DNA from: an uncultured Candidatus Saccharibacteria bacterium
Lineage (GTDB): Bacteria > Patescibacteriota > CALEFQ01 > G965231055
Assembly: GCA_965231055.1 (NCBI GenBank)
Contig: OZ246411.1
Span: 473,875-537,874 of the forward strand
Length of the DNA stretch: 64,000 bases
Direction: 5' to 3'
Part shown: piece after piece, positions 1 through 64,000 of the stretch
How the letters are laid out: the number at the start of each line of letters is the position of its first letter
Numbering within the stretch: position 1 is the stretch's first letter
Program-made: the position numbers and the translations under genes
Notes under the pieces: generated by a model
Told to the model about the DNA's origin: nothing
What the model saw: the letters and a program-made list of their open reading frames with translations, nothing else
Database searches by the model: none

Positions 1-1108
1 AGCTTCCAGCCGCAGAGCCTCTTCCTGGTCCTACCAATATTCCTTGATCTTTGGCCCAGGTGATAAAATCTTGAACTATGAGAAAATATGCGGCGTACCC
101 AGTTTGCTTTATAATATCAAGCTCATAATCAAGTCTTTTCATGTATTCAGGATCCACTTCTTTTAGATCTTTGTAGCCATATCTGTATTTGAGTCCTTCT
201 AAAGAAAGGTTTCTCAAGTGGCCATCTGCTGTTTCTCCTTTTGGTAGGGGAAACTCTGGGAGGAGTATTTTCCCAAGCTCCATTTCGAAATTACATTTTT
301 CAGCTATCTTCACTGTGTTTTCTACTGCTCCTGGAAAATCCTTGAAATCTTTTTCCATCTGTTCTGGTGGTCGCATGGAATAATCTTCATTTATCATTTT
401 CATTCTGTTTTCCTCGTGTACTTTTCTTCCGGTTTGCACGCAAAGCAAAACATCATGAACTTTGTTGTCCTCCTTGTTTACATAATGCGTGTCGTTTGTA
501 GCGACGAGCGGTATATCAAGCTCCTTGGAAAGTTTTTTCATGCCCTCGTTTGAGCGCACCTGTTTTTGTAGGGTCGGTATGTATTGAACTTCTAGATAAA
601 AGTTGCCCTTGCCAAACATTTCTTGGTATTTGAGCGCTGCTTTTTTTGCTTGCTCGTAGTGCCCATTTGATAGTAGAGATGGAACTTCGCCAGCAACGCA
701 ACCAGATAGTGCTATGAGGCCCCTTGTGTGTTTTGCGAGGAATTCTTTGTCTATTCTGGGTTTATAATAAAATCCTTCAAGTTGCGCAGCGCTAGATATT
801 TTTAGAAGATTTAAGTATCCTTCTTTATTTTTTACAAGCAATGTTAGGTGAAAAGGATTGGTGTCTATCTTAGCTCTTTTGTTATACATCCTATTGGGAG
901 CTATGTAGGTTTCCATTCCCACTATTGGTTTGATTCCCAGATCTTTTGCTTTTTGATAAAATTCCACAACTCCGTACATGCATCCATGATCAGTAAGCGC
1001 GCACGCTGTCATTTTGTGTTCTTTTACTTTCGCCAAAATATCATCGATCTTCCCGAGACCGTCTAGTAATGAATAATGAGAATGTAAGTGGAGGTGTACG
1101 AAGGACAC
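1..1108 (-). CDS. dnaE: DNA polymerase III alpha subunit DnaE, N-terminal PHP domain. Partial: the ORF runs off the window start and is absent from the ORF track. It has no in-frame ATG; the likely start is GTG at 1108.
   Basis: Hand translation of the minus strand gives (M/V)SFVHLHLHSHYSLLDGLGKIDDILAKVKEHKMTACALTDHGCMYGVVEFYQKAKDLGIKPIVGMETY..., the canonical DnaE PHP-domain N-terminus. The frame stays open to position 1. Confidence 0.85.
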   Translation of the reverse strand, partial: MSFVHLHLHSHYSLLDGLGKIDDILAKVKEHKMTACALTDHGCMYGVVEFYQKAKDLGIKPIVGMETYIAPNRMYNKRAKIDTNPFHLTLLVKNKEGYLNLLKISSAAQLEGFYYKPRIDKEFLAKHTRGLIALSGCVAGEVPSLLSNGHYEQAKKAALKYQEMFGKGNFYLEVQYIPTLQKQVRSNEGMKKLSKELDIPLVATNDTHYVNKEDNKVHDVLLCVQTGRKVHEENRMKMINEDYSMRPPEQMEKDFKDFPGAVENTVKIAEKCNFEMELGKILLPEFPLPKGETADGHLRNLSLEGLKYRYGYKDLKEVDPEYMKRLDYELDIIKQTGYAAYFLIVQDFITWAKDQGILVGPGRGSAAGS

Positions 1109-1263
1109 TTTTGTTTTTATGAAATTATATCTATTGATTCTATCATTTTATTTGAAAAAGGGAATTCGTATTTTGTTTTGTCACAATGGTCGTTTTTTGT
1201 AAACCCCAGTTGTCGTGTAACATAGTATTGGAAATTATGGTATAATAAAAAAAATATAAAAAT

Positions 1264-2181
1264 ATGAACAACAAAAGAGAACTAGAAAAAATAGACAAAG
1301 AAATACGAACAGCGATTTTTGTAGTACGTTATAAAAAGCTCATCTTTAGGTCGGCGATAATAGCTGTAGTGGTTATTATAGCCTTGATTGTGGGCATAAC
1401 TGTGTACAATAAAAACAAACCCGTCATAGAATGTAATATTGATAACCAATGCTCTGATGGGTATGTATGTAGAGAGGGGAAGTGTACCATTTCGCCGGAT
1501 CTTTTGCCTCCAGCTGATTTAAATATTCAAATTCTGGACCAAGCAATTATAAAAACTGGTTCCGAAAAGTCTGATATCGCCATTAAAGTCAAAAACTCAG
1601 ATCCTGATTGGGGTATAAAAGAACTTAAGTATTCTTTTGTTTTTTCTTATTCGGATTCGGGCAATGCTGAACAGAAAAAATTCGAGGGAGTTACTTATAT
1701 TCTGCCAAATGAGGAGAAATACATTGTCTATCTTGGAGCAGAGGGCATAGGTGATTATTCGGACTTTGATGTTATGCTAGAACCTGTTACGTGGAGAAAA
1801 CTCACCAGGTTCAATGAACCAGAGCTAGATGTTAAAAACATTGTTTCATCTGTCTCTGACGATGGAGTTTCCAAATACAAGGTTTCTGCAAATATTACAA
1901 ATAATAGTGATTATGATTTTGAGAGAGTTGATGTTTTTGTGGTTTTAAGAAATAAAGACGGTAAAATAGTGGGTGTAAACGCTACCAATATAAATGCATT
2001 TCTCAGATCAACGAGAAGAGATGTTATTGTGCAGTGGTATGGTAAGATTGATGGGGCAGTTAGTAAAACAGAATTTTATGTAGAAGCAGATGTTTTTTCT
2101 TCGGAGAACTTTATAAATAGATTTGGTCAAGATAAAGAAATCTATCAGCAGTTTATAATTGAAGAAGAATTGGCGGAGTAA
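1264..2181 (+). CDS. Hypothetical membrane-anchored protein (N-terminal TM segment and a Cys-rich segment, CSDGYVCREGKC)
   Basis: 305-aa ORF with one N-terminal hydrophobic helix. It lies upstream of and co-directional with the SEDS-family gene. No recognisable catalytic motif. Confidence 0.5.
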   Translation: MNNKRELEKIDKEIRTAIFVVRYKKLIFRSAIIAVVVIIALIVGITVYNKNKPVIECNIDNQCSDGYVCREGKCTISPDLLPPADLNIQILDQAIIKTGSEKSDIAIKVKNSDPDWGIKELKYSFVFSYSDSGNAEQKKFEGVTYILPNEEKYIVYLGAEGIGDYSDFDVMLEPVTWRKLTRFNEPELDVKNIVSSVSDDGVSKYKVSANITNNSDYDFERVDVFVVLRNKDGKIVGVNATNINAFLRSTRRDVIVQWYGKIDGAVSKTEFYVEADVFSSENFINRFGQDKEIYQQFIIEEELAE

Positions 2182-2186
2182 TTTGA

Positions 2187-3320
2187 GTGATATTCAAAAA
2201 TATGTTTTCCTTTGCGAAAAAATATGATTTTGGAGTAATGATTCCTGTATTACTCTTGATGGTACTTGGTATAGCTTTGATATATAGCGCTACGCTTGGT
2301 AGAGAAAATGCAGATATGGGAAATACTGTGAAGCAGGCCATAGCTTTTGGTATGGGCCTGTTTTTTATTTGGTTGCTTACCATTATGGATTATAGGATAT
2401 GGAAAAATTATAGCGGTATTTTATATATAGTTATGATTGTGATGCTTGTCTTGGTTTTGTTTTTGGGTGTCCCTGTGAGGGGATCTAGAAGCTGGTTTTC
2501 TATCGGAGGTTTTCAGCTACAACCTGCGGAGTTCGCCAAGATCATTCTTATTATCGCTTTGTCCAAATACTTTTCTATCAATGGAGGAGATGTTTGGAGA
2601 ATTAAGCACCTTGTTATTACCGGACTATATACTCTGATTCCCGTTGGACTTATTCTTGTCCAGCCCGATCTTGGGTCGGCCTCGGTTTTGATTGCTATTT
2701 GGGTGGGAATGCTGGTGATAGCTGGAATTGGAAAACTGCAAGCCCTGATACTTTCACTGGGTACTGTTTTTATTGTTTGGGCTGGCTGGGTTTTTGCACT
2801 CAAAGATTATCAAAAAAATAGAATCAAAGTATTTCTTGATCCATCCCTTGATCCATTAAAAGAGGGGTACAATGTTATGCAGGCCAAAATTGCGATTGGC
2901 TCAGGGGGTTTTTGGGGGAAAGGACTGGGACATGGTTCCCAAAGTCAGCTCAATTTTTTGCCAGAACAGCATACTGATTTTATATTCGCAGTTTTGGGAG
3001 AGGAGCTGGGTTTCGCTGGATGTCTGTTTGTTTTTGGAGCTTTTACTTTCTTATTTTATAGAATGTTTGTTTTAGCTAAAAAAATCAAAGATAGTTTCGG
3101 ATTCTTTATTGTAGTTGGAGCTGGAGTTCTTATACTGTTTCAGGTATTTGTAAATATAGGCATGAATGTGGGGCTACTACCAGTTACTGGAGTTCCTTTG
3201 CCCTTTTTGAGTTATGGAGGAAGCTCTACTTTGGCGATGCTTATGCTGATAGGTTTTGTGCAAAGTGTAGCTATAAGGACTGGAAAAAGTATCTTTCCCG
3301 CTTCAAGCAGAGAAGATTAA
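2187..3320 (+). CDS. SEDS-family peptidoglycan glycosyltransferase (FtsW/RodA/SpoVE)
   Basis: Multi-TM protein with the characteristic FQLQPAEFAKI, DLGSA and PVTGVPLPFLSYGGSS motifs. Confidence 0.9.
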   Translation: MIFKNMFSFAKKYDFGVMIPVLLLMVLGIALIYSATLGRENADMGNTVKQAIAFGMGLFFIWLLTIMDYRIWKNYSGILYIVMIVMLVLVLFLGVPVRGSRSWFSIGGFQLQPAEFAKIILIIALSKYFSINGGDVWRIKHLVITGLYTLIPVGLILVQPDLGSASVLIAIWVGMLVIAGIGKLQALILSLGTVFIVWAGWVFALKDYQKNRIKVFLDPSLDPLKEGYNVMQAKIAIGSGGFWGKGLGHGSQSQLNFLPEQHTDFIFAVLGEELGFAGCLFVFGAFTFLFYRMFVLAKKIKDSFGFFIVVGAGVLILFQVFVNIGMNVGLLPVTGVPLPFLSYGGSSTLAMLMLIGFVQSVAIRTGKSIFPASSRED

Positions 3321-3391
3321 ATCTTAACGTAGAGCGAATTGTGGTTAAGTCAGGATTTTAGCTCTAGACAGAATAAAAAATATAGTATAGT

Positions 3392-4126
3392 ATGGCTTTT
3401 GTTATGGAAATAGCTTTAAATGTAAACAAAAGGAATATAGAAGACAAAGCGGGGAGCTTGAGAAAGTCAGGTATGGTCCCCGGTGTTTTGTATGGAACTG
3501 GCAAAGAAAATGTCATTTTTCAAGTTTCACTGAAAGATTTGAAAAAAGTATATGAAGAAGCGGGGGAAAGCACCTTGGTTGCGCTTTCTGTGGATAAAGC
3601 CAAACCAGAATATGTACTTATAAGCGATATGGATCTAGATCCAGTAACTGATACTCCTATTCATGTGGATTTGCTTAGGGTTAAAATGGACGAACTCACG
3701 GAAGCTGAAGTAGAGCTTGAATTTGTGGGAGTTTCAAAGGCAGTTAAGGATGATAAGGGTGTTTTGATCAAGAACCTAGATACGGTTGAAGTTAAGGCTC
3801 TTCCTATAGATCTTCCAAAGAGCATAGTTGTAGATATTTCGACTTTAAATACATTTGAGGATGTTATTACTATTGGTGACCTAAAAGTTTCTGCTAAAGT
3901 AGAAATTTTGGCAAGCAAGGAAGACGTGGTTGCTACTGTAACTCCTCCTAGATCAGATGAAGAGCTTGCTGCTCTCGATGAAACTGCAACTGAAGATGTT
4001 AGCTCTATTGAAGTTGAAGAAAAAGGCAAGAAAGAAGAAGATGAAGAAGGTGCAGAGGGTGAAGAAGGTGCTACTCCAAAGAAAGAAGGTGCCCCAGAAG
4101 CCAAGAAAGAAGAAACAAAGAAATAA
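3392..4126 (+). CDS. rplY: 50S ribosomal protein bL25 (general stress protein Ctc form) with a Lys/Glu-rich C-terminal tail
   Basis: N-terminal ...RKSGMVPGVLYG... and the conserved L25 beta-barrel region; low-complexity E/K tail. Confidence 0.85.
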   Translation: MAFVMEIALNVNKRNIEDKAGSLRKSGMVPGVLYGTGKENVIFQVSLKDLKKVYEEAGESTLVALSVDKAKPEYVLISDMDLDPVTDTPIHVDLLRVKMDELTEAEVELEFVGVSKAVKDDKGVLIKNLDTVEVKALPIDLPKSIVVDISTLNTFEDVITIGDLKVSAKVEILASKEDVVATVTPPRSDEELAALDETATEDVSSIEVEEKGKKEEDEEGAEGEEGATPKKEGAPEAKKEETKK

Positions 4127-4169
4127 TCTTTTTAGATTTTATCTATCCTTCTTTTTAATAAAAACAAAA

Positions 4170-5321
4170 ATGAAAAACAGTAAAAACTCAAATGTTTTGG
4201 ATTTGAGAGAGGACTCATCTGAGAAAAAGAATTTGAAAAAAGAGGATAAGCCAAGAAAAAAGCTTACAAAAAAACAGAAAATAGTAATTTTGATTTGTGT
4301 TTTTGCCGCCATCGTTGCAGTAGGCCTTTGGTGGTATTTTATTTATGCGAAGAATGATGAACCTGAAAATGTTGTTGTTGAAGAACCAGTAAGAGAAGAG
4401 GGTAATAAAATAGAAAGTCAGCTAAATGGAGTAATGATTGATAAGGAAATAGCAAAAACGAGACCCTTTGCCATGATGATAGAAAACCATCCAGATAGTA
4501 GACCCCAGTCGGGACTAGTTGACGCTGACGTTGTATATGAAGCTCTTGCTGAGGGTGGAATAAGCAGATTTTTAGCTATTTTTCAAAGCAAGTTGTCTAG
4601 TGAAATAGGTCCCGTAAGGAGTGCTAGGACTTATTATGTAGATTGGGCTGCTGAATACGAAGCGATCTATGGACATGCTGGCGGAGACGAGATGGGACTA
4701 AGGAGAGTTTTGGAGCACGGACTACGAGATCTAAATGGAATTGCGATTGGTTCTAGATTTTTCTGGAGAGATGATAGCAGGGTAGCTCCACATAATCTTT
4801 ATACTTCAAATGAAAAATTGTCTCTTGCAAAAAGAGATGAGGTGGATGATTGGGGAAATGACGAGTATCCAAATAACTCAATAGGACACTGGAAATATGA
4901 AGAGGGTGAAAATTCCACAGAAGATCAAACTATTACAGTAAATTATTCTTCTGATTCATATAGGGTTGATTGGGAATACGACAAAGAAAACAATATTTAC
5001 AAAAGAAAACTAGCCGGATCTGAACATAAAGATAAAAAAACAAACGAACAAATAGTAGCATCTACAGTGATCGTAGAAAAAGCTGATACCAATCTAAGAG
5101 ATGCTCAGCACCTTGATATCAAAACAATAGGTAGTGGAGACGGATATCTATTTAAAAACGGAAAGACATATGAGATCAGATGGGAAAAGGATGGTGCGGC
5201 AGATAGAACTAGATTTTTCAAAAAAGATAGTACAGAAGAAATAACCTTGGTTCCTGGTAAGATATGGATTCATGTTTTGCCTCTTGATAGAACTGTGGAT
5301 TTTACCGGAGAAGCTCAATAA
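4170..5321 (+). CDS. DUF3048-family (YerB-like) putative lipoprotein or secreted protein
   Basis: The tracked ORF starts at 3957 inside rplY. It is trimmed to the ATG at 4170 (MKNSKNS...), which is followed by a TM segment. It carries the PFAMMIENHPDSRPQSGLVDADVVYEALAEGGISRFLAIF segment typical of DUF3048. Confidence 0.7.
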   Translation: MKNSKNSNVLDLREDSSEKKNLKKEDKPRKKLTKKQKIVILICVFAAIVAVGLWWYFIYAKNDEPENVVVEEPVREEGNKIESQLNGVMIDKEIAKTRPFAMMIENHPDSRPQSGLVDADVVYEALAEGGISRFLAIFQSKLSSEIGPVRSARTYYVDWAAEYEAIYGHAGGDEMGLRRVLEHGLRDLNGIAIGSRFFWRDDSRVAPHNLYTSNEKLSLAKRDEVDDWGNDEYPNNSIGHWKYEEGENSTEDQTITVNYSSDSYRVDWEYDKENNIYKRKLAGSEHKDKKTNEQIVASTVIVEKADTNLRDAQHLDIKTIGSGDGYLFKNGKTYEIRWEKDGAADRTRFFKKDSTEEITLVPGKIWIHVLPLDRTVDFTGEAQ

Positions 5322-5408
5322 TTTACTAAAAAATCCGCCTGACTCTCTCATGCCGTTAAAGAATTTGTCTTTAACGATAGAGACTGGGAGTAGGGGCGGA
5401 TTTTTGTT

Positions 5409-6248
5409 TTATCTTATTTCAATCACGCGATCGTGTCCTTCGAGATCTTTGTGAACCTTTATTTTTCTATGGGGGAGAATATATTTTACTAGATCTCGTA
5501 TTCTTTCTTTCTGCATTGGTGAGATTTCAAAGTATATAGAGTGAATGGGTGTAATACTTTCCAGGTATTCAATTTCCTTTAACAATTCTTTGTATAGAGC
5601 TAGTCCACCTGACTTTGCTACCAATGCTTTTTTTGGATCGTGCTTCGTTTCATTGTCTAGAAGTGAGTATTCTTTCTTTGATACGTATGGCAGATTGGCG
5701 ATCAATATGAGTGGCTTTTTGATCTTGTGTTTTCTCGTCCATCCGTAAATGGGTTCAGATAAGTGCCCCCTGAGAATTGATATTTGATCGGACACTTTGT
5801 GTCTAATGGTGTTTAGCTTGGCTATTTTGATAGCCTTTTTTGAGATATCGGTCGCTAGCCCATGGATATTTTTGCTTTTTGTGGCGATAGTTATTGCGAT
5901 GCATCCAGATCCTGTGCCAATATCAACGAAGGGGAGTTTGTTTTTTATGATTTCAGGCAAAGCTTTTTCTACTAGCGTTTCTGTGGCTGGTCTAGGTATT
6001 AGTGTGTCTTTGGACACAAAAAAAGGAAGTCCAAAAAATTCCTTTTCATTTAAGATTTGTGCGAGCGGAATTCCTTTTTCTCTCTGCTTTAGGTCCTCAA
6101 TTATTTTCTTGGCAAGTTCGCTATCTACTTTGTGTTCAGAATAAGATAAAACGAAGCTTTTGGATTTTTTGATTGCTTTTGAGATTATGATCTCGGCGTC
6201 AACTCTTGGCGCGTTTGTTTTTTCTAGTATTTGTTTTATTGTTGGCAT
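5409..6248 (-). CDS. prmC: Release-factor glutamine N5-methyltransferase PrmC (HemK)
   Basis: SAM motif VDIGTGSGCIA and an NPPY-type motif (ANLPYV). It sits immediately downstream of prfA, with the start overlapping the prfA stop. Confidence 0.85.
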   Translation of the reverse strand: MPTIKQILEKTNAPRVDAEIIISKAIKKSKSFVLSYSEHKVDSELAKKIIEDLKQREKGIPLAQILNEKEFFGLPFFVSKDTLIPRPATETLVEKALPEIIKNKLPFVDIGTGSGCIAITIATKSKNIHGLATDISKKAIKIAKLNTIRHKVSDQISILRGHLSEPIYGWTRKHKIKKPLILIANLPYVSKKEYSLLDNETKHDPKKALVAKSGGLALYKELLKEIEYLESITPIHSIYFEISPMQKERIRDLVKYILPHRKIKVHKDLEGHDRVIEIR

Positions 6249-7307
6249 TTATTTTTGTTTGATTTTTAATTTAGCTTCTTTGTCAGCATCAGCTAGCGCG
6301 ATTAGTAGAGGATCGAGCTTTCCTTCCATGACAGAGCTTAGGTCTTTGGTAGTATATTTAATTCTGTGATCTGTGACTCTTCCTTGTGGAAAATTGTATG
6401 TGCGTATTTTTTCGCTTCTATCTCCTGTACCGATTTGTGATCTTCGTAGGTCTCCTTCTTCTTTGTGTCTTTTCTCTTCTTCGAAATCAGCAATTCTTGC
6501 GGCCAAAACACTCATAGCTTTGTCCTTGTTTTTGTGCTGGGATCTTTCGGATTGGGAAGCGGTAACTATTCCGGTAGGAATGTGGGTGATGCGTACTGCA
6601 GATTCAGTTTTGTTTACGTGTTGTCCGCCAGCTCCGGATGCTCTATAAATATCTATTCTAAGGTCCTCTGGATTTATATTTATTTCAGCTTGTTCGATCT
6701 GTGGCATCACAGCTACGGTAACAGTAGAAGTATGAACTCTGCCTGATTTTTCTGTTTCAGGTACTCGCTGAACCCTGTGAACTCCACTTTCGTATTTAAA
6801 AGTTTTGTAAGCATCTTTTCCTTTGATTTCAAAAATTACTTCTTTGAATCCGCCTATACCTATGCGATTTGCTGAGATAAGCTCGTGCCCTAGTTTTCTT
6901 GATTCTGCGTAGCGTGAGTACATTCTGAGTAGTTCGGCCACGAAAAGTGCTGATTCATCTCCTCCAGCTCCTGCTCTGATTTCTACTATGGCATTTTTCT
7001 TGTCTCGTGGATCTTTGGGGAGTAGCTCGTATTCTATTTCATTTTTCATTTCTGCTATTTCTTTCTCAAGTTTTATCACTTCTCGTTCCGCCTCGGCTCT
7101 CATGTCAGAGTCGTTTAGTAATTCTTTTGCATCCACTAATTCCGTCTCTCTTTTTTCAAAAAGTTCTATTTTCGCTGCAAGTTCTTTGATGTCAGCGTAT
7201 TCTTGTGATAGTTCTTTGAGTTTTGCTGGATTTGAAGTAACAGAAGGTTCGTTCAGTTGTTCTGAAAGTCGTTTGAATTTATCTTTGGTTTCCTGAAATA
7301 CTTGCAT
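6249..7307 (-). CDS. prfA: Peptide chain release factor 1
   Basis: GGQ motif (SGAGGQHVNKTESAVRITHIPTGIV) and an RF1-type N-terminal coiled coil. Confidence 0.93.
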   Translation of the reverse strand: MQVFQETKDKFKRLSEQLNEPSVTSNPAKLKELSQEYADIKELAAKIELFEKRETELVDAKELLNDSDMRAEAEREVIKLEKEIAEMKNEIEYELLPKDPRDKKNAIVEIRAGAGGDESALFVAELLRMYSRYAESRKLGHELISANRIGIGGFKEVIFEIKGKDAYKTFKYESGVHRVQRVPETEKSGRVHTSTVTVAVMPQIEQAEININPEDLRIDIYRASGAGGQHVNKTESAVRITHIPTGIVTASQSERSQHKNKDKAMSVLAARIADFEEEKRHKEEGDLRRSQIGTGDRSEKIRTYNFPQGRVTDHRIKYTTKDLSSVMEGKLDPLLIALADADKEAKLKIKQK

Positions 7308-7390
7308 GGCGTAATTAGTTAAAAATAATCTCTTCTAATAAAATCCCCCTCTAGTTTATCACAAAGCGGGGGATTTAAAAATTGGAGTTG

Positions 7391-7654
7391 TTATTTCTTG
7401 GTTTTTGTAGCTTTTTTCTTGGCAGGAGCTTTCTTTTCGGCCTTCATCTTGGTTGCTTTTTCCATTCTTGCCTTGAATTTGTCTACTCTTCTTGCAGTAT
7501 CAACTAGCTTGCTTTTACCAGTATAAAAAGGATGGCAAGATGAACAAATTTCAACTTGGATTTCTTTTTTGGTTGAACCTGTGGTAAATGTATTTCCGCA
7601 AGCGCAAGTGACCTTGGCGTCAGTGTAAAATTGTGGGTGTATTTTCTTTTTCAT
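7391..7654 (-). CDS. rpmE: 50S ribosomal protein bL31
   Basis: [10 protein letters not shown]...[11 protein letters not shown]: a classic L31 with a zinc-binding Cys pair and a Lys-rich tail. Confidence 0.9.
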
Positions 7655-8009
7655 GAAATAAGTATTAAACGTTGGATTGTAAGCGATTCTCGATTAAGAT
7701 TTTTGAAAAACTTACTTGCCTAAATTATCACCAATTTTGTGTTGTGTCAAATGGGGGACGGCATTCAGTTGTCAGTGGTCAGAGTTCAGTTAATAATAAA
7801 GCTGAGATGCGATTGCTGATTGCTGAATACCGACTACTGAAAGCTATGGCTAGGCCTTGCCAAGCTCATTTTTTATGGTATACTTCTGCTAACACCCAAT
7901 AGGTGTAATTTTTTACTTAAATAATCACTCACATACCAAATAGTTTCCTGTCCCTCGCCAAAGTTGGCGATAGGGATAACTGGTATGGATGTGAAAGGAA
8001 CTAAACAAC

Positions 8010-8696
8010 ATGAAACCAAAAGCATCTCTAATGGAAATGCTAAAAGCGGGGGTTCATTTCGGTCACCAAACTTTTAGGTGGCATCCTTCAATGAAGCCCT
8101 TTATTTTTGCGTCCAAAAACGACATCCACATCATCGATCTTGAGAGAACTCAAGAACAGCTTGAAAAAGCTTTGGAATTTGTTGCCGGAGTTGTAAAAAA
8201 CAACGGTCAAATCCTTTTTGTGGGTACAAAGAAACAAGCAAAAGAAATAATGAAAAAATCAGCTCAAAAAGTTGATATGCCATTCGTGGTAGAGCGATGG
8301 CTTGGTGGTATTTTCACCAATTTCACTACAGTAAGAAAGCAGGTTGATAAGCTTGAGAAAATGATCAAGGAAAAAGAAGATGATCTCAAGAAAAGATATA
8401 CCAAAAAAGAATTGCTTGTTAGAAAACGAAAAATAGAAAAGCTTACCAAATTCTTTGAAGGTCTTTTGATTATGAAAAGACTTCCAGAAGCTATATTCGT
8501 TATAGATGTTAAGCAAGAGAAAAATGCTATCGCAGAAGCTAAGAAGAGAAAGATTCCTGTAATTGCTCTTGTTGATACAAATTCTGATATGAGAAAAATT
8601 GATTATCCAATTCCTTCAAATGATGATGCTGTGAAAGTTATCCAGCTCATGTGCGATGAAGTGGTCTCAGTTATTTCTGAAACAAAGAAAAAATAA
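8010..8696 (+). CDS. rpsB: 30S ribosomal protein uS2
   Basis: MLKAGVHFGHQTFRWHPSMKPFIF... The start could instead be the in-frame ATG at 8031. Confidence 0.93.
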   Translation: MKPKASLMEMLKAGVHFGHQTFRWHPSMKPFIFASKNDIHIIDLERTQEQLEKALEFVAGVVKNNGQILFVGTKKQAKEIMKKSAQKVDMPFVVERWLGGIFTNFTTVRKQVDKLEKMIKEKEDDLKKRYTKKELLVRKRKIEKLTKFFEGLLIMKRLPEAIFVIDVKQEKNAIAEAKKRKIPVIALVDTNSDMRKIDYPIPSNDDAVKVIQLMCDEVVSVISETKKK

Positions 8697-8710
8697 TAAA
8701 TTCTAAAAAA

Positions 8711-9295
8711 ATGATAACAGCTAAACAAATAAAAGAATTAAGAGATAAAACCGGTGCTCCATTGATGAAAATAAAAAAGGCTTTGGCTGAAAGCAAGGGA
8801 AATGTAGAAAAAGCAATAGAGACTTTGCGAAAGCAGGGTGCCGAAATACTTGCCAAAAGAGCAGATAAGCAAGCCAAGGAAGGCTATATTGGTTCATACA
8901 TTCATTCAAACGGCAAAGTTGCTGCTTTTGTTCAGCTTTTAACTGAGACTGATTTTGTTGCGAAGAACGAAGAGTTCAGACAGCTTGCAAATGATATTGC
9001 TATGCATGTGGTTGCGATGAGTCCAAGATATTTGAAAATTGAAGATGTTTCTGCGGAAGACCTTGCGAAAGAAAAAAAGCTTTATGAAGAGCAGGCCAAA
9101 GAAGGTGGAAAGCCAGCAAATGTAGTTGAAAAAATAGTGGAAGGCAAGCTTGAAAAGTTCAAAGAAGAAATGTGCTTGCTTACCCAACCATTCGTCAGAG
9201 ATGATAAGATGACTATAAATGATCTTATCAACGAAAAAGTTTCCAAGATGAGAGAAAAAATAGAGATAGGAAAGTTTGTTAGATTTGAAATATAA
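8711..9295 (+). CDS. tsf: Elongation factor Ts (short, about 194 aa form)
   Basis: N-terminal UBA-like region (ITAKQIKELRDKTGAPLMKIKKAL) and the FVAKNEEF core. Classic rpsB-tsf linkage. Confidence 0.92.
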   Translation: MITAKQIKELRDKTGAPLMKIKKALAESKGNVEKAIETLRKQGAEILAKRADKQAKEGYIGSYIHSNGKVAAFVQLLTETDFVAKNEEFRQLANDIAMHVVAMSPRYLKIEDVSAEDLAKEKKLYEEQAKEGGKPANVVEKIVEGKLEKFKEEMCLLTQPFVRDDKMTINDLINEKVSKMREKIEIGKFVRFEI

Positions 9296-9297
9296 TT

Positions 9298-10134
9298 ATG
9301 AGTTTTATCATAAATGTCAGACTGAGACCATGGGAGAGCGTGAAAGCTTTTGTATCTGAAGAAGAAGTTGCAAAAGGTGATATGGTGGAAGTGGAAGATG
9401 AGTTTGGAACTGAAGACGGAGAAGTGGTTTTCGTTAAGTCTGAATCAAAAATCTCTCAGAGTTCAATGCCTAAGGTTTTGAAAAAACTCAGTTTTGGCGA
9501 GATTCAAAAAGCCAAGGAATACAAGGCGAGAGAGGGTGAAATAATTTCGAGATGCAGAGATTTGATAAAACAACACAATCTCCCAATGAAACTAGTCGGA
9601 GCTAAATTTATGTATGACGGTTCCAAGGTTACGATAGCTTTTACCTCTGAAAGCAGAGTAGATTTCAGACAACTGGTAAAAGATCTAACAAGAGAGTTTC
9701 AAAAATCAGTGAGACTTCAGCAAATAGGATCTCGAGACGAAGCAAGGGAAGTCGGTGGACTAGGGCATTGTGGGCACGCTGTGTGCTGCAAAACTTTTAT
9801 GAAAGATATGAAGAGTATCACGACTGACATGGCTGTGGATCAGGATATTGCCCACAGAGGAAGCGAGAGGCTTTCTGGTTTGTGCGGCAGATTGATGTGC
9901 TGCTTGGCTTTTGAGGAAAATGCATACAAAGAAGTTGCCAAGAATTTTCCATCAAAATGGGATGTGGTTATTGATAAGAAAAATAAAATAGAAGGTGTTG
10001 TTGTCGATAGAAATGTTTTAAGAGGAGAAGTTTTGGTTCAAGATGCAGAAAAAAATAAACACAAGTGCGAAATAGCAAATATCAAGATTAAGACAAAGTT
10101 TCAAGGGAAAAGACCCGCAAATAAGAAAAAATAA
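9298..10134 (+). CDS. PSP1 C-terminal-domain protein (RicT/YaaT-like)
   Basis: Conserved Cys cluster GHCGHAVCCKTF...GLCGRLMCCLAFE, typical of the PSP1/YaaT family. Confidence 0.75.
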   Translation: MSFIINVRLRPWESVKAFVSEEEVAKGDMVEVEDEFGTEDGEVVFVKSESKISQSSMPKVLKKLSFGEIQKAKEYKAREGEIISRCRDLIKQHNLPMKLVGAKFMYDGSKVTIAFTSESRVDFRQLVKDLTREFQKSVRLQQIGSRDEAREVGGLGHCGHAVCCKTFMKDMKSITTDMAVDQDIAHRGSERLSGLCGRLMCCLAFEENAYKEVAKNFPSKWDVVIDKKNKIEGVVVDRNVLRGEVLVQDAEKNKHKCEIANIKIKTKFQGKRPANKKK

Positions 10135-10980
10135 ATGTTTGTACAATATTTACCACAAATCATAATATTGGTAGCGCTCGTAGGGATAGTGATTTTTATA
10201 GTTAGAAAAGTTCCCAAAATCAAGGATCAGGTTGCTGAAGTAATTCCTGAAGCAGAGCCCTCATCTGTAGAGAAAAAAATCAAATCAAAGGCTTTTTGGG
10301 AAAAATTTAGAAAAATCATATCAGCTGTTTTTAGTGCTACTGCAAAAGGTGTTGTAGCTATCACAAAAGGTTTTGGTGCTGGATTTGCGATGATTAAAAA
10401 GGAGATAAACAAAAAACCCTTTATAAGAAAAGAGAAAGCTATAACAAATGTTGGGGAGTTTTCTGAAAATTCAAAGGATAATATGATGAGCAAAGCGAGT
10501 GCAGTGAAAAATGTTTTCAAAACTGCATTGGCAAAAAAATTGGATGAGGCAAGAAAATTAAAAGGTGAGGGAAAATTTCAAGAAGCAGAAAAAATTTATA
10601 TAGATCTAGTTGTTTCAAATCCAAAAAGTCCTAAACCATATGAAGAGTTGGGAAGGGTGTATATGGAAATGCAGAATTTCAAAGATGCTTCTGCGTCTTT
10701 TGAGCAAGCGATCTCACTTGGCACCAAAAACCAAAACAACATATATCCTCTTACTGCCAAATGTTTTTTCAAATCAGAGTTATATAAAAAAGCTTTGGAA
10801 TATGCTGAGCTGGCAATTGATGTTGATTCAAAAGATATAGAATCGCTCAAAGTAATAGTTGGCGTGCACAGGAGAAATAAAAATGAGATGCTTGAGCGTA
10901 TAGCTTTGGAAAAAATTGTGGCAATAAATCCGCAAGATAGCGAGTCGGTGTCCAGATTAAATACATTGAAGAGCATTTAG
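10135..10980 (+). CDS. Membrane-anchored tetratricopeptide-repeat protein
   Basis: N-terminal TM helix, then TPR-like repeats (EAEKIYIDLVVSNPKSPKPYEELGRVYMEMQNFKDASASFEQAISLG...). Confidence 0.65.
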   Translation: MFVQYLPQIIILVALVGIVIFIVRKVPKIKDQVAEVIPEAEPSSVEKKIKSKAFWEKFRKIISAVFSATAKGVVAITKGFGAGFAMIKKEINKKPFIRKEKAITNVGEFSENSKDNMMSKASAVKNVFKTALAKKLDEARKLKGEGKFQEAEKIYIDLVVSNPKSPKPYEELGRVYMEMQNFKDASASFEQAISLGTKNQNNIYPLTAKCFFKSELYKKALEYAELAIDVDSKDIESLKVIVGVHRRNKNEMLERIALEKIVAINPQDSESVSRLNTLKSI

Positions 10981-11063
10981 TTCACTTGCCAAAACTGCGA
11001 TTTTGTTTTATTTTTTGTTGCATAGGGTGATATGATGATTATTGATGTATTAAGTGCCAATAT

Positions 11064-11138
11064 GCCGACTTAGCTCAGTGGTAGAGCAGCTGTTTTGTAA
11101 ACAGCAGGTCATCGGTTCAAGTCCGATAGTCGGCTCCA
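11064..11138 (+). tRNA. tRNA-Thr (anticodon TGT)
   Basis: Cloverleaf folded by hand: acceptor GCCGACT/AGTCGGC, anticodon stem GCTGT/ACAGC, loop TTTGTAA, T-arm GGTTCAAGTCC, 3' CCA encoded. Confidence 0.85.
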
Positions 11139-11202
11139 CGTCGCCACTGCGTTCGAGTGGAATCAAGGCAAGGTGTAGTACATTTAAAAGCAAAATAATT
11201 CT

Positions 11203-11288
11203 GGGTAGGTACCAAAGCGGTCAACTGGGTCAGACTGTAAATCTGATGCCTCCGGGCTTCGGGGGTTCGAATCCCTCCCTACCCACCA
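11203..11288 (+). tRNA. tRNA-Tyr (anticodon GTA), with a long variable arm
   Basis: Acceptor GGGTAGG/CCTACCC, anticodon loop CTGTAAA, long variable arm, T-arm GGTTCGAATCC, CCA encoded. Confidence 0.85.
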
Positions 11289-11407
11289 TGAAGTTAGGTT
11301 TTAGGTTCTAGGTCATGACTTCTTAAACAATGCAGTATTAAAACTTATAACCTCACACCTAAAACCTACCATCTAACACCTAGCACCTATAACCTAACAC
11401 CTCGTAA

Positions 11408-11483
11408 GGGCAGTTGGCTCAGTTGGTAGAGCGTTCGCGTCACATGCGAAAGGTCATAGGTTCGAATCCTATACTGCCCACCA
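11408..11483 (+). tRNA. tRNA-Val (anticodon CAC)
   Basis: Acceptor GGGCAGT/ACTGCCC, anticodon stem TTCGC/GCGAA, loop GTCACAT, T-arm GGTTCGAATCC, CCA encoded. Confidence 0.8.
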
Positions 11484-11585
11484 CTGATTAGCTTTTAGGT
11501 TATAGGTTTTAGGTCGCGACTTCTTAAAAAACGCTTGGTGCTAAAACCTAAAACCTGACATCTAAAATCTAATACCTAGTAATTA

Positions 11586-11662
11586 GGCCGTTGTAGCTCA
11601 GATGGTAGAGCAACTCCATGGTAAGGAGTAGGTCCGCGGTTCAATTCCGCGCAACGGCTCCA
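11586..11662 (+). tRNA. tRNA-Thr (anticodon GGT)
   Basis: Acceptor GGCCGTT/AACGGCT, anticodon stem ACTCC/GGAGT, loop ATGGTAA, T-arm GGTTCAATTCC, CCA encoded. Confidence 0.8.
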
Positions 11663-11764
11663 CATAACTAGGTTTCAGGTGATAGGTTCTAGGGATCAGA
11701 AGAACTAGGAATTGGCGATTTCTTCTAATCCACCCAATTTATTAATTATTAATTGATATATATT

Positions 11765-11935
11765 ATGAGCAAGAGCAAAGAAAATCTAGTAGTTCTGAAA
11801 TGCACAAAGTGTAATGAAGAAAATTACCACACTTTTAAAAATCGCAAGCTTCATCAGGACAAACTTGAGTTAAACAAGTATTGTTCCAAGTGCAAGATTC
11901 ATACTCCTCACAAGGAGATTAAGAAAAAAGGATAA
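11765..11935 (+). CDS. rpmG: 50S ribosomal protein bL33
   Basis: MSKSKENLVVLKCTKCNEENYHTFKNRKLHQDKLELNKYCSKCKIHTPHKE: a four-Cys zinc-ribbon L33. The tracked ORF is trimmed to the ATG at 11765. The gene is embedded in the tRNA cluster. Confidence 0.88.
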   Translation: MSKSKENLVVLKCTKCNEENYHTFKNRKLHQDKLELNKYCSKCKIHTPHKEIKKKG

Positions 11936-11974
11936 TTGGTAAGGGCTATTAGCGATAAGCTAATAGCTTCTGTT

Positions 11975-12048
11975 AGGGGGCATGGTTTAGTGGTAGAACA
12001 CTGGTCTCCAAAACCAGGGATGTGGGTTCGATTCCTACTGCCCCCGCC
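11975..12048 (+). tRNA. tRNA-Trp (anticodon CCA)
   Basis: Acceptor GGGGGCA/TGCCCCC, anticodon stem CTGGT/ACCAG, loop CTCCAAA, T-arm GGTTCGATTCC, CCA encoded. Confidence 0.82.
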
Positions 12049-12135
12049 AGACGGTTTTGTGTTTATCTGTTTGTATTTGCTTTTTTTATTCAATAGTACT
12101 GGTTGAATTTTTAAAGCAGGATTTAAGTTTAATAC

Positions 12136-12225
12136 GGAGAGGTGGCAGAGTGGTCGATCGCGCTGGTTTTGAAAACCAGTGTCCACTTTTGTGGACCGGG
12201 GGTTCGAATCCCTCCCTCTCCGCCA
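12136..12225 (+). tRNA. tRNA-Ser (anticodon TGA), with a long variable arm
   Basis: Acceptor GGAGAGG/CCTCTCC, anticodon loop TTTGAAA, long variable arm (GTCCACTTTTGTGGACC), T-arm GGTTCGAATCC, CCA encoded. Confidence 0.85.
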
Positions 12226-12245
12226 GCAATATGATGCGGTAAATT

Positions 12246-12310
12246 TGGGTTCGAACTTGCTTGCGCAAGCAAGTCCCACCCCTGCCTACCGGAAGGCAGG
12301 CTCTCCGCCA
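12246..12310 (+). repeat. Degenerate duplicate of the tRNA-Ser 3' end (GGGTTCGAA...CTCTCCGCCA). It carries the 18-bp palindrome CTTGCTTGCGCAAGCAAG (12256-12273) inside the T-loop, plus a second hairpin insert.
   Basis: Direct comparison with the tRNA-Ser 3' end at 12199-12225. The same palindrome recurs at 49563-49580 and 59663-59680. Confidence 0.7.
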
Positions 12311-12529
12311 TTAACAAAGGATTTCACGGTTGAGCGTAAAAGAATAGTTAGTCTTTGAGATTAATCGAGAAAAGAAGTTTATAGTTTTTGAAAATTTATT
12401 TTTGAGATTTATGTATAGGTCATTCAGTAGTTTTGGAGGCCTTTTTTTGTTTGCCCATTCTTCATCTAGCTTTATATTTTTAGGTAAAAACGGTATAATT
12501 TAAGCAAATATACAATAATTAAATAACAT

Positions 12530-13336
12530 ATGAATTTTAAAGACAAGGTAGTGCTGATCACTGGGGCGGGGAGTGGAATAGGTAGAGAATTGGTTATGTC
12601 TTTGCTTGCTCGCGGATCAAAAATTATTGCTAGCGACATAAACGAAGCCAGCCTAGAAGAAACGAAAAAATTGGCAGGAAATATGGGGGATAGAGTTTCT
12701 ATTCATGTTTTAGATGTCGCTGATAAAACTTCCGTTGATGTATTTCCCGAAATGGCGATGAAGATTTTTGGGCAAGTTGACGCAGTGATAAACAATGCCG
12801 GAATTATTCAGCCATTTGTGAAAATAAACGAGCTTGATTATGAAGCGATAAACAGGGTAATGAATATAAATTTTTATGGCACACTTTTTATGACAAAGGC
12901 ATTTTTGCCGATTTTATTGAAACGTCCAGAGGCGTACATTGCCAATGTTTCTAGTATGGGAGGATTTTTGCCTGTGCCCGGACAAAGTGTTTATGGTGCA
13001 TCAAAGGCAGCAGTAAAATTGTTTACCGAAGGACTTTCTGCGGAGCTAGCAGATACCAATGTGCATGTGAGCGTGGTATTTCCAGGAGCTACTAAGACAA
13101 ACATAACAAAAAACTCAGGACTCAAAGAACCCAAGATGGAAAAAAATGAAAAGCAAAAAAGTTTTCCAATGCTCTCGGCAAAAGAGGCATCTGAGATAAT
13201 TTTAAAAGGCATGGAAAACAATAGTCCTAGAATCCTGGTTGGAAGTGATTCCAAATTCATGGATAAAATTTATAGATTAAATCCGGTATTTGCTAAGAAC
13301 TTCATAGCCAAGAAAATGAAGTCTTTATTGAATTAA
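12530..13336 (+). CDS. Short-chain dehydrogenase/reductase (SDR) family oxidoreductase
   Basis: TGAGSGIGRE Rossmann motif, NNAG and a YGASKAAV catalytic Tyr-x3-Lys. Confidence 0.88.
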   Translation: MNFKDKVVLITGAGSGIGRELVMSLLARGSKIIASDINEASLEETKKLAGNMGDRVSIHVLDVADKTSVDVFPEMAMKIFGQVDAVINNAGIIQPFVKINELDYEAINRVMNINFYGTLFMTKAFLPILLKRPEAYIANVSSMGGFLPVPGQSVYGASKAAVKLFTEGLSAELADTNVHVSVVFPGATKTNITKNSGLKEPKMEKNEKQKSFPMLSAKEASEIILKGMENNSPRILVGSDSKFMDKIYRLNPVFAKNFIAKKMKSLLN

Positions 13337-13348
13337 GTTATTATTTAC

Positions 13349-13489
13349 ATGAGAAGAAGCTGGTTTTTAGGATTTTTGGGTTTTATGTTTTTGCTAGGGA
13401 TTCCCGGAATTTTAACCCAGGATTGGCTTGATATGATTTGGCTTGTTTGGATAGTATGGTTTTTTTATTTCATTCCTCATAAAGAGTAG
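13349..13489 (+). CDS. Possible small hydrophobic protein (46 aa, MRRSWFLGFLGFMFLLGIPGILTQDWLDMIWLVWIVWFFYFIPHKE). Not in the ORF track because it is under 60 aa.
   Basis: Hand-found ORF in the intergenic region. It is strongly hydrophobic and Trp-rich. No homology could be assessed. Confidence 0.25.
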   Translation: MRRSWFLGFLGFMFLLGIPGILTQDWLDMIWLVWIVWFFYFIPHKE

Positions 13490-13581
13490 TAAATCAAGCA
13501 TAACGGGGTTTTCAAGTTTTAGTATTAGGTGTAGTATATTTTTTGTACAAATTTATTTTTTAAAAATCATAAATAAAAGCA

Positions 13582-14505
13582 ATGGAAAAGTATGATATCG
13601 CTATTGTTGGCACAGGAGCCGCGGGATTAACTGCCGCAATTTATTCGTGCCGATATAAAATGAAAACAGTCGTTTGTGGAGAACTGGCTGGCGGAACTGC
13701 CACCCTTGCTCACAAGATTGAGAATTATCCAGGAATCCCAAGTATCTCTGGGGTAGAGCTTATGCAAAATATGCAAAAACAGGTAGAGAGTTTTGGTGCA
13801 ACTATCGTAAATTCAAAAGTAAGTGGTGTAAAAAAAGCAGATAAAGAATTTGTGGTGAAGTGCGAAAACGGACAAGAATTCGAAGCCGCTACGGTTGTTT
13901 TGGCTACCGGATCAACGAGAAGAAAAATGAATATTCCTGGTGAAAAAGAATTCTTAGGAAAAGGAGTTAGCTATTGTGTCACTTGTGATGGACCATTTTT
14001 CAAAAACAAAGAAGTGGCAGTGATAGGCGGGGGAGATGCTGGGGTGACAGGAGCCCTGATGCTTTCAGAATACGCCAAAAAAATATATATTATTCATCGT
14101 GGTGATCAGTTCAAGGCTGAGCCAACTTGGGTTGAAAAAATGAAAGAAAGAGAAAACATAGAAACCATAATGAATACAAATACTTTGTCTTTTGAGGGCG
14201 ACGTGAAGCTTCAATACATTAAAATAGACAAACCACATAATGGCTCAGATCAGATCAAGGTGGATGGTGCTTTTATAGAAATAGGATCTATTCCTTCGAC
14301 TGAACTTGCTAAGAAAATGGGCGTCAAAATAAACGAAAGAGGAAGAATAATAGTTGACGAAAAACAGATGACTTCTATTTCAAATGTTTTTGCTGCGGGA
14401 GATGTGACTGATAATTCTTCTGAGTTTGACCAGATTACTACTGCTCTCGCTGAGGGTTCTATCGCGGCCTTTTCTGCGTATAAGAGGGTAAACGACAGTA
14501 AATAG
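13582..14505 (+). CDS. trxB: Thioredoxin-disulfide reductase
   Basis: FAD motif DIAIVGTGAAGLTAA, redox-active CVTCDG, and an NADPH motif VIGGGDAG. Confidence 0.88.
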   Translation: MEKYDIAIVGTGAAGLTAAIYSCRYKMKTVVCGELAGGTATLAHKIENYPGIPSISGVELMQNMQKQVESFGATIVNSKVSGVKKADKEFVVKCENGQEFEAATVVLATGSTRRKMNIPGEKEFLGKGVSYCVTCDGPFFKNKEVAVIGGGDAGVTGALMLSEYAKKIYIIHRGDQFKAEPTWVEKMKERENIETIMNTNTLSFEGDVKLQYIKIDKPHNGSDQIKVDGAFIEIGSIPSTELAKKMGVKINERGRIIVDEKQMTSISNVFAAGDVTDNSSEFDQITTALAEGSIAAFSAYKRVNDSK

Positions 14506-14515
14506 AAAATCTTCT

Positions 14516-15577
14516 ATGGATATAAAAACCAAGCTAAAAACTAATAAGGATAAAATTGATTCATTTTTTGATTCATTTTTTGATCAAAAAATGAAGACTA
14601 CCAAAAATCCTCTGGTGAAAAAAGCTATAAAAAGCGCCAAGGATTATGTAATGGGCGGAGGAAAGAGACTTAGATCTGCTCTTGTAATTGCTGGCTACCA
14701 ATGTTTTAGCGAAAAGCAGGATAAAGAAATTTTCAAAATAGCTTCTGCGATAGAAATGATTCATCACTATGTTTTGCTTATAGATGATTTTCAGGATAGA
14801 GCTACGATGCGACATGGAGTGAGCGCGCCCTCTGAAATTTTTGCCTCATATTTTTCAAATAAATTTGGACAAGAAGGCGCTAGACATTTTGGTGATTCTT
14901 TTCAGGTCAATCTCGCGCTCGTACTTAGTGCGTATGCTCATGAGATTTTTGCAAATTCCAAATTTGATTCAGAAAAAAAGAATAAGGCGCTATTGCACTT
15001 GAGCGAGATTTTGTATGCTACTGGTTATGGTCAGTTTGTTGATATAGAGCTAGGGCACAAAAAGACGGCTACGGAGAAAGATGTACTCAGCGTGCATGAT
15101 TTTAAAACTTCCAAATACACCATAGAAAATCCTTTGACGGTTGGAGCTATTTTGGCGGGTGCTAGTGAAAACGAAATAAAACAATTTGCCAAAATTTCAT
15201 TGTATTTGGGTAGAGCTTTCCAAATTCAAGACGACATACTTGGTGTTTTTGGTACAGAAGAAAAAATTGGTAAATCTGTAACTTCGGATATTGAAGAGGG
15301 AAAGAAAACTTTGCTTACGGTAAATGCAATGGAGAAGGGCACCAAGGATCAGAAAAAAACACTTCAAAATCTTTTGGGTAAAACCAATGTATCAAAAACA
15401 GATATGGAAAAAGTGAAGCGAATTATAATAGAGACAGGCTCTTTGGATTATTCCATTCGTTACGCAAAAAATCTTGCCAAAAAGGCAAAGGATTTGATAC
15501 TAAAAACGAATTTCAAAAAAGCTGGTAAAGATTTTCTTTTTGATGTAGCCACCTACATAGTAGAAAGAGATTTATAA
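14516..15577 (+). CDS. Polyprenyl diphosphate synthase (trans-isoprenyl diphosphate synthase family, IspA/GGPPS-like)
   Basis: First Asp-rich motif LLIDDFQD and second Asp-rich motif FQIQDDILG. Confidence 0.85.
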   Translation: MDIKTKLKTNKDKIDSFFDSFFDQKMKTTKNPLVKKAIKSAKDYVMGGGKRLRSALVIAGYQCFSEKQDKEIFKIASAIEMIHHYVLLIDDFQDRATMRHGVSAPSEIFASYFSNKFGQEGARHFGDSFQVNLALVLSAYAHEIFANSKFDSEKKNKALLHLSEILYATGYGQFVDIELGHKKTATEKDVLSVHDFKTSKYTIENPLTVGAILAGASENEIKQFAKISLYLGRAFQIQDDILGVFGTEEKIGKSVTSDIEEGKKTLLTVNAMEKGTKDQKKTLQNLLGKTNVSKTDMEKVKRIIIETGSLDYSIRYAKNLAKKAKDLILKTNFKKAGKDFLFDVATYIVERDL

Positions 15578-15582
15578 AATAC

Positions 15583-16419
15583 ATGCTAGTGTGTCTTGCT
15601 AAAAATGCTGGCTTTTGCGCAGGAGCAAAGCTTGCCATAAAAAAAGCCATGGATGCTAGTAAAAAATACCCCAAAAAAGTTTATATGCTTGGGGATATTT
15701 TGCATAATCAAACCGTAATAAATAAACTGGCAAAAGCGGGGATAAAAGTGGTTGAGAGTTTGGATGATATTCCTAAGGGCTCAGTTTTATTGATACGGGC
15801 TCACGGTTCTTCCGCCTCTGTTTTTTCTGACGCTATTGATATGGGTTTAACAATAGTTGACGCTACTTGTCCAATGGTTCAGGATATACATGACGAAGCT
15901 GTATTTTTTAGCGTAGAGGGCTACAAGGTGATCATTATAGGGGACAAGGGGCATGACGAAGTGATGGGTATAGCGGGAGATATTGAGAGGCCTATTATAG
16001 TTTCAGATATCAAGGATGCAAAGAGTGTCAAGGGTAAATTTAAAAAAGTCGGATTAGTGGTGCAGTCAACGCAAGAAAAAGAAAAAGTTTTGGAGATAGT
16101 AAAAGTTTTGAGAAAAAAATTTCCCAATTTGGTTTTTAAAAATACTATTTGCACCCCTACGCTTACGCATCAGAAGGAATTAAAAGAGTTGCCAAAGAAA
16201 AATGATGCGATGGTTATAATAGGATCAAAAAAATCAGCAAATACAAAGAGATTGTTTGAAATAGCAGTACGACTAAATCCTAAAACTTTCTGGATTGAAA
16301 CCGAGAAGGAAATTGATTCAAAGTGGTTTTCGGGGATTAAAAGTGTGGGAGTAACTGCCGGTGCATCTACGCCAGATGAAGTTATAAAAAAAGTTGTGAA
16401 GATTTTGAAAAAAATCTAA
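15583..16419 (+). CDS. ispH: 4-hydroxy-3-methylbut-2-enyl diphosphate reductase
   Basis: LytB/IspH signature (CAKNAGFCAGAKLAI, RAHGSS, VDATCPMVQ) with three Cys cluster ligands. Confidence 0.88.
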   Translation: MLVCLAKNAGFCAGAKLAIKKAMDASKKYPKKVYMLGDILHNQTVINKLAKAGIKVVESLDDIPKGSVLLIRAHGSSASVFSDAIDMGLTIVDATCPMVQDIHDEAVFFSVEGYKVIIIGDKGHDEVMGIAGDIERPIIVSDIKDAKSVKGKFKKVGLVVQSTQEKEKVLEIVKVLRKKFPNLVFKNTICTPTLTHQKELKELPKKNDAMVIIGSKKSANTKRLFEIAVRLNPKTFWIETEKEIDSKWFSGIKSVGVTAGASTPDEVIKKVVKILKKI

Positions 16420-16428
16420 TCATTTTTT

Positions 16429-17472
16429 ATGTACAAGCGAGTTAAAACCAAAAAAATAAAAGTAGGTTCTATGTATATTGGAGGTGATGCTCCTGTTTCT
16501 GTTCAGACTATGACCAACACCAAAACTTCTGATGTGTTTGCTACGGTGCGTCAGATACTGTCGGCAGAAAAAGCCGGGTGCGATCTTGTGAGAGTGGCTG
16601 TTCCCGACAAAGAGTCCGCCATGGCAATTTCCAAAATTAAAAAGCGCATCCACGTACCTCTAATAGCTGATATACATTTTGATTATAAACTTGCTTTGCT
16701 TTCTATGGAGCAGGGCATAGATAAGCTCAGAATAAATCCTGGGAATATAGGAGGTGACGATAAAGTTGCCAAAGTTGTTGCTCTCGCGAAAAAGAAAAAA
16801 ATTCCCATCAGGATAGGTGTGAACATGGGGTCACTCGAAAAAGAAATAGAGAAAAAATATGGAATGACCTCAAGAGCTATGGTTGAATCCGCCATGAGAC
16901 ATATCAAGATTTTGGAAAAACATGGGTTCAGAGATATTCTTATAGCCCTAAAAGCTAGCGATGTAATAAGGACCGTCGAGGCATATAAAATGCTTTCCAA
17001 GAAAGTAAACTATCCTTTACACTTGGGAATCACTGAGGCAGGAAATGTTTTTTCTGGAACTGTAAAATCTGCTGTGGGTTTGGGCTCTTTGCTTTTGGAT
17101 GGAATTGGAGACACGATAAGAGTTTCATTGACTGGTCCCATTAAAGAAGAAGTAAGAGTTGGAAAAGAAATATTGAAAAGCCTTGGTATTAGACAATATG
17201 GTCCGGAGATAATCAGCTGTCCTACTTGTGCGAGAAAATCTATCGATGTTGAAAAGCTCTCGAAGGAAGTTGAAAAAGCGTTAAAAGGCATTAAAAAACC
17301 AATAAAAGTTGCTGTGATGGGGTGCGTGGTAAATGGCCCTGGAGAGTCAAAAGAGGCCGATTTTGGGGTGACAGGCACAAATAGCTATGGTATCATCTAC
17401 GCACATGGAAAAATGGTTAAAAAGGTAGATAAAAAGCGTATTGTTAGCGAATTATTGAAGCTTATAGGATAA
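16429..17472 (+). CDS. ispG: 4-hydroxy-3-methylbut-2-en-1-yl diphosphate synthase (GcpE)
   Basis: IGGDAPVSVQTMTNTKT... and a C-terminal ISCPTCAR...GCVVNGPGE iron-sulfur motif. Confidence 0.9.
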   Translation: MYKRVKTKKIKVGSMYIGGDAPVSVQTMTNTKTSDVFATVRQILSAEKAGCDLVRVAVPDKESAMAISKIKKRIHVPLIADIHFDYKLALLSMEQGIDKLRINPGNIGGDDKVAKVVALAKKKKIPIRIGVNMGSLEKEIEKKYGMTSRAMVESAMRHIKILEKHGFRDILIALKASDVIRTVEAYKMLSKKVNYPLHLGITEAGNVFSGTVKSAVGLGSLLLDGIGDTIRVSLTGPIKEEVRVGKEILKSLGIRQYGPEIISCPTCARKSIDVEKLSKEVEKALKGIKKPIKVAVMGCVVNGPGESKEADFGVTGTNSYGIIYAHGKMVKKVDKKRIVSELLKLIG

Positions 17473-17501
17473 TTTTTACACTTTAGTTTTTGTGAAAACA
17501 T

Positions 17502-18242
17502 ATGGCAAAATCAAAGCATCTTGAAAATGTAGCAATACCCAAACATGTGGGAATTATTATGGATGGAAACAGGAGATGGGCATACAAAAATGGTAGCAAG
17601 GATTATATGCTCGGACACAAGAAAGGTGCAGAAAACCTAGACAATATAGTGAAGCATGCAGTTGATCTTGGAATCGAAGAGCTTACCGTATATGCTTTTT
17701 CAACTGAAAATATGGGACGAGCTAAGAGGGAAGTCAAGGATATTTTAGCTTTGATAAAATTGGTTTTGAAAAACAAGATGAAAATGATGCGACAAAATGG
17801 AGTGCGTATCCAATTTTTGGGTGAGTTAAAGGCATTGCCAGCATCTCTTCGCAAACTTTGCAATTACGCAATTAAAATTCTAAAGAAAAATCATAGAATC
17901 AAACTCAATATAGCATTGAACTATGGTGGGAGAGATGAAATCATCAATGCTTTTAAAAATATGATTAGTAAGGGCGTGAAGGCAGATGAAATAAACGAAG
18001 CTTTGGTTTCCCAAAATCTATACACTGGTAATTCTCCTGATCCAGATCTTATAATTAGAACTGGAGGAAACTTGAGGCTAAGTAATTTTCTAGTTTGGCA
18101 ATCAACTTATAGCGAACTTTATTTTACAGATACTCTGTGGCCAGATTTCAACGAAGTGGAATTTGACAAAGCACTTGCCGAATACGCAAATAGAAAAAGA
18201 ACATTTGGCAAAGCGCATGCCCTTGAGACGGTAAAACCGTAA
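17502..18242 (+). CDS. uppS: Isoprenyl transferase / undecaprenyl diphosphate synthase
   Basis: HVGIIMDGNRRWA and a C-terminal RTGG...RLSNFLVWQS motif. Confidence 0.9.
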   Translation: MAKSKHLENVAIPKHVGIIMDGNRRWAYKNGSKDYMLGHKKGAENLDNIVKHAVDLGIEELTVYAFSTENMGRAKREVKDILALIKLVLKNKMKMMRQNGVRIQFLGELKALPASLRKLCNYAIKILKKNHRIKLNIALNYGGRDEIINAFKNMISKGVKADEINEALVSQNLYTGNSPDPDLIIRTGGNLRLSNFLVWQSTYSELYFTDTLWPDFNEVEFDKALAEYANRKRTFGKAHALETVKP

Positions 18243-18504
18243 CGAGATTTTAGGCCGGAGAAATTAGTCGAACTAGAAGTATTAGAGGTTTTAGTGGGCT
18301 AGGCTGTTATCGGCAATCAGCTTTCGGCTTTTAGCAATCGACTATTAGTTCTCGGATTTTTTGTGAGCATCAATGCTTAATATTTAATCCTCCTATTCAG
18401 GAGGTTTTGTTTTATGCTAAAATGGATATATGAAGATTGGCTATTAGTAGTGTCGTACCTTAAAAACTATACTTTAGTTACGCTTATCTAGAAAGGAGGA
18501 GGAG

Positions 18505-18930
18505 ATGTGGTGGCAACGTTTAATAGAGACTTATCATAATTTGTTCAATGTTAAGTTTGCAATCATTTCGGCTATATTTAATAGTGCGATTGTGGTTGCG
18601 GTTAATTGGTCGTATGGCCCCGCGGAATTCTTAATGGCTGGTCTCGCGCAAGCTATATCTAGCTTTTTATCAACTGGAGTAACTGCGCGGATAGTGCAGC
18701 ATTTCTCACCCATTAAGTCGGTATTCGTTTCATACTTTTTTGGGAGTCTGATTCCCGCTACGCTCACTTTTTTTATGAGCTTTGTGATTCACTGGTGGAA
18801 TAATACTCCTGAATTACTTATCAGCTGTATTTTACCTACAGCAATTAGTTATACTACTAGTTACATAACCAACTTCATTACTCGTAGTGGCTATATGCTA
18901 CCTAGCAACTATCGAAAAGTGAAAAATTGA
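18505..18930 (+). CDS. Hypothetical small integral membrane protein (about 4 TM segments)
   Basis: 141-aa hydrophobic ORF with a strong upstream RBS (AAAGGAGGAGG). Confidence 0.5.
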   Translation: MWWQRLIETYHNLFNVKFAIISAIFNSAIVVAVNWSYGPAEFLMAGLAQAISSFLSTGVTARIVQHFSPIKSVFVSYFFGSLIPATLTFFMSFVIHWWNNTPELLISCILPTAISYTTSYITNFITRSGYMLPSNYRKVKN

Positions 18931-19019
18931 ACCCGCGCTGTCGTTTTCTTATGACGGTGCGGGTCCTTACTCTAGAAAAGCAAGAATTACTTTATAGTTT
19001 ATCGCTTAATGCTTATTAT

Positions 19020-20090
19020 ATGATCCCAGTAATAATATGTGGTGGAGTGGGTACAAAGATGTGGCCCCTGAGTAGAAAATCAAATCCCAAGCATTTTCTT
19101 CCACTTATTGGGAAGAAGTCTTTGTTTGTGCTTAATTATGAAGCGTTGAGGAAGAGGTTCAAGCCAAGTGAAATTTATATTCAAACCAATGAGCTTCAAG
19201 CCAAGATAGCTCGAGCTCAGGTTCCCGAGATACCAAAAAAGAATTATTTTATAGAGCCAGATACGAAAAACCAAGGTCCTGCAATGGGTTTTGCCATGGC
19301 AAAGCTTTTCAAATTTGCTCCTGACGAACCATTTATAATTGTTCAGGCGGATGTGGTGAGAGAGCCGTCATCAAGTTTCATAGAGATGATTAATGAAGTA
19401 GAAAAAATAGTAAAACAAAAAAAGAAATTAGTTACCGGTGGATTTAGGTCTGAAAAAGCGGTGATGGGCGTAGATTATCTGATTCGAAGCAAAGAGTCTG
19501 TGGGTATGGGAAAAGTTACGCTATATAAAATGGAAAAATGGCTCGGACGTGATTCCAAAGAAAAGGTTAATAAATATGTTTCTGAGGGTAGAGCGTATCT
19601 CCACGCAAACCATTACGCATGGACTCCTAGGCTCATGCTAGGTGCATATAAAAAGCATATGCCTTCTTGGTATAACCCGCTTTCAAAAATGATTAATGCA
19701 ATTGGAAGTGCTAATGAAGAAAAGATCATAAAAAGCGAATACTCAAAAATGCCAGAAGGACCAGCCGAAAAAGTAACCACGAATGAATTGCAAAATGGCT
19801 ATATCGCAGAGCTCAATTTCAAGTGGACTGATTTTGGCACTTGGGAATCAGTTGATAATTATGTTGAAAACAAGAAAGGATTGGATAACAACAAATCAGT
19901 GTTATCAATTGATGGTAAAAACAACTATATCATTTCCTCCAAAAACAAATTTGTAGCAACTATCGGAGTTGATGACTTGGTTGTTATTGATACTGCCGAT
20001 GCTCTTTTGATTTGCAAGAAAGACCAAAGTGGAAATGTGGGGGAGGTAGTAAAACACCTTAAAGAAAACAAAAAGCATAAGCTTATTTAG
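19020..20090 (+). CDS. Sugar-phosphate nucleotidyltransferase, mannose-1-phosphate guanylyltransferase-like
   Basis: IICGGVGTKMWPLSR nucleotidyltransferase N-terminal motif. The tracked ORF (18927) is trimmed to the ATG at 19020. Confidence 0.75.
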   Translation: MIPVIICGGVGTKMWPLSRKSNPKHFLPLIGKKSLFVLNYEALRKRFKPSEIYIQTNELQAKIARAQVPEIPKKNYFIEPDTKNQGPAMGFAMAKLFKFAPDEPFIIVQADVVREPSSSFIEMINEVEKIVKQKKKLVTGGFRSEKAVMGVDYLIRSKESVGMGKVTLYKMEKWLGRDSKEKVNKYVSEGRAYLHANHYAWTPRLMLGAYKKHMPSWYNPLSKMINAIGSANEEKIIKSEYSKMPEGPAEKVTTNELQNGYIAELNFKWTDFGTWESVDNYVENKKGLDNNKSVLSIDGKNNYIISSKNKFVATIGVDDLVVIDTADALLICKKDQSGNVGEVVKHLKENKKHKLI

Positions 20091-20142
20091 TCGATTGACA
20101 GAAGTGAAAAAACTTACTAGTTTTATATCTTGTAACTAAAAC

Positions 20143-20592
20143 ATGAGACTACCAGAAAATCTATACAGTCAGGTTCTTAGATCAATGCCAGTTGTAGCTG
20201 TTGATGGCGTTTTGTTTTCAGAAAATAAATTGCTTTTGCTAAAACGAAAGGACGATCCTTTCAAGGGGAGCTGGGTATTACCGGGGGGTATGGTAAAATA
20301 TGGTGAGACTTTGGAAGAAGCAACCACTCGGGAATTTGAAGAAGAAACAAAGATAATAGTTAGGGTTCGTTCGCTTGTGAATGTATATTCTCAACCACAT
20401 AGAGACCCGAGGGGGCATATTGTTGCCATTGCATATCTATGCGAGCCGCTTGCTGGAAATATTGCAAACAGAATAGAGGAGAATCCTGGTCTCGAACTTT
20501 TTTCGCTGGACAAACTACCGAACAACATGGGGTTTGATCATAGAAAAATAATCGAGGATGCACTTAGAGTCAAAAAAACACTCGATATTTAG
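20143..20592 (+). CDS. NUDIX hydrolase
   Basis: Nudix box GGMVKYGETLEEATTREFEEETKI. It sits immediately downstream of the ManC-like gene. Confidence 0.85.
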   Translation: MRLPENLYSQVLRSMPVVAVDGVLFSENKLLLLKRKDDPFKGSWVLPGGMVKYGETLEEATTREFEEETKIIVRVRSLVNVYSQPHRDPRGHIVAIAYLCEPLAGNIANRIEENPGLELFSLDKLPNNMGFDHRKIIEDALRVKKTLDI

Positions 20593-20617
20593 TCTAAAAT
20601 TTTATATCCAAACAAAA

Positions 20618-21622
20618 ATGCAAAAAAATAAACTTATAAAGATATTGATTTTAGTAGTCGCTGTTTTTGTAGTTGTGATATTTGTGTCACTAGAAATGAA
20701 GGCGAAGACTGCGCAGTTTCCAGATTCAAAATCAGCTGTGGAATTTGAAATAGAAAAAAATCTCGGGCTTTCGGATATAGCATCTTCGTTAGTTGAAAAA
20801 GGTGTTCTCAAAAAAAGCAATAAAAATAGTTTCGTCTATTTCATTTTGACTAGGGGAATTAAGAGTGATCTCAAGGCAGGTAAGTATAGTATCAGTCCTT
20901 CTGTGTCTCCTGCGAGCATAGCTCAAAAAATAAGCTTGGGAGACTCTATCGATGACGTAAAAATCACATTCCCAGAAGGCATTACTTCCTCTGACATGGG
21001 AGTACTTCTTGAAGAAAGGGGAGTGGTGTCATCGGATAATTTTGAAAAAGCCTTAAACAATGATTGGTCATCTGATTTTTCGTGGATAGGGGATGTAGAA
21101 AGCATTGAGGGGTTTCTTTTTCCAGATACCTATATGTTCTATCTAAACTCAGACGCCGAAAGCGTGGTAAAGAAGATACTTCAAAACTTTGAGAGTAAAA
21201 TCGTTGATGAACTTTATGTAGATAGAGGGGTCAGCGAACTTTATGATGATTTGATTTTGGCGAGTATCGTCCAAAATGAGGTTTCAAAAACAGAAGATAT
21301 GAAATTGGTAGCGAGCATATTTATCAATCGATTAGAGATAGGCAAGGCTCTTGAATCGGATGCGACTGTGAATTTCGTGACTGGAAAAAATGCTCTTCAG
21401 CCTACTTATGACGATGTTGCTATCGATTCGCCCTATAATACTTATAAAAACACGGGGCTTCCTCCTGGTCCGATAGGAAATCCAGGTATTGAAGCTATGG
21501 GAGCGGTGATAAATCCTGAAGAAAGTGATTATTTGTTTTTCTTGAGCAAGGAAGATGGCGAGACGGTTTTTAGTAAGACATACGAAGAGCATATAAAAAA
21601 CAAGGGTATATATCTAGACTAA
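20618..21622 (+). CDS. mltG: Endolytic murein transglycosylase MltG (YceG family)
   Basis: N-terminal TM segment and the YceG signature region (...GLPPGPIGNPG...). The tracked ORF is trimmed to the ATG at 20618, after the upstream stop. Confidence 0.85.
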   Translation: MQKNKLIKILILVVAVFVVVIFVSLEMKAKTAQFPDSKSAVEFEIEKNLGLSDIASSLVEKGVLKKSNKNSFVYFILTRGIKSDLKAGKYSISPSVSPASIAQKISLGDSIDDVKITFPEGITSSDMGVLLEERGVVSSDNFEKALNNDWSSDFSWIGDVESIEGFLFPDTYMFYLNSDAESVVKKILQNFESKIVDELYVDRGVSELYDDLILASIVQNEVSKTEDMKLVASIFINRLEIGKALESDATVNFVTGKNALQPTYDDVAIDSPYNTYKNTGLPPGPIGNPGIEAMGAVINPEESDYLFFLSKEDGETVFSKTYEEHIKNKGIYLD

Positions 21623-21631
21623 TTTTTAAAC

Positions 21632-22132
21632 ATGACAACAAAGATTTACAAATTTGACACTGGTTATGCTGGGGACGATTTTTGTTCCAAGAGTGATTTT
21701 ACCTTGTACCATGATCAAGGTAGTGTTTTTTCAGAAAAGTGTCAGTCAAACTTTGCTGGTTCTGATGTGAATATAGTACAACTAAAAAGGATGGAGGGTG
21801 GTGGAGCTGGTGCGCCGGATTTAATCAATTTTATCTTCACAACCTTGTTGTTATATGTAGCTATCCCAATAGCACAGGGTTTTTTTGAAACACTAGGGGC
21901 AGAGATATTGAAAGGTATAATAGCTAGTTTCCGTAGTAATAAGGGTGTATCCTCCATCATTATTGCCACAAAAGAAATAGTAATTCTTTTCCCCCCTAAT
22001 TGTTCAAAGAAGGATATTGAAGGAGCATTAAACGAAATCAATAAGTTATACCCAGTAATTCACAATTCTAAAAAAAAGTATGTATATTCAAAAGAATTCG
22101 GAAAATTAATAGAACTCGATCGGGGAAATTAG
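21632..22132 (+). CDS. Hypothetical protein
   Basis: 166-aa ORF, co-directional and tightly packed between mltG and rplJ. No recognisable motif. Confidence 0.45.
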   Translation: MTTKIYKFDTGYAGDDFCSKSDFTLYHDQGSVFSEKCQSNFAGSDVNIVQLKRMEGGGAGAPDLINFIFTTLLLYVAIPIAQGFFETLGAEILKGIIASFRSNKGVSSIIIATKEIVILFPPNCSKKDIEGALNEINKLYPVIHNSKKKYVYSKEFGKLIELDRGN

Positions 22133-22139
22133 ATTTGAC

Positions 22140-22296
22140 AAATAAATCTGGTAGGGTATACTATCAAACATAATATTTCCACAGACCGTAGGTTTGGCCC
22201 TAAAAGTCAAATAAATCCTGCGCAGGAAATTAAAACAGCCTTTTTGGCTATTTTAGTTAATCTGTGGAAATCCCACAGTTTTTTATTTAATTTTTA
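22140..22296 (+). promoter_or_regulatory. Putative rplJ (L10) leader region
   Basis: A roughly 150-nt untranslated region upstream of rplJ contains paired segments (CCACAGACCGTAGGTTTGGCCC ... CTGTGGAAATCCCACAG). In other bacteria the L10(L12)4 complex autoregulates through such a leader. The assignment is positional. Confidence 0.4.
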
Positions 22297-22308
22297 ATGT
22301 TTTCACCC

Positions 22309-22830
22309 ATGGCAGTATCACGAAATAAAAAAGAAGAAGTACTCAAAAAAGTAATAGAAGAATTTAAATCAAGTAAGGCAGTTGTTTTTAGTAACTACAA
22401 AGGGCTTTCAGTTTCTGACATGGATAAGCTAAGAAAAGAGCTAAGAGAAGCCAAGTCAAACTACATTATTGCAAAGAAAACTATTATAAAGCTTGCTTTG
22501 GATAATGCTGGTATAAAAGTTGAACTTCCTAAATTTGATGGTCCAGTTGGAGTGGCATTTGCAAGAGAAGATGAAACAGCTCCAGCTAGAATAATCTATA
22601 ATTTCGGAAAAGAACACAAAGCGCTAACGATTTACGCAGGAATGCTCGGAAACGAAGCAATTGCAAATACCAAAGTAGAAGAGCTAGCAAAACTTCCAAA
22701 CAAGGAACAAATGCTAGGAAAATTGGTCGCTACTATAAATGCTCCAGTTTCAGGGTTCGTAAATGTGCTTGCTGGAAATCTTAGAGGACTTGTCCAGGTT
22801 CTAAAAGGCGTAGCTGATTCTAAAAAGTAA
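22309..22830 (+). CDS. rplJ: 50S ribosomal protein uL10
   Basis: MAVSRNKKEEVLKKV...VVFSNYKGLSVSDMDKLRKELRE. The start is trimmed to the ATG at 22309. Confidence 0.9.
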   Translation: MAVSRNKKEEVLKKVIEEFKSSKAVVFSNYKGLSVSDMDKLRKELREAKSNYIIAKKTIIKLALDNAGIKVELPKFDGPVGVAFAREDETAPARIIYNFGKEHKALTIYAGMLGNEAIANTKVEELAKLPNKEQMLGKLVATINAPVSGFVNVLAGNLRGLVQVLKGVADSKK

Positions 22831-22855
22831 TTTATTTAAATATTAATCAAAACAT

Positions 22856-23290
22856 ATGGCAGATGATAAAAAAGAAGCCCCAAAGGCTGAAGCCAAGAAA
22901 GAGGTTGAAGTTCCAGCCAAATTCAAGGCTATCGTAGAGGAAGTAGAAAAGATGAGCGTTCTTGATCTCTCAGAACTTGTAAAAGTTCTTGAAGACAAAT
23001 TTGGTGTCTCGGCTTCAGCTCCAGTAGCTATGGCCGCTATGCCAGGTGCCGCAGGTGGTGCCGCACAAGCTGAAGAGAAGACTGAGTTCACATTAGAGCT
23101 CAAAGCAGCTGGTGATAAGAAAATTCAAGTTATCAAGGTCGTAAGAGAAATCACCGGAAAAGGACTAAAGGAAGCCAAAGACATGGTTGACGGAGCTCCA
23201 AAGGTTCTAAAGGAAAATGTAGCGAAAACTGAAGCAGAAGAGCTAAAGAAAAAGCTTGAAGCAGCTGGTGCTACAGTAGAACTCAAATAA
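22856..23290 (+). CDS. rplL: 50S ribosomal protein bL12 (L7/L12)
   Basis: Ala-rich hinge and the conserved C-terminal domain ([56 protein letters not shown]). Confidence 0.93.
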
Positions 23291-23307
23291 TATCAAATAT
23301 TATTCAA

Positions 23308-23336
23308 AAGCCTCGGGATTGTCCCGGGGCTTTTTC
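23308..23336 (+). terminator. Rho-independent terminator after rplL
   Basis: Hairpin CCTCGGG-ATTGT-CCCGGGG followed by a T-tract. Confidence 0.7.
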
Positions 23337-23494
23337 AATTACAAAGCTGATTATCATTTTGACAAATCGATTCATTTTTTGTAGTGTGAATTTGTTCATT
23401 GAAAACAAGGTCCTCGTAAACTAAACACGCTGCTTGTTAAGCCAAGAAAGGGCCTTAACGGGTGGCATTTCGCTTGTCAACCAGGGGTTGATGG

Positions 23495-24088
23495 GTGAGG
23501 AGAAGAGTAATGCATATGGATGATTATCAAAGTCCCACGCATAGGCAAATGTCAGAGTTCTATCGTCAAGTGGAGCAAAGGCGGATTTGCAGGGAAACCT
23601 TGCAGCTTTTTCTCGATGATCCAGACAGGGTGCTTACTCTTTGGGATGATCCGAGATTGATCACAGGGATTTCTCATGAAAGCATGGGGGAAGTAAGAAA
23701 GGATTCTTCTTTTTCTGAGATCAATATCTGGTCAAGTCTAGATCGCTTGTCATTTCTGAATTTACCGATCCCCTCGAGTCTTAATGTGCAAGTTAGGACG
23801 AGTCGTTTTCAGCAGGATCACGCCCGTTTTGAAATGCCCGCTTCGGCAGATCGTCTTGTGCGTCTGGCTCTGTCGCTCAGGAACACCAAGATTCATCGCA
23901 AAATTGTCGCCATGCATCCTTCAACGATGGTTAAAAATGCCAACAACTATCCAGATCCAGTAGAGAACTATGATGTGGCTTGTTTGGATGTATCCAATAG
24001 CGGGCGACCGAGAATTTACGGTATTCCACTCGTTTCTATTGTGGGAAATCCGCGACAGTTTTTGTATCTTATCATGTCACCAGCCTAG
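23495..24088 (+). CDS. Hypothetical protein encoded by a compositionally atypical, GC-richer, Arg/Asp-rich ORF
   Basis: The 197-codon frame is open, which is unlikely by chance at this GC content. Codon and amino-acid usage differ from the Lys-rich neighbours. A strong terminator follows. No motif recognised. Confidence 0.45.
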   Translation: MRRRVMHMDDYQSPTHRQMSEFYRQVEQRRICRETLQLFLDDPDRVLTLWDDPRLITGISHESMGEVRKDSSFSEINIWSSLDRLSFLNLPIPSSLNVQVRTSRFQQDHARFEMPASADRLVRLALSLRNTKIHRKIVAMHPSTMVKNANNYPDPVENYDVACLDVSNSGRPRIYGIPLVSIVGNPRQFLYLIMSPA

Positions 24089-24112
24089 TCGTTGTACTTT
24101 TGAACAAAACGA

Positions 24113-24147
24113 AATCCCAGGTCAGAGGACCGCCTGGGATTTTTTAT
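24113..24147 (+). terminator. Rho-independent terminator
   Basis: Hairpin ATCCCAGG-TCAGAGGACCG-CCTGGGAT followed by TTTTTT. Confidence 0.7.
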
Positions 24148-24189
24148 TTGAATCATTTGATGTTGAATGCTGACAGCTAAATACTTTTT

Positions 24190-26397
24190 CTATAAATCAA
24201 AGCTTCTTATTTCAGTATCTGTGAGCAGGTATATTGTTTTTGCACTTTCATCTACAAACATTGATTTTACTCCATCCTCGTTCCATTTGTAGCTGTTTTT
24301 GAAGTTTCCTGATTTATCTATGGCTACTATGCTTTTGGTCTCGGTAGATAATAGGTAGATGAGGTTGCTATTTTCTGATGTTTGAATTTCAGTATATTTG
24401 TCTCCACTTGGCATGTCTTTGGTATCAAATTTTTCTTCTTCACCTCTCATAAACTTCACTATGCTATTGTCAGACTTGAGTACGTAGATTGCTCCGTCTA
24501 TGGCGAAATCAATGGCATTATCAAGTGATGTGTCTGTGTTCTTTAACCATCTTTCTCCCTCACTGTATCCGAGCTCACCTTTGACGAACATATATACCAT
24601 GTCCTTGCTTGGCATGAGGCCGTAGATTTTTTCGCCATAGCTTCCTATCGCGGAAAGATTTACAAAAGAATTGTCTGAAAATTCACTCTTGATGGATTTA
24701 AATCCTTCTGTGCTATTCTGAATCAAGCTTGGTGTAGAGGTAAGTCCTATTATGCTATCTCCCATAATCCCAAGGAGTAGTGGAGTGGCTTTTTGGGGAA
24801 TACTTAGAACTCTTCCTTTTTCTGAGCTAGTAGAATATTCAATTATTGAATTGTCTGCGGAATTTATAGCATACAATTCGCTTCCAATCTTTTTGATATG
24901 GTTTGCGTTGATATCATTTCCTGCGAAATCTTTTAGGTTAGAAACTGTTTCTAGTGTCACCGTGGACTTGTTTGAGGATCTATCTAGTCCATCTTTTATA
25001 TCTGCAAGCAAGCTTTTGGCGTTTTCGTTGTTTGGATCTTTGCTGAGCACATTGTTCGCTTTTTCCTCAGCTTCGGAAAAATACTTTAGGGCCTCATTCT
25101 TTTTGCCAAAAACCAATTCGGCATTACCCTTATTATTCAACTCTTCAACTTCTTTTAATATGGCTGGGATATCTGTGTTTTCAACTTTTTGTTCTTTGCT
25201 TCTAGCTATTGCTACGGAAATGCTGATTATGAGAATTATAGCAAGTACCACGGCAGCCACTAAAAACAGTCTGCTAGATTTTTTTAATCCCATAAACCAA
25301 TTAAATAGGGGAGATATAACTTTGCTTTTGAGTTTATCGTATGTTGAAATCATTATTTTTTTAAATCCTCCCTGCGATCTTCTTTTTGCTGCCAAATCCT
25401 CGTGTGACGGTTCAGTTTTTTCTACTGGACTTGATTGTTTTTTTGGTATTTTGGACAAGATGGCTGAAAAAGCTCGTTTAGATTTTTCTGAGGTTTTCTT
25501 TCCAAAAGCAATTATTCCTTCTTTTGTCTGTGAGGAAAATATCTTTCCAGGAAGGGATTTGATTTTGGCAACTGTTTCTGTTTTGTGTTCAGGCTCCTTG
25601 ATTTCTGGCATCGGTGCTGCTTCATCTAGAATACTTGGTTCTTCGGATACTGGCTTTATTTCTTCTGATAGTTCTGGATCTATCGTCGGTGGTACTGGAG
25701 TCGCTTGCTCTTCTTCGTCTTCTTGACCGAGTGATATGAATAAAGAGGCAACATTGGTCTCTTCCTTGTAGGAAGATAGGATTTCAGTAAATGACTCTAC
25801 TGCTTTTTTAGCACTCATATTCTCAAAAGTACGAAGGATTTTTTCAGAAGAGAGGTATTCGGTTAGTGCTGGTGTTGTTACAATTATCTTGTCGTCATTA
25901 TAAAGTCTGCCACTCGCTACATTTGTAAATGTTTTTAGTGGGTTTTCTCTTTCTGCATCTGTGGGGAAGTGCTTGGCCTTGATACTTGCTATTTCTCCGC
26001 TTCTAACGAGGTAGGCATTTGCTTTTCCAGTAGTTGCGACATGTAGCTCGTTTTCGCTTATTACAGCTATTGTGGCATTGAGTTTACCTATCCATGAGGT
26101 GATGCCATTTTCAGCTAGCTCCGAAAGTGTTTCGTTTACTTTTTTAAGACTTGCCTCGAAGTTTTTTAGTATAGTATCTTCGCTGTTTTGATAGTACTCG
26201 TACTGCATTAGTTCTGCGATGCCGTTTACTATCTGTGAAGCGTGTTTTCCGGGCTTCGCAATCTCAGCTACGATAAGGAGAATGCCGAGTTTTTTCTCTC
26301 TTGTAGTCTCTGGTTCAAATATAAAAGTATCAGCAAATCCGTTTCTCTGATCCTCTGATATTAGAATAAGCTCTCTTATTGTTGATGGAATATACAT
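24190..26397 (-). CDS. Large single-TM membrane protein with an N-terminal PP2C-like, possibly catalytically degenerate, domain and a C-terminal repeat region
   Basis: The N-terminal 230 aa follow PP2C/SpoIIE-like topology (ISEDQRNGFADTF..., LNATIAVISENELHVATTGKANAYLVRSGEI). The canonical metal-binding Asp residues are not evident. A central TM helix (LFLVAAVVLAIILIISISVAIA) is present. Confidence 0.5.
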   Translation of the reverse strand: MYIPSTIRELILISEDQRNGFADTFIFEPETTREKKLGILLIVAEIAKPGKHASQIVNGIAELMQYEYYQNSEDTILKNFEASLKKVNETLSELAENGITSWIGKLNATIAVISENELHVATTGKANAYLVRSGEIASIKAKHFPTDAERENPLKTFTNVASGRLYNDDKIIVTTPALTEYLSSEKILRTFENMSAKKAVESFTEILSSYKEETNVASLFISLGQEDEEEQATPVPPTIDPELSEEIKPVSEEPSILDEAAPMPEIKEPEHKTETVAKIKSLPGKIFSSQTKEGIIAFGKKTSEKSKRAFSAILSKIPKKQSSPVEKTEPSHEDLAAKRRSQGGFKKIMISTYDKLKSKVISPLFNWFMGLKKSSRLFLVAAVVLAIILIISISVAIARSKEQKVENTDIPAILKEVEELNNKGNAELVFGKKNEALKYFSEAEEKANNVLSKDPNNENAKSLLADIKDGLDRSSNKSTVTLETVSNLKDFAGNDINANHIKKIGSELYAINSADNSIIEYSTSSEKGRVLSIPQKATPLLLGIMGDSIIGLTSTPSLIQNSTEGFKSIKSEFSDNSFVNLSAIGSYGEKIYGLMPSKDMVYMFVKGELGYSEGERWLKNTDTSLDNAIDFAIDGAIYVLKSDNSIVKFMRGEEEKFDTKDMPSGDKYTEIQTSENSNLIYLLSTETKSIVAIDKSGNFKNSYKWNEDGVKSMFVDESAKTIYLLTDTEIRSFDL

Positions 26398-26571
26398 TGT
26401 GTTATTTTAAAATAAACTAAAATGCAATAAACTCTGCTATTAGTCAAATACTGATTACCTACCTATTATAAAAAGGATTGGCCTTATTGGCAAGGTTTTT
26501 GCACACAACATTTCACTTGCAAAATTCTTGGTAGCTGGTAGAATAACTGAATTAAATTTGTGTTCACAACA

Positions 26572-27153
26572 ATGGCAAAGCAAAATATACTCGAACAACT
26601 TTTTAGTTCAAAGACCAGGGTAAAACTATTGACCTTGTTTTTGTTAAACACTGATAAGTCATACTTTGTTAGAGAGATAACTAGGATGCTAAAAGAACAG
26701 CTCAACTCAGTGAGGCGAGAATTGGACAAGCTTGAGGGAATGGGATTGATCAAAAGTGAAGTGGTAAAGCAAAAAAAATTCTACAGCATAGATTCTGACT
26801 TTGAGTACCTAAAGGAATTTAGAAATTTCATATTAAAAGCAGGCGAAGTGATACAGGGAGCGGTGGGTGATAGGATGAGACCAATTACCGGAATAAAGCT
26901 CGTAGTTCTTGTGGGAGTTTTCTGCGACAGAAAGAGTGATGAGACAGATATGCTCATAGTCGGTAAAGTAAATAAAAACAGATTGGTGAAACTGATAAAA
27001 GATATTGAAGATGAGCTTGGCAGAGAGGTGAGATATTCTCTTCTTGAGCCGGAGGAGTATGGATTTAGACTAAATATGGGAGATCAGTTTTTGCTTTCAG
27101 TATTGAACAATCCAGAAAAAATAGTACTCATTGATAGGATAAAATCTGAATAA
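26572..27153 (+). CDS. Putative winged-helix transcriptional regulator
   Basis: N-terminal HTH-like region (ILEQLFSSKTRVKLLTLFLLNTDKSYFVREITRMLKEQLNSVRRELDKLEGMGLI). The tracked ORF is trimmed to the ATG at 26572. Confidence 0.5.
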   Translation: MAKQNILEQLFSSKTRVKLLTLFLLNTDKSYFVREITRMLKEQLNSVRRELDKLEGMGLIKSEVVKQKKFYSIDSDFEYLKEFRNFILKAGEVIQGAVGDRMRPITGIKLVVLVGVFCDRKSDETDMLIVGKVNKNRLVKLIKDIEDELGREVRYSLLEPEEYGFRLNMGDQFLLSVLNNPEKIVLIDRIKSE

Positions 27154-27164
27154 ATATAAAATCA

Positions 27165-27193
27165 ACAAAAAACGGGCTCGCGCCCGTTTTTTT
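27165..27193. terminator. Bidirectional rho-independent terminator between convergent genes
   Basis: AAAAAACGGGCTCGCGCCCGTTTTTTT: a GC hairpin flanked by an A-tract and a T-tract. Confidence 0.75.
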
Positions 27194-27206
27194 AGTATGC
27201 TTAGGT

Positions 27207-28589
27207 TTAAACGCTTAGTTTTAGTTCTAGTTTCACGATGCATTCTAGCTGAGATGTTTGAGGAAACATATCTATTGGCTGTATTTCTTTGATTTCAAAA
27301 TTATTTAGTTTTAGTATCTTCAAATCTCTCGCTAGCGTTATGGGATTACACGAGACGTAGATGAGTCTAGGTGTGAAGATGTTGATGAGTTTTTGCATTG
27401 CTTGCTTTGAGAGCCCAGCCCTGGGTGGATCAACTATGGTTATATTTGGATATATGTTTTGTCGTGCGAGGTCTGAAGCTGAACTCAGGGCGTCGCCTTT
27501 GATAAAGGAGATGTTGTCGCATGCGTTCATCTTTGCATTTTGTCTTGCGTCCGCTATGCTTTCTCTTTCTTCTTCTATTGAATACACTTTTCTTGCAAAT
27601 TTTGAAAGCATGATTGCCATCGTACCAGTTCCTGAATAAAGATCGAAAACAATTTCGTTGTCTTGCACGTTGGCCATCTCTATTACTTTATTGAAAAGCT
27701 TCTCAGCTTGTTTTGTATTGGTCTGAAAAAATGAAGTAGGGGATATATTGAACCTGTGGGTTACGATTTTTTCTGTTTTTCCTGAGTTTATATATTCTCT
27801 TATAAACTTTCTTCCGTAAATTAGTTTTTGCTTTACGATCTCGTTTTGTCCTCCTTTTGCCTCTGCCAAGTAAAAACTTCTCATTCTGCCATATTTCTTA
27901 ACTAGTTTTTCGGTTAATTGCTTTAGCATCTTTTCTGGCATTGGATTGGCTATCACAAGTATTACCATAAATTCATTATTGTTTTTGCTTTCCCTTATTG
28001 TTATGAACTTTAGTATTCCTTCGGGATTAGTTTTGCTAAAGACTGAAAGGCTATTTTTGTTTGCGAAATCGCAAATATAATTGCAGAAAGAATTTGATCT
28101 TTTTGACATGAGAAGGCATTCGGTAATGGGGACATTTGAATCGCTAGAAAAGGGTGAGTGTCTGGAGATTGAGATCTTTCCTCCGATGTCTTTAAATGAG
28201 TGTCTGATTTTATTTCTATGCCAAAGTGTTTCTTCGGATGGAATTATCTCATTGATTTGGTCGGGCTCTATATCTGCTTTTTCTTTCAAAATTTTGACTA
28301 GATTTTCTTGTTTGTATTTAAGCTGAAGTGAGTAGGGTATGTGTTGAAGCTCGCAACCTCCACATTTTTCAAAAAATGGACATGGAGCTTTGGTTCTTTT
28401 TTCGGAAGGTTTTATCAGATTAAAGCTTTTCACGATAAATACATTGGGATTCTTTTCTTCGCTATTCGCTATTTCTATTTCGTCATTTGGTACGGTTTTG
28501 GGGACTATAAAAACCTTTCCGTCTTTTTTGGCGATTCCTAGTCCATTCATATTTAGCTCTGTGATTGTTACTTTTTCCATATAATACAA
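27207..28589 (-). CDS. 23S rRNA (uracil-C5)-methyltransferase, RlmD/RumA family
   Basis: TRAM-like N-terminus, iron-sulfur cluster motif CPFFEKCGGCELQH, and a SAM-MTase motif VFDLYSGTGTMAI. Confidence 0.82.
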   Translation of the reverse strand: MYYMEKVTITELNMNGLGIAKKDGKVFIVPKTVPNDEIEIANSEEKNPNVFIVKSFNLIKPSEKRTKAPCPFFEKCGGCELQHIPYSLQLKYKQENLVKILKEKADIEPDQINEIIPSEETLWHRNKIRHSFKDIGGKISISRHSPFSSDSNVPITECLLMSKRSNSFCNYICDFANKNSLSVFSKTNPEGILKFITIRESKNNNEFMVILVIANPMPEKMLKQLTEKLVKKYGRMRSFYLAEAKGGQNEIVKQKLIYGRKFIREYINSGKTEKIVTHRFNISPTSFFQTNTKQAEKLFNKVIEMANVQDNEIVFDLYSGTGTMAIMLSKFARKVYSIEEERESIADARQNAKMNACDNISFIKGDALSSASDLARQNIYPNITIVDPPRAGLSKQAMQKLINIFTPRLIYVSCNPITLARDLKILKLNNFEIKEIQPIDMFPQTSQLECIVKLELKLSV

Positions 28590-28741
28590 TCTAACCCGTT
28601 ATTGACTTTTTGACAAATCAAAAGCGAGCGTTGTGTTTATAGTGAATCTGGAAAGTACATTTGATATTGACAATATTTGAGTACGGTGGCAGTTTTAAAA
28701 CAATAAGTGCTCTTTGAAATCTTATCCATGGGGAGGTTTTT

Positions 28742-29308
28742 ATGAAACTGTTTTGGTTCTTTTTCTGTTACGCTTCGTTGTCTCTCTTCCTTTACTGGCT
28801 TATGGGAAAAGAATATGACTTCTCAAAAAATTCAGTGATCAATTTCTTCGTAAGACCAATCTCCGGTTCGATATTTCTGGTTTTGTTTTTTCTGAGCGGA
28901 GAGGCTTGGGCTTGCACGGACGATGTGAGAAACAGGATAAAATCTTTTCTCGCTGATAAAACTGTCGTACTCGTTTTCCTTTTTACGATGGTGCTTGGTC
29001 TGTTGTTCGTGTTGATCGCGCACATTCACGAGCGTATCCGAATAATGCACGAGAGACATCATTTCCTTTTCAACTTCTTTATCTCTGCGTTTTTGGTGAC
29101 CACTGCTTTATCTCTTTTGTGGAATGGAAAGATTCTCTTTCTTCTCTTGCTCTTTACTATCTACGTCGCGTCCTCTGTGTTTGTGCTCGTTAAATCTGAA
29201 AATAAATCTGAATGGGCATTTTATCCGGGGGCATTTGCGGCACTCTTTGTTTTGGGCTTTGTCGTCGAGGGTCTGATGGGCTTAGCAGAAGAAGGGTTGC
29301 CGGAGTAA
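28742..29308 (+). CDS. Hypothetical integral membrane protein
   Basis: 188-aa polytopic ORF with an upstream RBS (GGGGAGG). Codon usage is somewhat GC-shifted. Confidence 0.5.
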   Translation: MKLFWFFFCYASLSLFLYWLMGKEYDFSKNSVINFFVRPISGSIFLVLFFLSGEAWACTDDVRNRIKSFLADKTVVLVFLFTMVLGLLFVLIAHIHERIRIMHERHHFLFNFFISAFLVTTALSLLWNGKILFLLLLFTIYVASSVFVLVKSENKSEWAFYPGAFAALFVLGFVVEGLMGLAEEGLPE

Positions 29309-29321
29309 AGTGATTGTATTT

Positions 29322-29348
29322 CAGAGCTGTCTTTTGACAGCTCTTTTG
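29322..29348 (+). terminator. Rho-independent terminator
   Basis: AGAGCTGTC-TTTT-GACAGCTCT hairpin followed by TTTTG. Confidence 0.65.
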
Positions 29349-29349
29349 C

Positions 29350-29395
29350 TTATCCACAGTTATCCACTTGACGTTCGTATTTTGTTCGGTACAAT
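29350..29395 (+). promoter_or_regulatory. Near-consensus sigma70-type promoter (TTGACG-16-TACAAT), overlapped upstream by two tandem DnaA-box-like 9-mers (TTATCCACA, TTATCCACT)
   Basis: The promoter is read directly from the sequence at 29368-29395. The first 9-mer (29350-29358) is a perfect DnaA-box consensus. The promoter would drive the small ORF and lexA. Confidence 0.5.
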
Positions 29396-29478
29396 GTAGT
29401 TGTTAGTAATAAGTATTAGGTATTAAGTTTGATGAATAACTGCTTATCACCTAATACTTACAACTTAACAATTCAAAT

Positions 29479-29649
29479 ATGACAGTCGCATCAAAACAAG
29501 ACACTATTATTATCCAAAACTATGTTCGCAAATTGCAGGAGATCAGAGCATTTCTACAAAAGGCCCAGTCTTCGGAGAATCCTACTGAAACGAGAAGGCC
29601 TATTAGGATAAATACTTACTGGGATGAGAACAATGGCTACTCTTATTAA
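29479..29649 (+). CDS. Possible small protein (56 aa) upstream of lexA. Not in the ORF track because it is under 60 aa.
   Basis: Hand-found ORF MTVASKQDTIIIQNYVRKLQEIRAFLQKAQSSENPTETRRPIRINTYWDENNGYSY. It is co-directional with lexA and lies downstream of the promoter above. Confidence 0.3.
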   Translation: MTVASKQDTIIIQNYVRKLQEIRAFLQKAQSSENPTETRRPIRINTYWDENNGYSY

Positions 29650-29731
29650 TTTATTTATCAAAATGAAAAAAGAAGAATCGTTTCCTCATTGGAAAATCTA
29701 GAAGTTTATATTTATTTGTTAAATCCTATTT

Positions 29732-30343
29732 ATGAGTCTTACAAAAAAACAAAAGCAAATACTTGATTACATCGAAGAATTTGTAAAAGAATTTGGATAT
29801 GCACCTAGCTACCGAGAGATAGGTGAGCATTTTGGTCTCACTTCACCTGCCACTATTTTTCAACACATAAAATCCCTTGAGGACAAGGGATACATAAAAG
29901 TAAAGACGGGAGAGGCGAGATCTATAGAAATAATTGAAGATGGCACTATTAGTTACAATGAACGTACTATTGAGCTTCCTTTGGCTGGACTTATTACCGC
30001 AGGAGAACCCATTGAAGCTATAGAAGAAAGTGAAACAATCTCTATTCCATCCGAAATGAAACCCATTGGTGAGTGCTTTGCGCTTTTGGTTAAGGGAGAA
30101 TCTATGATAGAGGAGGGTATTCATGATGGGGACTATGTGATAGTTGAAAAGAAAAATACAGCAAAAAATGGTGATACTGTGGTAGCTCTTATAGATGATC
30201 AATTCGCTACCCTCAAAAAGTTTTATAAGGAAAAAGGATATATTCGTCTCCAGCCAGCCAATAAAACCATGAAACCAATAAAAGTAAAAGGTGATCTCAA
30301 GGTTCAAGGCAAAGTCGTTGGACTCATTAGAAAATACAAATAA
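29732..30343 (+). CDS. lexA: LexA repressor (S24 peptidase)
   Basis: N-terminal wHTH (LTKKQKQILDYIEEFVKEFGYAPSYREIGEHFGL) and the C-terminal S24 catalytic region (VKGESM...DGDYVIVEK...NGDTVVALIDDQFATLKKF). Confidence 0.9.
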   Translation: MSLTKKQKQILDYIEEFVKEFGYAPSYREIGEHFGLTSPATIFQHIKSLEDKGYIKVKTGEARSIEIIEDGTISYNERTIELPLAGLITAGEPIEAIEESETISIPSEMKPIGECFALLVKGESMIEEGIHDGDYVIVEKKNTAKNGDTVVALIDDQFATLKKFYKEKGYIRLQPANKTMKPIKVKGDLKVQGKVVGLIRKYK

Positions 30344-30507
30344 TTTTTAAAAATACAAATAAATGTTTTACCCCATGGTATTAACTTGGAAGCAGATCAA
30401 TTATAAAAAGCGCAGAATCTTTTCCTCAAAAGACTATTTTGGCTTTGGTCTTTTTATGGGTTTTGTGGTTTGTATTTTGGTTGTTTTTCTGGCGTTAATT
30501 TAAGGAA

Positions 30508-31665
30508 ATGAAAAGGGTGATCGCCCACATAGATATGGATGCTTTTTTTCCATCTGTTGAAGTGCTTTTGAATCCTAAACTAAAAGGATTACCTGTTGTG
30601 GTTGGTGCGAAACCCTGGGAAAGAGGAGTAGTCTCTTCAAGTAGCTATGAAGCTCGCAAATATGGTGTTCGCTCTGGTATGTCTTCCCACGAGGCGGGTT
30701 CACTTTGTCCTCATGCCGTATTTATCCATGGGCATTTTGATGAATACAGTAAATACTCAAAAATAATCCATACTATTTTTTGTAAATACTCTCCATGTGT
30801 TGAAATGGTTTCTTGCGATGAGGCTTATTTGGATTTTTCGAATTGCAACTACATATATCCCGATCTCAAGAAAACAATTCTTCAGATTCAGTCAGAGGTT
30901 AATCGTGTAACAAAGGGGCTTACTTGTTCTGTGGGGGTTGGCACTTCAAAAACAATTGCGAAAATAGCTAGTGACTATAAGAAACCCATTGGTTTTGTTT
31001 GGATTGATTCTGGAAAAGAAAAAGATTTTTTAGAGCCCCTAGAAATAAGAAAAATGCCGGGAATAGGTCCTTTCACAGAAAAGAAATTGATCAATATGGG
31101 TTGTAGAAAGCTTGGAGATATACAAAAGATGCCTTACGCGAAGCTATTCAAAAGTTTTGGGAAACTTGGTTGGGAGCTTAGAAACAAATGCATGGGCATA
31201 GATGACTCTGAGATTGTGAGCAATCACGATCCCAAATCTTTTTCAAAAGAATCGACTTTTGAATGTGATACCTGCGATACGGGTAAAGTTTTGGGGGAGC
31301 TTAAATTTCTCGTTGATAGAGTTGCTACTACGCTCAGATCAGAATGTAAGAAGGCTAGAAATTTTGCCGTTAAGATAAGATATAGTGATTTTTCTACTCT
31401 TACGAGATCAAAGACAATAGTGCTTTCCACCGATTCTACTAAAAAAATCTGGGGACTCGCTAAGTCACTTTTTTTAGAAAACTATATTGGATATCGTAAA
31501 ATCAGACTAATAGGAGTTAGAGCATCTGATTTTGAATCAAATCTGGTTCAATCTAATATTTTTAGCGTATTGGAGGGTCAATTAAACGATAAACTTTCAA
31601 ATATAGATAGGGGTGTAGACAAAATAAGAGAAAAGTATGGAAATAATGCTATCCAGACTTTTTAA
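30508..31665 (+). CDS. dinB: DNA polymerase IV (Y-family)
   Basis: IAHIDMDAFFPSVE...SSSYEARKYGVRSGM, the Y-family palm and fingers signature. It lies directly downstream of lexA. Confidence 0.9.
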   Translation: MKRVIAHIDMDAFFPSVEVLLNPKLKGLPVVVGAKPWERGVVSSSSYEARKYGVRSGMSSHEAGSLCPHAVFIHGHFDEYSKYSKIIHTIFCKYSPCVEMVSCDEAYLDFSNCNYIYPDLKKTILQIQSEVNRVTKGLTCSVGVGTSKTIAKIASDYKKPIGFVWIDSGKEKDFLEPLEIRKMPGIGPFTEKKLINMGCRKLGDIQKMPYAKLFKSFGKLGWELRNKCMGIDDSEIVSNHDPKSFSKESTFECDTCDTGKVLGELKFLVDRVATTLRSECKKARNFAVKIRYSDFSTLTRSKTIVLSTDSTKKIWGLAKSLFLENYIGYRKIRLIGVRASDFESNLVQSNIFSVLEGQLNDKLSNIDRGVDKIREKYGNNAIQTF

Positions 31666-31747
31666 TACTTATTTAGGTTAAAGTGGGGAATGGTAAAGTG
31701 TGGATAAAAAGTGAATAGTGGACTTAGTTTGTCCTAAATAACCTAGT

Positions 31748-31775
31748 AAAATGCCTTAGATAAGGCATTTTTTTG
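31748..31775 (+). terminator. Rho-independent terminator after dinB
   Basis: AAATGCCTTA-GAT-AAGGCATTT followed by TTTTTT. Confidence 0.7.
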
Positions 31776-31929
31776 ATATAGTTCTTTATTGAAAATGGTG
31801 TAGGCGGGTGGTTGATTAAATATGTATGGTGGTGTATAATGGCATAACAGTATGTGATTGTGGATGAAAGTGGGGACAACTAAGAGAATTAGTGGATAAC
31901 AAAATATAAAACAGCTTAACCTAGCGAAA

Positions 31930-32361
31930 ATGTTTATAGGCGAATATCAACATTCAATAGATCAAAAAGGAAGATTGGCTATACCAGCCAAGTTTAGAGC
32001 TAGCCTAAAAACAGGCGCTGTGGTTACTAGAGGATTGGATAATTGTTTATTTCTATATACAAAAGAAGAATGGGAGAAGCTAGCTTCGAAGCTTGTTAAT
32101 CTACCTATAAGTCAAAAAAATACCAGAGCCTTCTCTAGACTCATGCTCGCTGGAGCTATGGATGTAAAGCTGGACTCTCAGGGTAGGATAATACTGCCTG
32201 AGTATCTGAGATCTTTTGCAAGGATCACCAAAAAAACCATAGTTGCTGGACTATATAATCGCTTGGAAATTTGGGACAAAGAAGAATGGGATAAATACAA
32301 AGGTGCTACAGAAAAAAATAGCGGAGATATAGCTGAGCAACTCGGAGAATTAGGAGTTTAA
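31930..32361 (+). CDS. mraZ: Transcriptional regulator MraZ
   Basis: MFIGEYQHSIDQKGRLAIPAKFR and the duplicated MraZ half-domains. Confidence 0.9.
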   Translation: MFIGEYQHSIDQKGRLAIPAKFRASLKTGAVVTRGLDNCLFLYTKEEWEKLASKLVNLPISQKNTRAFSRLMLAGAMDVKLDSQGRIILPEYLRSFARITKKTIVAGLYNRLEIWDKEEWDKYKGATEKNSGDIAEQLGELGV

Positions 32362-32387
32362 AACAAAAAATAAAATAAAACAAAAAA

Positions 32388-32747
32388 ATGACAGTAGTGT
32401 TTACCAACGGAAGCATCTCGAGAATAGGTGCTAGAAATCAATCACTCAGAAAAATAAAAGCAGGACCAGCTACATTAGGATATATAACGCTGGGTCTTAT
32501 TTGCGTTGTCAGTGTATTTTATCTTTTGGTTTTGATGTCTGCTCAGGCAGAGGGCTACAAAATACAGCAGCTCAATAGCCAGATAAAAACTCTTGCAGAT
32601 GATCAGAGAGCTATTGAACTAAGAATTGCTGAAAGCAAGAGTCTTAACAATGTAGAAGAGAAGGACAATATAAAGAGTCTCAACATGGTACCGGTGAAAA
32701 GCGTTTCATATGTTTCAACTGGAACTTCGGTTGCTTCATCTCGCTAG
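32388..32747 (+). CDS. FtsL-like cell-division protein (single TM, coiled coil)
   Basis: About 119 aa with one TM helix and a heptad-like region. It occupies the ftsL position between mraZ and ftsI. No rsmH lies between them. Confidence 0.55.
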   Translation: MTVVFTNGSISRIGARNQSLRKIKAGPATLGYITLGLICVVSVFYLLVLMSAQAEGYKIQQLNSQIKTLADDQRAIELRIAESKSLNNVEEKDNIKSLNMVPVKSVSYVSTGTSVASSR

Positions 32748-32815
32748 CTTAAAATGGTGATTTTTTAGTATAATATGCGTGGAGTCTCTTCCACGCATTA
32801 TTTATAGAAACAAAA

Positions 32816-34540
32816 TTGGAAAATAGTCTAATAGACAAAAGAATAAAGATTTTTCTCTGGCTCATAAGTTTTTTGGGAGCTATTGTTTTTATGCGCTTGG
32901 TGTCTTTGCAAATCCTTGATCACACCAAATACAAAGCTTTGGCTGAAGGGCAGCGAAGCTTTTTTGAATCGCTAGAACCAAAAAGAGGAGAGGTTGTAAC
33001 CAAGGATAGTAAAACTCAAGAGCTTTATCCTTTGGCGATGAATAAAGTGTATTTTCAAATCTATGTTGTTCCAAGGGAAGTAGAAAATCCTGATGAGGTA
33101 GCCAGGGTTGTTTCGCAGATTTTGGATATGGATATAAATGAAATTTATTCCAAAGTCACTAAAGATAAAGATGATCCTTATGAGCCAATCGCTGACAAGG
33201 TGGAAAAAGACAAAATTGATCAGATTGAATCTTCAAATCTCAAGGGTGTTCACTTCCAAGAAAAATATTTCAGAGCATATCCTGAAGGGTCGCTTGCATC
33301 TCATATTCTCGGGTATCTAGGTTATGACAATGAGGGAGTTCTCAGAGGATTTGGGGGAGTTGAAGCCTATTACAATTCAGAGCTTCAAGGGGAAAAGGGA
33401 GAAGTTGAGCTGGAGCGCGATGCTGCTGGGAGATGGATACCAATAGGATCAAAGGATGAAAAACCGGCGAAAGATGGAGATACTATAGTATTAACCATAG
33501 ATAGATCAGTTCAGGCTGTTCTTGAAAAAGAGCTAAGAACAATAATGGAAAAACTTACTCCCGATTCTGTGTCTGGAGTCTTTATGGAACCCAAGACTGG
33601 AAAAATCATAGCCATGTCAAATCTTCCAAATTATGATCCAAATAAATACAACGAGGTTGAAAACGTAAGTATTTTCAACAACAACGCTGTGTTTGATGTT
33701 TTTGAGCCAGGTTCTATTTTCAAACCATTCGTAGTTGCTTCGGCATTGGATCAGGGGGTTATTAATCCTGAAGACAAATTTAATGATTCTGGTGCGGTTA
33801 AAATAGGTTCATATACTATTAGAAATTCTGACAATAAAGGACACGGAGAAGTGAGTGTGGTTCAGGCACTTGATAAATCGCTCAATGTTGTTATGGTGGA
33901 GATAGCTAGAAAAGTCGGGATAGATAAACTCTATCCATATTACGAAAAATTTGGATTCAATTCCTATTCTGGAATTGATTTGCTTGGCGAGAATATAGCT
34001 GGTCTTGATGATAAGAAAAAATGGCAAGAATTGGATTTGGCAACTTCGAGCTTCGGTCAGGGTAAAATAGTGCTAAACGCCATGCAAATACTCAAGGCTT
34101 ATTCTTCATTTGCGAATGGTGGAGCCATGGTCAATCCTAGAATTGTAGAAAAATTTATACATCCAGATGGGACAGAAAGCGTGGTTGAAACCAAGTTTGA
34201 TTCTCAGCCAATATCTTCAAAAACAGCTACTACTATTAGCGCCATGCTTATTAGTAATGTTGAAAATGGATATTCTCATTACGCCAAAGTCAATGGATAT
34301 ACAATAGCTGGAAAAACCGGTACGGCTCAAATGCCAAATAAAGACAAGCCAGGATATGGAGGCGAGAAGCTTGTTTCTTTTGTGGGGTATGGTCCGGTAG
34401 AGGATCCTGAGGTGATAGCTATTATATGGGCAAAGAATCCAAAAGGAAGTTCTGTCTGGGGAGAAACCATAGCAGCTCCAGTATTTAGCAAGGTGGCTTC
34501 ATTTATTTTTCAAGATAGACAAATTATTCCCACAGAATGA
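32816..34540 (+). CDS. Penicillin-binding protein 2 / FtsI-type transpeptidase
   Basis: N-terminal TM segment, transpeptidase motifs SIFK (SxxK), SDN (SxN) and KTGTA (KTG). Confidence 0.88.
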   Translation: MENSLIDKRIKIFLWLISFLGAIVFMRLVSLQILDHTKYKALAEGQRSFFESLEPKRGEVVTKDSKTQELYPLAMNKVYFQIYVVPREVENPDEVARVVSQILDMDINEIYSKVTKDKDDPYEPIADKVEKDKIDQIESSNLKGVHFQEKYFRAYPEGSLASHILGYLGYDNEGVLRGFGGVEAYYNSELQGEKGEVELERDAAGRWIPIGSKDEKPAKDGDTIVLTIDRSVQAVLEKELRTIMEKLTPDSVSGVFMEPKTGKIIAMSNLPNYDPNKYNEVENVSIFNNNAVFDVFEPGSIFKPFVVASALDQGVINPEDKFNDSGAVKIGSYTIRNSDNKGHGEVSVVQALDKSLNVVMVEIARKVGIDKLYPYYEKFGFNSYSGIDLLGENIAGLDDKKKWQELDLATSSFGQGKIVLNAMQILKAYSSFANGGAMVNPRIVEKFIHPDGTESVVETKFDSQPISSKTATTISAMLISNVENGYSHYAKVNGYTIAGKTGTAQMPNKDKPGYGGEKLVSFVGYGPVEDPEVIAIIWAKNPKGSSVWGETIAAPVFSKVASFIFQDRQIIPTE

Positions 34541-35862
34541 ACATAAAAGTATTTCTAAGAAAATTAGTTGAGAGAATGCTTATGTCTCTCGCAAAATCAA
34601 TGCTTAAAAAACACAACCCAGATGTTGTGGGGATTACCGGGAGCGTTGGTAAGAGTAGTACTAAGGAAGCCGTGTACATGGTTTTGAGTTCAAGTAAATC
34701 CGTAAGAAAAAGTGAAAAAAACTACAACAATGAAATCGGATTACCTCTCACGATTCTTGGAATAGGAAGTGCTGGGTTCAATATTTTTGCTTGGATAATT
34801 AATCTGACAAAGGCATTGTTTTCAGTTTTGTTTTCCAAAAAATATCCTGAAATTTTGGTGCTGGAAATGGGTGCGGATAGGCCAGGAGATATAGGAGTGC
34901 TTTCTGCTGTCGCAAAACCAAATATAGGAATTATCACCTCAGTTGGGCCAAGCCATTTGGAATATTTTTCTGGTATAGATGAGATTGCAAGAGAAAAGGG
35001 AACTCTCATTGCAAATTTACCAAGAGATGGCTACGCTATTTTAAACAACGATGATCCGAGAGTCAGAATAATGCAAGATAGAACCAGAGCCAATGTGATC
35101 ACTTATGGTTTTTCTGGCGATGCTGATGTTTATGTGGATATTGATAAGCAAGCATATCTTTTGGATGCCGATAGGTGGATAGATGAAAAAGGTACCACTA
35201 AAAGCGGTATGAGTTTCAAGGTTTATTGCAGAGGAAATATTTTTCCAGTAAGGATGCCAAAGGTCGTGGGGATGCATTATATTTATGTCGCACTTGCTGC
35301 TATTAGTTGTGGAGTTGTTTTCAAGATGGATTTTGTGGATATAGAAAGAGCCTTGGTCAATTACAATCCTCCAGTGGGTAGAATGAATCTTGTAGGGGGA
35401 ATTAAACAAACTCTTATTATTGATGACACATATAATTCGGCTCCAGTATCTGCTATCGCAGCTATTGATTCTCTTGCCAAAATCAAAACTTCTGGTAGAA
35501 AAATTGCTGTGCTTGGAGATATGTTTGAACTAGGTGTGTTTTCAGAGAAAGGACATGAAGATGTGGGAGTAAAAGCTTCGGAGATCGTAGATATTCTGAT
35601 CACAGTAGGGCCTCTTTCAGAAAATACTCAATCAGCATTTATCAGGGGTAAGGGTAACTCGAGCACGACCACTTTTCATTTTAGAAATAGTGTTGAAGCT
35701 GGAAAAGCACTTCAGGATATTTTGAAAGAGAAGGATGTGGTGCTTGTCAAAGGTTCGCAGGGTATGAGAATGGAAAGGGTGGTCAAGGAAATCATGCTAG
35801 AACCACTAAGAGCCAAAGAACTTTTGGTGAGACAAGATTCGCGGTGGCTCAAGAAAAAATAG
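34537..35862 (+). CDS. murF: UDP-N-acetylmuramoyl-tripeptide--D-alanyl-D-alanine ligase
   Basis: Mur-ligase P-loop GITGSVGKSSTKE and the MurF-type C-terminus (DDTYNSAPVS...VLGDMFELG). Its start overlaps the ftsI stop. Confidence 0.8.
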   Translation: MNIKVFLRKLVERMLMSLAKSMLKKHNPDVVGITGSVGKSSTKEAVYMVLSSSKSVRKSEKNYNNEIGLPLTILGIGSAGFNIFAWIINLTKALFSVLFSKKYPEILVLEMGADRPGDIGVLSAVAKPNIGIITSVGPSHLEYFSGIDEIAREKGTLIANLPRDGYAILNNDDPRVRIMQDRTRANVITYGFSGDADVYVDIDKQAYLLDADRWIDEKGTTKSGMSFKVYCRGNIFPVRMPKVVGMHYIYVALAAISCGVVFKMDFVDIERALVNYNPPVGRMNLVGGIKQTLIIDDTYNSAPVSAIAAIDSLAKIKTSGRKIAVLGDMFELGVFSEKGHEDVGVKASEIVDILITVGPLSENTQSAFIRGKGNSSTTTFHFRNSVEAGKALQDILKEKDVVLVKGSQGMRMERVVKEIMLEPLRAKELLVRQDSRWLKKK

Positions 35863-36076
35863 ATTTTGTATATTGACTAACGTGCTTAGTATTGATAATG
35901 TTTCATTCTGTTAGTCCCGCCGCTGCGGGATCCCGCAACGGCGGGATGTTCGATATTCAGTATTCAATGTTCATTATGCTATAAGATTAAAACAAAACGT
36001 TGAGCTACGAAAATTTATTGATTGAAGCTCATATCTGAGCACTGAACACTGAAAACTGACTGCTGACACCTAATAA

Positions 36077-36154
36077 GGCGCTATCGTCTAGCCTGGCCTA
36101 GGACGCTAGGTTCTCATCCTAGTAACTCGGGTTCGAATCCCGATAGCGCTGCCA
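36077..36154 (+). tRNA. tRNA-Glu (anticodon CTC)
   Basis: Acceptor GGCGCTA/TAGCGCT with a G1-U72 wobble, anticodon stem CTAGG/CCTAG, loop TTCTCAT, T-arm GGTTCGAATCC, CCA encoded. Confidence 0.7.
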
Positions 36155-36190
36155 AATTTTTTTGTGGATAAAATAAGCTGAAAAACAAGT

Positions 36191-36217
36191 AAAAACCCCC
36201 GAGAGGGGGATTTTTTG
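36191..36217 (+). terminator. Rho-independent terminator after tRNA-Glu
   Basis: CCCCC-GAGA-GGGGG followed by TTTTTT. Confidence 0.7.
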
Positions 36218-36379
36218 TGCTTGTTTCAGCGCAAAAGCCGGTCAAAATAAATTGTTTCCCATGGGAAGCAGTTTTTCTGCGCTATGACATATCTTGGTGA
36301 ATCAAGCAATATCCATGTGGGACGTTTGAACTTCGCTTATGCAGCTTGCCGTGAGTCTTATTCGTGATATCATTTATTT

Positions 36380-36919
36380 ATGGAAAAATTCGACATAATT
36401 GACAAGGACGGAAATAAAACGGGAGAATCTATTCCTCGCGACAAAGTGCATCGCGAGGGGCTTTGGCATAAGAGCGTCCATGTTTGGATTATTAATGATA
36501 AAAACGAGCTCCTTCTTCAGAAGCGATCGCCGGAAAAAGATTCTCACCCCAATGAATGGGACATATCTACAGCCGGACATATTCATAGTGGAGAAACTCC
36601 AATTAATACCGCAATTCGTGAAGCCAAAGAAGAACTGGGCATAGACGTAAAAGAGAACGAGCTTGAAAAGCTTTGTACTCTCAAGAATCAAAGTGTCCAA
36701 CGAGATGGAAAATTTATAAATAATGAACTTGTGGATGTTTATCTCGTCAGAAAGAACCTTGATTTAAACAAGCTCACGCTTCAGCCGGAAGAAGTTTCAG
36801 AAGTTAAGTTGATACAATACAAAAATCTCCAGAGGATCATTGCCAGAGAAACTCCCGGCTATGTTTTGCACAAAGAAGAATGCGCGAAGTTATTTGAAGT
36901 TCTAGATAAACGCGTCTAA
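36380..36919 (+). CDS. NUDIX hydrolase
   Basis: Nudix box GHIHSGETPINTAIREAKEELGI. It is the first gene of the tRNA-Glu-adjacent island. Confidence 0.85.
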   Translation: MEKFDIIDKDGNKTGESIPRDKVHREGLWHKSVHVWIINDKNELLLQKRSPEKDSHPNEWDISTAGHIHSGETPINTAIREAKEELGIDVKENELEKLCTLKNQSVQRDGKFINNELVDVYLVRKNLDLNKLTLQPEEVSEVKLIQYKNLQRIIARETPGYVLHKEECAKLFEVLDKRV

Positions 36920-36922
36920 CGA

Positions 36923-37072
36923 CTACTTATTTGCATCTTCCCGATAGATGACCTTGAATAGCCTCAAGACTTTGGATGCAACTCTGTGCGCTTCTTCATC
37001 ATCCATCTCCGTGCCGTAGTCCTCGCGCATGATCTGTTTGAATTCCTCTAGCTTGTGCTTTGGAATTTCCAT
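36923..37072 (-). CDS. Possible small acidic protein (49 aa, MEIPKHKLEEFKQIMREDYGTEMDDEEAHRVASKVLRLFKVIYREDANK). Not in the ORF track.
   Basis: Hand-found ORF on the minus strand between the Nudix gene and the next gene. No homology could be assessed. Confidence 0.25.
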   Translation of the reverse strand: MEIPKHKLEEFKQIMREDYGTEMDDEEAHRVASKVLRLFKVIYREDANK

Positions 37073-37166
37073 ATTTGTCTATTTATTATCCAAGATGTGT
37101 GTATTTTAACGTACAGTCAAAAAACCAGCCAGTGGATTTAGTAAAAACTTTATTAAGGCAATAAAA

Positions 37167-37877
37167 ATGGTTGATGTTAAAACAATCAAAATACTGGACG
37201 AGGTTGGCGGTGATCGATTCGAAAAAGCTTACTATGATATTTTTCTTCAGAATGAATTTTCGAATTACGAGAAATTCTGGCAAAAATATGTAGTTCCTCT
37301 TACCAACAGGCCGGCAGACTTGAATTTACTGGATCCTGTTGAATTGAGTAAACGAGGAAACGATGACCGAGATGTATGTATCGCACAACTTCACTACACA
37401 GTCTTAATGCATCTCATCCGCGTTTATAACATTAGACAAATAAAAACTCTAAATCTGGACGAATTCACGGAAGGCATTGTCAGATTGTCAGCTTCAACGG
37501 ATGTTGCAGATGAGCTTCTTGGACGAATGACATCGAAAGAAAAATATGACCCCTGGAATGAAGAACATGAAAAAGATTCTAGGCGAGACTGGCGAAAAGC
37601 CGGAAACGATCAGCTCCAATGGTTAAGAGATTATAGAAATAGGCAACTACACAGCATGGTTGCGCCATCGATAATCATTTATGGGAGTTACGAGCGACTT
37701 CGCGTTCCTAGATTTCGAAAGGAAAAAAAATATATGGATTGGCGTAATGTTACAAGTGTATCCATCGGTAGCGGGGGTATAGTAAGGAACGACTACGATT
37801 CGCCAAATAATTTAATTAATCACGCTTGGTCAGAAGTCCTCAAATATCTCAATGACCAGTGGGCAAAAGTTATATGA
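37167..37877 (+). CDS. Hypothetical protein, first gene of an overlapping pair. It contains an Rx4H motif (RNRQLH) that could indicate a HEPN-like fold.
   Basis: 236-aa ORF. Its stop overlaps the next gene's start in an ATGA arrangement. The short motif match alone is weak. Confidence 0.5.
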   Translation: MVDVKTIKILDEVGGDRFEKAYYDIFLQNEFSNYEKFWQKYVVPLTNRPADLNLLDPVELSKRGNDDRDVCIAQLHYTVLMHLIRVYNIRQIKTLNLDEFTEGIVRLSASTDVADELLGRMTSKEKYDPWNEEHEKDSRRDWRKAGNDQLQWLRDYRNRQLHSMVAPSIIIYGSYERLRVPRFRKEKKYMDWRNVTSVSIGSGGIVRNDYDSPNNLINHAWSEVLKYLNDQWAKVI

Positions 37878-38425
37878 TTATAAAAATTTATTGGAGGTGT
37901 AATAGTCTAGAAAGAGAAGTTTATGTTATAAAAAAAGAATGGGGATACGTCTCTGGTTTCGTGTACCCCATTATGCTGACGGATATTAAACATTTTCTAC
38001 CTCATTGGACTTATCACGGGGAATCAGGAAGGCCACCAGTAATACACCACAAGTCGTTTACTGGAAAAGAGATAGAGTTTATGACATTAAAAGCCGACTA
38101 TTTAAGAAAGTTTTCTGAATTTAATAATACGGTGATACATTCAACGCCTTCGTATGGCGCCAGTTTCCAAATTTTAGGGTGGGCCAATAATACAAAGGAT
38201 TATCCAGCTCATTACGACAGAAAAATCGTTTTTGATATCGATCTGTGTGATGCGAATCAGACTAGATATGTTCACATTCTTCTGCTGGATCGAAACTCGA
38301 AACAGCTAAAGGAAAAATGTGCAGATCTCGTCGGCAAGCATTATGAACTGATATCCTACGAGGTAATAGATGACGGTAATCAGCCGAACATTATGATATT
38401 ATTTACAGCAAATAAATCGATTTAA
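37874..38425 (+). CDS. Hypothetical protein, second gene of the overlapping pair
   Basis: ORF translationally coupled by the ATGA overlap at 37874-37877. The tracked ORF begins at 37859; the start is chosen at the ATG at 37874. No recognisable domain. Confidence 0.45.
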   Translation: MIIKIYWRCNSLEREVYVIKKEWGYVSGFVYPIMLTDIKHFLPHWTYHGESGRPPVIHHKSFTGKEIEFMTLKADYLRKFSEFNNTVIHSTPSYGASFQILGWANNTKDYPAHYDRKIVFDIDLCDANQTRYVHILLLDRNSKQLKEKCADLVGKHYELISYEVIDDGNQPNIMILFTANKSI

Positions 38426-38459
38426 ATGAAGTTTAGAAAAAAGTCTAGAGACTTAAATA

Positions 38460-38984
38460 TTGAAGAAAAATATGGCTCTGAGTAGAAAAATTGTGAAATT
38501 GGTTGAATACAATCCTGAGTGGCCAGGTTTTTTTAAGACGGAAGCTCGAAAACTTGGAAAGATTTTGAAATTGGATCGCTCAAGAATCGAACACGTCGGT
38601 AGCACTGCAATACCAGGTATGTCGGCGAAATCGGTTATAGATATTGCAGTTGGCGTCAGCTCAGTAGGTGAATTTGGCAAATATCAAGAGATGCTCAAAA
38701 AAGCCGGATATGTACTTCGTCCAAATGCGGGCTCGACTGGCAGGCAGTTCTATGCCAAGGGAGCAGAGAATTCTAGGACCCATTATGTACATCTAGTCGA
38801 ATACAAGAACGGTGAATGGGAAAACCTAATAAAATTTAGAGATTATCTAATCAAGAATCCTGACAAGGCGCAGGAATATGCAACGCTCAAGCAGGAGCTT
38901 GCCGATAAGTATCCCAATGACAGAGATTCATATAAGAGAGGTAAGGAGGAATTTATTGCAAAAATATTGGTTATGTCTAAATAA
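38460..38984 (+). CDS. GrpB-family protein (UPF0157, nucleotidyltransferase fold)
   Basis: LVEYNPEWPGFF...IEHVGSTAIPGMSAKSVIDIAV...HYVHLVEY, the GrpB signature. Confidence 0.75.
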   Translation: MKKNMALSRKIVKLVEYNPEWPGFFKTEARKLGKILKLDRSRIEHVGSTAIPGMSAKSVIDIAVGVSSVGEFGKYQEMLKKAGYVLRPNAGSTGRQFYAKGAENSRTHYVHLVEYKNGEWENLIKFRDYLIKNPDKAQEYATLKQELADKYPNDRDSYKRGKEEFIAKILVMSK

Positions 38985-39117
38985 CTATCCACAGAAACAC
39001 TTCTCTCCAGAAACAACCAAGATTGTGTAGTTCCTTGAATATGCCATTATTATTTTTATAATTAGTGATATATGAAATACTCAAGAAGAAAATTAAATAA
39101 AAAAGAGTGTATAAAAA

Positions 39118-40464
39118 ATGCTAATCGCATCGGTTAACTTAAATAAAAGACTGGGGAATTTAAAATCCAGGAATAAAGCTCACAATTGGATGTTGAGCGG
39201 CGATTTTGGAATTGTGGTAGCCCAAGAACCTTGGCGAAAATCATCAGATTTTAATGGGATGTTTGATGAGTTTAAACCCATCGGTGGGAATGAAAAAGTA
39301 TTTGCTTGGATTGACTCTAACTATGAAATACCAAGCCAAAAGCTTATAAAAGAATATTTGCAGCGGATAGAGCTTGATTATGTGATTATTTATAATGTTT
39401 ATTTGGATGCTTATAAGCAATCAAAAAGAGCTGAGCAGATAAGCGAGATAAAGAAATGTGCCATGCATGAAGGAAATAGACCGATACTTATCGTTGGTGA
39501 TTTTAATCTTGCGCCAAATCCAAAGGACGGCTTGTTTAATGGGAAATCAAGCGCCTTTAATTCTGAAATCGATAGGAAACCCTTTAGGGATTTGCTAACT
39601 AAATGCAAATTAAATGACTCCACAGCTGATTTTTCAAAAGAAAAATTCACGATAGAAAAATGCATTCACGGCAAGACATCTAAATTCAGGTGTGATTTGG
39701 CTTTGGTTTCTGACTATCTGTTGGATGATATTTCTGTTTCCTATGATCACTCTATTAGGATAGGTGGTGGCGCTTTTACTGATCATTCGGCGATAAGGCT
39801 AAATGCTCCCGTGAGTCTTCCAGGGTCACTCAATAAAACTGGATTGCTTTTTTCGACGAAGAATGAGCAGGGGAATAAATTTGAAAATGATTACGGCGCT
39901 CCATGCTGCTCTTATAAAACAGCTATGTCACGAAAATCGGAATCTCCGATAGCACGTTTTGTGCACGAGGAGCTGAGTAGTAGCTTGAAAATAGCGTCAA
40001 TTTTGGACTATGGATGTGGAAGAGGCGTAGATGTAGGATATTATTTAAAAAATGGCTATCAATGCGATGGTTATGATCCGCATGAGCTTTTTGGCTTCAG
40101 CATCTTGCCAAATAAGCAATATGATTTGATTACTATAATATTTGTGTTGAACGTACTTCCCGATCCATTTCAAAGACTTCAAGTCTTGGAAAAAGCAGCA
40201 AAGTATATGAAAGATGACGGCATGATGTTGGTGGTTTGTCGTTCTCCTAAAGAAATAGCCAGCGAAGTCTCTAAAAAATGCTGGATAAAACATAATGATG
40301 GATTTTGGTCGCACCAAGGTAGGAAAACTTTTCAAAAAGGAATCTCTCGTGAAGAAATTATTAGGCTTGCGAAAAGAGTAAACCTAGTTCCTTATGACCT
40401 AAGCGAAAGCATTAAATATCCGAATAATGCCTCTTTCCTTATATTGAAAAACAAAATCCATTAA
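39118..40464 (+). CDS. Fusion protein: N-terminal endonuclease/exonuclease/phosphatase (EEP) domain plus C-terminal class-I SAM-dependent methyltransferase domain
   Basis: EEP motifs (VVAQEPW; ILIVGDFNLAPN; FTDHSAIRLN) are followed by MTase motif I (ILDYGCGRGVDVGYY) and a post-I acidic motif (DLITIIFVLNVL). Confidence 0.7.
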   Translation: MLIASVNLNKRLGNLKSRNKAHNWMLSGDFGIVVAQEPWRKSSDFNGMFDEFKPIGGNEKVFAWIDSNYEIPSQKLIKEYLQRIELDYVIIYNVYLDAYKQSKRAEQISEIKKCAMHEGNRPILIVGDFNLAPNPKDGLFNGKSSAFNSEIDRKPFRDLLTKCKLNDSTADFSKEKFTIEKCIHGKTSKFRCDLALVSDYLLDDISVSYDHSIRIGGGAFTDHSAIRLNAPVSLPGSLNKTGLLFSTKNEQGNKFENDYGAPCCSYKTAMSRKSESPIARFVHEELSSSLKIASILDYGCGRGVDVGYYLKNGYQCDGYDPHELFGFSILPNKQYDLITIIFVLNVLPDPFQRLQVLEKAAKYMKDDGMMLVVCRSPKEIASEVSKKCWIKHNDGFWSHQGRKTFQKGISREEIIRLAKRVNLVPYDLSESIKYPNNASFLILKNKIH

Positions 40465-40712
40465 ACTTCTGATCTTGACTTTGATCAGGTCACAGATTGT
40501 ACAGATCAACTAGGGTGCTATTATATACACAGAACTTAAGTGGTTACTGCGGACTAATTTTCTAAAGGCCATGTTGGAACATGGAAATCACCATCCAATT
40601 CGCAAAAAAAGGTTCCGATTGTGTCCGCCGCCTTTGGCGGGGCAGGCTACTGTGGCCTGCCACAAAAGCATTCAGTATTCAGTTGTTAGTGTTAAGCGAT
40701 AAGCATATAAAT

Positions 40713-40735
40713 ACCCGCGAAAGCGGGTTTTTGTT
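40713..40735 (+). terminator. Rho-independent terminator
   Basis: CCCGC-GAAA-GCGGG followed by TTTTTG. Two further GC-rich hairpins precede it (40625-40662). Confidence 0.65.
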
Positions 40736-40781
40736 TACATTGGCAAATAATTTCTGTTTTTGGTATTATTAGCTTTGTCTT

Positions 40782-41867
40782 ATGAAAAACAAAGAAAAAA
40801 ATATATCTGTATTCTGGATAGTAAAAAAGCTAATCACACTCAATAAAAAGGGTGTTTTTAGATATTTATTTAGAGCATGGAGAGTTATTTTCAATATTCC
40901 CGTCGCGTATTTCCGCAGAAAAGCCAATGCAAGGAATGGGCTAGAAGTTTCAAAGGGGGTAGGTATTAGCCCCACCTCAAGATGCAATTATAGTTGCAAG
41001 GGATGCTACGCGAGATTTAATATTGACGAAAAAGAATTGGATACTAGTGTTTTTGATAGATTTCTTTTTGAAGCTGAAAAAGAAGGAGTTATATTTGTTG
41101 TGGTGAGCGGGGGAGAACCTTTCGCTAAACCCGACATGATTGATTTGTTTGAGAGACATAGAAAGATGTTTTTTCTCGTGATAACGAATGGTAGTTATCT
41201 AAATAAAAAACTCATTATGCGGATTCGGAAATCTGCAAATGTAGTTGTTGTCGTGAGCGTGGAAGGAGATAAAAATCAGACTGATTTTAGAAGGGGATCG
41301 GGTGCATATGAAACTTCCTTAAACGCGATGAGGTTACTTCGTTTGTCAGATGTTCCTTTTGGTTTTTCTGTGACCCTGACTAGGCGCAATATTTCTATGT
41401 TTCAAGAATATTCGTTTATAGGTAAAATGATTGATGAAGGGGCTTTACTTGGTTTTTTCAATACGCTAGTTCCTTTTTCAAAAGAAGACATAGAATTTGT
41501 TCCCGACAAAGAAGATCTAATAAAGTTTACTGAGAACATAAATAATATTAGAAAAAAGCGTTCTATTGCTATCATGCATCTACCTGACGATGAATATATT
41601 GGGTACGAAAAATGTTTATTTGTAAATGGAGGCGCTTTTCATGTAAATTCCCAGGGATATGTGGAACCGTGTCCTTTTGCTCATTTTGCTGTTGAAAATA
41701 TATCAAAAAGCTCATTCAAGGATGTCCTTAGGTCTCCTTTTTTGAAAGCGATACGAGAAGATGATAAGCTATTGAAGAAGGGGGAGCTTGGATGCTCTTT
41801 AGTTAGCCATTATGAAGAATTAAATAAATTAGCTATAAAATATGGAGCCAAAATCACAAAAAACTAA
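40782..41867 (+). CDS. Radical SAM enzyme with a C-terminal SPASM/twitch-type auxiliary Cys motif
   Basis: CX3CX2C (SPTSRCNYSCKGCYA), GGEP motif (VVSGGEPF), and a C-terminal CLFVNGGAFHVNSQGYVEPCPF...GCSL pattern typical of SPASM/twitch domains. Confidence 0.78.
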   Translation: MKNKEKNISVFWIVKKLITLNKKGVFRYLFRAWRVIFNIPVAYFRRKANARNGLEVSKGVGISPTSRCNYSCKGCYARFNIDEKELDTSVFDRFLFEAEKEGVIFVVVSGGEPFAKPDMIDLFERHRKMFFLVITNGSYLNKKLIMRIRKSANVVVVVSVEGDKNQTDFRRGSGAYETSLNAMRLLRLSDVPFGFSVTLTRRNISMFQEYSFIGKMIDEGALLGFFNTLVPFSKEDIEFVPDKEDLIKFTENINNIRKKRSIAIMHLPDDEYIGYEKCLFVNGGAFHVNSQGYVEPCPFAHFAVENISKSSFKDVLRSPFLKAIREDDKLLKKGELGCSLVSHYEELNKLAIKYGAKITKN

Positions 41868-42786
41868 TACCGTTGAACTTTTGCATAGACACGATGACGC
41901 CACATCAAATTTTATAATAGAGTATTTGAAAAATGATGATGGGTTTATTGAACTAGCAAAAAAAGAAACAGCTCGCATATTGAAACGAGACCAGGATGAT
42001 CTCGAAAAGCTTGAAAAAGGAATACAGTATTCAATAAAAAGAGGAATCTTAAGGAGTGATATCTCGATTCCCTCTGCCAAAAAAGTTTTTGTGGAAAATA
42101 AAAATTCAGATGAAGTGGCTGATGAAATACTTTCTCAGGTTGCGGGGAATGCTGATGTTGGGGGAGTTTTGGTGGCTATAGATGGGCTATCTGGAACTGG
42201 CAAGGGTACTACCGTAAAAAAACTTCTCAAGAAAATGCCAAATAGTCTACCATGGTCAAACGGGGATGTTTTTAGGAGTCTCACTTATTTTGTTGTGAAC
42301 TATCTTAATTCACACAAAATTAATTTTAGCGAAAAAGAATTAGCTCCTGATTTAATGAAAGAGGCAGTTGGAAAAATTGCCTTTGAAGAAAATAAAAACG
42401 GATTTGATTTGTTTGTGATTGGAGATAATAAAAAAGAAAGAGTCGCTGACATAAGGGATACAAGACTCAAAGAGCCAAGAGTAGCAGAAAGAATTCCTAT
42501 GATTTCATGTCTCACTCAGGGTGAAGTAATAAATTTTACTAACGACGCCGTTTCAAAACTTAAAAATCATGGAAAAAATATAATTATTGAAGGTAGGAGA
42601 GTGACACTACGATATCTTGATACCCAAAATAGATTTGAGCTTTCTATTTCTGACAAAAATGTATTGGGTCAAAGAAGGGCTGCTCAGAGAATTTCAGCAA
42701 TGGCAATGGATCTACTTAATTTGGGGAGCGTCTCCCAATCAGCATTAATAAATGAAGCGCTCAATAAAATAATTAAAGAAGACTAA
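41842..42786 (+). CDS. Cytidylate-kinase-like P-loop NMP kinase with an N-terminal extension of about 110 aa
   Basis: Walker A LVAIDGLSGTGKGTT, a Cmk-like IIEGRRVTL (compare DGRDIGT), and a C-terminal LGQRRAAQR. It overlaps the radical-SAM gene by 26 nt in another frame. Confidence 0.6.
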   Translation: MEPKSQKTNTVELLHRHDDATSNFIIEYLKNDDGFIELAKKETARILKRDQDDLEKLEKGIQYSIKRGILRSDISIPSAKKVFVENKNSDEVADEILSQVAGNADVGGVLVAIDGLSGTGKGTTVKKLLKKMPNSLPWSNGDVFRSLTYFVVNYLNSHKINFSEKELAPDLMKEAVGKIAFEENKNGFDLFVIGDNKKERVADIRDTRLKEPRVAERIPMISCLTQGEVINFTNDAVSKLKNHGKNIIIEGRRVTLRYLDTQNRFELSISDKNVLGQRRAAQRISAMAMDLLNLGSVSQSALINEALNKIIKED

Positions 42787-43794
42787 ATGAAGAAAATACA
42801 TTTTATTATTATTGGATTGCTTGCTCTCGGGATTGTTTTGGTTTGGATTTTGATGCCTGAAAAGAAAGAGAAAATAACTGAAACCAAGAATGCGGAAGTA
42901 GTTGAGGAAGAAGTGGAAGATGTAGAAAAACCAAAGGAGCCCATAAGCTTAATTGCCGTGGGGGATGTGATGCTTTCTAGGCACGTTTGGACCAAAATAA
43001 AACAATCTGGTGATATGGCACTTCCTTTTAGGGAAACTCATGAAATCACCTCCATGGCTGATGTTAGTTTTGCGAACCTAGAAACTTCAGTTTCCACAAT
43101 GCAAGAGCCTCCTAGTGAAGGTATGAGCTTCATGGCAGATCCTAGGTCGCTTGAAGGGCTAAAACTTGGCGGGTTTGATGTGATTTCATTGGCAAACAAT
43201 CATTCACATAATTTTGGAGACCAGGCGCTACTTGATACTATAGAAATCGTAAATGAAAATGGCTTCAAAACGATAGGAGCAGGTAAGGATTACGATGATG
43301 CGAACAAGCCTCTTATTTATGAGGTGAAAAACCAGAAAATAGCATTTTTTGCATATGAAGATGTGGTTCCTGATTCTTATGCTTCCGGAGTGGGTGATCC
43401 AGGAGTTGCGTGGATGGATACGGAAGTTATGAAGAAAAATGTTTCAGCTTTGAAAAAAGCAAATTTGGTTGATTACATTATTGTGTCTATGCATTCGGGT
43501 GTTGAATATGTGAAAACTCCCAATGATATTCAGGTTAAGTTTGCTCGTTCGGCAATAGATGCTGGTGCCAATCTAGTTATGGGGCATCATCCTCATGTAA
43601 CTCAAACCAAGGAAACTTATAAAAATGGATATATAATATATAGTCTTGGAAATTTTGTTTTTGATCAAATGTGGTCAGAGGAAACTAGGATGGGAGAAAT
43701 ATTTAAATGCACATTGGATAACGGAGAGATAAAAGACATTGAATTTATGAAAACCAAAATATACGACTACAATCAACCAAGAGTGGAAAACTAA
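42787..43794 (+). CDS. CapA/PGA_cap-family metallophosphoesterase, membrane-anchored
   Basis: N-terminal TM segment, then LIAVGDVMLSRHV...FANLETS...SLANNHSHNFG...GHHPH metallophosphatase motifs. Its start abuts the upstream stop (TAAATG). Confidence 0.75.
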   Translation: MKKIHFIIIGLLALGIVLVWILMPEKKEKITETKNAEVVEEEVEDVEKPKEPISLIAVGDVMLSRHVWTKIKQSGDMALPFRETHEITSMADVSFANLETSVSTMQEPPSEGMSFMADPRSLEGLKLGGFDVISLANNHSHNFGDQALLDTIEIVNENGFKTIGAGKDYDDANKPLIYEVKNQKIAFFAYEDVVPDSYASGVGDPGVAWMDTEVMKKNVSALKKANLVDYIIVSMHSGVEYVKTPNDIQVKFARSAIDAGANLVMGHHPHVTQTKETYKNGYIIYSLGNFVFDQMWSEETRMGEIFKCTLDNGEIKDIEFMKTKIYDYNQPRVEN

Positions 43795-43862
43795 TTTTCT
43801 TGCATTCTTTTTTGGACTTCTGTATAATTCAACTTCCGCTTAAAAATAATAAAATAAAATTT

Positions 43863-44180
43863 ATGGCAACAAAAATAACAGATGCTGAGTTTGAGGAAAA
43901 AGTAATTAAATCAAATAAGCCAGTTTTAGTGGATTTTTTCGCAGAATGGTGTGGTCCATGCAAGATGATGGGTCCTGTGATAGATGAACTTGCCAAAGAA
44001 TACGAAGGCAAAGTTGATATATACAAGATAGATACAGATCAAAATCCCGAGACAGCTCAGAAATTCGGTATTATGAGCATTCCAACATTGATAATCTTTC
44101 AAAACGGAGAAGTAAAAGAACAACTTATGGGAGCTCAAGCCAAAGAAATGCTCAAATCCAAACTAGACGAACTTAACTAA
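43863..44180 (+). CDS. trxA: Thioredoxin
   Basis: WCGPC active site and the thioredoxin fold. The tracked ORF is trimmed to the ATG at 43863. Confidence 0.9.
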   Translation: MATKITDAEFEEKVIKSNKPVLVDFFAEWCGPCKMMGPVIDELAKEYEGKVDIYKIDTDQNPETAQKFGIMSIPTLIIFQNGEVKEQLMGAQAKEMLKSKLDELN

Positions 44181-44190
44181 TACTCAAACT

Positions 44191-44220
44191 AAAACCCCTG
44201 CAATTCGCAGGGGTTTTTTG
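44191..44220. terminator. Bidirectional rho-independent terminator at the 3' boundary of the island
   Basis: AAAACCCCTGC-AATTC-GCAGGGGTTTTTT. Confidence 0.8.
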
Positions 44221-44234
44221 TTATCGTTATTTTT

Positions 44235-44777
44235 CTATTTTTTGTCTACAGTAAGAGTTACTGTTGTTAGGTTCTCGTCTGAGCTGTCTTGTCCTATTGA
44301 GATCAATAGATTTCTTTCGCTCTTTGTGTAGCTTACTAGTGTTGAATCTACACCATCTGATGAAGAAGAGAAATTGCTTTCTTCAGTCCATCCTTCTTGC
44401 GATAGAGAATCGGCGTACCAGGTTTTTACCTTGTCTGCTGAGTCAGAAGTAGCAAGAGTTATCCAGCCTCCAAATTGTCCTTCGCTAGAGCTTGAAAATG
44501 ATCCCGAGATTGTAGCTCCTGTATATGTAGGTACATCGCTTGGCCAATCTGATGGAAGTTTTGCTGAGCTTGTGATTTCTGTGTCTCCGCTTTTTATGGT
44601 CATTTCTCCTGTTTCTGAATCTATATCTACATCAGTTCCTTCTCCTCCTGCAGTTTCTAGCATTTTTTCAGTAGCTTTTTCAGCTAGTTTTTCTCCTGGG
44701 CTTTTGCATCCAGTTGCAATTAGTGCAAATGCTAAACATAGCATTATTACACCTCCGCTAATAATAATTTTCTTCAT
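44235..44777 (-). CDS. Putative lipoprotein (Ser/Thr/Asp-rich)
   Basis: Signal peptide with a lipobox (LIATGCKS). Low-complexity mature region. Confidence 0.6.
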   Translation of the reverse strand: MKKIIISGGVIMLCLAFALIATGCKSPGEKLAEKATEKMLETAGGEGTDVDIDSETGEMTIKSGDTEITSSAKLPSDWPSDVPTYTGATISGSFSSSSEGQFGGWITLATSDSADKVKTWYADSLSQEGWTEESNFSSSSDGVDSTLVSYTKSERNLLISIGQDSSDENLTTVTLTVDKK

Positions 44778-44790
44778 TTGTTTGTTTAAA

Positions 44791-45297
44791 TTATTTTTTT
44801 TCTTCGTTTGAATTTTGTTTAGTAGGCTTTTTGTTCTTTCTAAATTCTAGGTATCCACCAGCTATTATAGCTATTTGGCCTATTAGTGCCAGGAATATTC
44901 CAAAACTTAGAGCACTACTATATATTCCTAGCGTTGCCAATATTGAAATAGCACCTATTACTCCAATGCAAAGGTATATAATGTTGTCGTTTTTTATTGA
45001 TTCATGCTTTTTTGAAACATAGGGCATGAACAATACAAACAACGCTATCAATGACATAATGAAAGAAGCTGTGCCTCCGCTATGAAATCCGTTCCATGTG
45101 CCGTGCGCTAGGGGATATCCGAGTACGCTGTATTTAAATTGCCACCATGGCAAGAATGTTGCTATGAATGCAACTAATGCTCCCGCTAGTACTATCTTAC
45201 GATTGCGGTTCAGATGTTTTGCGCCAGATATAACTTCGTCGACCTTTTTACCTAAATCGAAGTTTCCTTTTTGTGGCGCCTCATGTGGTGTTGTCAT
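44791..45297 (-). CDS. Hypothetical membrane protein
   Basis: 168-aa ORF with about 4 TM helices, co-directional with the lipoprotein gene. Confidence 0.5.
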   Translation of the reverse strand: MTTPHEAPQKGNFDLGKKVDEVISGAKHLNRNRKIVLAGALVAFIATFLPWWQFKYSVLGYPLAHGTWNGFHSGGTASFIMSLIALFVLFMPYVSKKHESIKNDNIIYLCIGVIGAISILATLGIYSSALSFGIFLALIGQIAIIAGGYLEFRKNKKPTKQNSNEEKK

Positions 45298-45428
45298 TTT
45301 GTTTTATTTAATCGGATTTAACATCATTATTATATCATATTTCATGATTTTTGTAGACAACCACTGGCTCTGAGTTAATTATTGCTTCGAGATTTTTTAT
45401 TTAAAATCTGGGTTTTGTGGTGGGCACT

Positions 45429-45487
45429 TGACACTTATGAAACTAAACGTATAATTGTATTAGCACTCAATGCAATAGAGTGCTAAG
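45429..45487 (+). promoter_or_regulatory. Consensus sigma70-type promoter (TTGACA-16-TATAAT), followed by a perfect CIRCE operator (TTAGCACTC-N9-GAGTGCTAA at 45461-45487)
   Basis: Read directly from the sequence. CIRCE is the HrcA operator and sits in front of hrcA-grpE-dnaK. Confidence 0.9.
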
Positions 45488-45499
45488 TAATCAAAATAC

Positions 45500-46243
45500 A
45501 TGTTAACCAAAAGGCAAAGCGCAATACTAGGCGCCATAGTAAAAGAATATGTTGATAGTGCGGTTCCTGTGGGCTCAAAGGTTTTAGTTGAAAAATATAA
45601 TTTTGACTTGTCTTCGGCTACTATGAGAAATGAAATGTCGGAACTGGAAGATTTGGGATACTTACTTACTCCACACACTTCCGCAGGAAGAGTACCAACA
45701 GATAAAGGATATAGATATTTTGTTGATTCGCTAATGAATTATACGAATCTCGCAAGGTTAGAACAGCAAAAAATGGAAAAGCAACTCGCAAAAATGCGTC
45801 AAGATTTAGATTCGCTTTGGGAGTCCACAGCTGACCTACTTGCCCAAATGACCGATAGCGTTGCCATAACTTCGGGAGAACCCAGCAAGGCTTTTACTAC
45901 AGGTATCTCAAAAATATTGAAACAGCCAGAATTTTCTTCGGTAGAGAGAGCATGCGAAATGGCAGAAATGTTTGAAGAGCTTTCGCGTCATATAGAAGAG
46001 TTAGAACCAGCAAATAGTGGAAATGAGGTTCAAGTTTATATCGGAAACGAGCATTCACTCACCAAGAAACTAGATTGTGCGATAGTGTTTTCTGATTTCA
46101 AGCTCAAGTCAGGAAAAAAAGGAAGAATCGCTATACTTGGTCCAGCTCGAATGAAATATGGAAAAAATATTTCAATAGTTTCATTCCTTTCCAAGCTTTT
46201 GGGTGGTGGTATGGGTGTGATATTTTTAACAATACTATTCTAA
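45500..46243 (+). CDS. hrcA: Heat-inducible transcription repressor HrcA
   Basis: N-terminal wHTH (RQSAILGAIVKEYVDSAVPVGSKVL) and HrcA family architecture, with CIRCE upstream. Confidence 0.88.
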   Translation: MLTKRQSAILGAIVKEYVDSAVPVGSKVLVEKYNFDLSSATMRNEMSELEDLGYLLTPHTSAGRVPTDKGYRYFVDSLMNYTNLARLEQQKMEKQLAKMRQDLDSLWESTADLLAQMTDSVAITSGEPSKAFTTGISKILKQPEFSSVERACEMAEMFEELSRHIEELEPANSGNEVQVYIGNEHSLTKKLDCAIVFSDFKLKSGKKGRIAILGPARMKYGKNISIVSFLSKLLGGGMGVIFLTILF

Positions 46244-46253
46244 TAGATAGATT

Positions 46254-46760
46254 ATGGAAAAAAAATTAAAAAAAGAAAAAGATAGAGATGTATCTGAAAA
46301 GATTGATTATGAAAAGATTGCGCAGGATAATCTCAGAGGATGGCAAAGAGCAAAGGCTGATTATGAAAATCTTTTGAAAAGAAGCAGGGAAGATCTTTCA
46401 AAGACAATCAAATTTGGAAATAGGGATTTGATTTTGCAGATTTTGCCCGTGATAGATAATTTCGAACACGCACTAAAACATGCCCCCAAAGAGCTTCAGG
46501 AAAATGATTGGGCAAAGGGAGTGCTATATATCCAAAAACAATTATTGGATGTGTTGAAGGCCAATGGGGTAGAGCAAGTTGATTCTCTTAATAAAGATTT
46601 TGATCCCAAAATTCATGACGCCATAGAAACTACCAATGATGATGACGAAGTAGGTTTGGACAAAGCTGAATATGTTGTTACCGAAGAAATTTCCAAGGGA
46701 TACAAAATGAATGGCGAGGTTATAAGACCCGCCAAAGTCAAAGTTGGTATTAAAAAGTAG
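46254..46760 (+). CDS. grpE: Nucleotide exchange factor GrpE
   Basis: Coiled-coil N-terminus and a GrpE C-terminal beta domain. Lies between hrcA and dnaK. Confidence 0.88.
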   Translation: MEKKLKKEKDRDVSEKIDYEKIAQDNLRGWQRAKADYENLLKRSREDLSKTIKFGNRDLILQILPVIDNFEHALKHAPKELQENDWAKGVLYIQKQLLDVLKANGVEQVDSLNKDFDPKIHDAIETTNDDDEVGLDKAEYVVTEEISKGYKMNGEVIRPAKVKVGIKK

Positions 46761-46832
46761 TAAGCAATAAACGCTAAGCATTAAGTTCTCGTGACTTATA
46801 GCTTATCGTTTATAACTTAAAATTTTAAAGCT

Positions 46833-48761
46833 ATGTCAAAAATCCTAGGAATCGATCTTGGAACCACTAATTCAGCAATGGCTATTGTTGAAGGAGGTAG
46901 CCCAAAGATTATTGAAAACAAGGAAGGAAATAGAACCACTCCTTCTGTAGTCGCTATAACTTCTTCTGGCGAAAGACTTGTTGGCCAAACTGCCAAAAGA
47001 CAAGCCGTAACCAACGCCCAAAACACTATTTATTCTGCCAAAAGATTTATAGGTCGAAAATTTAGTGATCCAGAAGTTCAAAGAGATAAATCCCTTGTGC
47101 CTTTTGAATTGCGCGAAGGAACAAATGGGGCCGTGGAAGTAAAAATCACAGATAAATGGTATAGACCTGCAGAAATTTCAGCAATGGTTTTGCAAAAACT
47201 TAAAGCTGATGCTGAAGCTCACGTGGGGGAGGAAATAAAAGAAGCCATAATTACTGTTCCTGCCTATTTTGACGATTCGCAAAGACAAGCAACAAAAGAC
47301 GCTGGAAAAATCGCTGGCTTTGATGTAAAAAGAATTATCAACGAACCTACTGCAGCAGCTCTAGCTTATGGCCTTGATAAAAAGAAAGATGAAAAGGTTG
47401 TGGTTTATGATCTTGGTGGTGGAACTTTTGATGTTTCCGTACTTGAACTTGGCAATGAAGAGGGGGAGAAATCAGTTGAAGTACTTGCGACCAATGGAGA
47501 TACACATCTTGGGGGAGATGATTTTGATCAGAGAGTTATTGATTGGCTAGTTTCAGAATTCAAAAAAGATCAGGGAATAGATCTATCAAAAGACCAAACA
47601 GCATTGCAGCGCCTCAAGGAATCAGCAGAAAAAGCCAAGTGCGAACTTTCTACTGCAATTGAAACAGATATCAATCAGCCTTTTATAACCGTGGATTCTT
47701 CTGGTCCAAAACATTTGAATCTAAAATTAACCAGAGCCAAGCTTGAAGAATTGGTTGATGATTTGGTGAAAGGTACGATGAAGCCACTTGAACAAGCATT
47801 ATCAGATGCCAAGCTTTCCAAGTCTGACATAGACGAAATTATCTTGGTCGGAGGTCAAACCAGAATGCCAGCAGTTCAGAAACTAGTTATTGACTATTTT
47901 GGAAAGAAACCAAACCAAAGCATAAATCCTGATGAAGTTGTAGCACTTGGTGCCGCAACTCAAGGTGGAGTGATGAAGGGGGATGTAAAAGATGTTTTGC
48001 TTTTGGATGTGACTCCTTTGTCTCTTGGAATAGAAACGCTTGGTGGAGTTTCAACTAAGCTTATAGAAAAAAATACCACTATTCCTACTTCAAAAACTCA
48101 GATATTTTCTACTGCCGCTGACAATCAGCCATCAGTTGAGATCAATGTGCTTCAAGGCGAGCGCCCTATGGCAACTGACAACAAATCTTTAGGAAGATTT
48201 ATGCTTGATGGTATCCCACCAGCGCCTCGTGGAGTTCCACAGGTAGAAGTGAAATTTGATCTAGATGCAAACGGAATTCTAAATGTCTCGGCAAAAGACA
48301 AGGCAACTGGAAAAGAGCAAAAAATTACAATCACCGCTTCATCCGGACTTAGCGATGAAGAGATTGAAAAAATGAAAAAAGAAGCAGAGATACATGCTGA
48401 TGAGGATAAAAAGAAAAAGGAATTGATTGATGCTAGAAACAATGCCGACTCACTTATTTTCCAAACTGAAAAAGTCTTGAAAGATGCTGGAACAAAAGTG
48501 GGAGATGATATCAAAAAACCAGTCAATGAAAAGTTGGATGCACTAAAAAAGATTAAAGACAAAGATGATACCGAAGCTATAAAAAAAGCTTGCGATGAGC
48601 TTTCAACAGAGATTCAGAAAATAGGAGCCCAGATGTACAAAGATTCAGGCGCCAAGCCAGGAGCGGGGCCAAATCAGCAGGGTAGTGCCACTGGGGGAGA
48701 TAAAAAGAAAGACGACAACAGACCTGTTGAGGGCGAATATGAAGAAGTAAAAAAGAAATAA
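46833..48761 (+). CDS. dnaK: Molecular chaperone DnaK (Hsp70)
   Basis: [32 protein letters not shown] and a C-terminal lid. Confidence 0.95.
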
Positions 48762-48789
48762 ATAATAATTTAGGCACCGCTTTCACGCG

Positions 48790-49497
48790 GTGCCTTGTGT
48801 AGTTATGGAAATAATTGAGGCAATAAAAATTAGTATTGTATGGATGAGTAATCATGCTTCTTATTTGAGCATTTTTACTTTTCTTTTCGTATTGTTTGGA
48901 TTTTTAGGGATTAGATCTGTTAATGATTTTAAGAAAAAATTTAGAATAAGTAATGCTGGGGCTTTTGATTTGAGCTTCAGTGATAGGTCGATTGATTTTC
49001 ACTTCTCTTTTAGTATTGAAAATAGAAGCAACACCAATATTTTTTTAAAAAGCCCATGCTTAAATATTGAAAGTCCTACTTATTTAAACAAAATCAAGGG
49101 GGAGCCCACATATGTCATTGTCGGATTGCGGGAAATCGATGGTGGATGGAACCTACCTGCTAAATCTGGGTTGAGAGATGTTGTGGTTAAATGCGTAAAT
49201 GTTAGTAGTGTTCGCGGGGATGTTGCTCCAAGTAGCTTTGATGAATTTTTGATTTGGCTGCAAGAGTGCTTTGATGACCATGGTAATTTACCACTAAAAG
49301 TTTTTGTTGAATTTAAGTCCGGCAAGAAATTGTATAAAACCAAGACACTGAAGATTTCAATCAAACAAGCTATATTAAATAGGATAAATAAGGAAAGAAG
49401 TGAAATAAAAGAAGACAATCCCAACAAAAGTGTAATAGAATCAAAAGATAATATTATTAATAAGCTTGAGGAATTTCTAAGAAAAAACTTTTCTTAA
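48790..49497 (+). CDS. Hypothetical protein with an N-terminal TM segment
   Basis: 235-aa ORF; the start is uncertain (alternative ATG at 48844). No recognisable motif. Confidence 0.4.
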   Translation: MPCVVMEIIEAIKISIVWMSNHASYLSIFTFLFVLFGFLGIRSVNDFKKKFRISNAGAFDLSFSDRSIDFHFSFSIENRSNTNIFLKSPCLNIESPTYLNKIKGEPTYVIVGLREIDGGWNLPAKSGLRDVVVKCVNVSSVRGDVAPSSFDEFLIWLQECFDDHGNLPLKVFVEFKSGKKLYKTKTLKISIKQAILNRINKERSEIKEDNPNKSVIESKDNIINKLEEFLRKNFS

Positions 49498-49828
49498 ATC
49501 TTGAGGTCATCCTAATCCTGAGCGTAGCGAAGGGGAATCTTATCTCTCGTCGTCATCCCCGACTTGCTTGCGCAAGCAAGCTTGATCGGGGATCCAGACG
49601 TCGTCACGAAGTGCTTCGCAGAATTACTTTTCGTAACCGAAAAGTAATCAAAAGTTTTCGGGGTGTTCAAGGTCGCTAGTTGCAAAGATATAACACTTCA
49701 TGATTTTCAGAAGGACGCTCCAACAAGCGAACACCCCCGAACCCCCAATTGATACATGAAATAGTGCGTACTTTATTCTTGAGATATGCAATCAAAAAAG
49801 ACCCGTGAGGGCCTTTTTTGGTTGAAAG

Positions 49829-50155
49829 TTAGTAATCTTTCTTCTGGCTTCTGAAACAATCTCTGCAGTAAATTGGCTTTTGTCCATCTGGTTCGAAAGG
49901 AAGTTCTGTGATTTCCTTTCCGCATCCGGAACAAGTCCAGTTACCTTGAAACATTTGTCTCTGTCTTCTTTCTCCGCCGAATCCGCCGCCTCTGCGATCA
50001 TCTCGATCGCCGCGCTTCTTCTGGTGGCAAGCTTTGCAGAATACTGGTCTGTCGCCGCTTGGTTCGAAAGGAAGCTCAGTGATTTGGGCACCGCACTCTG
50101 AGCATGTCCAACTTCCTTGGAACATTTGGCGGTCGCCTCTTGATTGATTGTCCAT
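49829..50155 (-). CDS. Tandem-duplicated CxxC...CxxC zinc-ribbon protein with Arg/Gly/Asp-rich linkers
   Basis: Two near-identical modules: MFQGSWTCSECGAQITELPFEPSGDRPVFCKACHQKK and MFQGNWTCSGCGKEITELPFEPDGQKPIYCRDCFRSQKK. Confidence 0.65.
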   Translation of the reverse strand: MDNQSRGDRQMFQGSWTCSECGAQITELPFEPSGDRPVFCKACHQKKRGDRDDRRGGGFGGERRQRQMFQGNWTCSGCGKEITELPFEPDGQKPIYCRDCFRSQKKDY

Positions 50156-50414
50156 TTTTAATAGACTTTCTGTTTTGATCTAGTCTAACTAACAACTTAT
50201 CGTAAGATATTTGATTTTAAACTAAACAAAACTTAATTAAATTAACTGTGCGTAGTGTACTGCATAATAGCTTTTTTGTCAAATATACGGAGTTTTCAGC
50301 ACTCAGTATTCAGTTTTTAAAGACCCAAAGACTGATGCATATAGTGAATACTGAAAACTGATTGCTGAGTGCCTAGTGCTGACAACTAGGTGTTGATTTG
50401 ATATACTTTTACCT

Positions 50415-51383
50415 ATGAGAAAAAAGACCACAATTGGTATTCCTCGAGCAGGATTTTTTTATCTACATTTTCCTTTCTGGAAGGCTTTTTTTGAGAATTT
50501 AGGTTTTTCTGTTGTTGCAAGTAATCCAACTAACAAAAAGATTTTTTCAGAGGGACTAAAAAAAGCAGAGAGTGAAATCTGTCTTCCCGTAAAAATCTAT
50601 TTTGGGCATGTTTCCTCGCTTATCGGAAAAGTAGATTATATTTTAGCTGAAAGCTATTTAGAATTTTTTGATGATAATCATGAAAAGGGCTGGTCTGAAT
50701 ACATGTGTCCATATTTTGTGGCGATGGTGGATGTATTGAGGGCAAATTTTTCAAACCAAAACTTTTTATCGATAGATATAAAAAGCAAAAATGGTATTTT
50801 TGAGATAGATTCTTTTTACTCGCTTTGTGATGATTTCGGATTCTCAAAAGCCAAGGTGAATAGTGCATATCAAAAGGCAATAGAAAAGCAAGCTGAGTTT
50901 GAAAAAAAGCTTTTGGCAGATAAAAACCCAGTTAATATTATTAATGGCAACAAAGATGAGTGTGTGAATAGTAGAAAAATAGCTGTAGTAGGAAGACCTT
51001 ATGTTTTATACGATACATTTGGAAATGTGGGAATTATAGAAAAACTCAGGGAAAAAGGCTTTGATATAGTAACCAATTACAATTTGTCGCTAAAAACCAA
51101 ACAGGAGTATTTGAAAAAATATGATTTTGATTTCAAGAAGTCTCACTGGTTTATGACCAACGAGCTCATGGGTGCTATTAAATATTTTAGTGAAGACAAA
51201 AGTATCGCAGGAATTCTTTATCTAATACCGTTTAGCTGTGGTCCAGATTCCATGGTGAATCAGCTTATAAAGGAAAAAATAATGGGGAAAAAACCTTTTA
51301 CCACAATATCGGTAGACGAGTCTTCTGGCGATGCCGGTATTATGACTAGGCTAGAAGCATTTATAGATATCTTAGGAAAATAA
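50415..51383 (+). CDS. DUF2229-type protein (acyl-CoA dehydratase-component-like)
   Basis: N-terminal IGIPRAGFFYLHFPFWKAFFENLGFSVVASNPTNKKIF...EICLPVKIYFGH, the DUF2229 signature. Confidence 0.65.
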   Translation: MRKKTTIGIPRAGFFYLHFPFWKAFFENLGFSVVASNPTNKKIFSEGLKKAESEICLPVKIYFGHVSSLIGKVDYILAESYLEFFDDNHEKGWSEYMCPYFVAMVDVLRANFSNQNFLSIDIKSKNGIFEIDSFYSLCDDFGFSKAKVNSAYQKAIEKQAEFEKKLLADKNPVNIINGNKDECVNSRKIAVVGRPYVLYDTFGNVGIIEKLREKGFDIVTNYNLSLKTKQEYLKKYDFDFKKSHWFMTNELMGAIKYFSEDKSIAGILYLIPFSCGPDSMVNQLIKEKIMGKKPFTTISVDESSGDAGIMTRLEAFIDILGK

Positions 51384-51384
51384 A

Positions 51385-52491
51385 ATGAAAATAACTTCGT
51401 TTCCAGCTCTAAATACTCATATAGCATTCAAAGTCCTAATTGAATGGATTGGACATGATTTTGTTGAACCTGAAAAGCTAAATTTCAACATGCTTAAGTG
51501 GGGTTCTAGATATATTTCTGAGTATTCTTGTTTGCCATGCAAAGGTTATGGCGGATTTTATGAATCTTGTAGGCAAAAGGGGATTGATGCGGTGATTATG
51601 TTTGGGACAAGGGATGTGAGAGCTTGTAGATACAATGAAATAGGGGATGGATATTTGCATGAGGTAAAGAAAGAAAACAAAGGTTTTAAAATTATTTATT
51701 GGGGTGGATTTGGTAAAAAGAGCGCGATCTCGTGTCTTCAAACACTTTCTGATTCTGGGAAAAATCCTATCAAAATTACTTTCGCTAAACTTGCTTATGC
51801 CAGTCTTCTTTTTGCCAATGTTTTGGACTTGGTTGACTATGTGGAGCAAGAGGCGAATAGATTACGTCCGAGAGAAAAAAATAAAGGTGAAATTGATAAA
51901 TGGTTAAAATGGTCTTTAGATAGAGCTAAAAAAGAGATAAAAACTATTAAAGATGCTAAAAATCTCAGAAAAGAAATAGAAATAAAAAAGAAGCAAATCC
52001 CAATTGAACTAAATAAAAAAATCCCCAGAGTTATTTTTGTGGGAGATTTATTCAAAGTGCACGAAGATTTTTATCATTTTGACAGCTTTAGAAAATCTAG
52101 TGAAATAGGGCTTGAGATAGTGAGAACTATAAATTTTTCTGATATATTTAGAGCAATAAACAAAATACCTCCTCTTGCCAAAGAAAAAACTGCAAAATAT
52201 AGAACCAAGCTTTCAAAAAAATACCTTCACACCATTCCTGCTTCCTATTTGGATTGGACTGTGGGAGACTTGGTTCATGAATGTAAAAATGAAAAAGTAG
52301 ATGGTATAATTCACTTCCAGACTTTTAATTGTATGCCGGATATTATCCTAAAATCCGTAATAGATAAAATAGCTAGGGATTATAAAAAGCCGATAATGCA
52401 TTTTATGCGAGATGAGCATTCATCTGACACTGGCTACATGACTAGATTAGAGGCCTTTGCAGATCTTATAAAAAGCAATTCAATAAAATAA
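51385..52491 (+). CDS. Second DUF2229/HgdB-like dehydratase-component-like protein
   Basis: Paralogous architecture. Conserved Cys residues (SEYSCLPCKGYGGFYESC; FQTFNCMPD) are compatible with iron-sulfur ligation. The gene is tightly packed, starting 1 nt after the upstream stop. Confidence 0.55.
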   Translation: MKITSFPALNTHIAFKVLIEWIGHDFVEPEKLNFNMLKWGSRYISEYSCLPCKGYGGFYESCRQKGIDAVIMFGTRDVRACRYNEIGDGYLHEVKKENKGFKIIYWGGFGKKSAISCLQTLSDSGKNPIKITFAKLAYASLLFANVLDLVDYVEQEANRLRPREKNKGEIDKWLKWSLDRAKKEIKTIKDAKNLRKEIEIKKKQIPIELNKKIPRVIFVGDLFKVHEDFYHFDSFRKSSEIGLEIVRTINFSDIFRAINKIPPLAKEKTAKYRTKLSKKYLHTIPASYLDWTVGDLVHECKNEKVDGIIHFQTFNCMPDIILKSVIDKIARDYKKPIMHFMRDEHSSDTGYMTRLEAFADLIKSNSIK

Positions 52492-52500
52492 TTTTAAAAT

Positions 52501-53445
52501 ATGTTTCTTGGAGTAGATGTGGGATCAGTTTCATGCAACTTTGTTCTTATAGATGAAAAGGGCAAAGTAGTTTTTAAGTCTTATGAAAGAACAAAAGGAG
52601 ATCCGGTGAACTCCATAAAACTATCTCTTGAGAAACTCCAAAAAAGTTTCCCTAATGCTACTATCAAGGGCGTTGCAACTACGGGAAGTGGAAGAAAACT
52701 AGCGGGAGCCGTGTTGGGAGCTGATTTAGTGAAAAACGAGATTACTACACACGCCACTGCTTCGGTACATTCAATTCCAGATGTGAAAACCGTGCTTGAG
52801 ATAGGTGGTCAGGATTCAAAGATTATTATTATTCGCGATGGACAAGTGGTTGATTTTGCTATGAATACGGTTTGCGCTGCCGGTACTGGATCATTTTTGG
52901 ATCAGCAGTGCGGAAGACTAGGGATAAAAATAGATGATTTTGGAGATATGGCCCTGGCATCAAAAAGTGATGTGAGTATCGCTGGCAGATGCACTGTTTT
53001 TGCTGAGTCAGATATGATTCACAAACAACAATTTGGCGCAAAGAAGGAAGATATCATAAGAGGACTTTGCGAGTCCTTGGTTCGAAACTACATGAACAAT
53101 GTTGGTAAGGGTAAGGAAATTTTGGAACCGATTGTTTTTCAGGGTGGAGTAGCGGCCAATAAAGGAATTATTAAAGAGTTTGAAAAAGAAATAGGTAAAA
53201 AGGTTACTGTGCCAGAGAATTTTGATGTGATGGGGGCTCTTGGTTCCGCGCTTTTGGTAAAACAGCTTAATCCTCAACATACCAAATTCAAGAGCTTTAA
53301 TATTCTCAAAATAGATTATAAAAGTTCTTCTTTTAAATGCACTGATTGTGCCAATCATTGCGAGGTTGCAGAGCTAAAAGAAGGAGAAAAAATTATCGCG
53401 AGATGGGGAGATAGGTGTGGTAAATGGAGTAGCAAAATATCATAG
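52501..53445 (+). CDS. BadF/BadG/BcrA/BcrD-family ATPase (acyl-CoA dehydratase activase / CoA-substrate-specific enzyme activase)
   Basis: ASKHA-fold motifs (FLGVDVGSVSCNFVLIDEKG; GVATTGSGRKLAG; LEIGGQDSKIII) and a C-terminal Cys pair (CTDCANHC). Confidence 0.8.
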   Translation: MFLGVDVGSVSCNFVLIDEKGKVVFKSYERTKGDPVNSIKLSLEKLQKSFPNATIKGVATTGSGRKLAGAVLGADLVKNEITTHATASVHSIPDVKTVLEIGGQDSKIIIIRDGQVVDFAMNTVCAAGTGSFLDQQCGRLGIKIDDFGDMALASKSDVSIAGRCTVFAESDMIHKQQFGAKKEDIIRGLCESLVRNYMNNVGKGKEILEPIVFQGGVAANKGIIKEFEKEIGKKVTVPENFDVMGALGSALLVKQLNPQHTKFKSFNILKIDYKSSSFKCTDCANHCEVAELKEGEKIIARWGDRCGKWSSKIS

Positions 53446-53462
53446 AAACTAATTTCTCTAAT

Positions 53463-55346
53463 TTGAATACAGAAACAATAAAAAAGATTCTTGTTTCCAT
53501 TTGTTTGGGAGCTTTTTTATCTGTGATTGTTTTTGATATTTGCACGGCGTATAAAGAAAACTCCATTACTTTTACTTTTGGTGCTATCGCTATGTTTTTT
53601 GTTATGGCGATATGCGTTTTTGGAAAAATAAAATGGCGTGAGTTTGCTTTGTCTTTCGGTGCCACGTTAATTATCTATTGCTTTAATTGGGTAGCTGAAA
53701 AGGGTTTTATCGGAGACTCTTTTGTTTTTCTTAAAAATCCATTGGTAATTATTTGTCTCTCAATAGCTCTAGCATTTCCACTTGCTAGATTATTTAAAGC
53801 CAATAAAATTGCGGTTTTGCTTGGGGGGAGACATGGTTTTTATATAGCACTCAGTATTTCGATTTTGCTTTCTTTGTTTTATGGAATTTTGAGTTTACTT
53901 AGACATTTCGGATTTGAGAGTCATGCATATGATTTTGGGATATTTGATCAGGCTATTTTTATGCTTTCAAAATTTCAGTTACCAGCTTCAACGGTAAGGC
54001 AGTTTGGTAATTTATTTTTTGATCATCAACATTTTGCTATAGCGATACTTGCTCCATTGTATTTTTTGGGAGATGGATTTAGGGGAGTTGCACTCTCTCT
54101 TTTTACGCCATTTCTGCTGATTACTTTTCCTAGTCTGATTTTATATAGAACTATTCTTGGTGTTGCTAAAATATTCAAAATTAATTTTGTTTGCAAACCC
54201 TATTGGCTGATAATTTTGAGTTCATTCTTTTTAGCTATACATCCATTTACTCAGTCTGCGATAGCCTTCTTTTTTCATGAAAAATATCTGATGCCAGTGT
54301 TTTTTAGCCTTGCTTTGATGTTTTTCGTGCTTTATTTGGAAAAGCGAAAGGTGAGATATTGGTTTTTGGGAATGATTTCTTTGGCTCTTTGGTTGATGAT
54401 TAAAGAGGATCAATGGATTTTTATTTTGGCTTTTGCGATGACGATTTTGTTTTGGCTCTTGTTCCTCATTAAAAAGAAGGTGATCGTATTAAATAAGCTA
54501 GCTATTGCTTTTTGTCTTGTGGCCGTTGTTATTAGTTCTTTTTATGGCTTATTCTTTCTGCCACGCTTTCAATCTTTGGGTGCGAACAATCAATACAATA
54601 GGGAGTTTGAAGAATCATCATTGGCATTTTTTACCTTTATCAAAAATGGAAATGCTAGTGAGTTTTTTGAAAAGATTCATTGGAACGAAGACGTTAAAAA
54701 GTACATGTATCAGAACTTTTTGGTTTTTGATCTTGGTGGCGTTGCGGTATTTCCACTTAATACACTTGGAAATTACGCTGAAAGAATTTTTGCAAAAACT
54801 CACTCGTATCGCAATCCTATATTTCATCACGGAGTTGATGTACCCATTTATACTATTTCGGGCGCGCTTTTGATTTATATCTGGTTATTAAAAACTAAAA
54901 ATAGCAAAGCCTTGGTTTTTGTTGCTTTTTTTGCAATGAGTTCTTTTTTGGGGTTTGAGAGTATTCTCGGCTGGAATAATGTTTATTACTTTGCTCTTGA
55001 GAGCAAGTCAGTTGTTTCCAATTATAAAAATACCAAAACCGAAAGACTTGAGTTTTATTCTATTTCAGAAAAAATTCCCAAAGATGCTTCTGTTGTGACT
55101 AGTGAGTATTATTTACCACACCTGAGTGCGAGAGAAGATATAGCGTCATGGCCTGATCTCGCAAATCTTGACGAGGGAGCAAGGGGAAAAATTGATTTCA
55201 CCTCTTTTGAATACTGGTTACTTCCCAAGCGAAGACTAAGGGGTGCTGAAAATATTAATTTTGGAGAAAAAATAATGAAACTAAAAAACTCCGATTATGG
55301 AGTTGTAGCTGAGAATGATTTTCAGATTCTACTGCGTAAGAAATAA
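53463..55346 (+). CDS. Large polytopic membrane protein, possibly a glycosyltransferase-like membrane enzyme
   Basis: 627-aa ORF with more than 10 predicted TM helices and a C-terminal soluble region. Any family assignment is unsupported. Confidence 0.5.
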   Translation: MNTETIKKILVSICLGAFLSVIVFDICTAYKENSITFTFGAIAMFFVMAICVFGKIKWREFALSFGATLIIYCFNWVAEKGFIGDSFVFLKNPLVIICLSIALAFPLARLFKANKIAVLLGGRHGFYIALSISILLSLFYGILSLLRHFGFESHAYDFGIFDQAIFMLSKFQLPASTVRQFGNLFFDHQHFAIAILAPLYFLGDGFRGVALSLFTPFLLITFPSLILYRTILGVAKIFKINFVCKPYWLIILSSFFLAIHPFTQSAIAFFFHEKYLMPVFFSLALMFFVLYLEKRKVRYWFLGMISLALWLMIKEDQWIFILAFAMTILFWLLFLIKKKVIVLNKLAIAFCLVAVVISSFYGLFFLPRFQSLGANNQYNREFEESSLAFFTFIKNGNASEFFEKIHWNEDVKKYMYQNFLVFDLGGVAVFPLNTLGNYAERIFAKTHSYRNPIFHHGVDVPIYTISGALLIYIWLLKTKNSKALVFVAFFAMSSFLGFESILGWNNVYYFALESKSVVSNYKNTKTERLEFYSISEKIPKDASVVTSEYYLPHLSAREDIASWPDLANLDEGARGKIDFTSFEYWLLPKRRLRGAENINFGEKIMKLKNSDYGVVAENDFQILLRKK

Positions 55347-55664
55347 ATATTGCCAATTTTCTAGAAATGAAAAGGCCCGCGAGTGGTAGATGGTGAAGAG
55401 AAAGAGTGTAGATGTGATTTTGAGAAATGTTTTGTGTTATCCAGAGGATAACGACAATGTCCGAATTGGACTAATTTCTTTAGATCAACGATCTAGCCTT
55501 TTCTTTTACCCCACAAACGCGGAGCCTGTTTCTAATGATTCCGAAGAATCAACTTGGATGCGAGACTTCTCTCTCATCCAGGGTTATAATTATACTCTCT
55601 TTATAAAAAATGTCAATAGATCTTCGAGGTAGGTGATTAGTTAAATTATTGGTATAATTAAAAC

Positions 55665-56540
55665 ATGGTAATTACTTCCGGAAAAATAAAAACGAGGTGT
55701 TTTGATTTGGATAAGACTCTTGATTCAGGGCAGTGTTTTAGGTGGAAAAAAGTAGGAAAAAAATGGGAAGGTATAATAGGAGATGAATTTTGGGCAATAT
55801 GGCAAGTAAAAAATATTCTATTCTACAAAATATTTTCCGGAACGAAACCCAAAAAACCAAAAGAAAAGATAGTCAGCTACTTTAATCTTGATAAAGATTA
55901 TGAAAAAATATTGTCCAAGATAGCGATAGATGATGTTATGACTCAAGCTGTCAGTTTCTCCAAAGGAATGAGGATTTTGGACCAAGACTTTTTTGAGGTG
56001 CTAGTGTCTTTTGTGATTTCTCAAAATAGCAATATACCAAAAATAAAATCTTCCATAGAAAAGCTCTGTGTAAAATTTGGAAAAAAGATTATTTTTTCTG
56101 GCAAAACTTATTGCACCTTTCCTTTGCCAAATGCACTGGCAGATGCAAAAATTTCAGAGATAAGAATGTGCGGTGTGGGTTTTAGAGATAGATATATTCA
56201 AGGAGTCGCTAGGGCTTTCGCCTCGGGAAGGCTCAAATTGCCTGAACTCAAAATCGCATCACATAAAACTGCACTTGAAAAATTGATATGCTTTACTGGG
56301 ATAGGTCACAAAGTCGCATCGTGTGTTATGTCTTTTGGACTTTCAATGGGCGAAGCTTTTCCAGTTGATGTTTGGGTGGAGCGCGCTATGCATAAGTTTT
56401 ATCCGGAAACACGAAAACTAAAAAAACTTGAAATACCCGAATTCATGCAGGCAAAGTTTGGTAAATACTCAGCGCTAGCCAATTTATATTTATTTGAATA
56501 TATTCGAAAAAATAAAACAAAACCCAATGGAAAAAAATAG
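55665..56540 (+). CDS. ogg: 8-oxoguanine DNA glycosylase / AP lyase, OGG1 type
   Basis: N-terminal LDKTLDSGQCFRW OGG_N signature, and an HhH-GPD motif with the catalytic Lys (FTGIGHKVASCV) and Asp (FPVDVW). Confidence 0.82.
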   Translation: MVITSGKIKTRCFDLDKTLDSGQCFRWKKVGKKWEGIIGDEFWAIWQVKNILFYKIFSGTKPKKPKEKIVSYFNLDKDYEKILSKIAIDDVMTQAVSFSKGMRILDQDFFEVLVSFVISQNSNIPKIKSSIEKLCVKFGKKIIFSGKTYCTFPLPNALADAKISEIRMCGVGFRDRYIQGVARAFASGRLKLPELKIASHKTALEKLICFTGIGHKVASCVMSFGLSMGEAFPVDVWVERAMHKFYPETRKLKKLEIPEFMQAKFGKYSALANLYLFEYIRKNKTKPNGKK

Positions 56541-57567
56541 TAAACTTGCTAAGTCTGTCATGATTTTTTGCATAACCATCGTGGCTGGATTTTTTATGTG
56601 GTATTTCTGGAAAAATGTAATTTTTCTAAATGTTGCTAATTTTACAGGTGGAAGTATCTGGAAAATAATTCTTTCTATGTCTCCTAGTGTGATTATGTTT
56701 TGCCTTCTTTTTGCGATGTTTGGGATTTTGGCAGCCATTATTAGATCAAAGTTGTTTATGGCTATTTCTGCAGTGGTAACTGGTTCATTCATTTTCATAT
56801 TTTTTGGATTCGACATGTTTTCTTTTGTAGCTTTTTTGCTTTTTGTTTTAGCGAGTATTCTCTATATGGTGGGTGTTGCAAGAGAATCAGCTCTCAGGAT
56901 TCAGTTTCTAATTAGCAAGATTGTAGTGAGGGGGCTAGCCATGTTGATATTTGTTTTTATTCTTACATCTTCTCTTTTGTTTTTTAGCCAAATAAAAAAC
57001 TCTCAGAGTGAATTCTTGGTTCCGGACAATGTTTTGAACGCAGGTTATATGTTGGCTGAGGGTATACTTAAAACTAGAATAGAAAATTACAATTCAGATA
57101 TGTCGGTGGATGAATTTCTTTTACTTTCATTGGTTGAAGAAAACAAACTAATAAAAGGACAATCTTCCGTGACCAATGAGCTTACCAAATATAAAAATTC
57201 TGAGGGCAGACTTGATGTTGAGGGTTTTCTCTCTTCTTTGCCTTATGAAACGCGAGAGCTTTTTGATAGTTCTAAAAAAGAGTTTTATCGAGGGCTTGGT
57301 ATTGATAATGATTTGAATTCTGATTTGACGATGAAAGGTCTTATTAAAGAAGTTATGAATCAAATGATCTCTGGTTTTGTGGGTGAAAACAAGTTTTTGA
57401 CTTCGGTATTGCTTTCGGTGCTTTTCTTCGTGGGACTTGAAATTTTTAATCCTTTGTTCTATTTTATTACTTTGTTGATCGCTTTGCTGGTTTATGAGAT
57501 ACTCAGGGCTACTAAATTCATAAATATGAGCACTGAAAAGGTAGATGTTGATAGAATTGAATTGTGA
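56527..57567 (+). CDS. Hypothetical integral membrane protein
   Basis: Polytopic ORF. The tracked start 56494 is trimmed to the ATG at 56527, which overlaps the ogg stop by 14 nt. Confidence 0.5.
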   Translation: MEKNSKLAKSVMIFCITIVAGFFMWYFWKNVIFLNVANFTGGSIWKIILSMSPSVIMFCLLFAMFGILAAIIRSKLFMAISAVVTGSFIFIFFGFDMFSFVAFLLFVLASILYMVGVARESALRIQFLISKIVVRGLAMLIFVFILTSSLLFFSQIKNSQSEFLVPDNVLNAGYMLAEGILKTRIENYNSDMSVDEFLLLSLVEENKLIKGQSSVTNELTKYKNSEGRLDVEGFLSSLPYETRELFDSSKKEFYRGLGIDNDLNSDLTMKGLIKEVMNQMISGFVGENKFLTSVLLSVLFFVGLEIFNPLFYFITLLIALLVYEILRATKFINMSTEKVDVDRIEL

Positions 57568-57727
57568 TCAAGGTCCAGCGATCAGTATTTAGTTTTCAAC
57601 TGATTAATCTTGTCACCATTCGTTATTGATCGGTACTTCATCTTTCATTATTTTGCAGATGAAACTGAACGCTGAATACCGACTACTGAAACCTTATTGT
57701 GCTTATCACTTAAAGCTTATTGCTTAG

Positions 57728-58867
57728 ATGTCCAAAGATTACTATAAAATTCTTGGAGTAGATAAAGAGGCAGATGATGCCTCGATTAAGCGTGCCTATA
57801 GAAAACTTGCCCATAAACACCATCCAGATAAAAACAATGGCAATGCTGAAAAATTCAAAGAGATAAACGAAGCATATCAGGTGCTTTCAGATAAACAGAA
57901 AAGAAGTCAGTATGATCAGTTCGGTCAAACTTTCGATGGTTCATCTGGATCTGCGGGAGGACAGGGATTTCAGGGATTTAGCGGATTTGGTGGGCAAGGT
58001 ATGAATTTTGATTTTGGCGATCTCGGGGATATTTTTGGAGATGTTTTTGGTGGCAGGGGTAGATCAAAAACAGGACCAATTCGCGGAAGCGATCTTCAAA
58101 TGGAATTGGTTATAGATTTTGATAAATCTGTTTTCGGGGGAGAGGATGTAATAGAACTATATAGAAGTGTGCAGTGTCCCAAGTGCAAGGGCGAAGGCGT
58201 GGAGCCAGGATATAAAATAAATACTTGTGAAACTTGCGGAGGTGTTGGACAAGTCAAAAGACAATCTCAAACTATGTTTGGGGTATTTTCTCAGGTTACC
58301 ACTTGTCCCAAGTGTAATGGAACTGGAAAAATTCCTGAAAAGCCATGTTCAAGATGTGGTGGGGATGGAATAAGCAAAGAATCTGAGAATATAAAAATAA
58401 AAATACCTGCAGGTATAGACGATGGAGAAACCATAAAACTTTCCAAAAAAGGAGAAGCCGGCAGGAGAGGTGGAGAATACGGAGATTTGTATATTAGAAT
58501 CAGAGTAAACCCAAGCAAGGATTTTGTAAGAAAGGGTTATGACATCATATCTGAAATTCCACTTAGTTTTACAGAGGCAGCATTGGGATCAAATGTTTTG
58601 GTGAAAACCATTGATGGAGATGTGATTTTGAAAATTCCCTCAGGAACTCAAACTGGAAAAGTTTTTATACTTAAGAGCAGGGGGGTTACTAGACTTGGTA
58701 GATCAGGTAGGGGAGATCATTTGGTGAAGGTCACAGTAGTTACTCCCAAAAAACTTAGTCAAAAAGAGAAAAAACTTTTTACGGAGCTTTCATTTATAAA
58801 AGGCCAAGCCACCGAGGTTTCAAAGGGATTCTTTGATAAGATAAAAGAAAAATTGCGAAAAGAGTAA
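57728..58867 (+). CDS. dnaJ: Molecular chaperone DnaJ
   Basis: J-domain with HPD ([13 protein letters not shown]), a G/F-rich region, and four CxxCxGxG zinc-finger repeats. Confidence 0.93.
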
Positions 58868-58913
58868 TAGAGTGGTAAAATAATTTATCATCTAAAACAT
58901 AAAATAAAAACAA

Positions 58914-59453
58914 ATGGACATCTCTAGTCTTGTCGCTACTTTACATTTAGGTCAAATTCAAGCCAACTGGACTACGTTTACATTCTTGTTCTTTTTGGTG
59001 ATATTGTTTTTCTATTTTGGTATGAATTTGGGGAGGATTGCTACCACCGTTATGTCAGTTTATATTTCTTTGGCCATAGTAAATTCCATAGACTATTTTA
59101 GAGCTGACGGTCCTTTGTTTGGAGTAAATGGTATTTTCGCTTTCAAGCTCGCTTCTTTTATTTTTATTATCGTAGTTGTTTTGCTCCTGGTGTCTCGAGT
59201 TGCTGTGAAGTCTATTTTGGATATAAACAAGCCAGGCAATTTCTTTGAGCGCTTGGTCTTTGCGATTCTTGCTTCGGGAATGCTAACTACAGCTATCGTT
59301 TCTTTTCTTCCTGATAATCTAGTTTCCAAGCTTTCTCCACTTGCGGTGAATTTATTTTCTTCAAATCTCGCCTTATTCTTGTGGTTGATAGTACCTCTTT
59401 TTGCGATGCTATTGGTGAAGAACGATGATATGGGGGACGATAAGGGGGGATAG
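58914..59453 (+). CDS. Hypothetical integral membrane protein
   Basis: 179-aa ORF with about 4 TM helices. Confidence 0.5.
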   Translation: MDISSLVATLHLGQIQANWTTFTFLFFLVILFFYFGMNLGRIATTVMSVYISLAIVNSIDYFRADGPLFGVNGIFAFKLASFIFIIVVVLLLVSRVAVKSILDINKPGNFFERLVFAILASGMLTTAIVSFLPDNLVSKLSPLAVNLFSSNLALFLWLIVPLFAMLLVKNDDMGDDKGG

Positions 59454-59526
59454 ACTTGAAAAGTTTTTATTGTTGTGTATAATGGGGCAGTCTTGGCTAT
59501 CCAAGACTATTTTATATGTGTTATGC

Positions 59527-59602
59527 GGGTGCATAGCTCAGCCGGTAGAGCAGCTCCCTTTTAAGGAGAAGGTCGGGGGTCCGAATCCCTCTGCACCCAC
59601 CA
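59527..59602 (+). tRNA. tRNA-Lys (anticodon TTT)
   Basis: Acceptor GGGTGCA/TGCACCC, anticodon loop CTTTTAA, T-arm GGGGGTCCGAATCCCTC, CCA encoded. Confidence 0.75.
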
Positions 59603-59653
59603 AAATAGAAAAGCTTGTTTAAAATTCAGAAGCAAAGGACTAAGTATCAAGCG

Positions 59654-59697
59654 TGGTCCGAACTTGCTTGCGCAAGCAAGTCCCTCTGCACCCACCA
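59654..59697 (+). repeat. Duplicate of the tRNA-Lys 3' end (GGTCCGAA...TCCCTCTGCACCCACCA), with the 18-bp palindrome CTTGCTTGCGCAAGCAAG (59663-59680) inserted in the T-loop
   Basis: Direct comparison with 59574-59602. It lies 52 nt downstream of the intact tRNA. Confidence 0.75.
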
Positions 59698-59857
59698 CTA
59701 CTAGATATTAGGTTTTAGTGATTAGAGGAATTAGAGGTTTTAGATCTTACGAATTTGATTCAAAATAAAATATCTGAAACAAGAGCTAAGACATCTAATA
59801 CTTCTAGATCTTCTAACACCTGAAACCTATAACCTAACACCTAGCGCCACCTCGTAA

Positions 59858-59934
59858 GGGCCTGTAGCTCAGTTGGCTAGAGCGTTCCCATGGCATGGGA
59901 AAGGTCAAGGGTTCAACTCCCTTCAGGTCCACCA
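59858..59934 (+). tRNA. tRNA-Ala (anticodon GGC)
   Basis: Acceptor GGGCCTG/CAGGTCC with the G3-U70 wobble identity element, anticodon stem TTCCC/GGGAA, loop ATGGCAT, T-arm GGTTCAACTCC, CCA encoded. Confidence 0.78.
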
Positions 59935-60045
59935 ACGAAGTAATAAGCTTTGAACTATCTATTATAAAACAGCTGTTAGGCTGTTTTTTTGTTATCCAAA
60001 ACCCAATTTTGTGTTATTATAATTGAATACATTCTATAAAAAATA

Positions 60046-62769
60046 TTGATGAAAGATAACGCGCATTGGTATCAAGAAAGCATCGCAGATACTTTTTCTT
60101 CGCTTAACTCAAATAAAAAAGGCCTAAGTAGTGAAGAGGCCATTTTACGTTTAAAAAAATATGGAGAAAATAAACTGCCAGAAGGGAAGGCAAAAAGTAT
60201 TTTTTCTATTTTCTTCTCTCAATTCACGAGTCCACTTATTTATATATTGCTCATAGCTAGCGTAGTTATATATCTAATTGAAGATCCTGTTGATGCGTAT
60301 GTGATTTTAGGTGTTCTGATTTTTAATGCGATCATCGGTACTATTCAAGAAGGAAGAGCTCAAAATACTCTCAATGCTCTAAAAAGTTTTGTAAAAACAA
60401 AAGCAACGGTTCTCAGAGACGGCAAGGAGCAAATACTAAATGACAAAGATGTGGTACCTGGAGATGTTTTGGTGCTTCAAGAAGGTGAGAAAGTCCCAGC
60501 AGATGCTAGGATTATTTTTTCATCAAACTTAGCCATTGAGGAAGCAGCACTTACAGGAGAGTCAAAACCAGTACATAAAATCTCAGAGACTATCACTAAA
60601 AAAGATACAAATATTGCGGAGCAAAAAAATATGGTTTTCAAGGGAACTTATGTGATTTCTGGAAATGGAATGGCAGTTGTCGTAGCTACTGGGGAGACAA
60701 CTTTTATCGGTAAGATTTCAAAAGAGGTTGCGGGCGTCGATACAGAAATACCTTTGAAAAAGAATATAAGATATTTTTCCAAATTGGTTATTTACGCCGT
60801 TGCCGTGGTCGGTGTACTAATGATGGTTTTTGGTGTTTTTGCTGGTAAACCGCTTGCTGATATTTTTGCTACAGTAGTTTCTTTGGCGGTCTCGGTAATT
60901 CCAGAGGGACTTCCTATTGTATTGACTTTGGTTTTGGCATCAGGTGTTTGGAGAATGTCCAAGCGCAATGCATTGGTTAAAAAACTTCAGGCTGTAGAGG
61001 CACTTGGTCAGGCTCGAGTTATCGCAGTTGATAAAACCGGAACACTCACCAAAAACGAAATGGTGGTAACTGAGATTTATGTCGGTGATAATTTGTACGA
61101 AGTCAGTGGGGTTGGATATAAACCAGAAGGTTTAGTATCTCTAAATAATATAAAGATAAATCCCGTAGATTCAAAAGATCTCATTCTAGCTGGGCAAATT
61201 TCTGCTCTCTGTTCAAGTTCAAGGGTGATGTTTTCAAGCGAAGAAAAAGTTTGGAAAGTTGCTGGTGATCCCACGGATGCGGCGATGCTCGTTTTTGCTA
61301 AAAAGCTTGGATTGTATAAAGAAAAACTTGAATCAGATTTTAAACTTACTGGGGAATTACCATTTGACTATAAACTCAAATATCACGCTATCTCTTGTGA
61401 GCACAAAGGAGAGGGAAGATTGTTTGTTGTCGGTGCGCCTGAGGTAATATTGGATTTGTCCAAAAATATTATTAGAAATGGAAAATCAGTTGTCCTTGAT
61501 AAAAAAGAAAAACAACTTCTTGATTCAAAATTTTCTTCCATGCTTGCTTCTGGGTTAAGAGTAGTTGCGATTGCGGAAAAATCTGGAGAAACAAATTATG
61601 ATTTTGAAAAAATTAGCGAACTTAATTTTGTGGGATTTTTGGGTATGAAAGATGCTTTGCGACAAGAAGTGGCGCCAGCCATGAAAAAAGCCAAAGAAGC
61701 AGGAATAAAGGTGGTGATGATTACTGGAGATCATAAATTGACCGCCCAGTCTATAGCGAAAGAGGCAGGTATTTTTAACTTTGGGGATCTGATTTTGTCT
61801 GGTGATGACGTTGATTTGATGACTCAAAAAGAGCTTTCAAGCAAGCTCGGAAAAACTTCTGTTTTTGCTAGAGTTACTCCCGAGCATAAACTTAAAATCA
61901 TAAAAGCATATAGAGCTCGAGGAGAAATTATTGCCATGACGGGGGACGGTGTTAATGATGCGCCATCTCTTGTGGCCGCTGATTTGGGAGTTAGTATGGG
62001 TAGGATAGGCACAGAAGTTGCGAAGGAAGCATCCGACATAGTTTTATTGGATGATGATTTTGGAAGCATCGTTTCAGCGGTGGAAGAGGGTAGAAATATA
62101 TACAAAACTATAAAAAAAGTTATCTTGTATTTAGTCTCCACTGGTATTGGAGAAGCGCTCATGATTTCATCTGCGCTATTTCTTGGATACCCTATTCCTC
62201 TATTTCCCGTTCAGATTATTTGGCTCAACTTTGTGACTGATGGATTTTTGGATATTTCTCTTGCGATGGAGCCCAAAGAAGAGGGTATGTTGAAATCAAA
62301 ATTTGAAAAACCCAAAAAATATCTTATCGATAAACTCATGTCTGGTAGAATTATTTTGATGGCACTTACCATGGTTATCGGAACATTTTTACTTTTTAGG
62401 CAATATCTAGATTATGATATTATCAAATCAAGTACGATTTCGCTCACAACCCTTGCGGTGTTCCAGTGGTTCAATGCTTGGAATTGTCGCCATGAAACCA
62501 AGTCAATTTTTCAGATGAATCCTTTTTCAAATAAATTCTTGGTGGGAGCCACTGCTATAGTTATTGCTCTTCAAATACTTGTTGTGTATAATCCAGTGAT
62601 GCAAAATCTTTTTAGAACAACGTCGCTAACTTTTAGAGAGTGGATGATGATATTGCCAATAGCTTTTTCTATAATTATTGTGGAAGAAATACGAAAAGCT
62701 ATTGCTAGAAGTAAAAACAAAAAATCCAAAGGCGTATTACTTGGTATCGAACCAGTATTAAATAAATAA
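60046..62769 (+). CDS. P-type cation-transporting ATPase (P2-type, Ca2+-ATPase-like)
   Basis: DKTGTLT phosphorylation site, TGES actuator motif, MITGDHKLTA, and the GDGVNDAPSL hinge. About 10 TM helices. Confidence 0.9.
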   Translation: MMKDNAHWYQESIADTFSSLNSNKKGLSSEEAILRLKKYGENKLPEGKAKSIFSIFFSQFTSPLIYILLIASVVIYLIEDPVDAYVILGVLIFNAIIGTIQEGRAQNTLNALKSFVKTKATVLRDGKEQILNDKDVVPGDVLVLQEGEKVPADARIIFSSNLAIEEAALTGESKPVHKISETITKKDTNIAEQKNMVFKGTYVISGNGMAVVVATGETTFIGKISKEVAGVDTEIPLKKNIRYFSKLVIYAVAVVGVLMMVFGVFAGKPLADIFATVVSLAVSVIPEGLPIVLTLVLASGVWRMSKRNALVKKLQAVEALGQARVIAVDKTGTLTKNEMVVTEIYVGDNLYEVSGVGYKPEGLVSLNNIKINPVDSKDLILAGQISALCSSSRVMFSSEEKVWKVAGDPTDAAMLVFAKKLGLYKEKLESDFKLTGELPFDYKLKYHAISCEHKGEGRLFVVGAPEVILDLSKNIIRNGKSVVLDKKEKQLLDSKFSSMLASGLRVVAIAEKSGETNYDFEKISELNFVGFLGMKDALRQEVAPAMKKAKEAGIKVVMITGDHKLTAQSIAKEAGIFNFGDLILSGDDVDLMTQKELSSKLGKTSVFARVTPEHKLKIIKAYRARGEIIAMTGDGVNDAPSLVAADLGVSMGRIGTEVAKEASDIVLLDDDFGSIVSAVEEGRNIYKTIKKVILYLVSTGIGEALMISSALFLGYPIPLFPVQIIWLNFVTDGFLDISLAMEPKEEGMLKSKFEKPKKYLIDKLMSGRIILMALTMVIGTFLLFRQYLDYDIIKSSTISLTTLAVFQWFNAWNCRHETKSIFQMNPFSNKFLVGATAIVIALQILVVYNPVMQNLFRTTSLTFREWMMILPIAFSIIIVEEIRKAIARSKNKKSKGVLLGIEPVLNK

Positions 62770-62772
62770 ATT

Positions 62773-63096
62773 ATGCATATATTTTTGGAAGGAAAAACGG
62801 GGATTAGAGAGTCTGAACTTGTGCGCAAGTTCGGATATCATTTTTATACAGATCCTTTTACTGGCGGTAGGGCTTATGTCAGAAGACTTCGAGAGGGGAG
62901 CCGATATCCTAGATTTCATCTAAGTATCCATCCGATGGTAAAAAATGGTGCTTCGGGTGCTCTTGTGGATATTCACTATGATTGGAGAAAGCCTCTTCAT
63001 AAAAAATTCGCCAATAGTTCAGAAGATGAGGGTGATATTGTGAGCGCAGAAATGGAAAGAGTGAAAAAAGTTTGGGATGGTTTGGTCTTGGCTTGA
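62773..63096 (+). CDS. Hypothetical protein
   Basis: 107-aa ORF immediately downstream of the ATPase. No recognisable motif. Confidence 0.4.
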   Translation: MHIFLEGKTGIRESELVRKFGYHFYTDPFTGGRAYVRRLREGSRYPRFHLSIHPMVKNGASGALVDIHYDWRKPLHKKFANSSEDEGDIVSAEMERVKKVWDGLVLA

Positions 63097-63151
63097 TTTT
63101 ATTTAGCTTTATGATAGTTTGTTTTTTAGTTACTTGTTCATTTAACTATCA

Positions 63152-63601
63152 ATGAAAGAGAGGTTTATCATGTTTGGACACTATGAGATATTAAGAGACG
63201 CCGTGCAGAAAATTTTTGGAGGAGATTCTGGTGGTAAGGTGTTCGAAAAAGGTATTGCTTGGATTTCTGAAATGCCACTTTTTGTAGCAGATTCTAAAAC
63301 AATCATTGGGTTTAACGGTAGTTTTCTTGTTGTGCTGTTTATTTCGGAACCCATTTTGCTGAATACTCAAACCGAAAATATTACTCAAGTCGCCGAGTAT
63401 CCAATTCATAATCTTTGCTCCACCGTTGAAGATTTCCGGAATAAGATTGCGAGACTAAAACGATTGCTTTCCGGAGTTCATTCGACTAAGATGGAGTTGC
63501 TCAAGGATTTCAGATTTCAGATTCGTGTAAGCTTGTTTGTTGCTGGTCCAGAAAATTTCCTCGATACATTGCGGGGCATTTGCACAGCCGTGTTGAATTA
63601 A
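63152..63601 (+). CDS. Hypothetical protein
   Basis: 149-aa ORF followed by a terminator. No recognisable motif. Confidence 0.4.
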   Translation: MKERFIMFGHYEILRDAVQKIFGGDSGGKVFEKGIAWISEMPLFVADSKTIIGFNGSFLVVLFISEPILLNTQTENITQVAEYPIHNLCSTVEDFRNKIARLKRLLSGVHSTKMELLKDFRFQIRVSLFVAGPENFLDTLRGICTAVLN

Positions 63602-63619
63602 TCATTGATGTTTCTTGGA

Positions 63620-63649
63620 GGGGGCGATAACCGCATTGCCCCTTTTTTT
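63620..63649 (+). terminator. Rho-independent terminator
   Basis: GGGGC-GATAACCGCATT-GCCCC followed by TTTTTTT. Confidence 0.65.
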
Positions 63650-63787
63650 ATTTCGGGTTTTGGTTTATAATATACGAGTGGTATTAGTGGGGTTAGAGGT
63701 ATTAGAAGTGTTAGATTTCTAGTAGTTTTTTTGTTAATACTTTCTTCTATTTCCTCTGATACTTCTAAATCATCTAATTCCCCTAAA

Positions 63788-64000
63788 ATGAAAACTAGTC
63801 AGCGAACACATACTTGCGGTGAAATTACACTAAAAAACAAAGGCGAATCTGTTAAGCTTTGTGGTTGGATAAATTCAAGAAGAGACCATGGCGGGCTCAT
63901 ATTTTTTGATATACGAGATCGCTACGGACTCACTCAAGTTGTCTTTGATCCAAACGAGAGTGCCGAGGCATTTAAAATAGCAGAAACTTGCAGGTCAGAA
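63788..64000 (+). CDS. aspS: Aspartyl-tRNA synthetase N-terminal anticodon-binding domain. Partial: it runs off the window end.
   Basis: Hand translation gives [55 protein letters not shown], which matches the AspRS N-terminus (RTHYCGEL...GWV.RRRD.GGLIF.DLRDR.G..QVV). Confidence 0.8.

Follow-up and report, generated by a model that had tools for sequence, protein, structure and literature searches.

What an 18-bp perfect palindrome is doing in the duplicated ends of tRNA genes, and how it came to be there, is the question raised by the 64-kb stretch of DNA analysed here (hereafter the window), which comes from a bacterium of the candidate phyla radiation (CPR). The palindrome, CTTGCTTGCGCAAGCAAG (PAL), is present in the window in three copies with 0 mismatches, at positions 12256-12273, 49563-49580 and 59663-59680, and a scan of the window allowing up to three mismatches detected no copy beyond these. 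PAL consists of two abutting 9-nt arms with nothing internal, is GC-rich and composed of tetranucleotide repeats, (CTTG)2-CG-(CAAG)2, and is the longest perfect palindrome of the window, the runner-up measuring 14 bp. Only 0.01 copies are expected in the window by chance and three copies were reached in 0 of 100 shuffles, in agreement with the first-pass annotation of this DNA, which had described the threefold recurrence as non-random. The reading that we favour, with a probability of roughly 55%, is that PAL is a tiny selfish insertion residing in dispensable remnants of tRNA genes, and that a nuclease family is implicated in its history. The features of the window that bear on this question are the following.

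12136..12225, + strand: tRNA-Ser(UGA), intact, parent of the first fragment (ARAGORN; Rfam tRNA, 54.4 bits)
12226..12246, + strand: spacer of 21 nt from tRNA-Ser to its 3' fragment (read from the sequence)
12247..12255, + strand: Ser 3' fragment, left part, GGGTTCGAA, comprising the 5' strand of the T-stem and most of the T-loop, identical to tRNA-Ser positions 65-73
12256..12273, no strand: PAL copy 1, CTTGCTTGCGCAAGCAAG, between A and T of the TTCGAAT T-loop box
12274..12280, + strand: continuation of the Ser fragment, TCCCACC, with one mismatch relative to the parental TCCCTCC
12281..12300, no strand: degenerate PAL2 copy, CCTGCCTACCGGAAGGCAGG, in the acceptor 3' strand of the Ser fragment (consensus CCTGCCTGCCGGCAGGCAGG; folds as a 7-bp hairpin)
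12301..12310, + strand: terminus of the Ser fragment, CTCTCCGCCA, with acceptor 3' strand, discriminator and CCA
49552..49595, no strand: GC-rich hairpin repeat, GTCATCCCCGA-PAL-CTTGATCGGGGATCC, located in a convergent intergenic region and hosting PAL copy 2
49563..49580, no strand: PAL copy 2, in the loop of the GC-rich hairpin repeat GTCATCCCCGA...TCGGGGATCC
59527..59602, + strand: tRNA-Lys(UUU), intact, parent of the second fragment (ARAGORN; Rfam tRNA)
59603..59654, + strand: spacer of 52 nt from tRNA-Lys to its 3' fragment
59655..59662, + strand: Lys 3' fragment, left part, GGTCCGAA, the same sequence as tRNA-Lys positions 51-58
59663..59680, no strand: PAL copy 3, in the T-loop at the position also taken by copy 1
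59681..59697, + strand: right part of the Lys fragment, TCCCTCTGCACCCACCA, with CCA end (overall identity 25/25)

Two of the three copies lie in what had been annotated as second copies of the 3' portions of tRNA-Ser and tRNA-Lys, a description that holds when fragments and parents are compared base by base. The alignment was run after removal of PAL and, in Ser, of the 20-nt hairpin as well, MAFFT being uninformative with the inserts in place; the Ser fragment is then identical to the last 26 nt of tRNA-Ser at 25 of 26 positions and the Lys fragment to the last 25 nt of tRNA-Lys at all 25, and both end exactly at CCA. The sequence comparison thus supports the view that these pieces are true partial duplicates of the adjoining genes. 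In both of them PAL sits inside the T-loop box (GGTTCGAATCC) in the arrangement GGTYCGAA / PAL / TCCC, as originally noted, and the additional hairpin insert reported for the Ser fragment, CCTGCCTACCGGAAGGCAGG at 12281-12300, proved to be a degenerate copy of PAL2, a sister palindrome described below. Among the nine tRNAs of the window, tRNA-Ser and tRNA-Lys are the only ones whose last 10 nt are present twice. The spacers that separate the two genes from their fragments resemble neither one another nor any of the loci fetched, and the idea that they hold remnants of a shared cassette was rejected on this ground.

The remaining copy, at 49563-49580, caps the hairpin of 49552-49595, which bears out the earlier statement that it lies within a larger GC-rich inverted repeat. 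Versions of this repeat without PAL, GTCATCCCCGACCTGATCGGGGATCC, occur in two other loci (L086 and L123). The fold of 49498-49640 has a z-score of -2.2, an Rfam search over 49400-49900 returned nothing credible even at E <= 1, and at the Rfam gathering threshold the whole window yields only its nine tRNAs and no PAL-bearing region.

Scans of sequence collections retrieved 167 perfect PAL copies in 111 distinct flank contexts, mostly from CPR/Patescibacteria, with CPR-type sequences making up about 40 of 51 genome matches and 90 of 109 metagenome matches; chance matches were estimated at about 9 over the whole genome collection (596 Gb). Across CPR genomes as a group, enrichment of PAL is strong. 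GC-rich matches outside the CPR, in Dormiibacterota, Acidobacteriota and similar lineages, were attributed to chance or to an unrelated operator. Imperfect copies are rare (1, 5 and 8 with one, two and three mismatches, respectively), and over the 167 copies the palindromy does not extend into the flanks beyond chance. The sequence does not occur in the literature searched, nor did the literature on CPR and palindromes contain anything relevant, and PAL apparently belongs to an undescribed family of very small insertion sequences across CPR genomes.

PAL is a discrete addition, sporadically present at otherwise homologous sites, as seen among the 111 contexts in filled and empty hairpin repeats (L010 versus L101, and 49552-49595 of the window versus L086 and L123) and in tRNA duplicates. 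In about 20 tRNA fragments, the flanks match the neighbouring intact tRNA at 100% of positions once PAL is deleted; fragments of the 5' type begin at tRNA position 1 and precede the gene, those of the 3' type follow it and end at CCA, and at one locus (L038) the deletion gives back a tRNA-Thr that ARAGORN can call. The palindrome is also found in frame within ORFs, in about 21 of 74 low-GC contexts; its 18 bp amount to six codons that are free of stops in every frame, and the site of the PAL-coded peptide is a 6-aa insertion in FolC and an 8-aa insertion in RecR relative to solved homologues.

The first-pass annotation had suggested a small mobile or MITE-like element that targets the T-loop. 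Exact 18-bp insertion, filled and empty hairpins and six in-frame codons are in line with a small mobile element, but not with a classical MITE: no direct repeat of 4 nt or more flanks PAL at the 74 low-GC sites, where matches of 2-3 nt are at chance level, there are no terminal repeats enclosing an internal sequence, and no transposase recurs within 2 kb. Targeting of the T-loop is contradicted by the range of settings in which the same 18-mer is found, namely D-loops and two different T-loop positions of tRNA fragments flanking an intact gene, hairpin tips, AT-rich repeat arrays, ORFs and, as a native helix, the 23S rRNA genes of two lineages. The flank logo contains no target motif and no conserved tetranucleotide. 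Hairpin loops as a general rule of targeting were rejected as well, since 23% of sites, as against 19% of controls, have the junction in a loop; pairing of the flanks has a median rank of 0.53 (p = 0.13), with 24% of sites in the most stable decile, so that about a quarter of PAL sites cap very stable stems.

PAL is accompanied by a 20-bp sister palindrome, PAL2 (CCTGCCTGCCGGCAGGCAGG), with the structure (CCTG)2-CCGG-(CAGG)2, perfect copies or close variants of which are present in at least 10 PAL-bearing loci, including the arms of tRNA fragments. Variants also nest and accumulate: at one locus (L163) a variant 18-mer is inserted at the centre of PAL, and at another (L112) five variant 18-mers stand in tandem. 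Repeat number varies, with (CTTG)3-4 and (CAAG)3-6, in some cases asymmetrically, and units are swapped, as in CTTG-CCTG ... CAAG-CAGG. What the variants keep is not the full palindrome but two registers of a 5-bp stem with a tetraloop, GNRA loops (GCAA, GCGA and GUAA) included.

When ORFs within 2 kb of PAL were clustered, no transposase or integrase family recurred and no cluster of Y1 transposases was found, the recurrent small gene being of the GIY-YIG type. An apparent link to ORFs for four-helix-bundle ('23S IVS protein') and LAGLIDADG proteins was discarded, as the signal came from essentially one locus family. In related genomes the GIY-YIG gene is part of a cassette with a fixed order: a 5' fragment of tRNA-Leu whose D-loop carries PAL, an ORF of about 80 aa, and the intact tRNA-Leu, the palindrome being always in the 5' leader of the ORF. 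Six cassettes ascertained through PAL carry the GIY-YIG ORF (Pfam PF01541, E = 5e-16), and in all five GIY-YIG homologues fetched by protein alone the gene is directly preceded by a tRNA-Leu 5' fragment that contains an 18-mer of the PAL family. The same design, with a PAL2-type insert, was found at tRNA-Phe (L036). We therefore suggest that this family may make the double-strand breaks, or may mobilise the palindromes, or both. Several results weigh against the selfish-insertion reading in this respect: the 64-kb window has no nuclease or recombinase gene among the ORFs scanned, a phmmer search of its six-frame translation found no GIY-YIG protein, a tRNA-Leu gene is absent from it, and 3' fragments have no ORF in four of four examples (the two of the window, L012 and L038). 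In addition, GIY-YIG enzymes hydrolyse DNA without ligating it, which leaves the movement of the 18-mer unexplained.

A precedent for part of this scheme is provided by SegB, a free-standing homing endonuclease of the GIY-YIG family encoded among the tRNA clusters of phages T4 and T6, which cuts inside tRNA genes at RAWTSGAAC, repair of the break giving rise to tandem duplications of tRNA segments (PMC13096335). When reverse-complemented, this motif reads GTTCSAWTY, the T-loop box. The likeness thus comprises a GIY-YIG gene among tRNA genes, cleavage at the T-loop box and duplicated tRNA segments after repair; SegB differs in being a larger phage enzyme with a DNA-binding domain, and a palindromic insert has not been reported for it (PMC13096335). 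The CPR proteins are putative nucleases of about 80 aa that are chromosomal and consist of the catalytic domain only.

Taken in this light, PAL and PAL2 may represent a family of GC-rich perfect palindromes that act as selfish insertions in CPR/Patescibacteria, being added as exact units of 18-20 bp without target duplication or motif and persisting wherever they are tolerated. Foremost among such places would be partial copies of tRNA genes that have no function; the others would be hairpin-repeat loops, rRNA helices that vary, and loops at protein surfaces. The Ser and Lys fragments would be dispensable local duplicates of the segment from T-arm to CCA, probably generated by double-strand-break repair or by recombination at the conserved T-loop box. 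An insertion into an essential single-copy tRNA itself would be purged, and it is therefore in the fragments that PAL, and in Ser also PAL2, would accumulate. A bolder version, which we offer only tentatively and regard as doubtful, is that PAL, PAL2 and their variants are the smallest mobile DNA so far known from bacteria (18-20 bp), spread in trans, or made at breaks, by the catalytic-domain-only GIY-YIG nuclease of about 80 aa in a self-restoring tRNA-Leu cassette, and that nuclease and palindromes together make up a CPR-wide system by which tRNA loci, helices of rRNA and loops of proteins are remodelled.

The perfection of PAL amid diverged flanks and its presence as a native 23S helix could, instead of selfish spread, mean selection for a host function. 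PAL would then be a cis-element, as in the protein-binding or processing site that the first-pass annotation had listed, either the binding site of a conserved dimeric CPR protein or a hairpin for RNA processing or stabilisation, and the tRNA-like flanks would be functional structure of the operon spacer. At orthologous sites PAL is perfect while its flanks are 66-86% identical (78-86% in a sigma-factor group, 66-76% between L056 and L116), an estimate biased by the restriction of the scans to exact matches. Other observations pointing the same way are that PAL often lies 8-30 nt 5' of start codons, as well as in every GIY-YIG leader, that the 23S rRNA helix is transcribed in two lineages, that in the window PAL falls within a probable tRNA-Lys/tRNA-Ala transcript, that the two stem/tetraloop registers are preserved among variants, and that in Dormiibacterota a longer operator-like palindrome, located upstream of a yceI-marR operon, has the 18-mer as its core. 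A regulatory site is not expected, however, as an exact insertion of six codons in FolC or RecR, nor as an exact 18-bp addition in the arm loops of pseudo-tRNAs and the loops of dispersed hairpin repeats, and its position relative to genes is inconsistent, copies being found inside ORFs and in convergent, divergent and tandem intergenic regions. Binding sites are normally degenerate, whereas near-perfect variants of PAL are rare, and the folding z-scores of the two fragments (-1.75 and -0.83) are unremarkable. An intrinsic terminator was rejected, given that a terminator scan called no PAL copy and that PAL is followed by TCCC... or CTTGAT..., with no U-tract. For these reasons we consider a conserved cis-element unlikely.

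The first-pass annotation had also raised the possibility of remnants of site-specific integration. In this scheme the 3' fragments would be attR-type remnants of elements that were inserted at the T-loop by a tyrosine integrase and later deleted almost wholly, and PAL would be part of a former attP or a recombination site. A direct repeat of the tRNA 3' segment down to CCA is indeed present downstream of both intact genes (25/26 and 25/25), and its span from the T-stem 5' strand to CCA resembles the identity block that Williams is said to have described in 2002 as typical of integrases that target the T-loop. The 5' side of the T-stem is degenerate in the fragments, as in an arm derived from attP, and a circle carrying the 5' half of the T-arm, PAL and the 3' end, if recombined 3' of PAL, would give the observed order of intact tRNA, spacer and PAL-bearing fragment. 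Against this, no integrase gene was found among the window ORFs scanned and there is no island, the gap between tRNA and fragment being just 21 and 52 nt, and no integrase family recurs among the ORFs within 2 kb of PAL. The 18-mer is found in the D-loops of upstream 5' fragments as well as in ORFs and rRNA, all of them unexpected locations for the att site of an integrase, and its arms have no spacer between them, unlike the core sites of tyrosine recombinases. Integration is thus a possible origin of the tRNA fragments that leaves PAL itself unexplained, and as an account of both it is improbable.

We attach a similarly low probability to PAL being a repair scar made de novo, in which both 3' ends at a double-strand break would receive the same short tail, ...CTTGCTTGCGC, and the tails would anneal via the self-complementary GCGC, PAL2 arising likewise via CCGG. 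The product would be a perfect palindrome, free of any target duplication, at whatever site was broken. The geometry fits, PAL being divisible into 7+4+7 nt around GCGC and PAL2 into 8+4+8 nt around CCGG; the lack of both target duplication and target motif, the repeat-number variants, some of them asymmetric, and the enrichment of PAL where nuclease cuts are expected, in tRNA boxes beside GIY-YIG genes, are also consistent with it. To our knowledge no enzyme adds a defined tetranucleotide-repeat tail at bacterial breaks, nor was a reverse transcriptase or a template RNA identified, the swapped-unit variants require extra assumptions, and the argument is purely inferential. Finally, that the three copies are due to chance or to an assembly artefact, for which nothing speaks beyond the caution that any metagenome-assembled genome calls for, is refuted for practical purposes by the chance expectation given above, by an independent Logan assembly of the same organism, which has the Ser fragment joined to PAL in a contig that begins exactly at that point, and by the identical 18-mer on more than 100 contigs, which stem from many projects and assemblers and show it in biological contexts that agree with one another.

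Several known families of small repeats resemble the palindromes considered here as selfish insertions. Among the palindromic GC clusters of fungal mitochondria, those of Neurospora are reported to include 18-nt 'PstI palindromes' that flank tRNA genes, as described by Yin et al. in 1981. In heterocystous cyanobacteria, Elhai et al. reportedly described in 2008 small dispersed repeats (SDR) of about 21-27 nt that form hairpins, look mobile without a known transposase, and are nested in each other and in other repeats, in genomes said to be rich in heptamer tandem repeats. SDR and PAL have in common the small size, the hairpins, the nesting and the appearance of mobility; SDR belong to another phylum and have other sequences, whereas PAL is shorter and perfectly palindromic, also occurs in frame within ORFs and has a nuclease gene associated with it. 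The Rickettsia palindromic elements (RPE), reportedly described by Ogata et al. in 2000, are said to be about 100-150 bp long, degenerate and restricted to Rickettsia, in contrast to the 18 bp of PAL, which is nearly invariant across several CPR lineages.

Fungal mitochondrial GC clusters, such as yeast GC42 and GC18, are likewise short, GC-rich, dispersed and highly conserved palindromes of an AT-rich reduced genome, located near tRNA genes, between genes and inside them, with units that merge and nest and a mobility inferred from sporadic distribution (PMC4478555). They differ in being organellar, PAL occurring in CPR bacteria, and the yeast clusters have AG/ACT direct repeats at their flanks that resemble a target duplication (PMC4478555), whereas PAL has none and is a perfect 18-mer of tetranucleotide repeats tied to a GIY-YIG/tRNA-Leu cassette. 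REP/REPIN sequences with their RAYT genes offer the likeness of short extragenic palindromes that flank a dedicated gene of nuclease type, as PAL does beside the GIY-YIG gene; REPs, however, are imperfect palindromes of 20-40 nt with a GTAG or CGTC head, intergenic, in high copy and linked to HUH-Y1 proteins (PMC3116915, PMC3733652), whereas PAL is a perfect palindrome of 18 bp without such a head, in low copy, intragenic as well, and linked to a hydrolytic nuclease of the GIY-YIG type. PAL does not have the imperfect 20-40-nt form of REPs, and its flank logo has no conserved tetranucleotide.

If the selfish-insertion reading is true, ultra-small selfish DNA shapes CPR genomes in several lineages. 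The genomes of CPR/Patescibacteria are tiny, and repeats and mobile DNA are thought to be scarce in them. PAL would be a tractable system in which to ask how a repeat moves when it is shorter than the end of any known transposon, a question that stands equally for mitochondrial GC clusters and for the small dispersed repeats of cyanobacteria. In practical terms, repeats of the PAL family break short-read assemblies exactly at tRNA loci, and introduce spurious peptides, such as LLAQAS and LACASK, into predicted proteins.

A few further matches were set aside. Viral contigs gave a single GC-rich match, judged unrelated, and genes for DnaK and a P-type ATPase near PAL in other loci were taken as unrelated coincidences. 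The DnaJ protein encoded in the window is 56% identical to its nearest match other than its own record.

The 18-bp palindrome PAL (CTTGCTTGCGCAAGCAAG) is present in the window in three perfect copies, at 12256, 49563 and 59663, and no fourth copy was detected there at up to three mismatches. Chance predicts 0.01 copies, and three were reached in none of 100 shuffles. PAL is also the longest perfect palindrome of the window, the next being 14 bp, and flanking A and T lengthen it to 20 bp in two of the copies. Two copies lie in partial 3' copies (hereafter the Ser and Lys fragments) found downstream of intact tRNA genes, and of the nine window tRNAs identified with ARAGORN and Rfam only these two have their 3' end duplicated. 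The following window features are relevant here:

12136-12225, tRNA-Ser(UGA), called by ARAGORN and Rfam
59527-59602, tRNA-Lys(UUU), called by ARAGORN and Rfam
11290-11403, 11487-11578, 11663-11700 and 59698-59850, spacers built of period-7 repeats
7816-7845, 36028-36071, 50345-50387 and 57665-57694, CTGAnnn heptamer repeats

After deletion of PAL from both fragments, and of a further 20-nt hairpin from the Ser fragment, the latter matched the last 26 nt of the adjacent tRNA-Ser at 25 of 26 bases and the Lys fragment matched the last 25 nt of tRNA-Lys at all 25, the homology ending exactly at CCA in both cases. In both, PAL interrupts the T-loop box (GGTYCGAA/PAL/TCCC). The Ser fragment is also present in an independent Logan assembly of the same organism, where a contig starts exactly at GTTCGAA+PAL. 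Given the count relative to chance, the fragment alignments and this junction, the threefold recurrence noted in the first-pass annotation is real and non-random, and artefact or coincidence is excluded.

A strong promoter-like site (TTGAAA-16-TATAAT, 59456-59483) precedes tRNA-Lys and a terminator-like hairpin (59966-59987) follows tRNA-Ala, and therefore the PAL-bearing Lys fragment is probably transcribed within a two-tRNA operon. The inter-tRNA spacers consist of runs of period-7 repeats, first of the TTAGGTT type and then of the complementary AACCTAA type, which build long imperfect AT-rich hairpins, and a small ORF for ribosomal protein L33 (rpmG-like, CxxC...CxxC; 11766-11933) lies between tRNA-Thr(GGU) and tRNA-Trp in the tRNA array.

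Scans for exact PAL returned 51 genome stretches, the window not being among them, and 109 metagenome stretches, besides a single viral contig that is GC-rich and unrelated. About 40 of the 51 genome matches are of the type of the candidate phyla radiation (CPR, Patescibacteria), namely Roizmanbacteria, Woesebacteria, Saccharibacteria, Paceibacterota and unnamed Patescibacteria bins, a count that takes in low-GC bins with other labels but CPR-type contexts; among the metagenome matches, 90 of 109 have a GC content below 45%. Chance alone is estimated to give about 9 matches in the full 596-Gb genome collection and thus roughly accounts for the non-CPR singletons. In Dormiibacterota (L019, L033, L047, L090, L113 and L149, these numbers denoting loci fetched for comparison) the 18-mer forms the centre of an extended palindrome resembling an operator, TGGAATA-PAL-TATTCCA. 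It is situated 5' of a yceI-marR operon, in which a gene for a MarR-family regulator comes after a yceI-like gene, and is probably an operator unrelated to the CPR element. The fetched DNA (975 kb) contains 167 perfect copies in 111 distinct contexts and few degenerate ones (1, 5 and 8 at one, two and three mismatches, respectively). The sequence bordering the fetched copies continues the palindrome no more than chance predicts, and neither a target motif nor a target-site duplication was found at PAL sites. PAL is a discrete, sharply conserved 18-bp unit concentrated in CPR, present or absent at otherwise identical sequences.

A tRNA gene lies within 400 nt of 34 of the 167 copies, against about 4% expected when a 1-Mb genome carries about 45 tRNAs. 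The partial tRNA duplicates that PAL occupies show a polar arrangement around the intact gene. Those from the 5' end (positions 1 to 16-22) are found upstream and hold PAL in the D-loop, and those from the 3' end (finishing at position 76/77) are found downstream and hold it in the T-arm. With PAL deleted, the sequence on either side matches the neighbouring intact tRNA at 100% identity, and in L038 the removal of PAL restores a full tRNA-Thr call. The insertion point varies, being G53/T54 in L012 and L038, A59/T60 in the window, three different positions in the D-arm and 6/7 in L166. This variation means that the T-loop is not specifically targeted, contrary to what had been suggested from the window alone.

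Outside tRNA fragments, PAL is hosted in the loop of a dispersed GC-rich hairpin, GTCATYCCCG...CGGGRATCC, for which exact filled and empty pairs are known (filled in L010, GTCATCCCCGTGAA[PAL]GACGGGGATCC; empty in L101, GTCATCCCCGTGAAGACGGGGATCC). The window copy at 49563 is likewise the filled version of an empty hairpin, GTCATCCCCGACCTGATCGGGGATCC, seen in L086 and L123; a gene for a duplicated treble-clef zinc-finger protein (PF23477, E = 8e-28; 49829-50155, minus strand) is convergent on this intergenic region. AT-rich period-7 arrays resembling the window spacers are also hosts, with PAL inside them or at their tip in L059, L084 and L117. A general rule of insertion into hairpin loops was rejected, given that such junctions account for 23% of PAL sites and 19% of controls and that the median flank-pairing rank is 0.53; however, the most stable decile takes 24% of sites.

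PAL comprises six codons without a stop in any frame, and in about 21 of 74 low-GC contexts it lies in frame inside an ORF, encoding LLAQAS, LACASK or ACLRKQ. Compared with solved homologues, the insertion at the PAL peptide is exactly 6 residues in FolC, 8 residues in RecR and ambiguous in transketolase, and RecG has no extra length there. In an ECF-type sigma factor (L061 4098-4604; also L020, L055, L057, L073 and L115) the C-terminal LACASKK is PAL-encoded, and the 3' edge of PAL, kept in several diverged contigs, lies 8 nt ahead of the following ORF's start codon. In the 23S rRNA of two CPR lineages (L032 2602-6414; also L044, L075 and L122), PAL coincides in the alignment with a native 7-bp hairpin that directly follows GGGAAACC, near position 130; compared with the Rfam model, the next two helices of these rRNAs contain inserts of 110 nt and 92 nt.

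Many tRNA-Leu genes are preceded by a cassette with the order tRNA-Leu 1-19, PAL, positions 20 to ~29 (which sometimes supply the ATG), an ORF of ~80 aa with a GIY-YIG catalytic domain (PF01541, E = 5e-16) and the intact tRNA-Leu. Six independent cassettes were ascertained through PAL. As an unbiased test, homologues of the GIY-YIG protein were searched (14 found) and five independent contexts were fetched by protein identity alone; in all five, the tRNA-Leu 5' fragment directly upstream contains an 18-mer of the PAL family. PAL is a constant companion of this cassette. The 18-mer is exact PAL at GGYG/RAAT in L164, L165 and L169, has a nested insert in L163 (a variant 18-mer at the PAL centre, ~745-780) and in L166-168 is a variant at position 6/7 in two successive tRNA-Leu fragments. 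No GIY-YIG ORF or tRNA-Leu gene is present in the 64-kb window, nor was another nuclease or recombinase found among the window ORFs scanned. In the Saccharibacteria chromosome OZ246404 (L036 5643-6016), a tRNA-Phe 5' fragment (positions 1-37) precedes a GIY-YIG ORF of another subfamily and the intact tRNA-Phe, its D-loop insert being CCTGCCTGCCGGCAGG, a 16-nt PAL2-type version (PAL2 is the sister palindrome described below). Intact tRNA-Leu genes are set in mosaics of several 5' fragments and one 3' duplicate of tRNA-Leu in L060 (700-1010, minus strand), L039 (7760-8000) and L048 (4000-4210), where the junction motif GGCAKAC/CTGCCCGCCAGTGCC recurs, motif and complement flanking the intact gene, which suggests repeated rearrangement at position ~26. 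Logan short-read contigs end exactly at PAL or the tRNA box, or at the tRNA start after a GIY-YIG cassette (L052 1-60; 3' ends of L163-L165 and L169), so that these repeats split short-read assemblies at tRNA loci.

PAL forms a family with PAL2 (CCTGCCTGCCGGCAGGCAGG), a perfect 20-bp palindrome of the same design: (CCTG)2CC.GG(CAGG)2 for PAL2 versus (CTTG)2C.G(CAAG)2 for PAL. The extra hairpin of the Ser fragment is PAL2 with two substitutions; PAL2 or close variants occur in at least 10 PAL-bearing loci, and in L031, L058 and L068 a 3' fragment of tRNA-Leu carries PAL2 in its T-arm. In L112 (7382-7471) five tandem variant 18-mers, CTTGCCTGCGCAAGTAGG on the sense strand, lie beside PAL in the leader of a GIY-YIG ORF. 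L087 and L138 contain repeat-number variants of PAL; in L087, a 95-kb contig of 35.7% GC that is possibly organelle-like in origin, (CTTG)4CG(CAAG)2 occurs 5' of tRNA-Met and tRNA-Leu and GCGC(AAGC)6 occurs 3' of tRNA-Met (1560-1860 and 2380-2420). Variants such as CTTGCCTGCGCAAGCAGG and CTCGCCTGCGCGAGCAGG preserve two shifted registers of a 5-bp stem with a tetraloop and not the full palindrome; several were found versus one expected by chance, a signal that is a lead only because the variants stem from few genomes.

We infer that PAL is selfish insertion DNA of the kind represented by mitochondrial GC clusters, cyanobacterial small dispersed repeats and Rickettsia palindromic elements. Breaks or recombination at conserved tRNA boxes would have left the tRNA fragments as dispensable by-products, in which insertions persist that would be lethal in a functional tRNA gene. 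The GIY-YIG nuclease may make the breaks and/or spread the palindromes, and the observed fragment geometry is as expected from a single crossover, or from the repair of a break on the "safe" side of a tRNA-arm copy interrupted by PAL. A mechanistic precedent is the phage GIY-YIG enzyme SegB, which cleaves inside tRNA genes at RAWTSGAAC, the reverse complement of the T-loop box, the repair of the break leading to tandem duplication of tRNA-containing segments (PMC13096335).

The main rival is that PAL is a host-functional binding site or RNA hairpin. It is favoured by the leader positions of PAL, by the rRNA helix and by the retention of PAL at orthologous sites with diverged flanks, a retention biased by exact-match ascertainment; however, it does not account for the exact 6-codon and loop insertions. 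More speculatively, identical tails (...CTTGCTTGCGC) added to both break ends could anneal, which would reproduce PAL through GCGC and PAL2 through CCGG without target duplication. Remnants of site-specific integration, also raised in the first-pass annotation, could account for the tRNA 3' fragments as integrase att remnants but would leave PAL unaccounted for, and the locus has neither an integrase nor an island.

The PAL sequence was not found in the papers searched, nor was anything relevant on palindromic repeats in CPR. Short mobile GC-rich palindromes in reduced, AT-rich genomes are a known kind of element; what is new is that PAL is spread across CPR, is minimal in size and nearly invariant, has a sister palindrome and accompanies a GIY-YIG gene in a tRNA-Leu cassette.

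The window itself has a GC content of ~37.5% and housekeeping genes, including rpsB, tsf, prfA, rpmE, isp genes, lexA, mraZ, hrcA-grpE-dnaK and dnaJ; apart from one identical protein, its DnaJ has matches of at most 57% identity, all from Patescibacteria/CPR. Another small palindromic element, the GC-rich double hairpin TCCCGCCGCTGCGGGATCCCGCAACGGCGGGA (35915-35946), lies in the AT-rich spacer upstream of tRNA-Glu. The CTGAnnn heptamers, a second heptamer repeat, are situated directly 5' of rpsB, tRNA-Glu, ORF 50415 and dnaJ and may be a leader or promoter-proximal element.

Follow-up and report, generated by a model that had tools for sequence, protein, structure and literature searches.

A mosaic gene block downstream of tRNA-Glu(CTC) in a Parcubacteria-like genome, with a putatively acquired left half and a native-looking right half

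The 8-kb block that follows the tRNA-Glu(CTC) gene in the 64-kb stretch of DNA analysed here (the window) had been predicted to be an integrated island. On a narrow balance of the evidence, we favor a different explanation: the block is a mosaic made up of four or more transcription units, with an acquired patch in its left half and a native operon in its right half, and not one integrase-borne island. It lies downstream of a junction of the Mur ligase and tRNA-Glu(CTC) genes whose conservation is ancient. The host has a small genome of the Patescibacteria (Parcubacteria-like), a group in which both genomic islands and defence genes spread by horizontal transfer have been reported to be common (PMC12455944).

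The tRNA-Glu gene (36077–36154; ARAGORN, 55 bits with Rfam) and a terminator-like hairpin of five G-C pairs followed by a T-run (36196–36209) directly precede the block, as the original prediction had stated. Unless noted otherwise, features described here lie on the forward strand. At the right end, where the thioredoxin and lipoprotein genes converge, the gap holds a hairpin of 11 pairs (six G-C) with a T-run after it (44191–44217). This element had been described as a strong bidirectional terminator; the strong hairpin and T-run are present, but the scan called a terminator on the forward strand only and the reverse-strand tail has just four T residues. A third terminator (40713–40728), absent from the original prediction, divides the block in two. 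It lies in a 318-nt spacer (40465–40781) that forms the boundary of the two halves, contains G+C-rich hairpins as well as a promoter-like site (40740–40769), and matched no Rfam family at threshold. Promoter-like sites precede the Nudix, EEP-methyltransferase and radical SAM genes. We conclude that the block comprises four or more transcription units whose contents are unrelated and that a single module is not supported.

Profile matches and motifs bore out the previously reported gene inventory and its coordinates. The first gene (36380–36919) encodes a Nudix hydrolase of the IDI/YfcD-like clade (Pfam NUDIX, 5.5e-19) with an intact Nudix box (G66x5Ex7REAKEELGI). The IDI catalytic cysteine is substituted in this protein (STAGH), and its score against the NCBIfam IDI model (75 bits) is under the cut-off of 127. 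The 49-aa acidic helical ORF on the reverse strand (36923–37072) is convergent with the Nudix gene and divergent from the gene that follows; gene calling on the independent Logan assembly likewise recovered it, and it had no match in NCBIfam, PADLOC or PHROGs.

The next two genes (37167–37877 and 37874–38425) encode the pair of proteins previously listed as unknown, and the reported ATGA overlap between them was verified. The first protein (236 aa) is a HEPN-fold protein of a new family without a Pfam model, and we predict that it is an RNase effector. Across this small and sporadic family the RNx3H and Ex3R motifs are invariant or nearly so, in agreement with published HEPN motif definitions (PMC3710099), and some members have subthreshold matches to the Pfam HEPN_RiboL-PSP and HEPN_AbiU2 models. 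The protein thus shares its helical fold, an R-N-x3-H motif in which the R is followed by a polar residue, and the Ex3R motif with HEPN toxins and abortive-infection effectors such as HEPN-MNT, LsoA/RnlA, AbiU2, RiboL-PSP-HEPN and the PrrC-type proteins of R-M operons (PMC3710099). It differs in having extra elements beyond the core domain and in being unmatched by Pfam, NCBIfam and PADLOC models; PADLOC made a confident defence assignment for none of the block's proteins. Its β-rich partner (183 aa) matched no known fold, is neither an MNT nucleotidyltransferase nor a known antitoxin fold, and is represented by only eight clusters among 1.84 billion representatives. The translationally coupled two-gene arrangement resembles that of HEPN toxin systems, and one homologue of the HEPN protein is embedded in a type I R-M operon between hsdS and hsdR. 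In contrast to those systems, the partner was missing from both other HEPN contexts examined, so the pairing may not be conserved.

The left half continues with a GrpB-family protein of nucleotidyltransferase fold (38460–38984; Pfam GrpB, 1.2e-49; phrog_24971, 6.9e-37) and ends with a fusion of an EEP nuclease/phosphatase to a SAM methyltransferase (EEP-MT; 39118–40464) in which the QE, GDFN, DH and GxGxG motifs are intact. Its full-length architecture is common to more than 100 proteins, with homologues of 39–48% identity in Acidobacteriota, Streptomyces, Micromonospora and Streptomyces plasmids. Elsewhere the gene is part of a conserved cassette, as on Streptomyces plasmid pSMg1-2. The cassette is absent here: its LysR-like, DCD-like, HIT-like and ~300-aa proteins, along with a cysteine desulfurase and a MazG-like protein, do not accompany the window copy. 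EEP-MT is a solo (orphan) member of a fusion family that has been transferred widely. The methyltransferase domain at its C-terminus is similar to TIGR04096, a DNA phosphorothioation-associated putative methyltransferase, over the first ~140 positions of the model (4.2e-15), but its 55.5 bits fall short of the cut-off of 150.

Relatives of the left-half genes are patchy and cross-phylum. In the Logan assembly of the same strain, whose contigs are 100% identical to the window, breaks occur at 36143/36197, 39053–39081 and 40574–40598, so that the EEP-MT gene forms a separate 1546-bp contig with breaks on both sides while the right half shares one contig with hrcA-grpE-dnaK; such breaks in a de Bruijn assembly may stem from coverage or shared k-mers and not from strain variation.

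Composition also distinguishes the two halves. The block as a whole had been called slightly GC-shifted, but its G+C content (0.376 compared to 0.379 for the rest of the window), GC3 (p = 0.28, indistinguishable), codon usage and 4-mer content are typical, and the block ranks 20th among 112 size-matched windows. The shift was confined to the five left-hand genes, where GC3 is 0.370 compared to 0.331 elsewhere (p = 0.009, for a post-hoc split) and 0.300 in the right half. Similarly, 4-mer deviation reached z = 2.3–2.4 for 35–40 kb and was −0.6 to −1.35 for windows spanning 39–46 kb; a larger deviation (z = 3.05) was found at 53–57 kb. The left-half signal is small and comes from a post-hoc split, and the right half (40.8–44.2 kb) is compositionally native.

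The right-hand operon begins with a gene for a radical SAM enzyme (40782–41867; Radical_SAM, 4.8e-17; SPASM, 2e-06, 28.4 bits). The protein has a C68x3C72x2C75 core and, because only three C-terminal cysteines are present (Cys278, Cys297 and Cys338), its partial SPASM C-terminal domain is twitch-like. Homologues share at most 47% identity (Aminicenantes, Spirochaetes and others), and the genes stand alone in other phyla. The start of the following gene (41842–42786) overlaps its end by 26 nt. The encoded CMP-kinase-like P-loop kinase is divergent, with a 105-aa N-terminal extension; it exceeds the Pfam Cytidylate_kin cut-off narrowly (27.8 bits, cut-off 26), falls below that of TIGR00017 (32.8 bits, cut-off 135.55) and has a motif-level match to the Cmk structure 3r8c.

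This pair resembles the coupling of prokaryotic viperins (pVips) to adjacent nucleotide kinases. Were it a viperin-like antiviral module, the kinase, which keeps Cmk-like motifs, would supply a nucleoside triphosphate from which the radical SAM enzyme makes a chain-terminating analogue. The overlap of the two genes fits this reading, as do matches of the radical SAM core to PADLOC pVip models (7.8e-15 and 8.5e-12) and to NCBIfam viperin_w_prok (4.5e-12). However, these matches are confined to the generic radical SAM core (residues 65–188, corresponding to positions 9–131 of 281 in NF038283), the score of 45.7 bits is below the viperin cut-off of 180, and the enzyme belongs to the SPASM/twitch group, whose families score up to 75 bits, and carries Cys278, Cys297 and Cys338 at its C-terminus. 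Moreover, the kinase neighbour is missing in three homologues with 43–46% identity, so linkage is not conserved, and a search for viral or phage relatives found none. We consider a viperin-like function very improbable.

The remaining two genes of the native-looking operon encode a CapA/PGA_cap metallophosphoesterase-fold protein (42787–43794) and a thioredoxin (43863–44180, the real start being 43863). The former has a strong full-length PGA_cap match (Pfam, 1.1e-70) and, as read from sequence, an N-terminal membrane anchor or signal sequence; such an anchor is also present in poly-gamma-glutamate CapA, which belongs to the same family as the MslH epimerase. No capB, capC or capE genes lie nearby, and the protein scores 80 bits against the MslH model NF038314 (cut-off 700). 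The thioredoxin (WCGPC; TIGR01068, 134.5 bits, cut-off 96.8) is probably a housekeeping protein ancestral to the neighbourhood and not accessory, because, of the 72 related loci with at least 6 kb of downstream sequence, 25 have a thioredoxin gene downstream of Mur/tRNA-Glu.

None of these 72 loci carries any of the eight genes from Nudix to CapA downstream of the junction, and in a comparison of 73 gene orders, those of the window and the 72 loci, each of the eight occurs only once. In 33 Moranbacteria-like loci the distance between Mur and the conserved anchor varies from 86 bp to 5.9 kb, which fits the mosaic reading. The junction itself is ancient: in 68 of 142 related loci, tRNA-Glu(CTC) is found no more than 2.5 kb downstream of the Mur ligase gene. 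Could the entire content be vertical and lineage-specific, the differences reflecting deep divergence and ordinary rearrangement with nothing accessory? The block shows no overall compositional shift, and the nearest sampled relatives share only 42–49% identity in the Mur ligase, a distance at which gene order is rearranged. For example, the TrxB-isoprenoid cluster follows tRNA-Glu in relatives and lies at 13.5–21.6 kb here. Plain housekeeping genes fill the interval between tRNA-Glu and HrcA in another lineage (L059), which shows ordinary rearrangement at such distances. Insertion and rearrangement therefore cannot be told apart by what relatives lack, and synteny is weak evidence here. Against purely vertical descent, the full-length identity of EEP-MT to chromosomal and plasmid genes of Actinomycetota is hard to square with CPR inheritance, the family of the HEPN protein is tiny and sporadic, as is that of its partner, GC3 and 4-mer deviation are raised in the left half, and the independent assembly is broken on both sides of EEP-MT. 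This explanation is possible but not probable.

A classic integrative island, in which a tyrosine or serine recombinase would have inserted the whole block as one element into the 3′ end of tRNA-Glu, is improbable. The block does resemble tRNA-linked genomic islands (PMC12455944) in its position immediately after the tRNA and terminator, its accessory-type content shared with none of the related loci, and its defence-like left-half genes, and in one lineage (L005/L085/L086) HrcA-GrpE-DnaK directly follows Mur. That lineage also lacks the tRNA and hence is not an empty att site; with a best Mur ligase identity of 49% in the collections searched, such a site is not demonstrable. As originally noted, no integrase or recombinase was found among genes scanned from 24.2 to 55.3 kb, no integrase lies within ~7 kb upstream or 11 kb downstream of the block, and no att-like repeat of tRNA-Glu is present anywhere in the 64-kb window; the longest match elsewhere spans 13 nt and falls in the T-loop of other tRNAs. 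The block also differs from such islands in lacking a clear compositional signature, in comprising several unrelated transcription units, and in having a native-looking right half whose thioredoxin recurs at the same locus in relatives. The island prediction is thus only partly supported: the content unlike relatives, the patchy homologues and the left-half deviation speak for it, and the lack of an integrase, an att repeat and a whole-block shift speaks against it. The tRNA-Glu gene is an ancient companion of the Mur ligase gene upstream of it rather than an established integration site.

Beyond the original prediction, our analysis adds a HEPN-type predicted RNase, its extremely rare partner, the recognition of EEP-MT as an orphan copy of a cassette gene, and the division of the block into two halves. 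In the mosaic that we favor, the left half (~36.2–40.6 kb) would most likely be an accreted patch of defence-like and nucleotide-handling genes, for which we infer a horizontal origin. The HEPN protein may act as an RNase toxin or abortive-infection effector that the co-translated 183-aa partner would keep inactive or control, by analogy with HEPN toxin-antitoxin pairs and with HEPN genes inside R-M operons. The right half would be a native operon in which a radical SAM/twitch enzyme, a divergent CMP-kinase-like kinase, a membrane-anchored CapA-like metallophosphoesterase and a housekeeping thioredoxin may function together, the likeliest guess being a small-molecule or envelope modification step.

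The gene content beside tRNA-Glu was confirmed: Pfam and NCBIfam scans showed that the gene list of the original prediction was correct at the stated coordinates. The window has a low GC content of ~37% and is a Patescibacteria/Parcubacteria-like genome segment; its Mur ligase was best matched by MAGs of Parcubacteria, Moranbacteria and other Patescibacteria. The genes 5' of the block are lexA, dinB, mraZ, a small gene of 119 codons, ftsI and the Mur ligase gene. As had been claimed, tRNA-Glu(CTC) (36077–36154) and a terminator-like hairpin (36196–36209) directly precede the block genes. These start with a Nudix gene (36380–36919, forward strand) and a 49-aa ORF (36923–37072, reverse strand), followed on the forward strand by two genes annotated as unknown, the first encoding what we describe below as a HEPN protein (37167–37877) and the second its partner (37874–38425), for which the predicted ATGA overlap was verified. 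Next on the same strand are genes for GrpB (38460–38984), an EEP and SAM-methyltransferase fusion (EEP-MT, 39118–40464), a radical SAM enzyme with a SPASM/twitch-type C-terminus (40782–41867), a CMP-kinase-like protein (41842–42786), a CapA/PGA_cap protein (42787–43794) and thioredoxin (43863–44180). The strong terminator said to close the block is a hairpin at 44191–44217, 3' of the thioredoxin gene, beyond which lie lipoprotein and membrane protein genes, both on the reverse strand, and then hrcA-grpE-dnaK. A third terminator, absent from the original prediction, was found at 40713–40728 within a 318-nt spacer and splits the block into two halves. As an RNA element, this spacer matched no Rfam family at threshold. 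G+C-rich palindromes or hairpins were also seen in AT-rich spacers 5' of tRNA-Glu (35915–35946) and 5' of the radical SAM operon (40625–40665); neither matched an Rfam family.

The block had been interpreted as a tRNA-adjacent island, although no integrase or att duplication was visible. This absence was borne out, as Pfam and NCBIfam scans identified no integrase or recombinase among the genes from 24.2 to 55.3 kb, and blastn-short and exact k-mer searches of the 64-kb window identified neither a partial copy of tRNA-Glu nor an att direct repeat. The partial 3' repeat of tRNA-Glu envisaged near 44.2 kb was thus not found; the longest matches elsewhere in the window were 13-nt T-loop identities inside other tRNAs. 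We conclude that a classic integrase-mediated island is unlikely.

Short repeated motifs were observed around the tRNA. The 19-nt motif ACTGAAAACTGAYTGCTGA lies 10 nt 5' of tRNA-Glu (36048–36066) and also occurs as an inverted pair 5' of the DUF2229/HGD-D operon (50296–50314, reverse strand, and 50350–50368), giving three matches where 0.07 were expected. A related 12-mer, ATTCAGTATTCA (five matches, 0.68 expected), is present 5' of both tRNA-Glu (35955–35966) and the radical SAM operon (40670–40681). These motifs may represent a common operator or promoter element. Duplication of the regions upstream of tRNA-Glu and the radical SAM gene was rejected because their likeness is confined to the 12-mer.

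Relatives of the locus were sought with the Mur ligase in species-representative genome and JGI metagenome collections. Identity of the relatives was only 42–49%, and the only identical sequences were Logan contigs of the same strain. tRNA-Glu(CTC) was located at most 2.5 kb downstream of the Mur ligase gene in 68 of 142 Parcubacteria-type loci (34537–36154 in the window; loci L006–L164 among the relatives). Such stability is unusual given how scrambled these genomes are otherwise. The Mur–tRNA-Glu junction is old rather than a recent integration target. Given the age of the junction and the native look of half the block, adjacency to the tRNA is weak evidence for an island.

The block was absent from all 72 related loci with at least 6 kb of downstream sequence, at a distance at which synteny is scrambled, and the eight window genes from Nudix to CapA were singletons among 73 gene orders (the window and the 72 related loci). 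The genes that follow the tRNA in ~30 Moranbacteria-like loci encode, in order, polyprenyl synthase, IspG (in about one-third of the loci), UppS, a DsbD-like protein, thioredoxin, TrxB, malic enzyme, UPF0047, PCMT and YceG. Thioredoxin of the block belongs to a cluster present at the Mur/tRNA-Glu locus in 25 relatives. The TrxB, polyprenyl synthase, IspG, UppS and YceG cluster is found in the window at 13.5–21.6 kb (13582–21622), indicating large rearrangements between lineages; in this genome it follows a cluster of six tRNAs ~20 kb upstream, apart from the thioredoxin gene. This change in position of TrxB and the isoprenoid genes makes thioredoxin ambiguous as a fixed synteny anchor. In three loci (L005, L085 and L086) HrcA-GrpE-DnaK directly follows the Mur ligase, whereas in two others (L059 and L031) the distance from the tRNA to HrcA is ~9 kb, the annotated interval in L059 consisting of housekeeping genes (RmuC, L21, RecR, DnaB, CysS and CorA). 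Synteny gives weak evidence of an insertion: the block was missing from every relative and Mur ligase can adjoin HrcA, but the three loci with this arrangement lack the tRNA and gene order is rearranged. Among 33 loci with a conserved anchor, spacing from the Mur ligase to the anchor ranged from 86 bp to 5.9 kb, with zero to three unique small ORFs 3' of the tRNA; the junction is mildly variable, with small payloads. An IS200-like Y1 transposase-family gene was observed within 10 kb downstream of the Mur ligase gene in six relatives (L059, 11537–12232; cluster 18 in L026, L042, L070, L143 and L144), and was the first gene after it in L059 and L026; none was present in the window. The low identity of the closest Mur ligases precluded a true empty-site comparison. 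With no close relative available, purely vertical inheritance of the block is still a serious rival explanation.

The codon usage of the block had been described as slightly GC-shifted. Compared with the other 51 genes of the window, the nine block genes were similar in GC (0.376 versus 0.379), GC3 (0.339 versus 0.331, p = 0.28) and codon-usage chi-square per codon (0.235 versus 0.237), and the tetranucleotide distance of the 8-kb block ranked 20 among 112 size-matched windows. The shift held only for the five left-hand genes, with a GC3 of 0.370 versus 0.331 (Mann–Whitney p = 0.009, for a post-hoc split); GC3 of the four right-hand genes was 0.300 (p = 0.22). Similarly, 4-mer deviation in 4-kb windows over 35–40 kb was the second-largest in the window (z = 2.3–2.4; the maximum, z = 3.05, was at 53–57 kb), but windows over 39–46 kb were below average (z = −0.6 to −1.35). 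The two halves differ, the left showing a small deviation that is not seen for the block as a whole.

Logan contigs from SRR10912416, an independent assembly of the identical strain, were 100% identical to the window, with ends or starts at 36143, 36197, 39053–39081 and 40574–40598. A break at the tRNA is to be expected from the sharing of tRNA k-mers. The EEP-MT gene formed its own 1546-bp contig, and both breaks flanking it fall in unique AT-rich spacers, suggesting, although not proving, graph branching caused by strain variation; the contig ends may reflect presence or absence at the strain level. The right half was contained on a single contig with hrcA-grpE-dnaK and the genes beyond.

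The HEPN protein (236 aa) has homologues in ~40 clusters, none with a Pfam domain, and a four-helix up-down HEPN fold was found for it. HEPN motifs are defined as Rx4-6H with a polar residue after R, plus Ex3[KR] (PMC3710099), and the protein contains both. Across 28 aligned sequences, YRNxLxHGR holds R157 and H162, which never vary, and N158, which is conserved in at least 90%, while DVADELLxR contains an invariant R120, E116 conserved in at least 90% and a conserved D112; a QLH triad occupies positions 74–76. A few family members gave subthreshold matches to HEPN_RiboL-PSP and HEPN_AbiU2. One homologue (49% identity) is encoded between hsdS and hsdR of a type I restriction-modification operon on three contigs, and restriction-modification operons are among the commonest contexts of defensive HEPN genes (PMC3710099). 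Another follows a gene for a 409-aa unannotated protein. Unlike HEPN-MNT toxin–antitoxin pairs, the HEPN gene in the window has no adjacent minimal nucleotidyltransferase antitoxin. The partner (183 aa), which was not found beside two other HEPN homologues examined, is represented by only eight clusters among 1.84 billion representatives; it has a conserved HWTYH motif and a confident, mostly beta predicted model (pLDDT 85). A tentative reading, to which we give rather less than even weight, is that the pair at 37167–38425 would be an as yet undescribed module of two genes with an immune or toxin role, in a strain-variable defence patch of an ultra-small Patescibacteria genome, consisting of a predicted new HEPN RNase family, found elsewhere within type I restriction-modification operons, and a rare partner of unknown fold.

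The EEP-MT protein retains the EEP motifs QE, GDFN and DH and a GxGxG SAM motif. The methyltransferase domain is similar to TIGR04096 over the first ~140 positions of that model (55.5 bits versus a cut-off of 150). Full-length homologues with 39–48% identity were found in Acidobacteriota, Streptomyces, Micromonospora, Pseudonocardiaceae and on Streptomyces plasmids. At three loci (L168, 2399–8679; L176, 2400–8712; L170, 3584–8332), on a Streptomyces chromosome, plasmid pSMg1-2 and a metagenome contig, the gene is part of a cassette in which genes for ~300-aa, HIT-like and DCD-like proteins are divergent from a LysR-like gene followed by EEP-MT. These partners are conserved among the three loci, and the two Streptomyces cassettes also contain a cysteine desulfurase gene and a MazG-like gene. 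The cassette on the metagenome contig adjoins resolvase, HerA/Mad8-like and helicase-MTase genes. PADLOC does not include the cassette, which may represent a modification or defence system not yet described. BLASTP identified none of its partners in the window, and so, in contrast to pSMg1-2 and L170, where the LysR-like, DCD-like, HIT-like and ~300-aa genes are co-located, the window carries an orphan copy.

The right-hand genes are tightly packed, with a 26-nt overlap between the radical SAM and kinase genes, no gap between the kinase and CapA genes and 68 nt before the thioredoxin gene. The radical SAM protein contains C68x3C72x2C75 and matched SPASM at 28.4 bits (cut-off 21.5). This CX3CX2C motif, together with a Cys-containing C-terminal auxiliary domain, places it among SPASM/twitch enzymes; the presence of only three C-terminal Cys residues (278, 297 and 338) makes the domain twitch-like and not a complete 7-Cys SPASM. 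Its best curated matches were SPASM/twitch families, all far under their cut-offs, and its homologues are at most 47% identical, the named ones coming from Aminicenantes, Spirochaetes and other phyla. In the three homologue contexts examined, neither a kinase nor a CapA gene adjoins the radical SAM gene. The Cmk P-loop, a TGxxxR-like motif and the EGR motif are preserved in the kinase, which is extended by 105 aa at its N-terminus; it scored 32.8 bits against the Cmk equivalog TIGR00017, below the cut-off of 135.55, and just passed at the Pfam family level (27.8 versus 26). CapA has an N-terminal membrane anchor. Thioredoxin scored 134.5 bits against TIGR01068 (cut-off 96.8), with WCGPC from residue 29.

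Several other identities were considered and rejected. A viperin reading of the radical SAM and kinase genes fails, as the match to NF038283/PADLOC pVip was 45.7 bits (cut-off 180) over model positions 9–131 of 281 only, and the context is not conserved among radical SAM homologues. A RiPP cluster, with a SPASM maturase, an MslH-like CapA and the kinase, was set aside because the sole candidate precursor ORF (40581–40772) spans the terminator hairpin, CapA is membrane-anchored and its MslH match was 80 bits (cut-off 700). The Nudix protein might have been an isopentenyl-diphosphate isomerase left over from the isoprenoid genes clustered in relatives, but its catalytic Cys is replaced and its score was under the cut-off. 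A phage or plasmid origin of the block was likewise rejected, since no IMG/VR relatives were found for the HEPN family, EEP-MT or the radical SAM enzyme and no phage match for the kinase; GrpB excepted, PHROGs gave generic matches only.

The best-supported interpretation is that the block is a mosaic. The left half (~4.4 kb) would plausibly have arisen by accretion of horizontally acquired genes, including a HEPN-based toxin- or abortive-infection-like pair and an orphan modification/nuclease fusion, whereas the right half would be a native operon for an unknown product with a housekeeping thioredoxin gene at its end. The island interpretation is thus partly supported: the left half deviates and was plausibly acquired, but no integrase was found among the genes from 24.2 to 55.3 kb and no att repeat in the window, and the right half looks native.

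The result is mainly corrective of the original island claim. As horizontal transfer, genomic islands and transferred defence genes have already been documented in Patescibacteria (PMC12455944), the phenomenon itself is known, and both the accessory patch and the HEPN family belong to known kinds. What is new is that an unannotated family has been placed in the HEPN superfamily and that its rare partner, likewise unannotated, has been described; assigning a fold and catalytic motifs to this family of ~40 clusters gives it a testable function. Patescibacteria have tiny genomes and are thought to be poor in classical defence systems. If the accreted patch with its new HEPN family is real, it would show how such reduced genomes can still draw on the pool of mobile defence genes when no mobile-element machinery is recognisable in them.

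Follow-up and report, generated by a model that had tools for sequence, protein, structure and literature searches.

In the published description of HEPN proteins, helix 3 ends with the motif, the arginine is followed by a polar residue, in most cases N, D or H, and a second acidic residue lies upstream in helix 2, typically within an Ex3[KR] sequence (PMC3710099). A number of HEPN families occur in the operons of restriction-modification (R-M) systems, including Abi2/AbiD/AbiF, ApeA, AbiU2, MAE_28990-like and RiboL-PSP (Anantharaman et al. 2013, PMC3710099). The anticodon nucleases PrrC and RloC are linked to type I R-M systems (PMC2610378, PMC3874168; Table 1 of PMC3710099). HepT-MntA (HEPN-MNT) toxin-antitoxin systems couple a HEPN protein to a minimal nucleotidyltransferase (PMC7641770, PMC4621449).

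We have studied a locus with apparent similarities to these systems, lying in a stretch of DNA of 64 kb (the window). Two open reading frames with overlapping ends, ORF1 and ORF2, are followed by a gene for a GrpB protein. The original prediction read ORF1 and ORF2 as a candidate two-gene toxin-antitoxin or abortive-infection module. We find that ORF1 belongs to a large and unnamed protein family that has no conserved partner.

Results

Organization of the locus

The overlapping pair, the GrpB gene next to it (PF04229) and the RNRQLH motif of ORF1 are as originally described, and the same ORF1 and ORF2 are called independently on a Logan contig. The features are as follows.

36077-36154, + strand: tRNA-Glu (CTC), with a terminator-like hairpin behind it (36196-36209)
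36197-39081, no strand: extent of the independent Logan contig, 2,885 bp, with coordinates mapped by offset
36380-36919, + strand: NUDIX hydrolase gene (PF00293, E 5.5e-19), first gene of a compositionally atypical block
36923-37072, - strand: 49-aa ORF in the interval from NUDIX to ORF1; a gene call of the Logan contig
37167-37877, + strand: ORF1, 236 aa, belonging to an unnamed HEPN-like family without a Pfam model; predicted metal-independent RNase
37383-37397, + strand: A73-Q-L-H-Y77, family-specific block in helix 67-90
37500-37526, + strand: D112-V-A-D-E116-L-L-G-R120, conserved acidic residue and Ex3R, both within long helix 97-122
37635-37652, + strand: Rx4H motif R157-N-R-Q-L-H162, preceded by Y156; best-conserved block of the family
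37874-37877, + strand: ATGA overlap, ORF2 start over ORF1 stop (TGA 37875-37877)
37874-38425, + strand: ORF2, 183 aa from the ATG at 37874; probable orphan protein-coding gene
38460-38984, + strand: GrpB gene (PF04229, a nucleotidyltransferase-fold family); likelier start ATG 38472

ORF2 is 183 aa in length, compared with the 184 aa given previously; with the GTG at 37859 as its start, the length would be 188 aa. The GrpB protein matches PF04229 with E 1.2e-49 and 168.9 bits (Pfam gathering score 25.5), over residues 12-170 and model positions 2-157 of 159. No Pfam match was found for the 49-aa ORF. There is no terminator-like site between ORF1 and ORF2, nor from there on to GrpB, and ORF1 and ORF2 would be co-transcribed and translationally coupled. 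However, PBP2 and MurF of the same genome likewise overlap by 4 nt (34537-34540). ATGA overlaps are thus ordinary in this compact genome, and the overlap alone carries little information.

ORF1 belongs to a large unnamed family

A word search with ORF1 gave 40 homologs. By profile search, 759 representatives were retrieved with a cut-off of E ≤ 1e-3, a number that falls to 357 with E ≤ 1e-10. The family comprises 759 clusters at 50% identity, every one of which is annotated as hypothetical, and its distribution is patchy, scattered over many phyla. ORF1 gave nothing above threshold against Pfam, NCBIfam, PADLOC or PHROGs. Searching at E ≤ 1 with the family profile A2 for a bridge to annotated HEPN proteins retrieved unannotated family members only. 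No match was obtained by tblastn against plasmid and phage collections, from which the family is absent, and a scan of viral contigs revealed no relative.

Residue conservation was counted in 102 diverse family members. Within and just before the Rx4H motif, Y156 is present in 100/102, R157 in 101/102 and H162 in 100/102, with a spacing of 4 from R to H. Position 158 is occupied by N (94), H (5) or D (3) and by no other residue, and the sequence Y-R-[N/H/D]-x3-H is kept in at least 100/102 members. Upstream, D112 is found in 101/101 sequences, E116 in 91/102 (replaced by D in 5) and R120 in 90/102 (replaced by K in 3). The AQLHY block is also well kept (Q 89, L 95, H 82 and Y 97 of 102). The conserved polar residues include Q74, H76, D191, W192 and R193, and an N-terminal part of 66 residues is conserved in the family; the HEPN model considered below leaves that part and those five residues unexplained.

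Assignment to the HEPN superfamily

The three sequence marks of HEPN proteins coincide in the ORF1 family at the expected sites of the predicted helices 97-122 and 151-162. An AlphaFold2 model of ORF1 is helical and confident, with a pLDDT of 92. Taken for its secondary structure only, the model predicts that helix 151-162 ends at H162 and is followed by a loop and a hairpin, with a long C-terminal helix at 213-235. The active site would combine R157, N158 and H162, where one helix ends, with E116 and R120 of a neighboring helix, and by analogy with other HEPN enzymes the protein would probably act as a dimer.

Profile comparisons gave weak matches to HEPN models. With 24,736 models there were some 54 weak family-level matches, about 7 of them to five HEPN families of Pfam. 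The five are PF18737 (4.2e-4, in 1/102 members), PF18735, PF18734, PF18730 and PF18739, all below the curated cut-offs; the matches to PF18730 and PF18739 cover the motif in the proteins concerned. The family consensus also matched the PADLOC model CARF2--CARF_HEPN weakly (E 2e-4, residues 88-158). The three HEPN matches with a reported position lie on or just ahead of the Rx4H motif, and the weak HEPN profile matches depend largely on this short motif itself. No family member reached the threshold of a curated HEPN model, plurality consensus sequences gave no match in Pfam, and there was no PADLOC match for the window protein.

Sequence profile searches of the PDB (A1, A2) returned chance matches only (a nanobody and Prp19), and a Foldseek comparison of the model with PDB and BFVD, made to see whether it superposes on the four-helix up-down bundle of solved HEPN domains, gave nothing at E ≤ 0.001. 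The top PDB match was a HEPN protein, Csx1 (6qzt), at a non-significant E of 1.5 and probability 0.10, and the HEPN structure 1wwp was listed with a TM score of 0.49 normalised to the target, likewise not significant (E 9). With no significant structural match despite the pLDDT of 92, the HEPN fold is not established. From the conserved sequence features we infer that the ORF1 family belongs to the HEPN superfamily. The HEPN call, rated weak when first made, is now strengthened by the conservation of the motif, the Ex3R sequence, the repeated weak profile matches and the defence contexts described below, but not as far as the fold.

Could the motif have arisen by convergence? ORF1 would then be a helical protein without a role in defence, acting in RNA processing or the stress response, or a non-HEPN enzyme using Q74, H76, D112 and D191. 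This would fit the failure of structural and profile searches to give a significant match with HEPN proteins, the lack of a PADLOC match for the window protein, the extra conserved polar residues and N-terminal region left over by the HEPN model, and the housekeeping contexts of some members. It has to contend with three independent HEPN marks at the expected helix positions, with the share of HEPN families among the weak Pfam matches and with the repeated embedding of the family in type I R-M operons. We consider it unlikely.

Genomic neighborhoods of the family

We surveyed 106 loci with a family member, corresponding to 75 dereplicated places. HsdM/HsdS/HsdR is the only type of neighbor that recurs for a functional reason, and no partner family recurs in the 75 places. 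Four of the 75 lie inside R-M operons; most family members are located elsewhere. In L026/L027 and L028/L029 the family gene is flanked by hsdS and hsdR, with overlaps of 4 nt; the two closest relatives with a readable context are placed between these genes. In L010 an HsdS remnant overlaps the family gene, with DUF4268 and DUF2779 downstream, and in L021 Mrr and a type I R-M system are found 2.5 kb away. The other neighbors include RES, KAP NTPase, Schlafen/AlbA_2, FRG, AAA_21, GmrSD with HNH, integrase and SocA_Panacea. Plain housekeeping neighborhoods make up about one third of the contexts that could be read (L018, L019, L020, L023).

Many members have no adjacent small gene, for example L018, L020 and L023. 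Others have tightly packed neighbors that are mutually unrelated: genes of 241 aa (with a 4-nt overlap) and 239 aa downstream in L028 and L010, and of 294 aa and 219 aa upstream in L003 and L025, respectively. Frameshifted copies of the family gene are present in L011 and L013. HEPN-like neighbors were considered as possible paralogs of the family; the resemblance amounts to only 6-8 bits around the motif, and paralogy is not claimed.

The reading that we favor, and hold to be probable by a modest measure, is that ORF1 is a stand-alone member of an undescribed HEPN family, a predicted metal-independent RNase that serves as a mobile single-gene effector of defence or abortive infection and has been carried here on a foreign cassette. 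Members of the family are often found in defence islands, and several lineages have the gene inserted in a type I R-M operon between hsdS and hsdR.

ORF2 is an orphan

When compared with 5.8 billion proteins, ORF2 matched itself only. Searches of Pfam, NCBIfam, PHROGs and the PDB gave nothing, a PADLOC scan yielded no match above threshold, tblastn against plasmids and phages gave no match, and a relative of ORF2 lies beside a family member in 0/106 loci. Comparison with the neighbors of homologs of ORF1 gave a best BLAST E of 0.79, i.e., no resemblance, and ORF2 does not correspond to an extra domain of the longer family members. It matches a SAVED model at 13.8 bits and E 0.005, below the safe threshold, and a single-sequence AlphaFold2 model has a pLDDT of 35.

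Is ORF2 a gene at all? If it were a spurious or decaying frame, the pair would be an artefact of annotation, and the orphan status of the protein, its low codon score and the very low confidence of its structural model might be read in that way. Yet the chance of a 183-codon open frame at 37% G+C is about 9e-7 per start and the ORF2 frame is the best scoring of the six, from which ORF2 is probably a real gene. The codon score is equally low in ORF1, a proven family member, and the sequence recurs without change in four samples. A spurious frame is quite improbable.

A further possibility is that ORF1 is a toxin and ORF2 an antitoxin or sensor that evolves fast or was recruited recently, kept in fixed ratio by the ATGA coupling. 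The overlap, the absence of a terminator-like site between the genes and the atypical codon usage common to both are in keeping with this, as are the need of a solo RNase for restraint and the packed, unrelated neighbors in L028, L010, L003 and L025. On the other hand, homologs of ORF2 are found nowhere, including the 106 family loci, many members (such as L018, L020 and L023) stand alone, overlaps of the ATGA kind, such as that of PBP2 and MurF, are commonplace here, and the ORF2 model is unstructured. We give this arrangement a low probability.

The original prediction had named lack of co-conservation of the pair as the result that would speak against it, and that lack is what we observe. 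ORF1 is placed in an unnamed HEPN-like family, and ORF2 has no relative of any kind. A conserved toxin-antitoxin pair is not supported at this locus, which should not be classed as a novel system of two genes. Within the favored single-gene reading, ORF2 may be a lineage-specific regulator, and, more speculatively, may restrain or trigger ORF1.

GrpB is a bystander

The original prediction had also pointed to the pairing of HEPN proteins with minimal nucleotidyltransferases as a known toxin-antitoxin theme. On such a reading of the locus, GrpB would take the role of MntA, modifying or neutralizing ORF1. GrpB has a nucleotidyltransferase fold by its family assignment, it is on the same strand as ORF1 with no terminator-like site between, and its codon usage is somewhat atypical (z -2.0). 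However, GrpB is two genes downstream of ORF1, with ORF2 between, whereas the known HEPN-MNT pairs are adjacent genes (PMC7641770, PMC4621449). GrpB is beside another family member in 0/106 loci, no precomputed PF04229 assignment appears in the context tables, and ORF1 is not of the DUF86/HepT type, being about twice that size. We regard an MntA role for GrpB as extremely unlikely. GrpB is an unrelated neighbor, and adjacency alone accounts here for what looked like a toxin-antitoxin pair and like the HEPN-nucleotidyltransferase theme. The NUDIX gene has no relative beside a family member either (0/106 loci).

A candidate variable cassette

The Logan contig is present in four samples, and carries the NUDIX gene, the 49-aa ORF, ORF1, ORF2 and GrpB. 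We take 36197-39081 to be a candidate variable cassette. Synonymous codon usage is atypical throughout the block from NUDIX to GrpB, with z between -2.0 and -3.3 for the four larger genes (NUDIX -3.3, ORF1 -2.95, ORF2 -2.58). Searches for an att-type direct repeat of the tRNA-Glu and for repeats at the cassette ends found none, no integrase is present among the neighboring genes scanned, and there are no R-M genes or hsd-like sequences within the 64-kb window. The earlier description of a tRNA-adjacent island is borne out in part, by the tRNA-Glu gene at 36077-36154 and the atypical codons, but not by a tRNA repeat or an integrase. ORF1 would have arrived in the window on a small, compositionally foreign cassette beside tRNA-Glu.

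Discussion

The locus resembles HepT-MntA systems in having a HEPN-like candidate RNase and a nucleotidyltransferase-fold gene in one string of genes. It differs in that the nucleotidyltransferase is GrpB, which is separated from ORF1 and never accompanies another family member, and in that the sequence of ORF1 is unrelated to DUF86/HepT. Resemblance to CARF-HEPN and SAVED effectors (Csm6, Csx1, Cap4-like) consists of the weak matches to CARF_HEPN (in its HEPN half) and Csx1 and of ORF2 to SAVED, all below the safe threshold. Unlike those effectors, there is no demonstrable CARF or SAVED domain, no cyclase or CD-NTase is shown, and no CRISPR or CBASS genes are nearby. The bold idea that GrpB, ORF2 (with its weak SAVED-like match) and ORF1 as HEPN effector form a three-part signaling defence system has almost no support.

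PrrC and several HEPN genes of the Abi type share with the ORF1 family a placement in type I R-M operons. As with PrrC and RloC, relatives of ORF1 are predicted HEPN-type nucleases located in a type I R-M operon by hsdS and hsdR (L026/L027, L028/L029 and L010). The analogy suggests that the family gene in these operons may encode a latent RNase that backs up the restriction complex or is held by it. ORF1, in contrast to PrrC and RloC, has only about 235 aa with no ABC ATPase domain and no P-loop family match, and the copy in the window has no R-M genes within 64 kb. More boldly, the family might be a structurally new minimal 'guardian' RNase, silenced by the restriction complex in the manner of PrrC but without an ATPase; in this genome such control would have been given up in favor of ORF2, a private and newly evolved partner acting as a de novo antitoxin or sensor. 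The odds of this are poor. The tie to type I R-M operons is of wider interest, as a compact and latent ATPase-free RNase would be a simple model for abortive-infection backup of restriction.

The HEPN families of R-M operons offer a further parallel. They have in common with the ORF1 family the Y-R-[NHD]-x3-H sequence at a helix end, the upstream Ex3R and an all-helical core with inserts, as well as a patchy, single-gene occurrence with some members in R-M operons. The ORF1 family differs in having no match to a curated model at threshold and no significant structural neighbor, and in its conserved 66-residue N-terminal region, the AQLHY block, the beta-hairpin after the motif and the D-W-R sequence, none of which the other families are known to have. 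The family now defined is unnamed, runs to several hundred sequence clusters and is missed by the curated libraries, and R157, N158, H162 and E116 provide a predicted catalytic center for it. Immediately after the motif, the near-invariant G163 and R164 of the family are S and M in the window protein.

Gene organization around ORF1

The most likely reading of ORF1 is that it encodes a predicted stand-alone HEPN-type latent RNase from a new family. Enzymes of its kind, HEPN-type RNases accompanying restriction systems, are already known; it is the family that is new. The genes under study are organized as follows.

37167-37877, + strand, ORF1, 236 aa
37874-38425, + strand, ORF2, 183 aa, ATG start at 37874
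38460-38984, third gene, GrpB (PF04229, E = 1.2e-49)

The two ORFs share an ATGA sequence, in which the ATG of ORF2 at 37874 also contains the TGA stop of ORF1; an alternative start for ORF2 is possible at a GTG at 37859. Independent gene calling on a 2,885-bp Logan contig of identical sequence agrees with the genes of the window, giving the order NUDIX, an oppositely oriented 49-aa ORF, the 236-aa gene, the 183-aa gene and GrpB. The overlapping pair and downstream GrpB of the original prediction are thus confirmed, as is the length of ORF1, while ORF2 has 183 aa rather than 184. The four-base overlap is unremarkable in this window, since PBP2 and MurF likewise share four bases.

ORF1 belongs to an unnamed family

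Sequence searches indicate that ORF1 is a member of a real, unnamed family. It has no match to any Pfam, NCBIfam, PADLOC or PHROGs model. A word-indexed search returned 40 homologs with 29-54% identity, all 40 unannotated, and a full profile search with HMMER over 1.84 billion representatives gave 759 family representatives at E ≤ 1e-3, of which 357 reached E ≤ 1e-10. Every source giving a name calls the members 'hypothetical protein'. Matches in genomes extend over many phyla, among them Bacteroidales, Nitrospirae, Deltaproteobacteria, Chloroflexia, Verrucomicrobiales, Actinomycetes and Spirochaetota, and none was found in plasmid, phage or viral-contig collections. Five members match Pfam DUF6548 weakly (best 0.0027; family alignments A1 and A2), and frameshift-split members at two loci (L011:5959-6723 and L013:3256-4010) are apparent pseudogenes.

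Conserved residues and predicted fold

Conservation was counted in A2, comprising 102 diverse family members. The most conserved block is Y156-R157-N158-x-L160-x-H162, with Y156 in 100 members, R157 in 101 and H162 in 100; position 158 is N in 94, H in five and D in three. Upstream of this Rx4H block D112 is invariant (101 of 101), and E116 and R120 make up an Ex3R motif (E in 91 of the 102 and D in five; R in 90 and K in three). Further conserved blocks are G15-D16-x2-E19, T46-x-R48-P49, A73-Q-L-H-Y77 and Y189-x-D191-W192-R193.

Four marks of the HEPN superfamily are given in its reference analysis: the Rx4-6H motif, a polar residue directly following the R (mostly N, D or H), a second acidic residue in helix 2 (typically in Ex3[KR]), and location of the motif at the end of helix 3, where the loop to helix 4 begins (PMC3710099). 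All four are found in the ORF1 family, which has in common with the superfamily the Rx4H, the N, H or D after the R, the Ex3R and a motif that closes a helix, the helix placement being taken from an AlphaFold2 model of ORF1.

This model, calculated from a 40-sequence alignment (pLDDT 92.3, pTM 0.89), has a long helix 97-122 that holds E116 and R120, and a helix 151-162 closed by the Rx4H motif, followed by a hairpin 169-181, short helices and a long C-terminal helix 213-235. From the modeled secondary structure, residues 67-90, 97-122, 151-162 and 213-235 would correspond to HEPN helices 1 to 4, with 123-150 as the usual variable insert and 1-66 as a probable family-specific addition. Foldseek comparison of the model with PDB and BFVD gave nothing significant. 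The best-ranked PDB match was the HEPN protein Csx1 (E = 1.5, not significant), and the best target-normalized TM scores, about 0.5 and likewise not significant, were for the HEPN structure 1wwp and two four-helix '23S rRNA IVS' proteins.

HEPN models make up only a few dozen of the 24,736 in Pfam. No family member reached a curated HEPN threshold, and profile searches of PDB sequences with the ORF1 family gave chance matches only. The weak family matches cluster on five HEPN models, which together contribute about seven of some 54 weak family-level matches to the Pfam models. Three of the five are HEPN_RiboL-PSP, HEPN_AbiU2 and HEPN_MAE_28990 (best 4.2e-4). The other two match over the motif, HEPN_Cthe2314 in P0156 (residues 179-199, motif 191-196) and HEPN_Apea in P0180 (178-230, motif 221-226). 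This clustering is far from random, yet much of the signal is the motif itself. Residues 88-158 of the family consensus, covering the two helices preceding the motif, match PADLOC CARF2--CARF_HEPN in its HEPN half (E = 2e-4, profile positions 297-368 of 404).

The four marks and the concentration of weak matches on HEPN models strengthen what had been a weak guess from the RNRQLH motif of ORF1. Since the profile and fold evidence is suggestive rather than decisive, we regard membership of the HEPN superfamily as probable, not proven.

Genomic neighborhoods of the family

Genomic context was read at 106 loci with a family member; dereplication leaves 75 places. On all-against-all clustering, the only neighbor families present in at least three places were HsdM (four), HsdS (three), HsdR (three) and a ubiquitous short-chain dehydrogenase. 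The closest relatives of ORF1 with readable context, P0004 (53% identity) and P0005 (51%), lie in type I R-M operons, flanked by hsdS and hsdR and with 4-nt overlaps; these operons are related to each other and are therefore counted as one lineage. Three further R-M cases are independent: L010, in which the family gene is overlapped by an HsdS remnant and has DUF4268 and DUF2779 after it; L021, with HsdM-Mrr-HsdS at 2.5 kb from the family gene; and L076. HEPN genes inside R-M operons have been described before (Table 1 of PMC3710099). Other family members have the following neighbors.

L003: conjugative element
L006: GYF + GIY-YIG
L008: GmrSD + HNH
L009: RES + KAP NTPase
L012: Schlafen/AlbA_2 + FRG
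L013: AAA_21
L024: integrase
L025: SocA_Panacea

PrrC is reportedly an example of a HEPN gene within an R-M operon. At L018-L020 and L023 the context is plainly housekeeping. Several genes directly beside ORF1 homologs have a hydrophobic-R-[NHS]-x3-H motif of their own.

L007:540-1142, FRHALAH, weak match to HEPN_MAE_28990
L008:5413-5922, LRNDISH, weak matches to Cas13b, CARF_HEPN and Csx1 models
L013:4060-5130, IRSQLVH
L028:4324-5049, FRNKLSH
L031:3-440, FRNHLEH

Paired HEPN-like genes may be a recurring arrangement. The neighborhoods of the family are without a conserved partner, but have a defense flavor.

ORF2 and GrpB

The original prediction took ORF1 and ORF2 as a candidate toxin-antitoxin pair, with HEPN-nucleotidyltransferase pairing as a theme, to be judged by co-conservation. 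Both proposals fail by that measure: ORF2 and GrpB have no relative at any of the 106 family loci, and the same holds for the NUDIX gene and the EEP-methyltransferase downstream. The GrpB family is widespread, and its member here is tied to ORF1 by position alone.

Among 5.8 billion proteins ORF2 matched only itself, and it had no match in Pfam, NCBIfam, PHROGs, PDB sequences, plasmids or phages. Nor did it resemble neighbors of the homologs or the extensions of longer family members. A single-sequence structure model was unusable (pLDDT 35). ORF2 has probably not arisen as an open frame by chance: at this composition the probability is about 9e-7 per start, and among the six frames its own has the highest score. 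Residues 129-180 gave one 13.8-bit match to PADLOC SAVED4--SAVED_LON (E = 0.005), notable beside a HEPN-like gene and too weak to interpret; we treat ORF2 as a SAVED protein as unsupported.

A candidate cassette beside tRNA-Glu

Further features close to ORF1 are listed here.

36077-36154, tRNA-Glu
36196-36209, terminator-like hairpin after tRNA-Glu
36923-37072, - strand, 49-aa ORF divergent from ORF1, called on the Logan contig, no family match

Synonymous codon usage, referred to 200-codon samples of the window's long genes, is atypical for NUDIX (z = -3.3), ORF1 (-2.95), ORF2 (-2.6) and GrpB (-2.0), and typical in genes beyond this block. The Logan contig, present in four samples, has borders at exactly 36197 and 39081. 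Together, the codon usage and these borders suggest that 36197-39081 is a small, strain-variable cassette, in which ORF1 would have been carried here as foreign DNA along with the orphan gene ORF2. Neither flanking nor att-like repeats were found for the cassette, no integrase among the neighboring genes scanned, no hsd gene in the 64-kb window, and no terminator-like site on the + strand from ORF1 to 40713. Between the end of murF and tRNA-Glu lies a G+C-rich nested palindrome (CCCGCCGCTGCGGGATCCCGCAACGGCGGG, 35915-35950) that may act in termination or bind a protein.

Other observations in the window

The 448-aa product of 39118-40464 is a fusion of an N-terminal half like endonuclease/exonuclease/phosphatase proteins with a SAM methyltransferase half. 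The latter resembles TIGR04096, a methyltransferase associated with DNA phosphorothioation (4e-15, below the cut-off), and PADLOC mad2 (4e-5). A radical SAM + SPASM gene (40782-41867) overlaps a cytidylate-kinase-like P-loop gene (41842-42786) by 26 nt. Its radical SAM core, and only the core, matches PADLOC pVip models (7.8e-15 and 8.5e-12); the two genes could form a viperin-plus-kinase-like pair, unless the similarity is simply that of radical SAM proteins in general. A 1.2-kb stretch at 11064-12225 holds a cluster of six tRNA genes (Thr, Tyr, Val, Thr, Trp, Ser).
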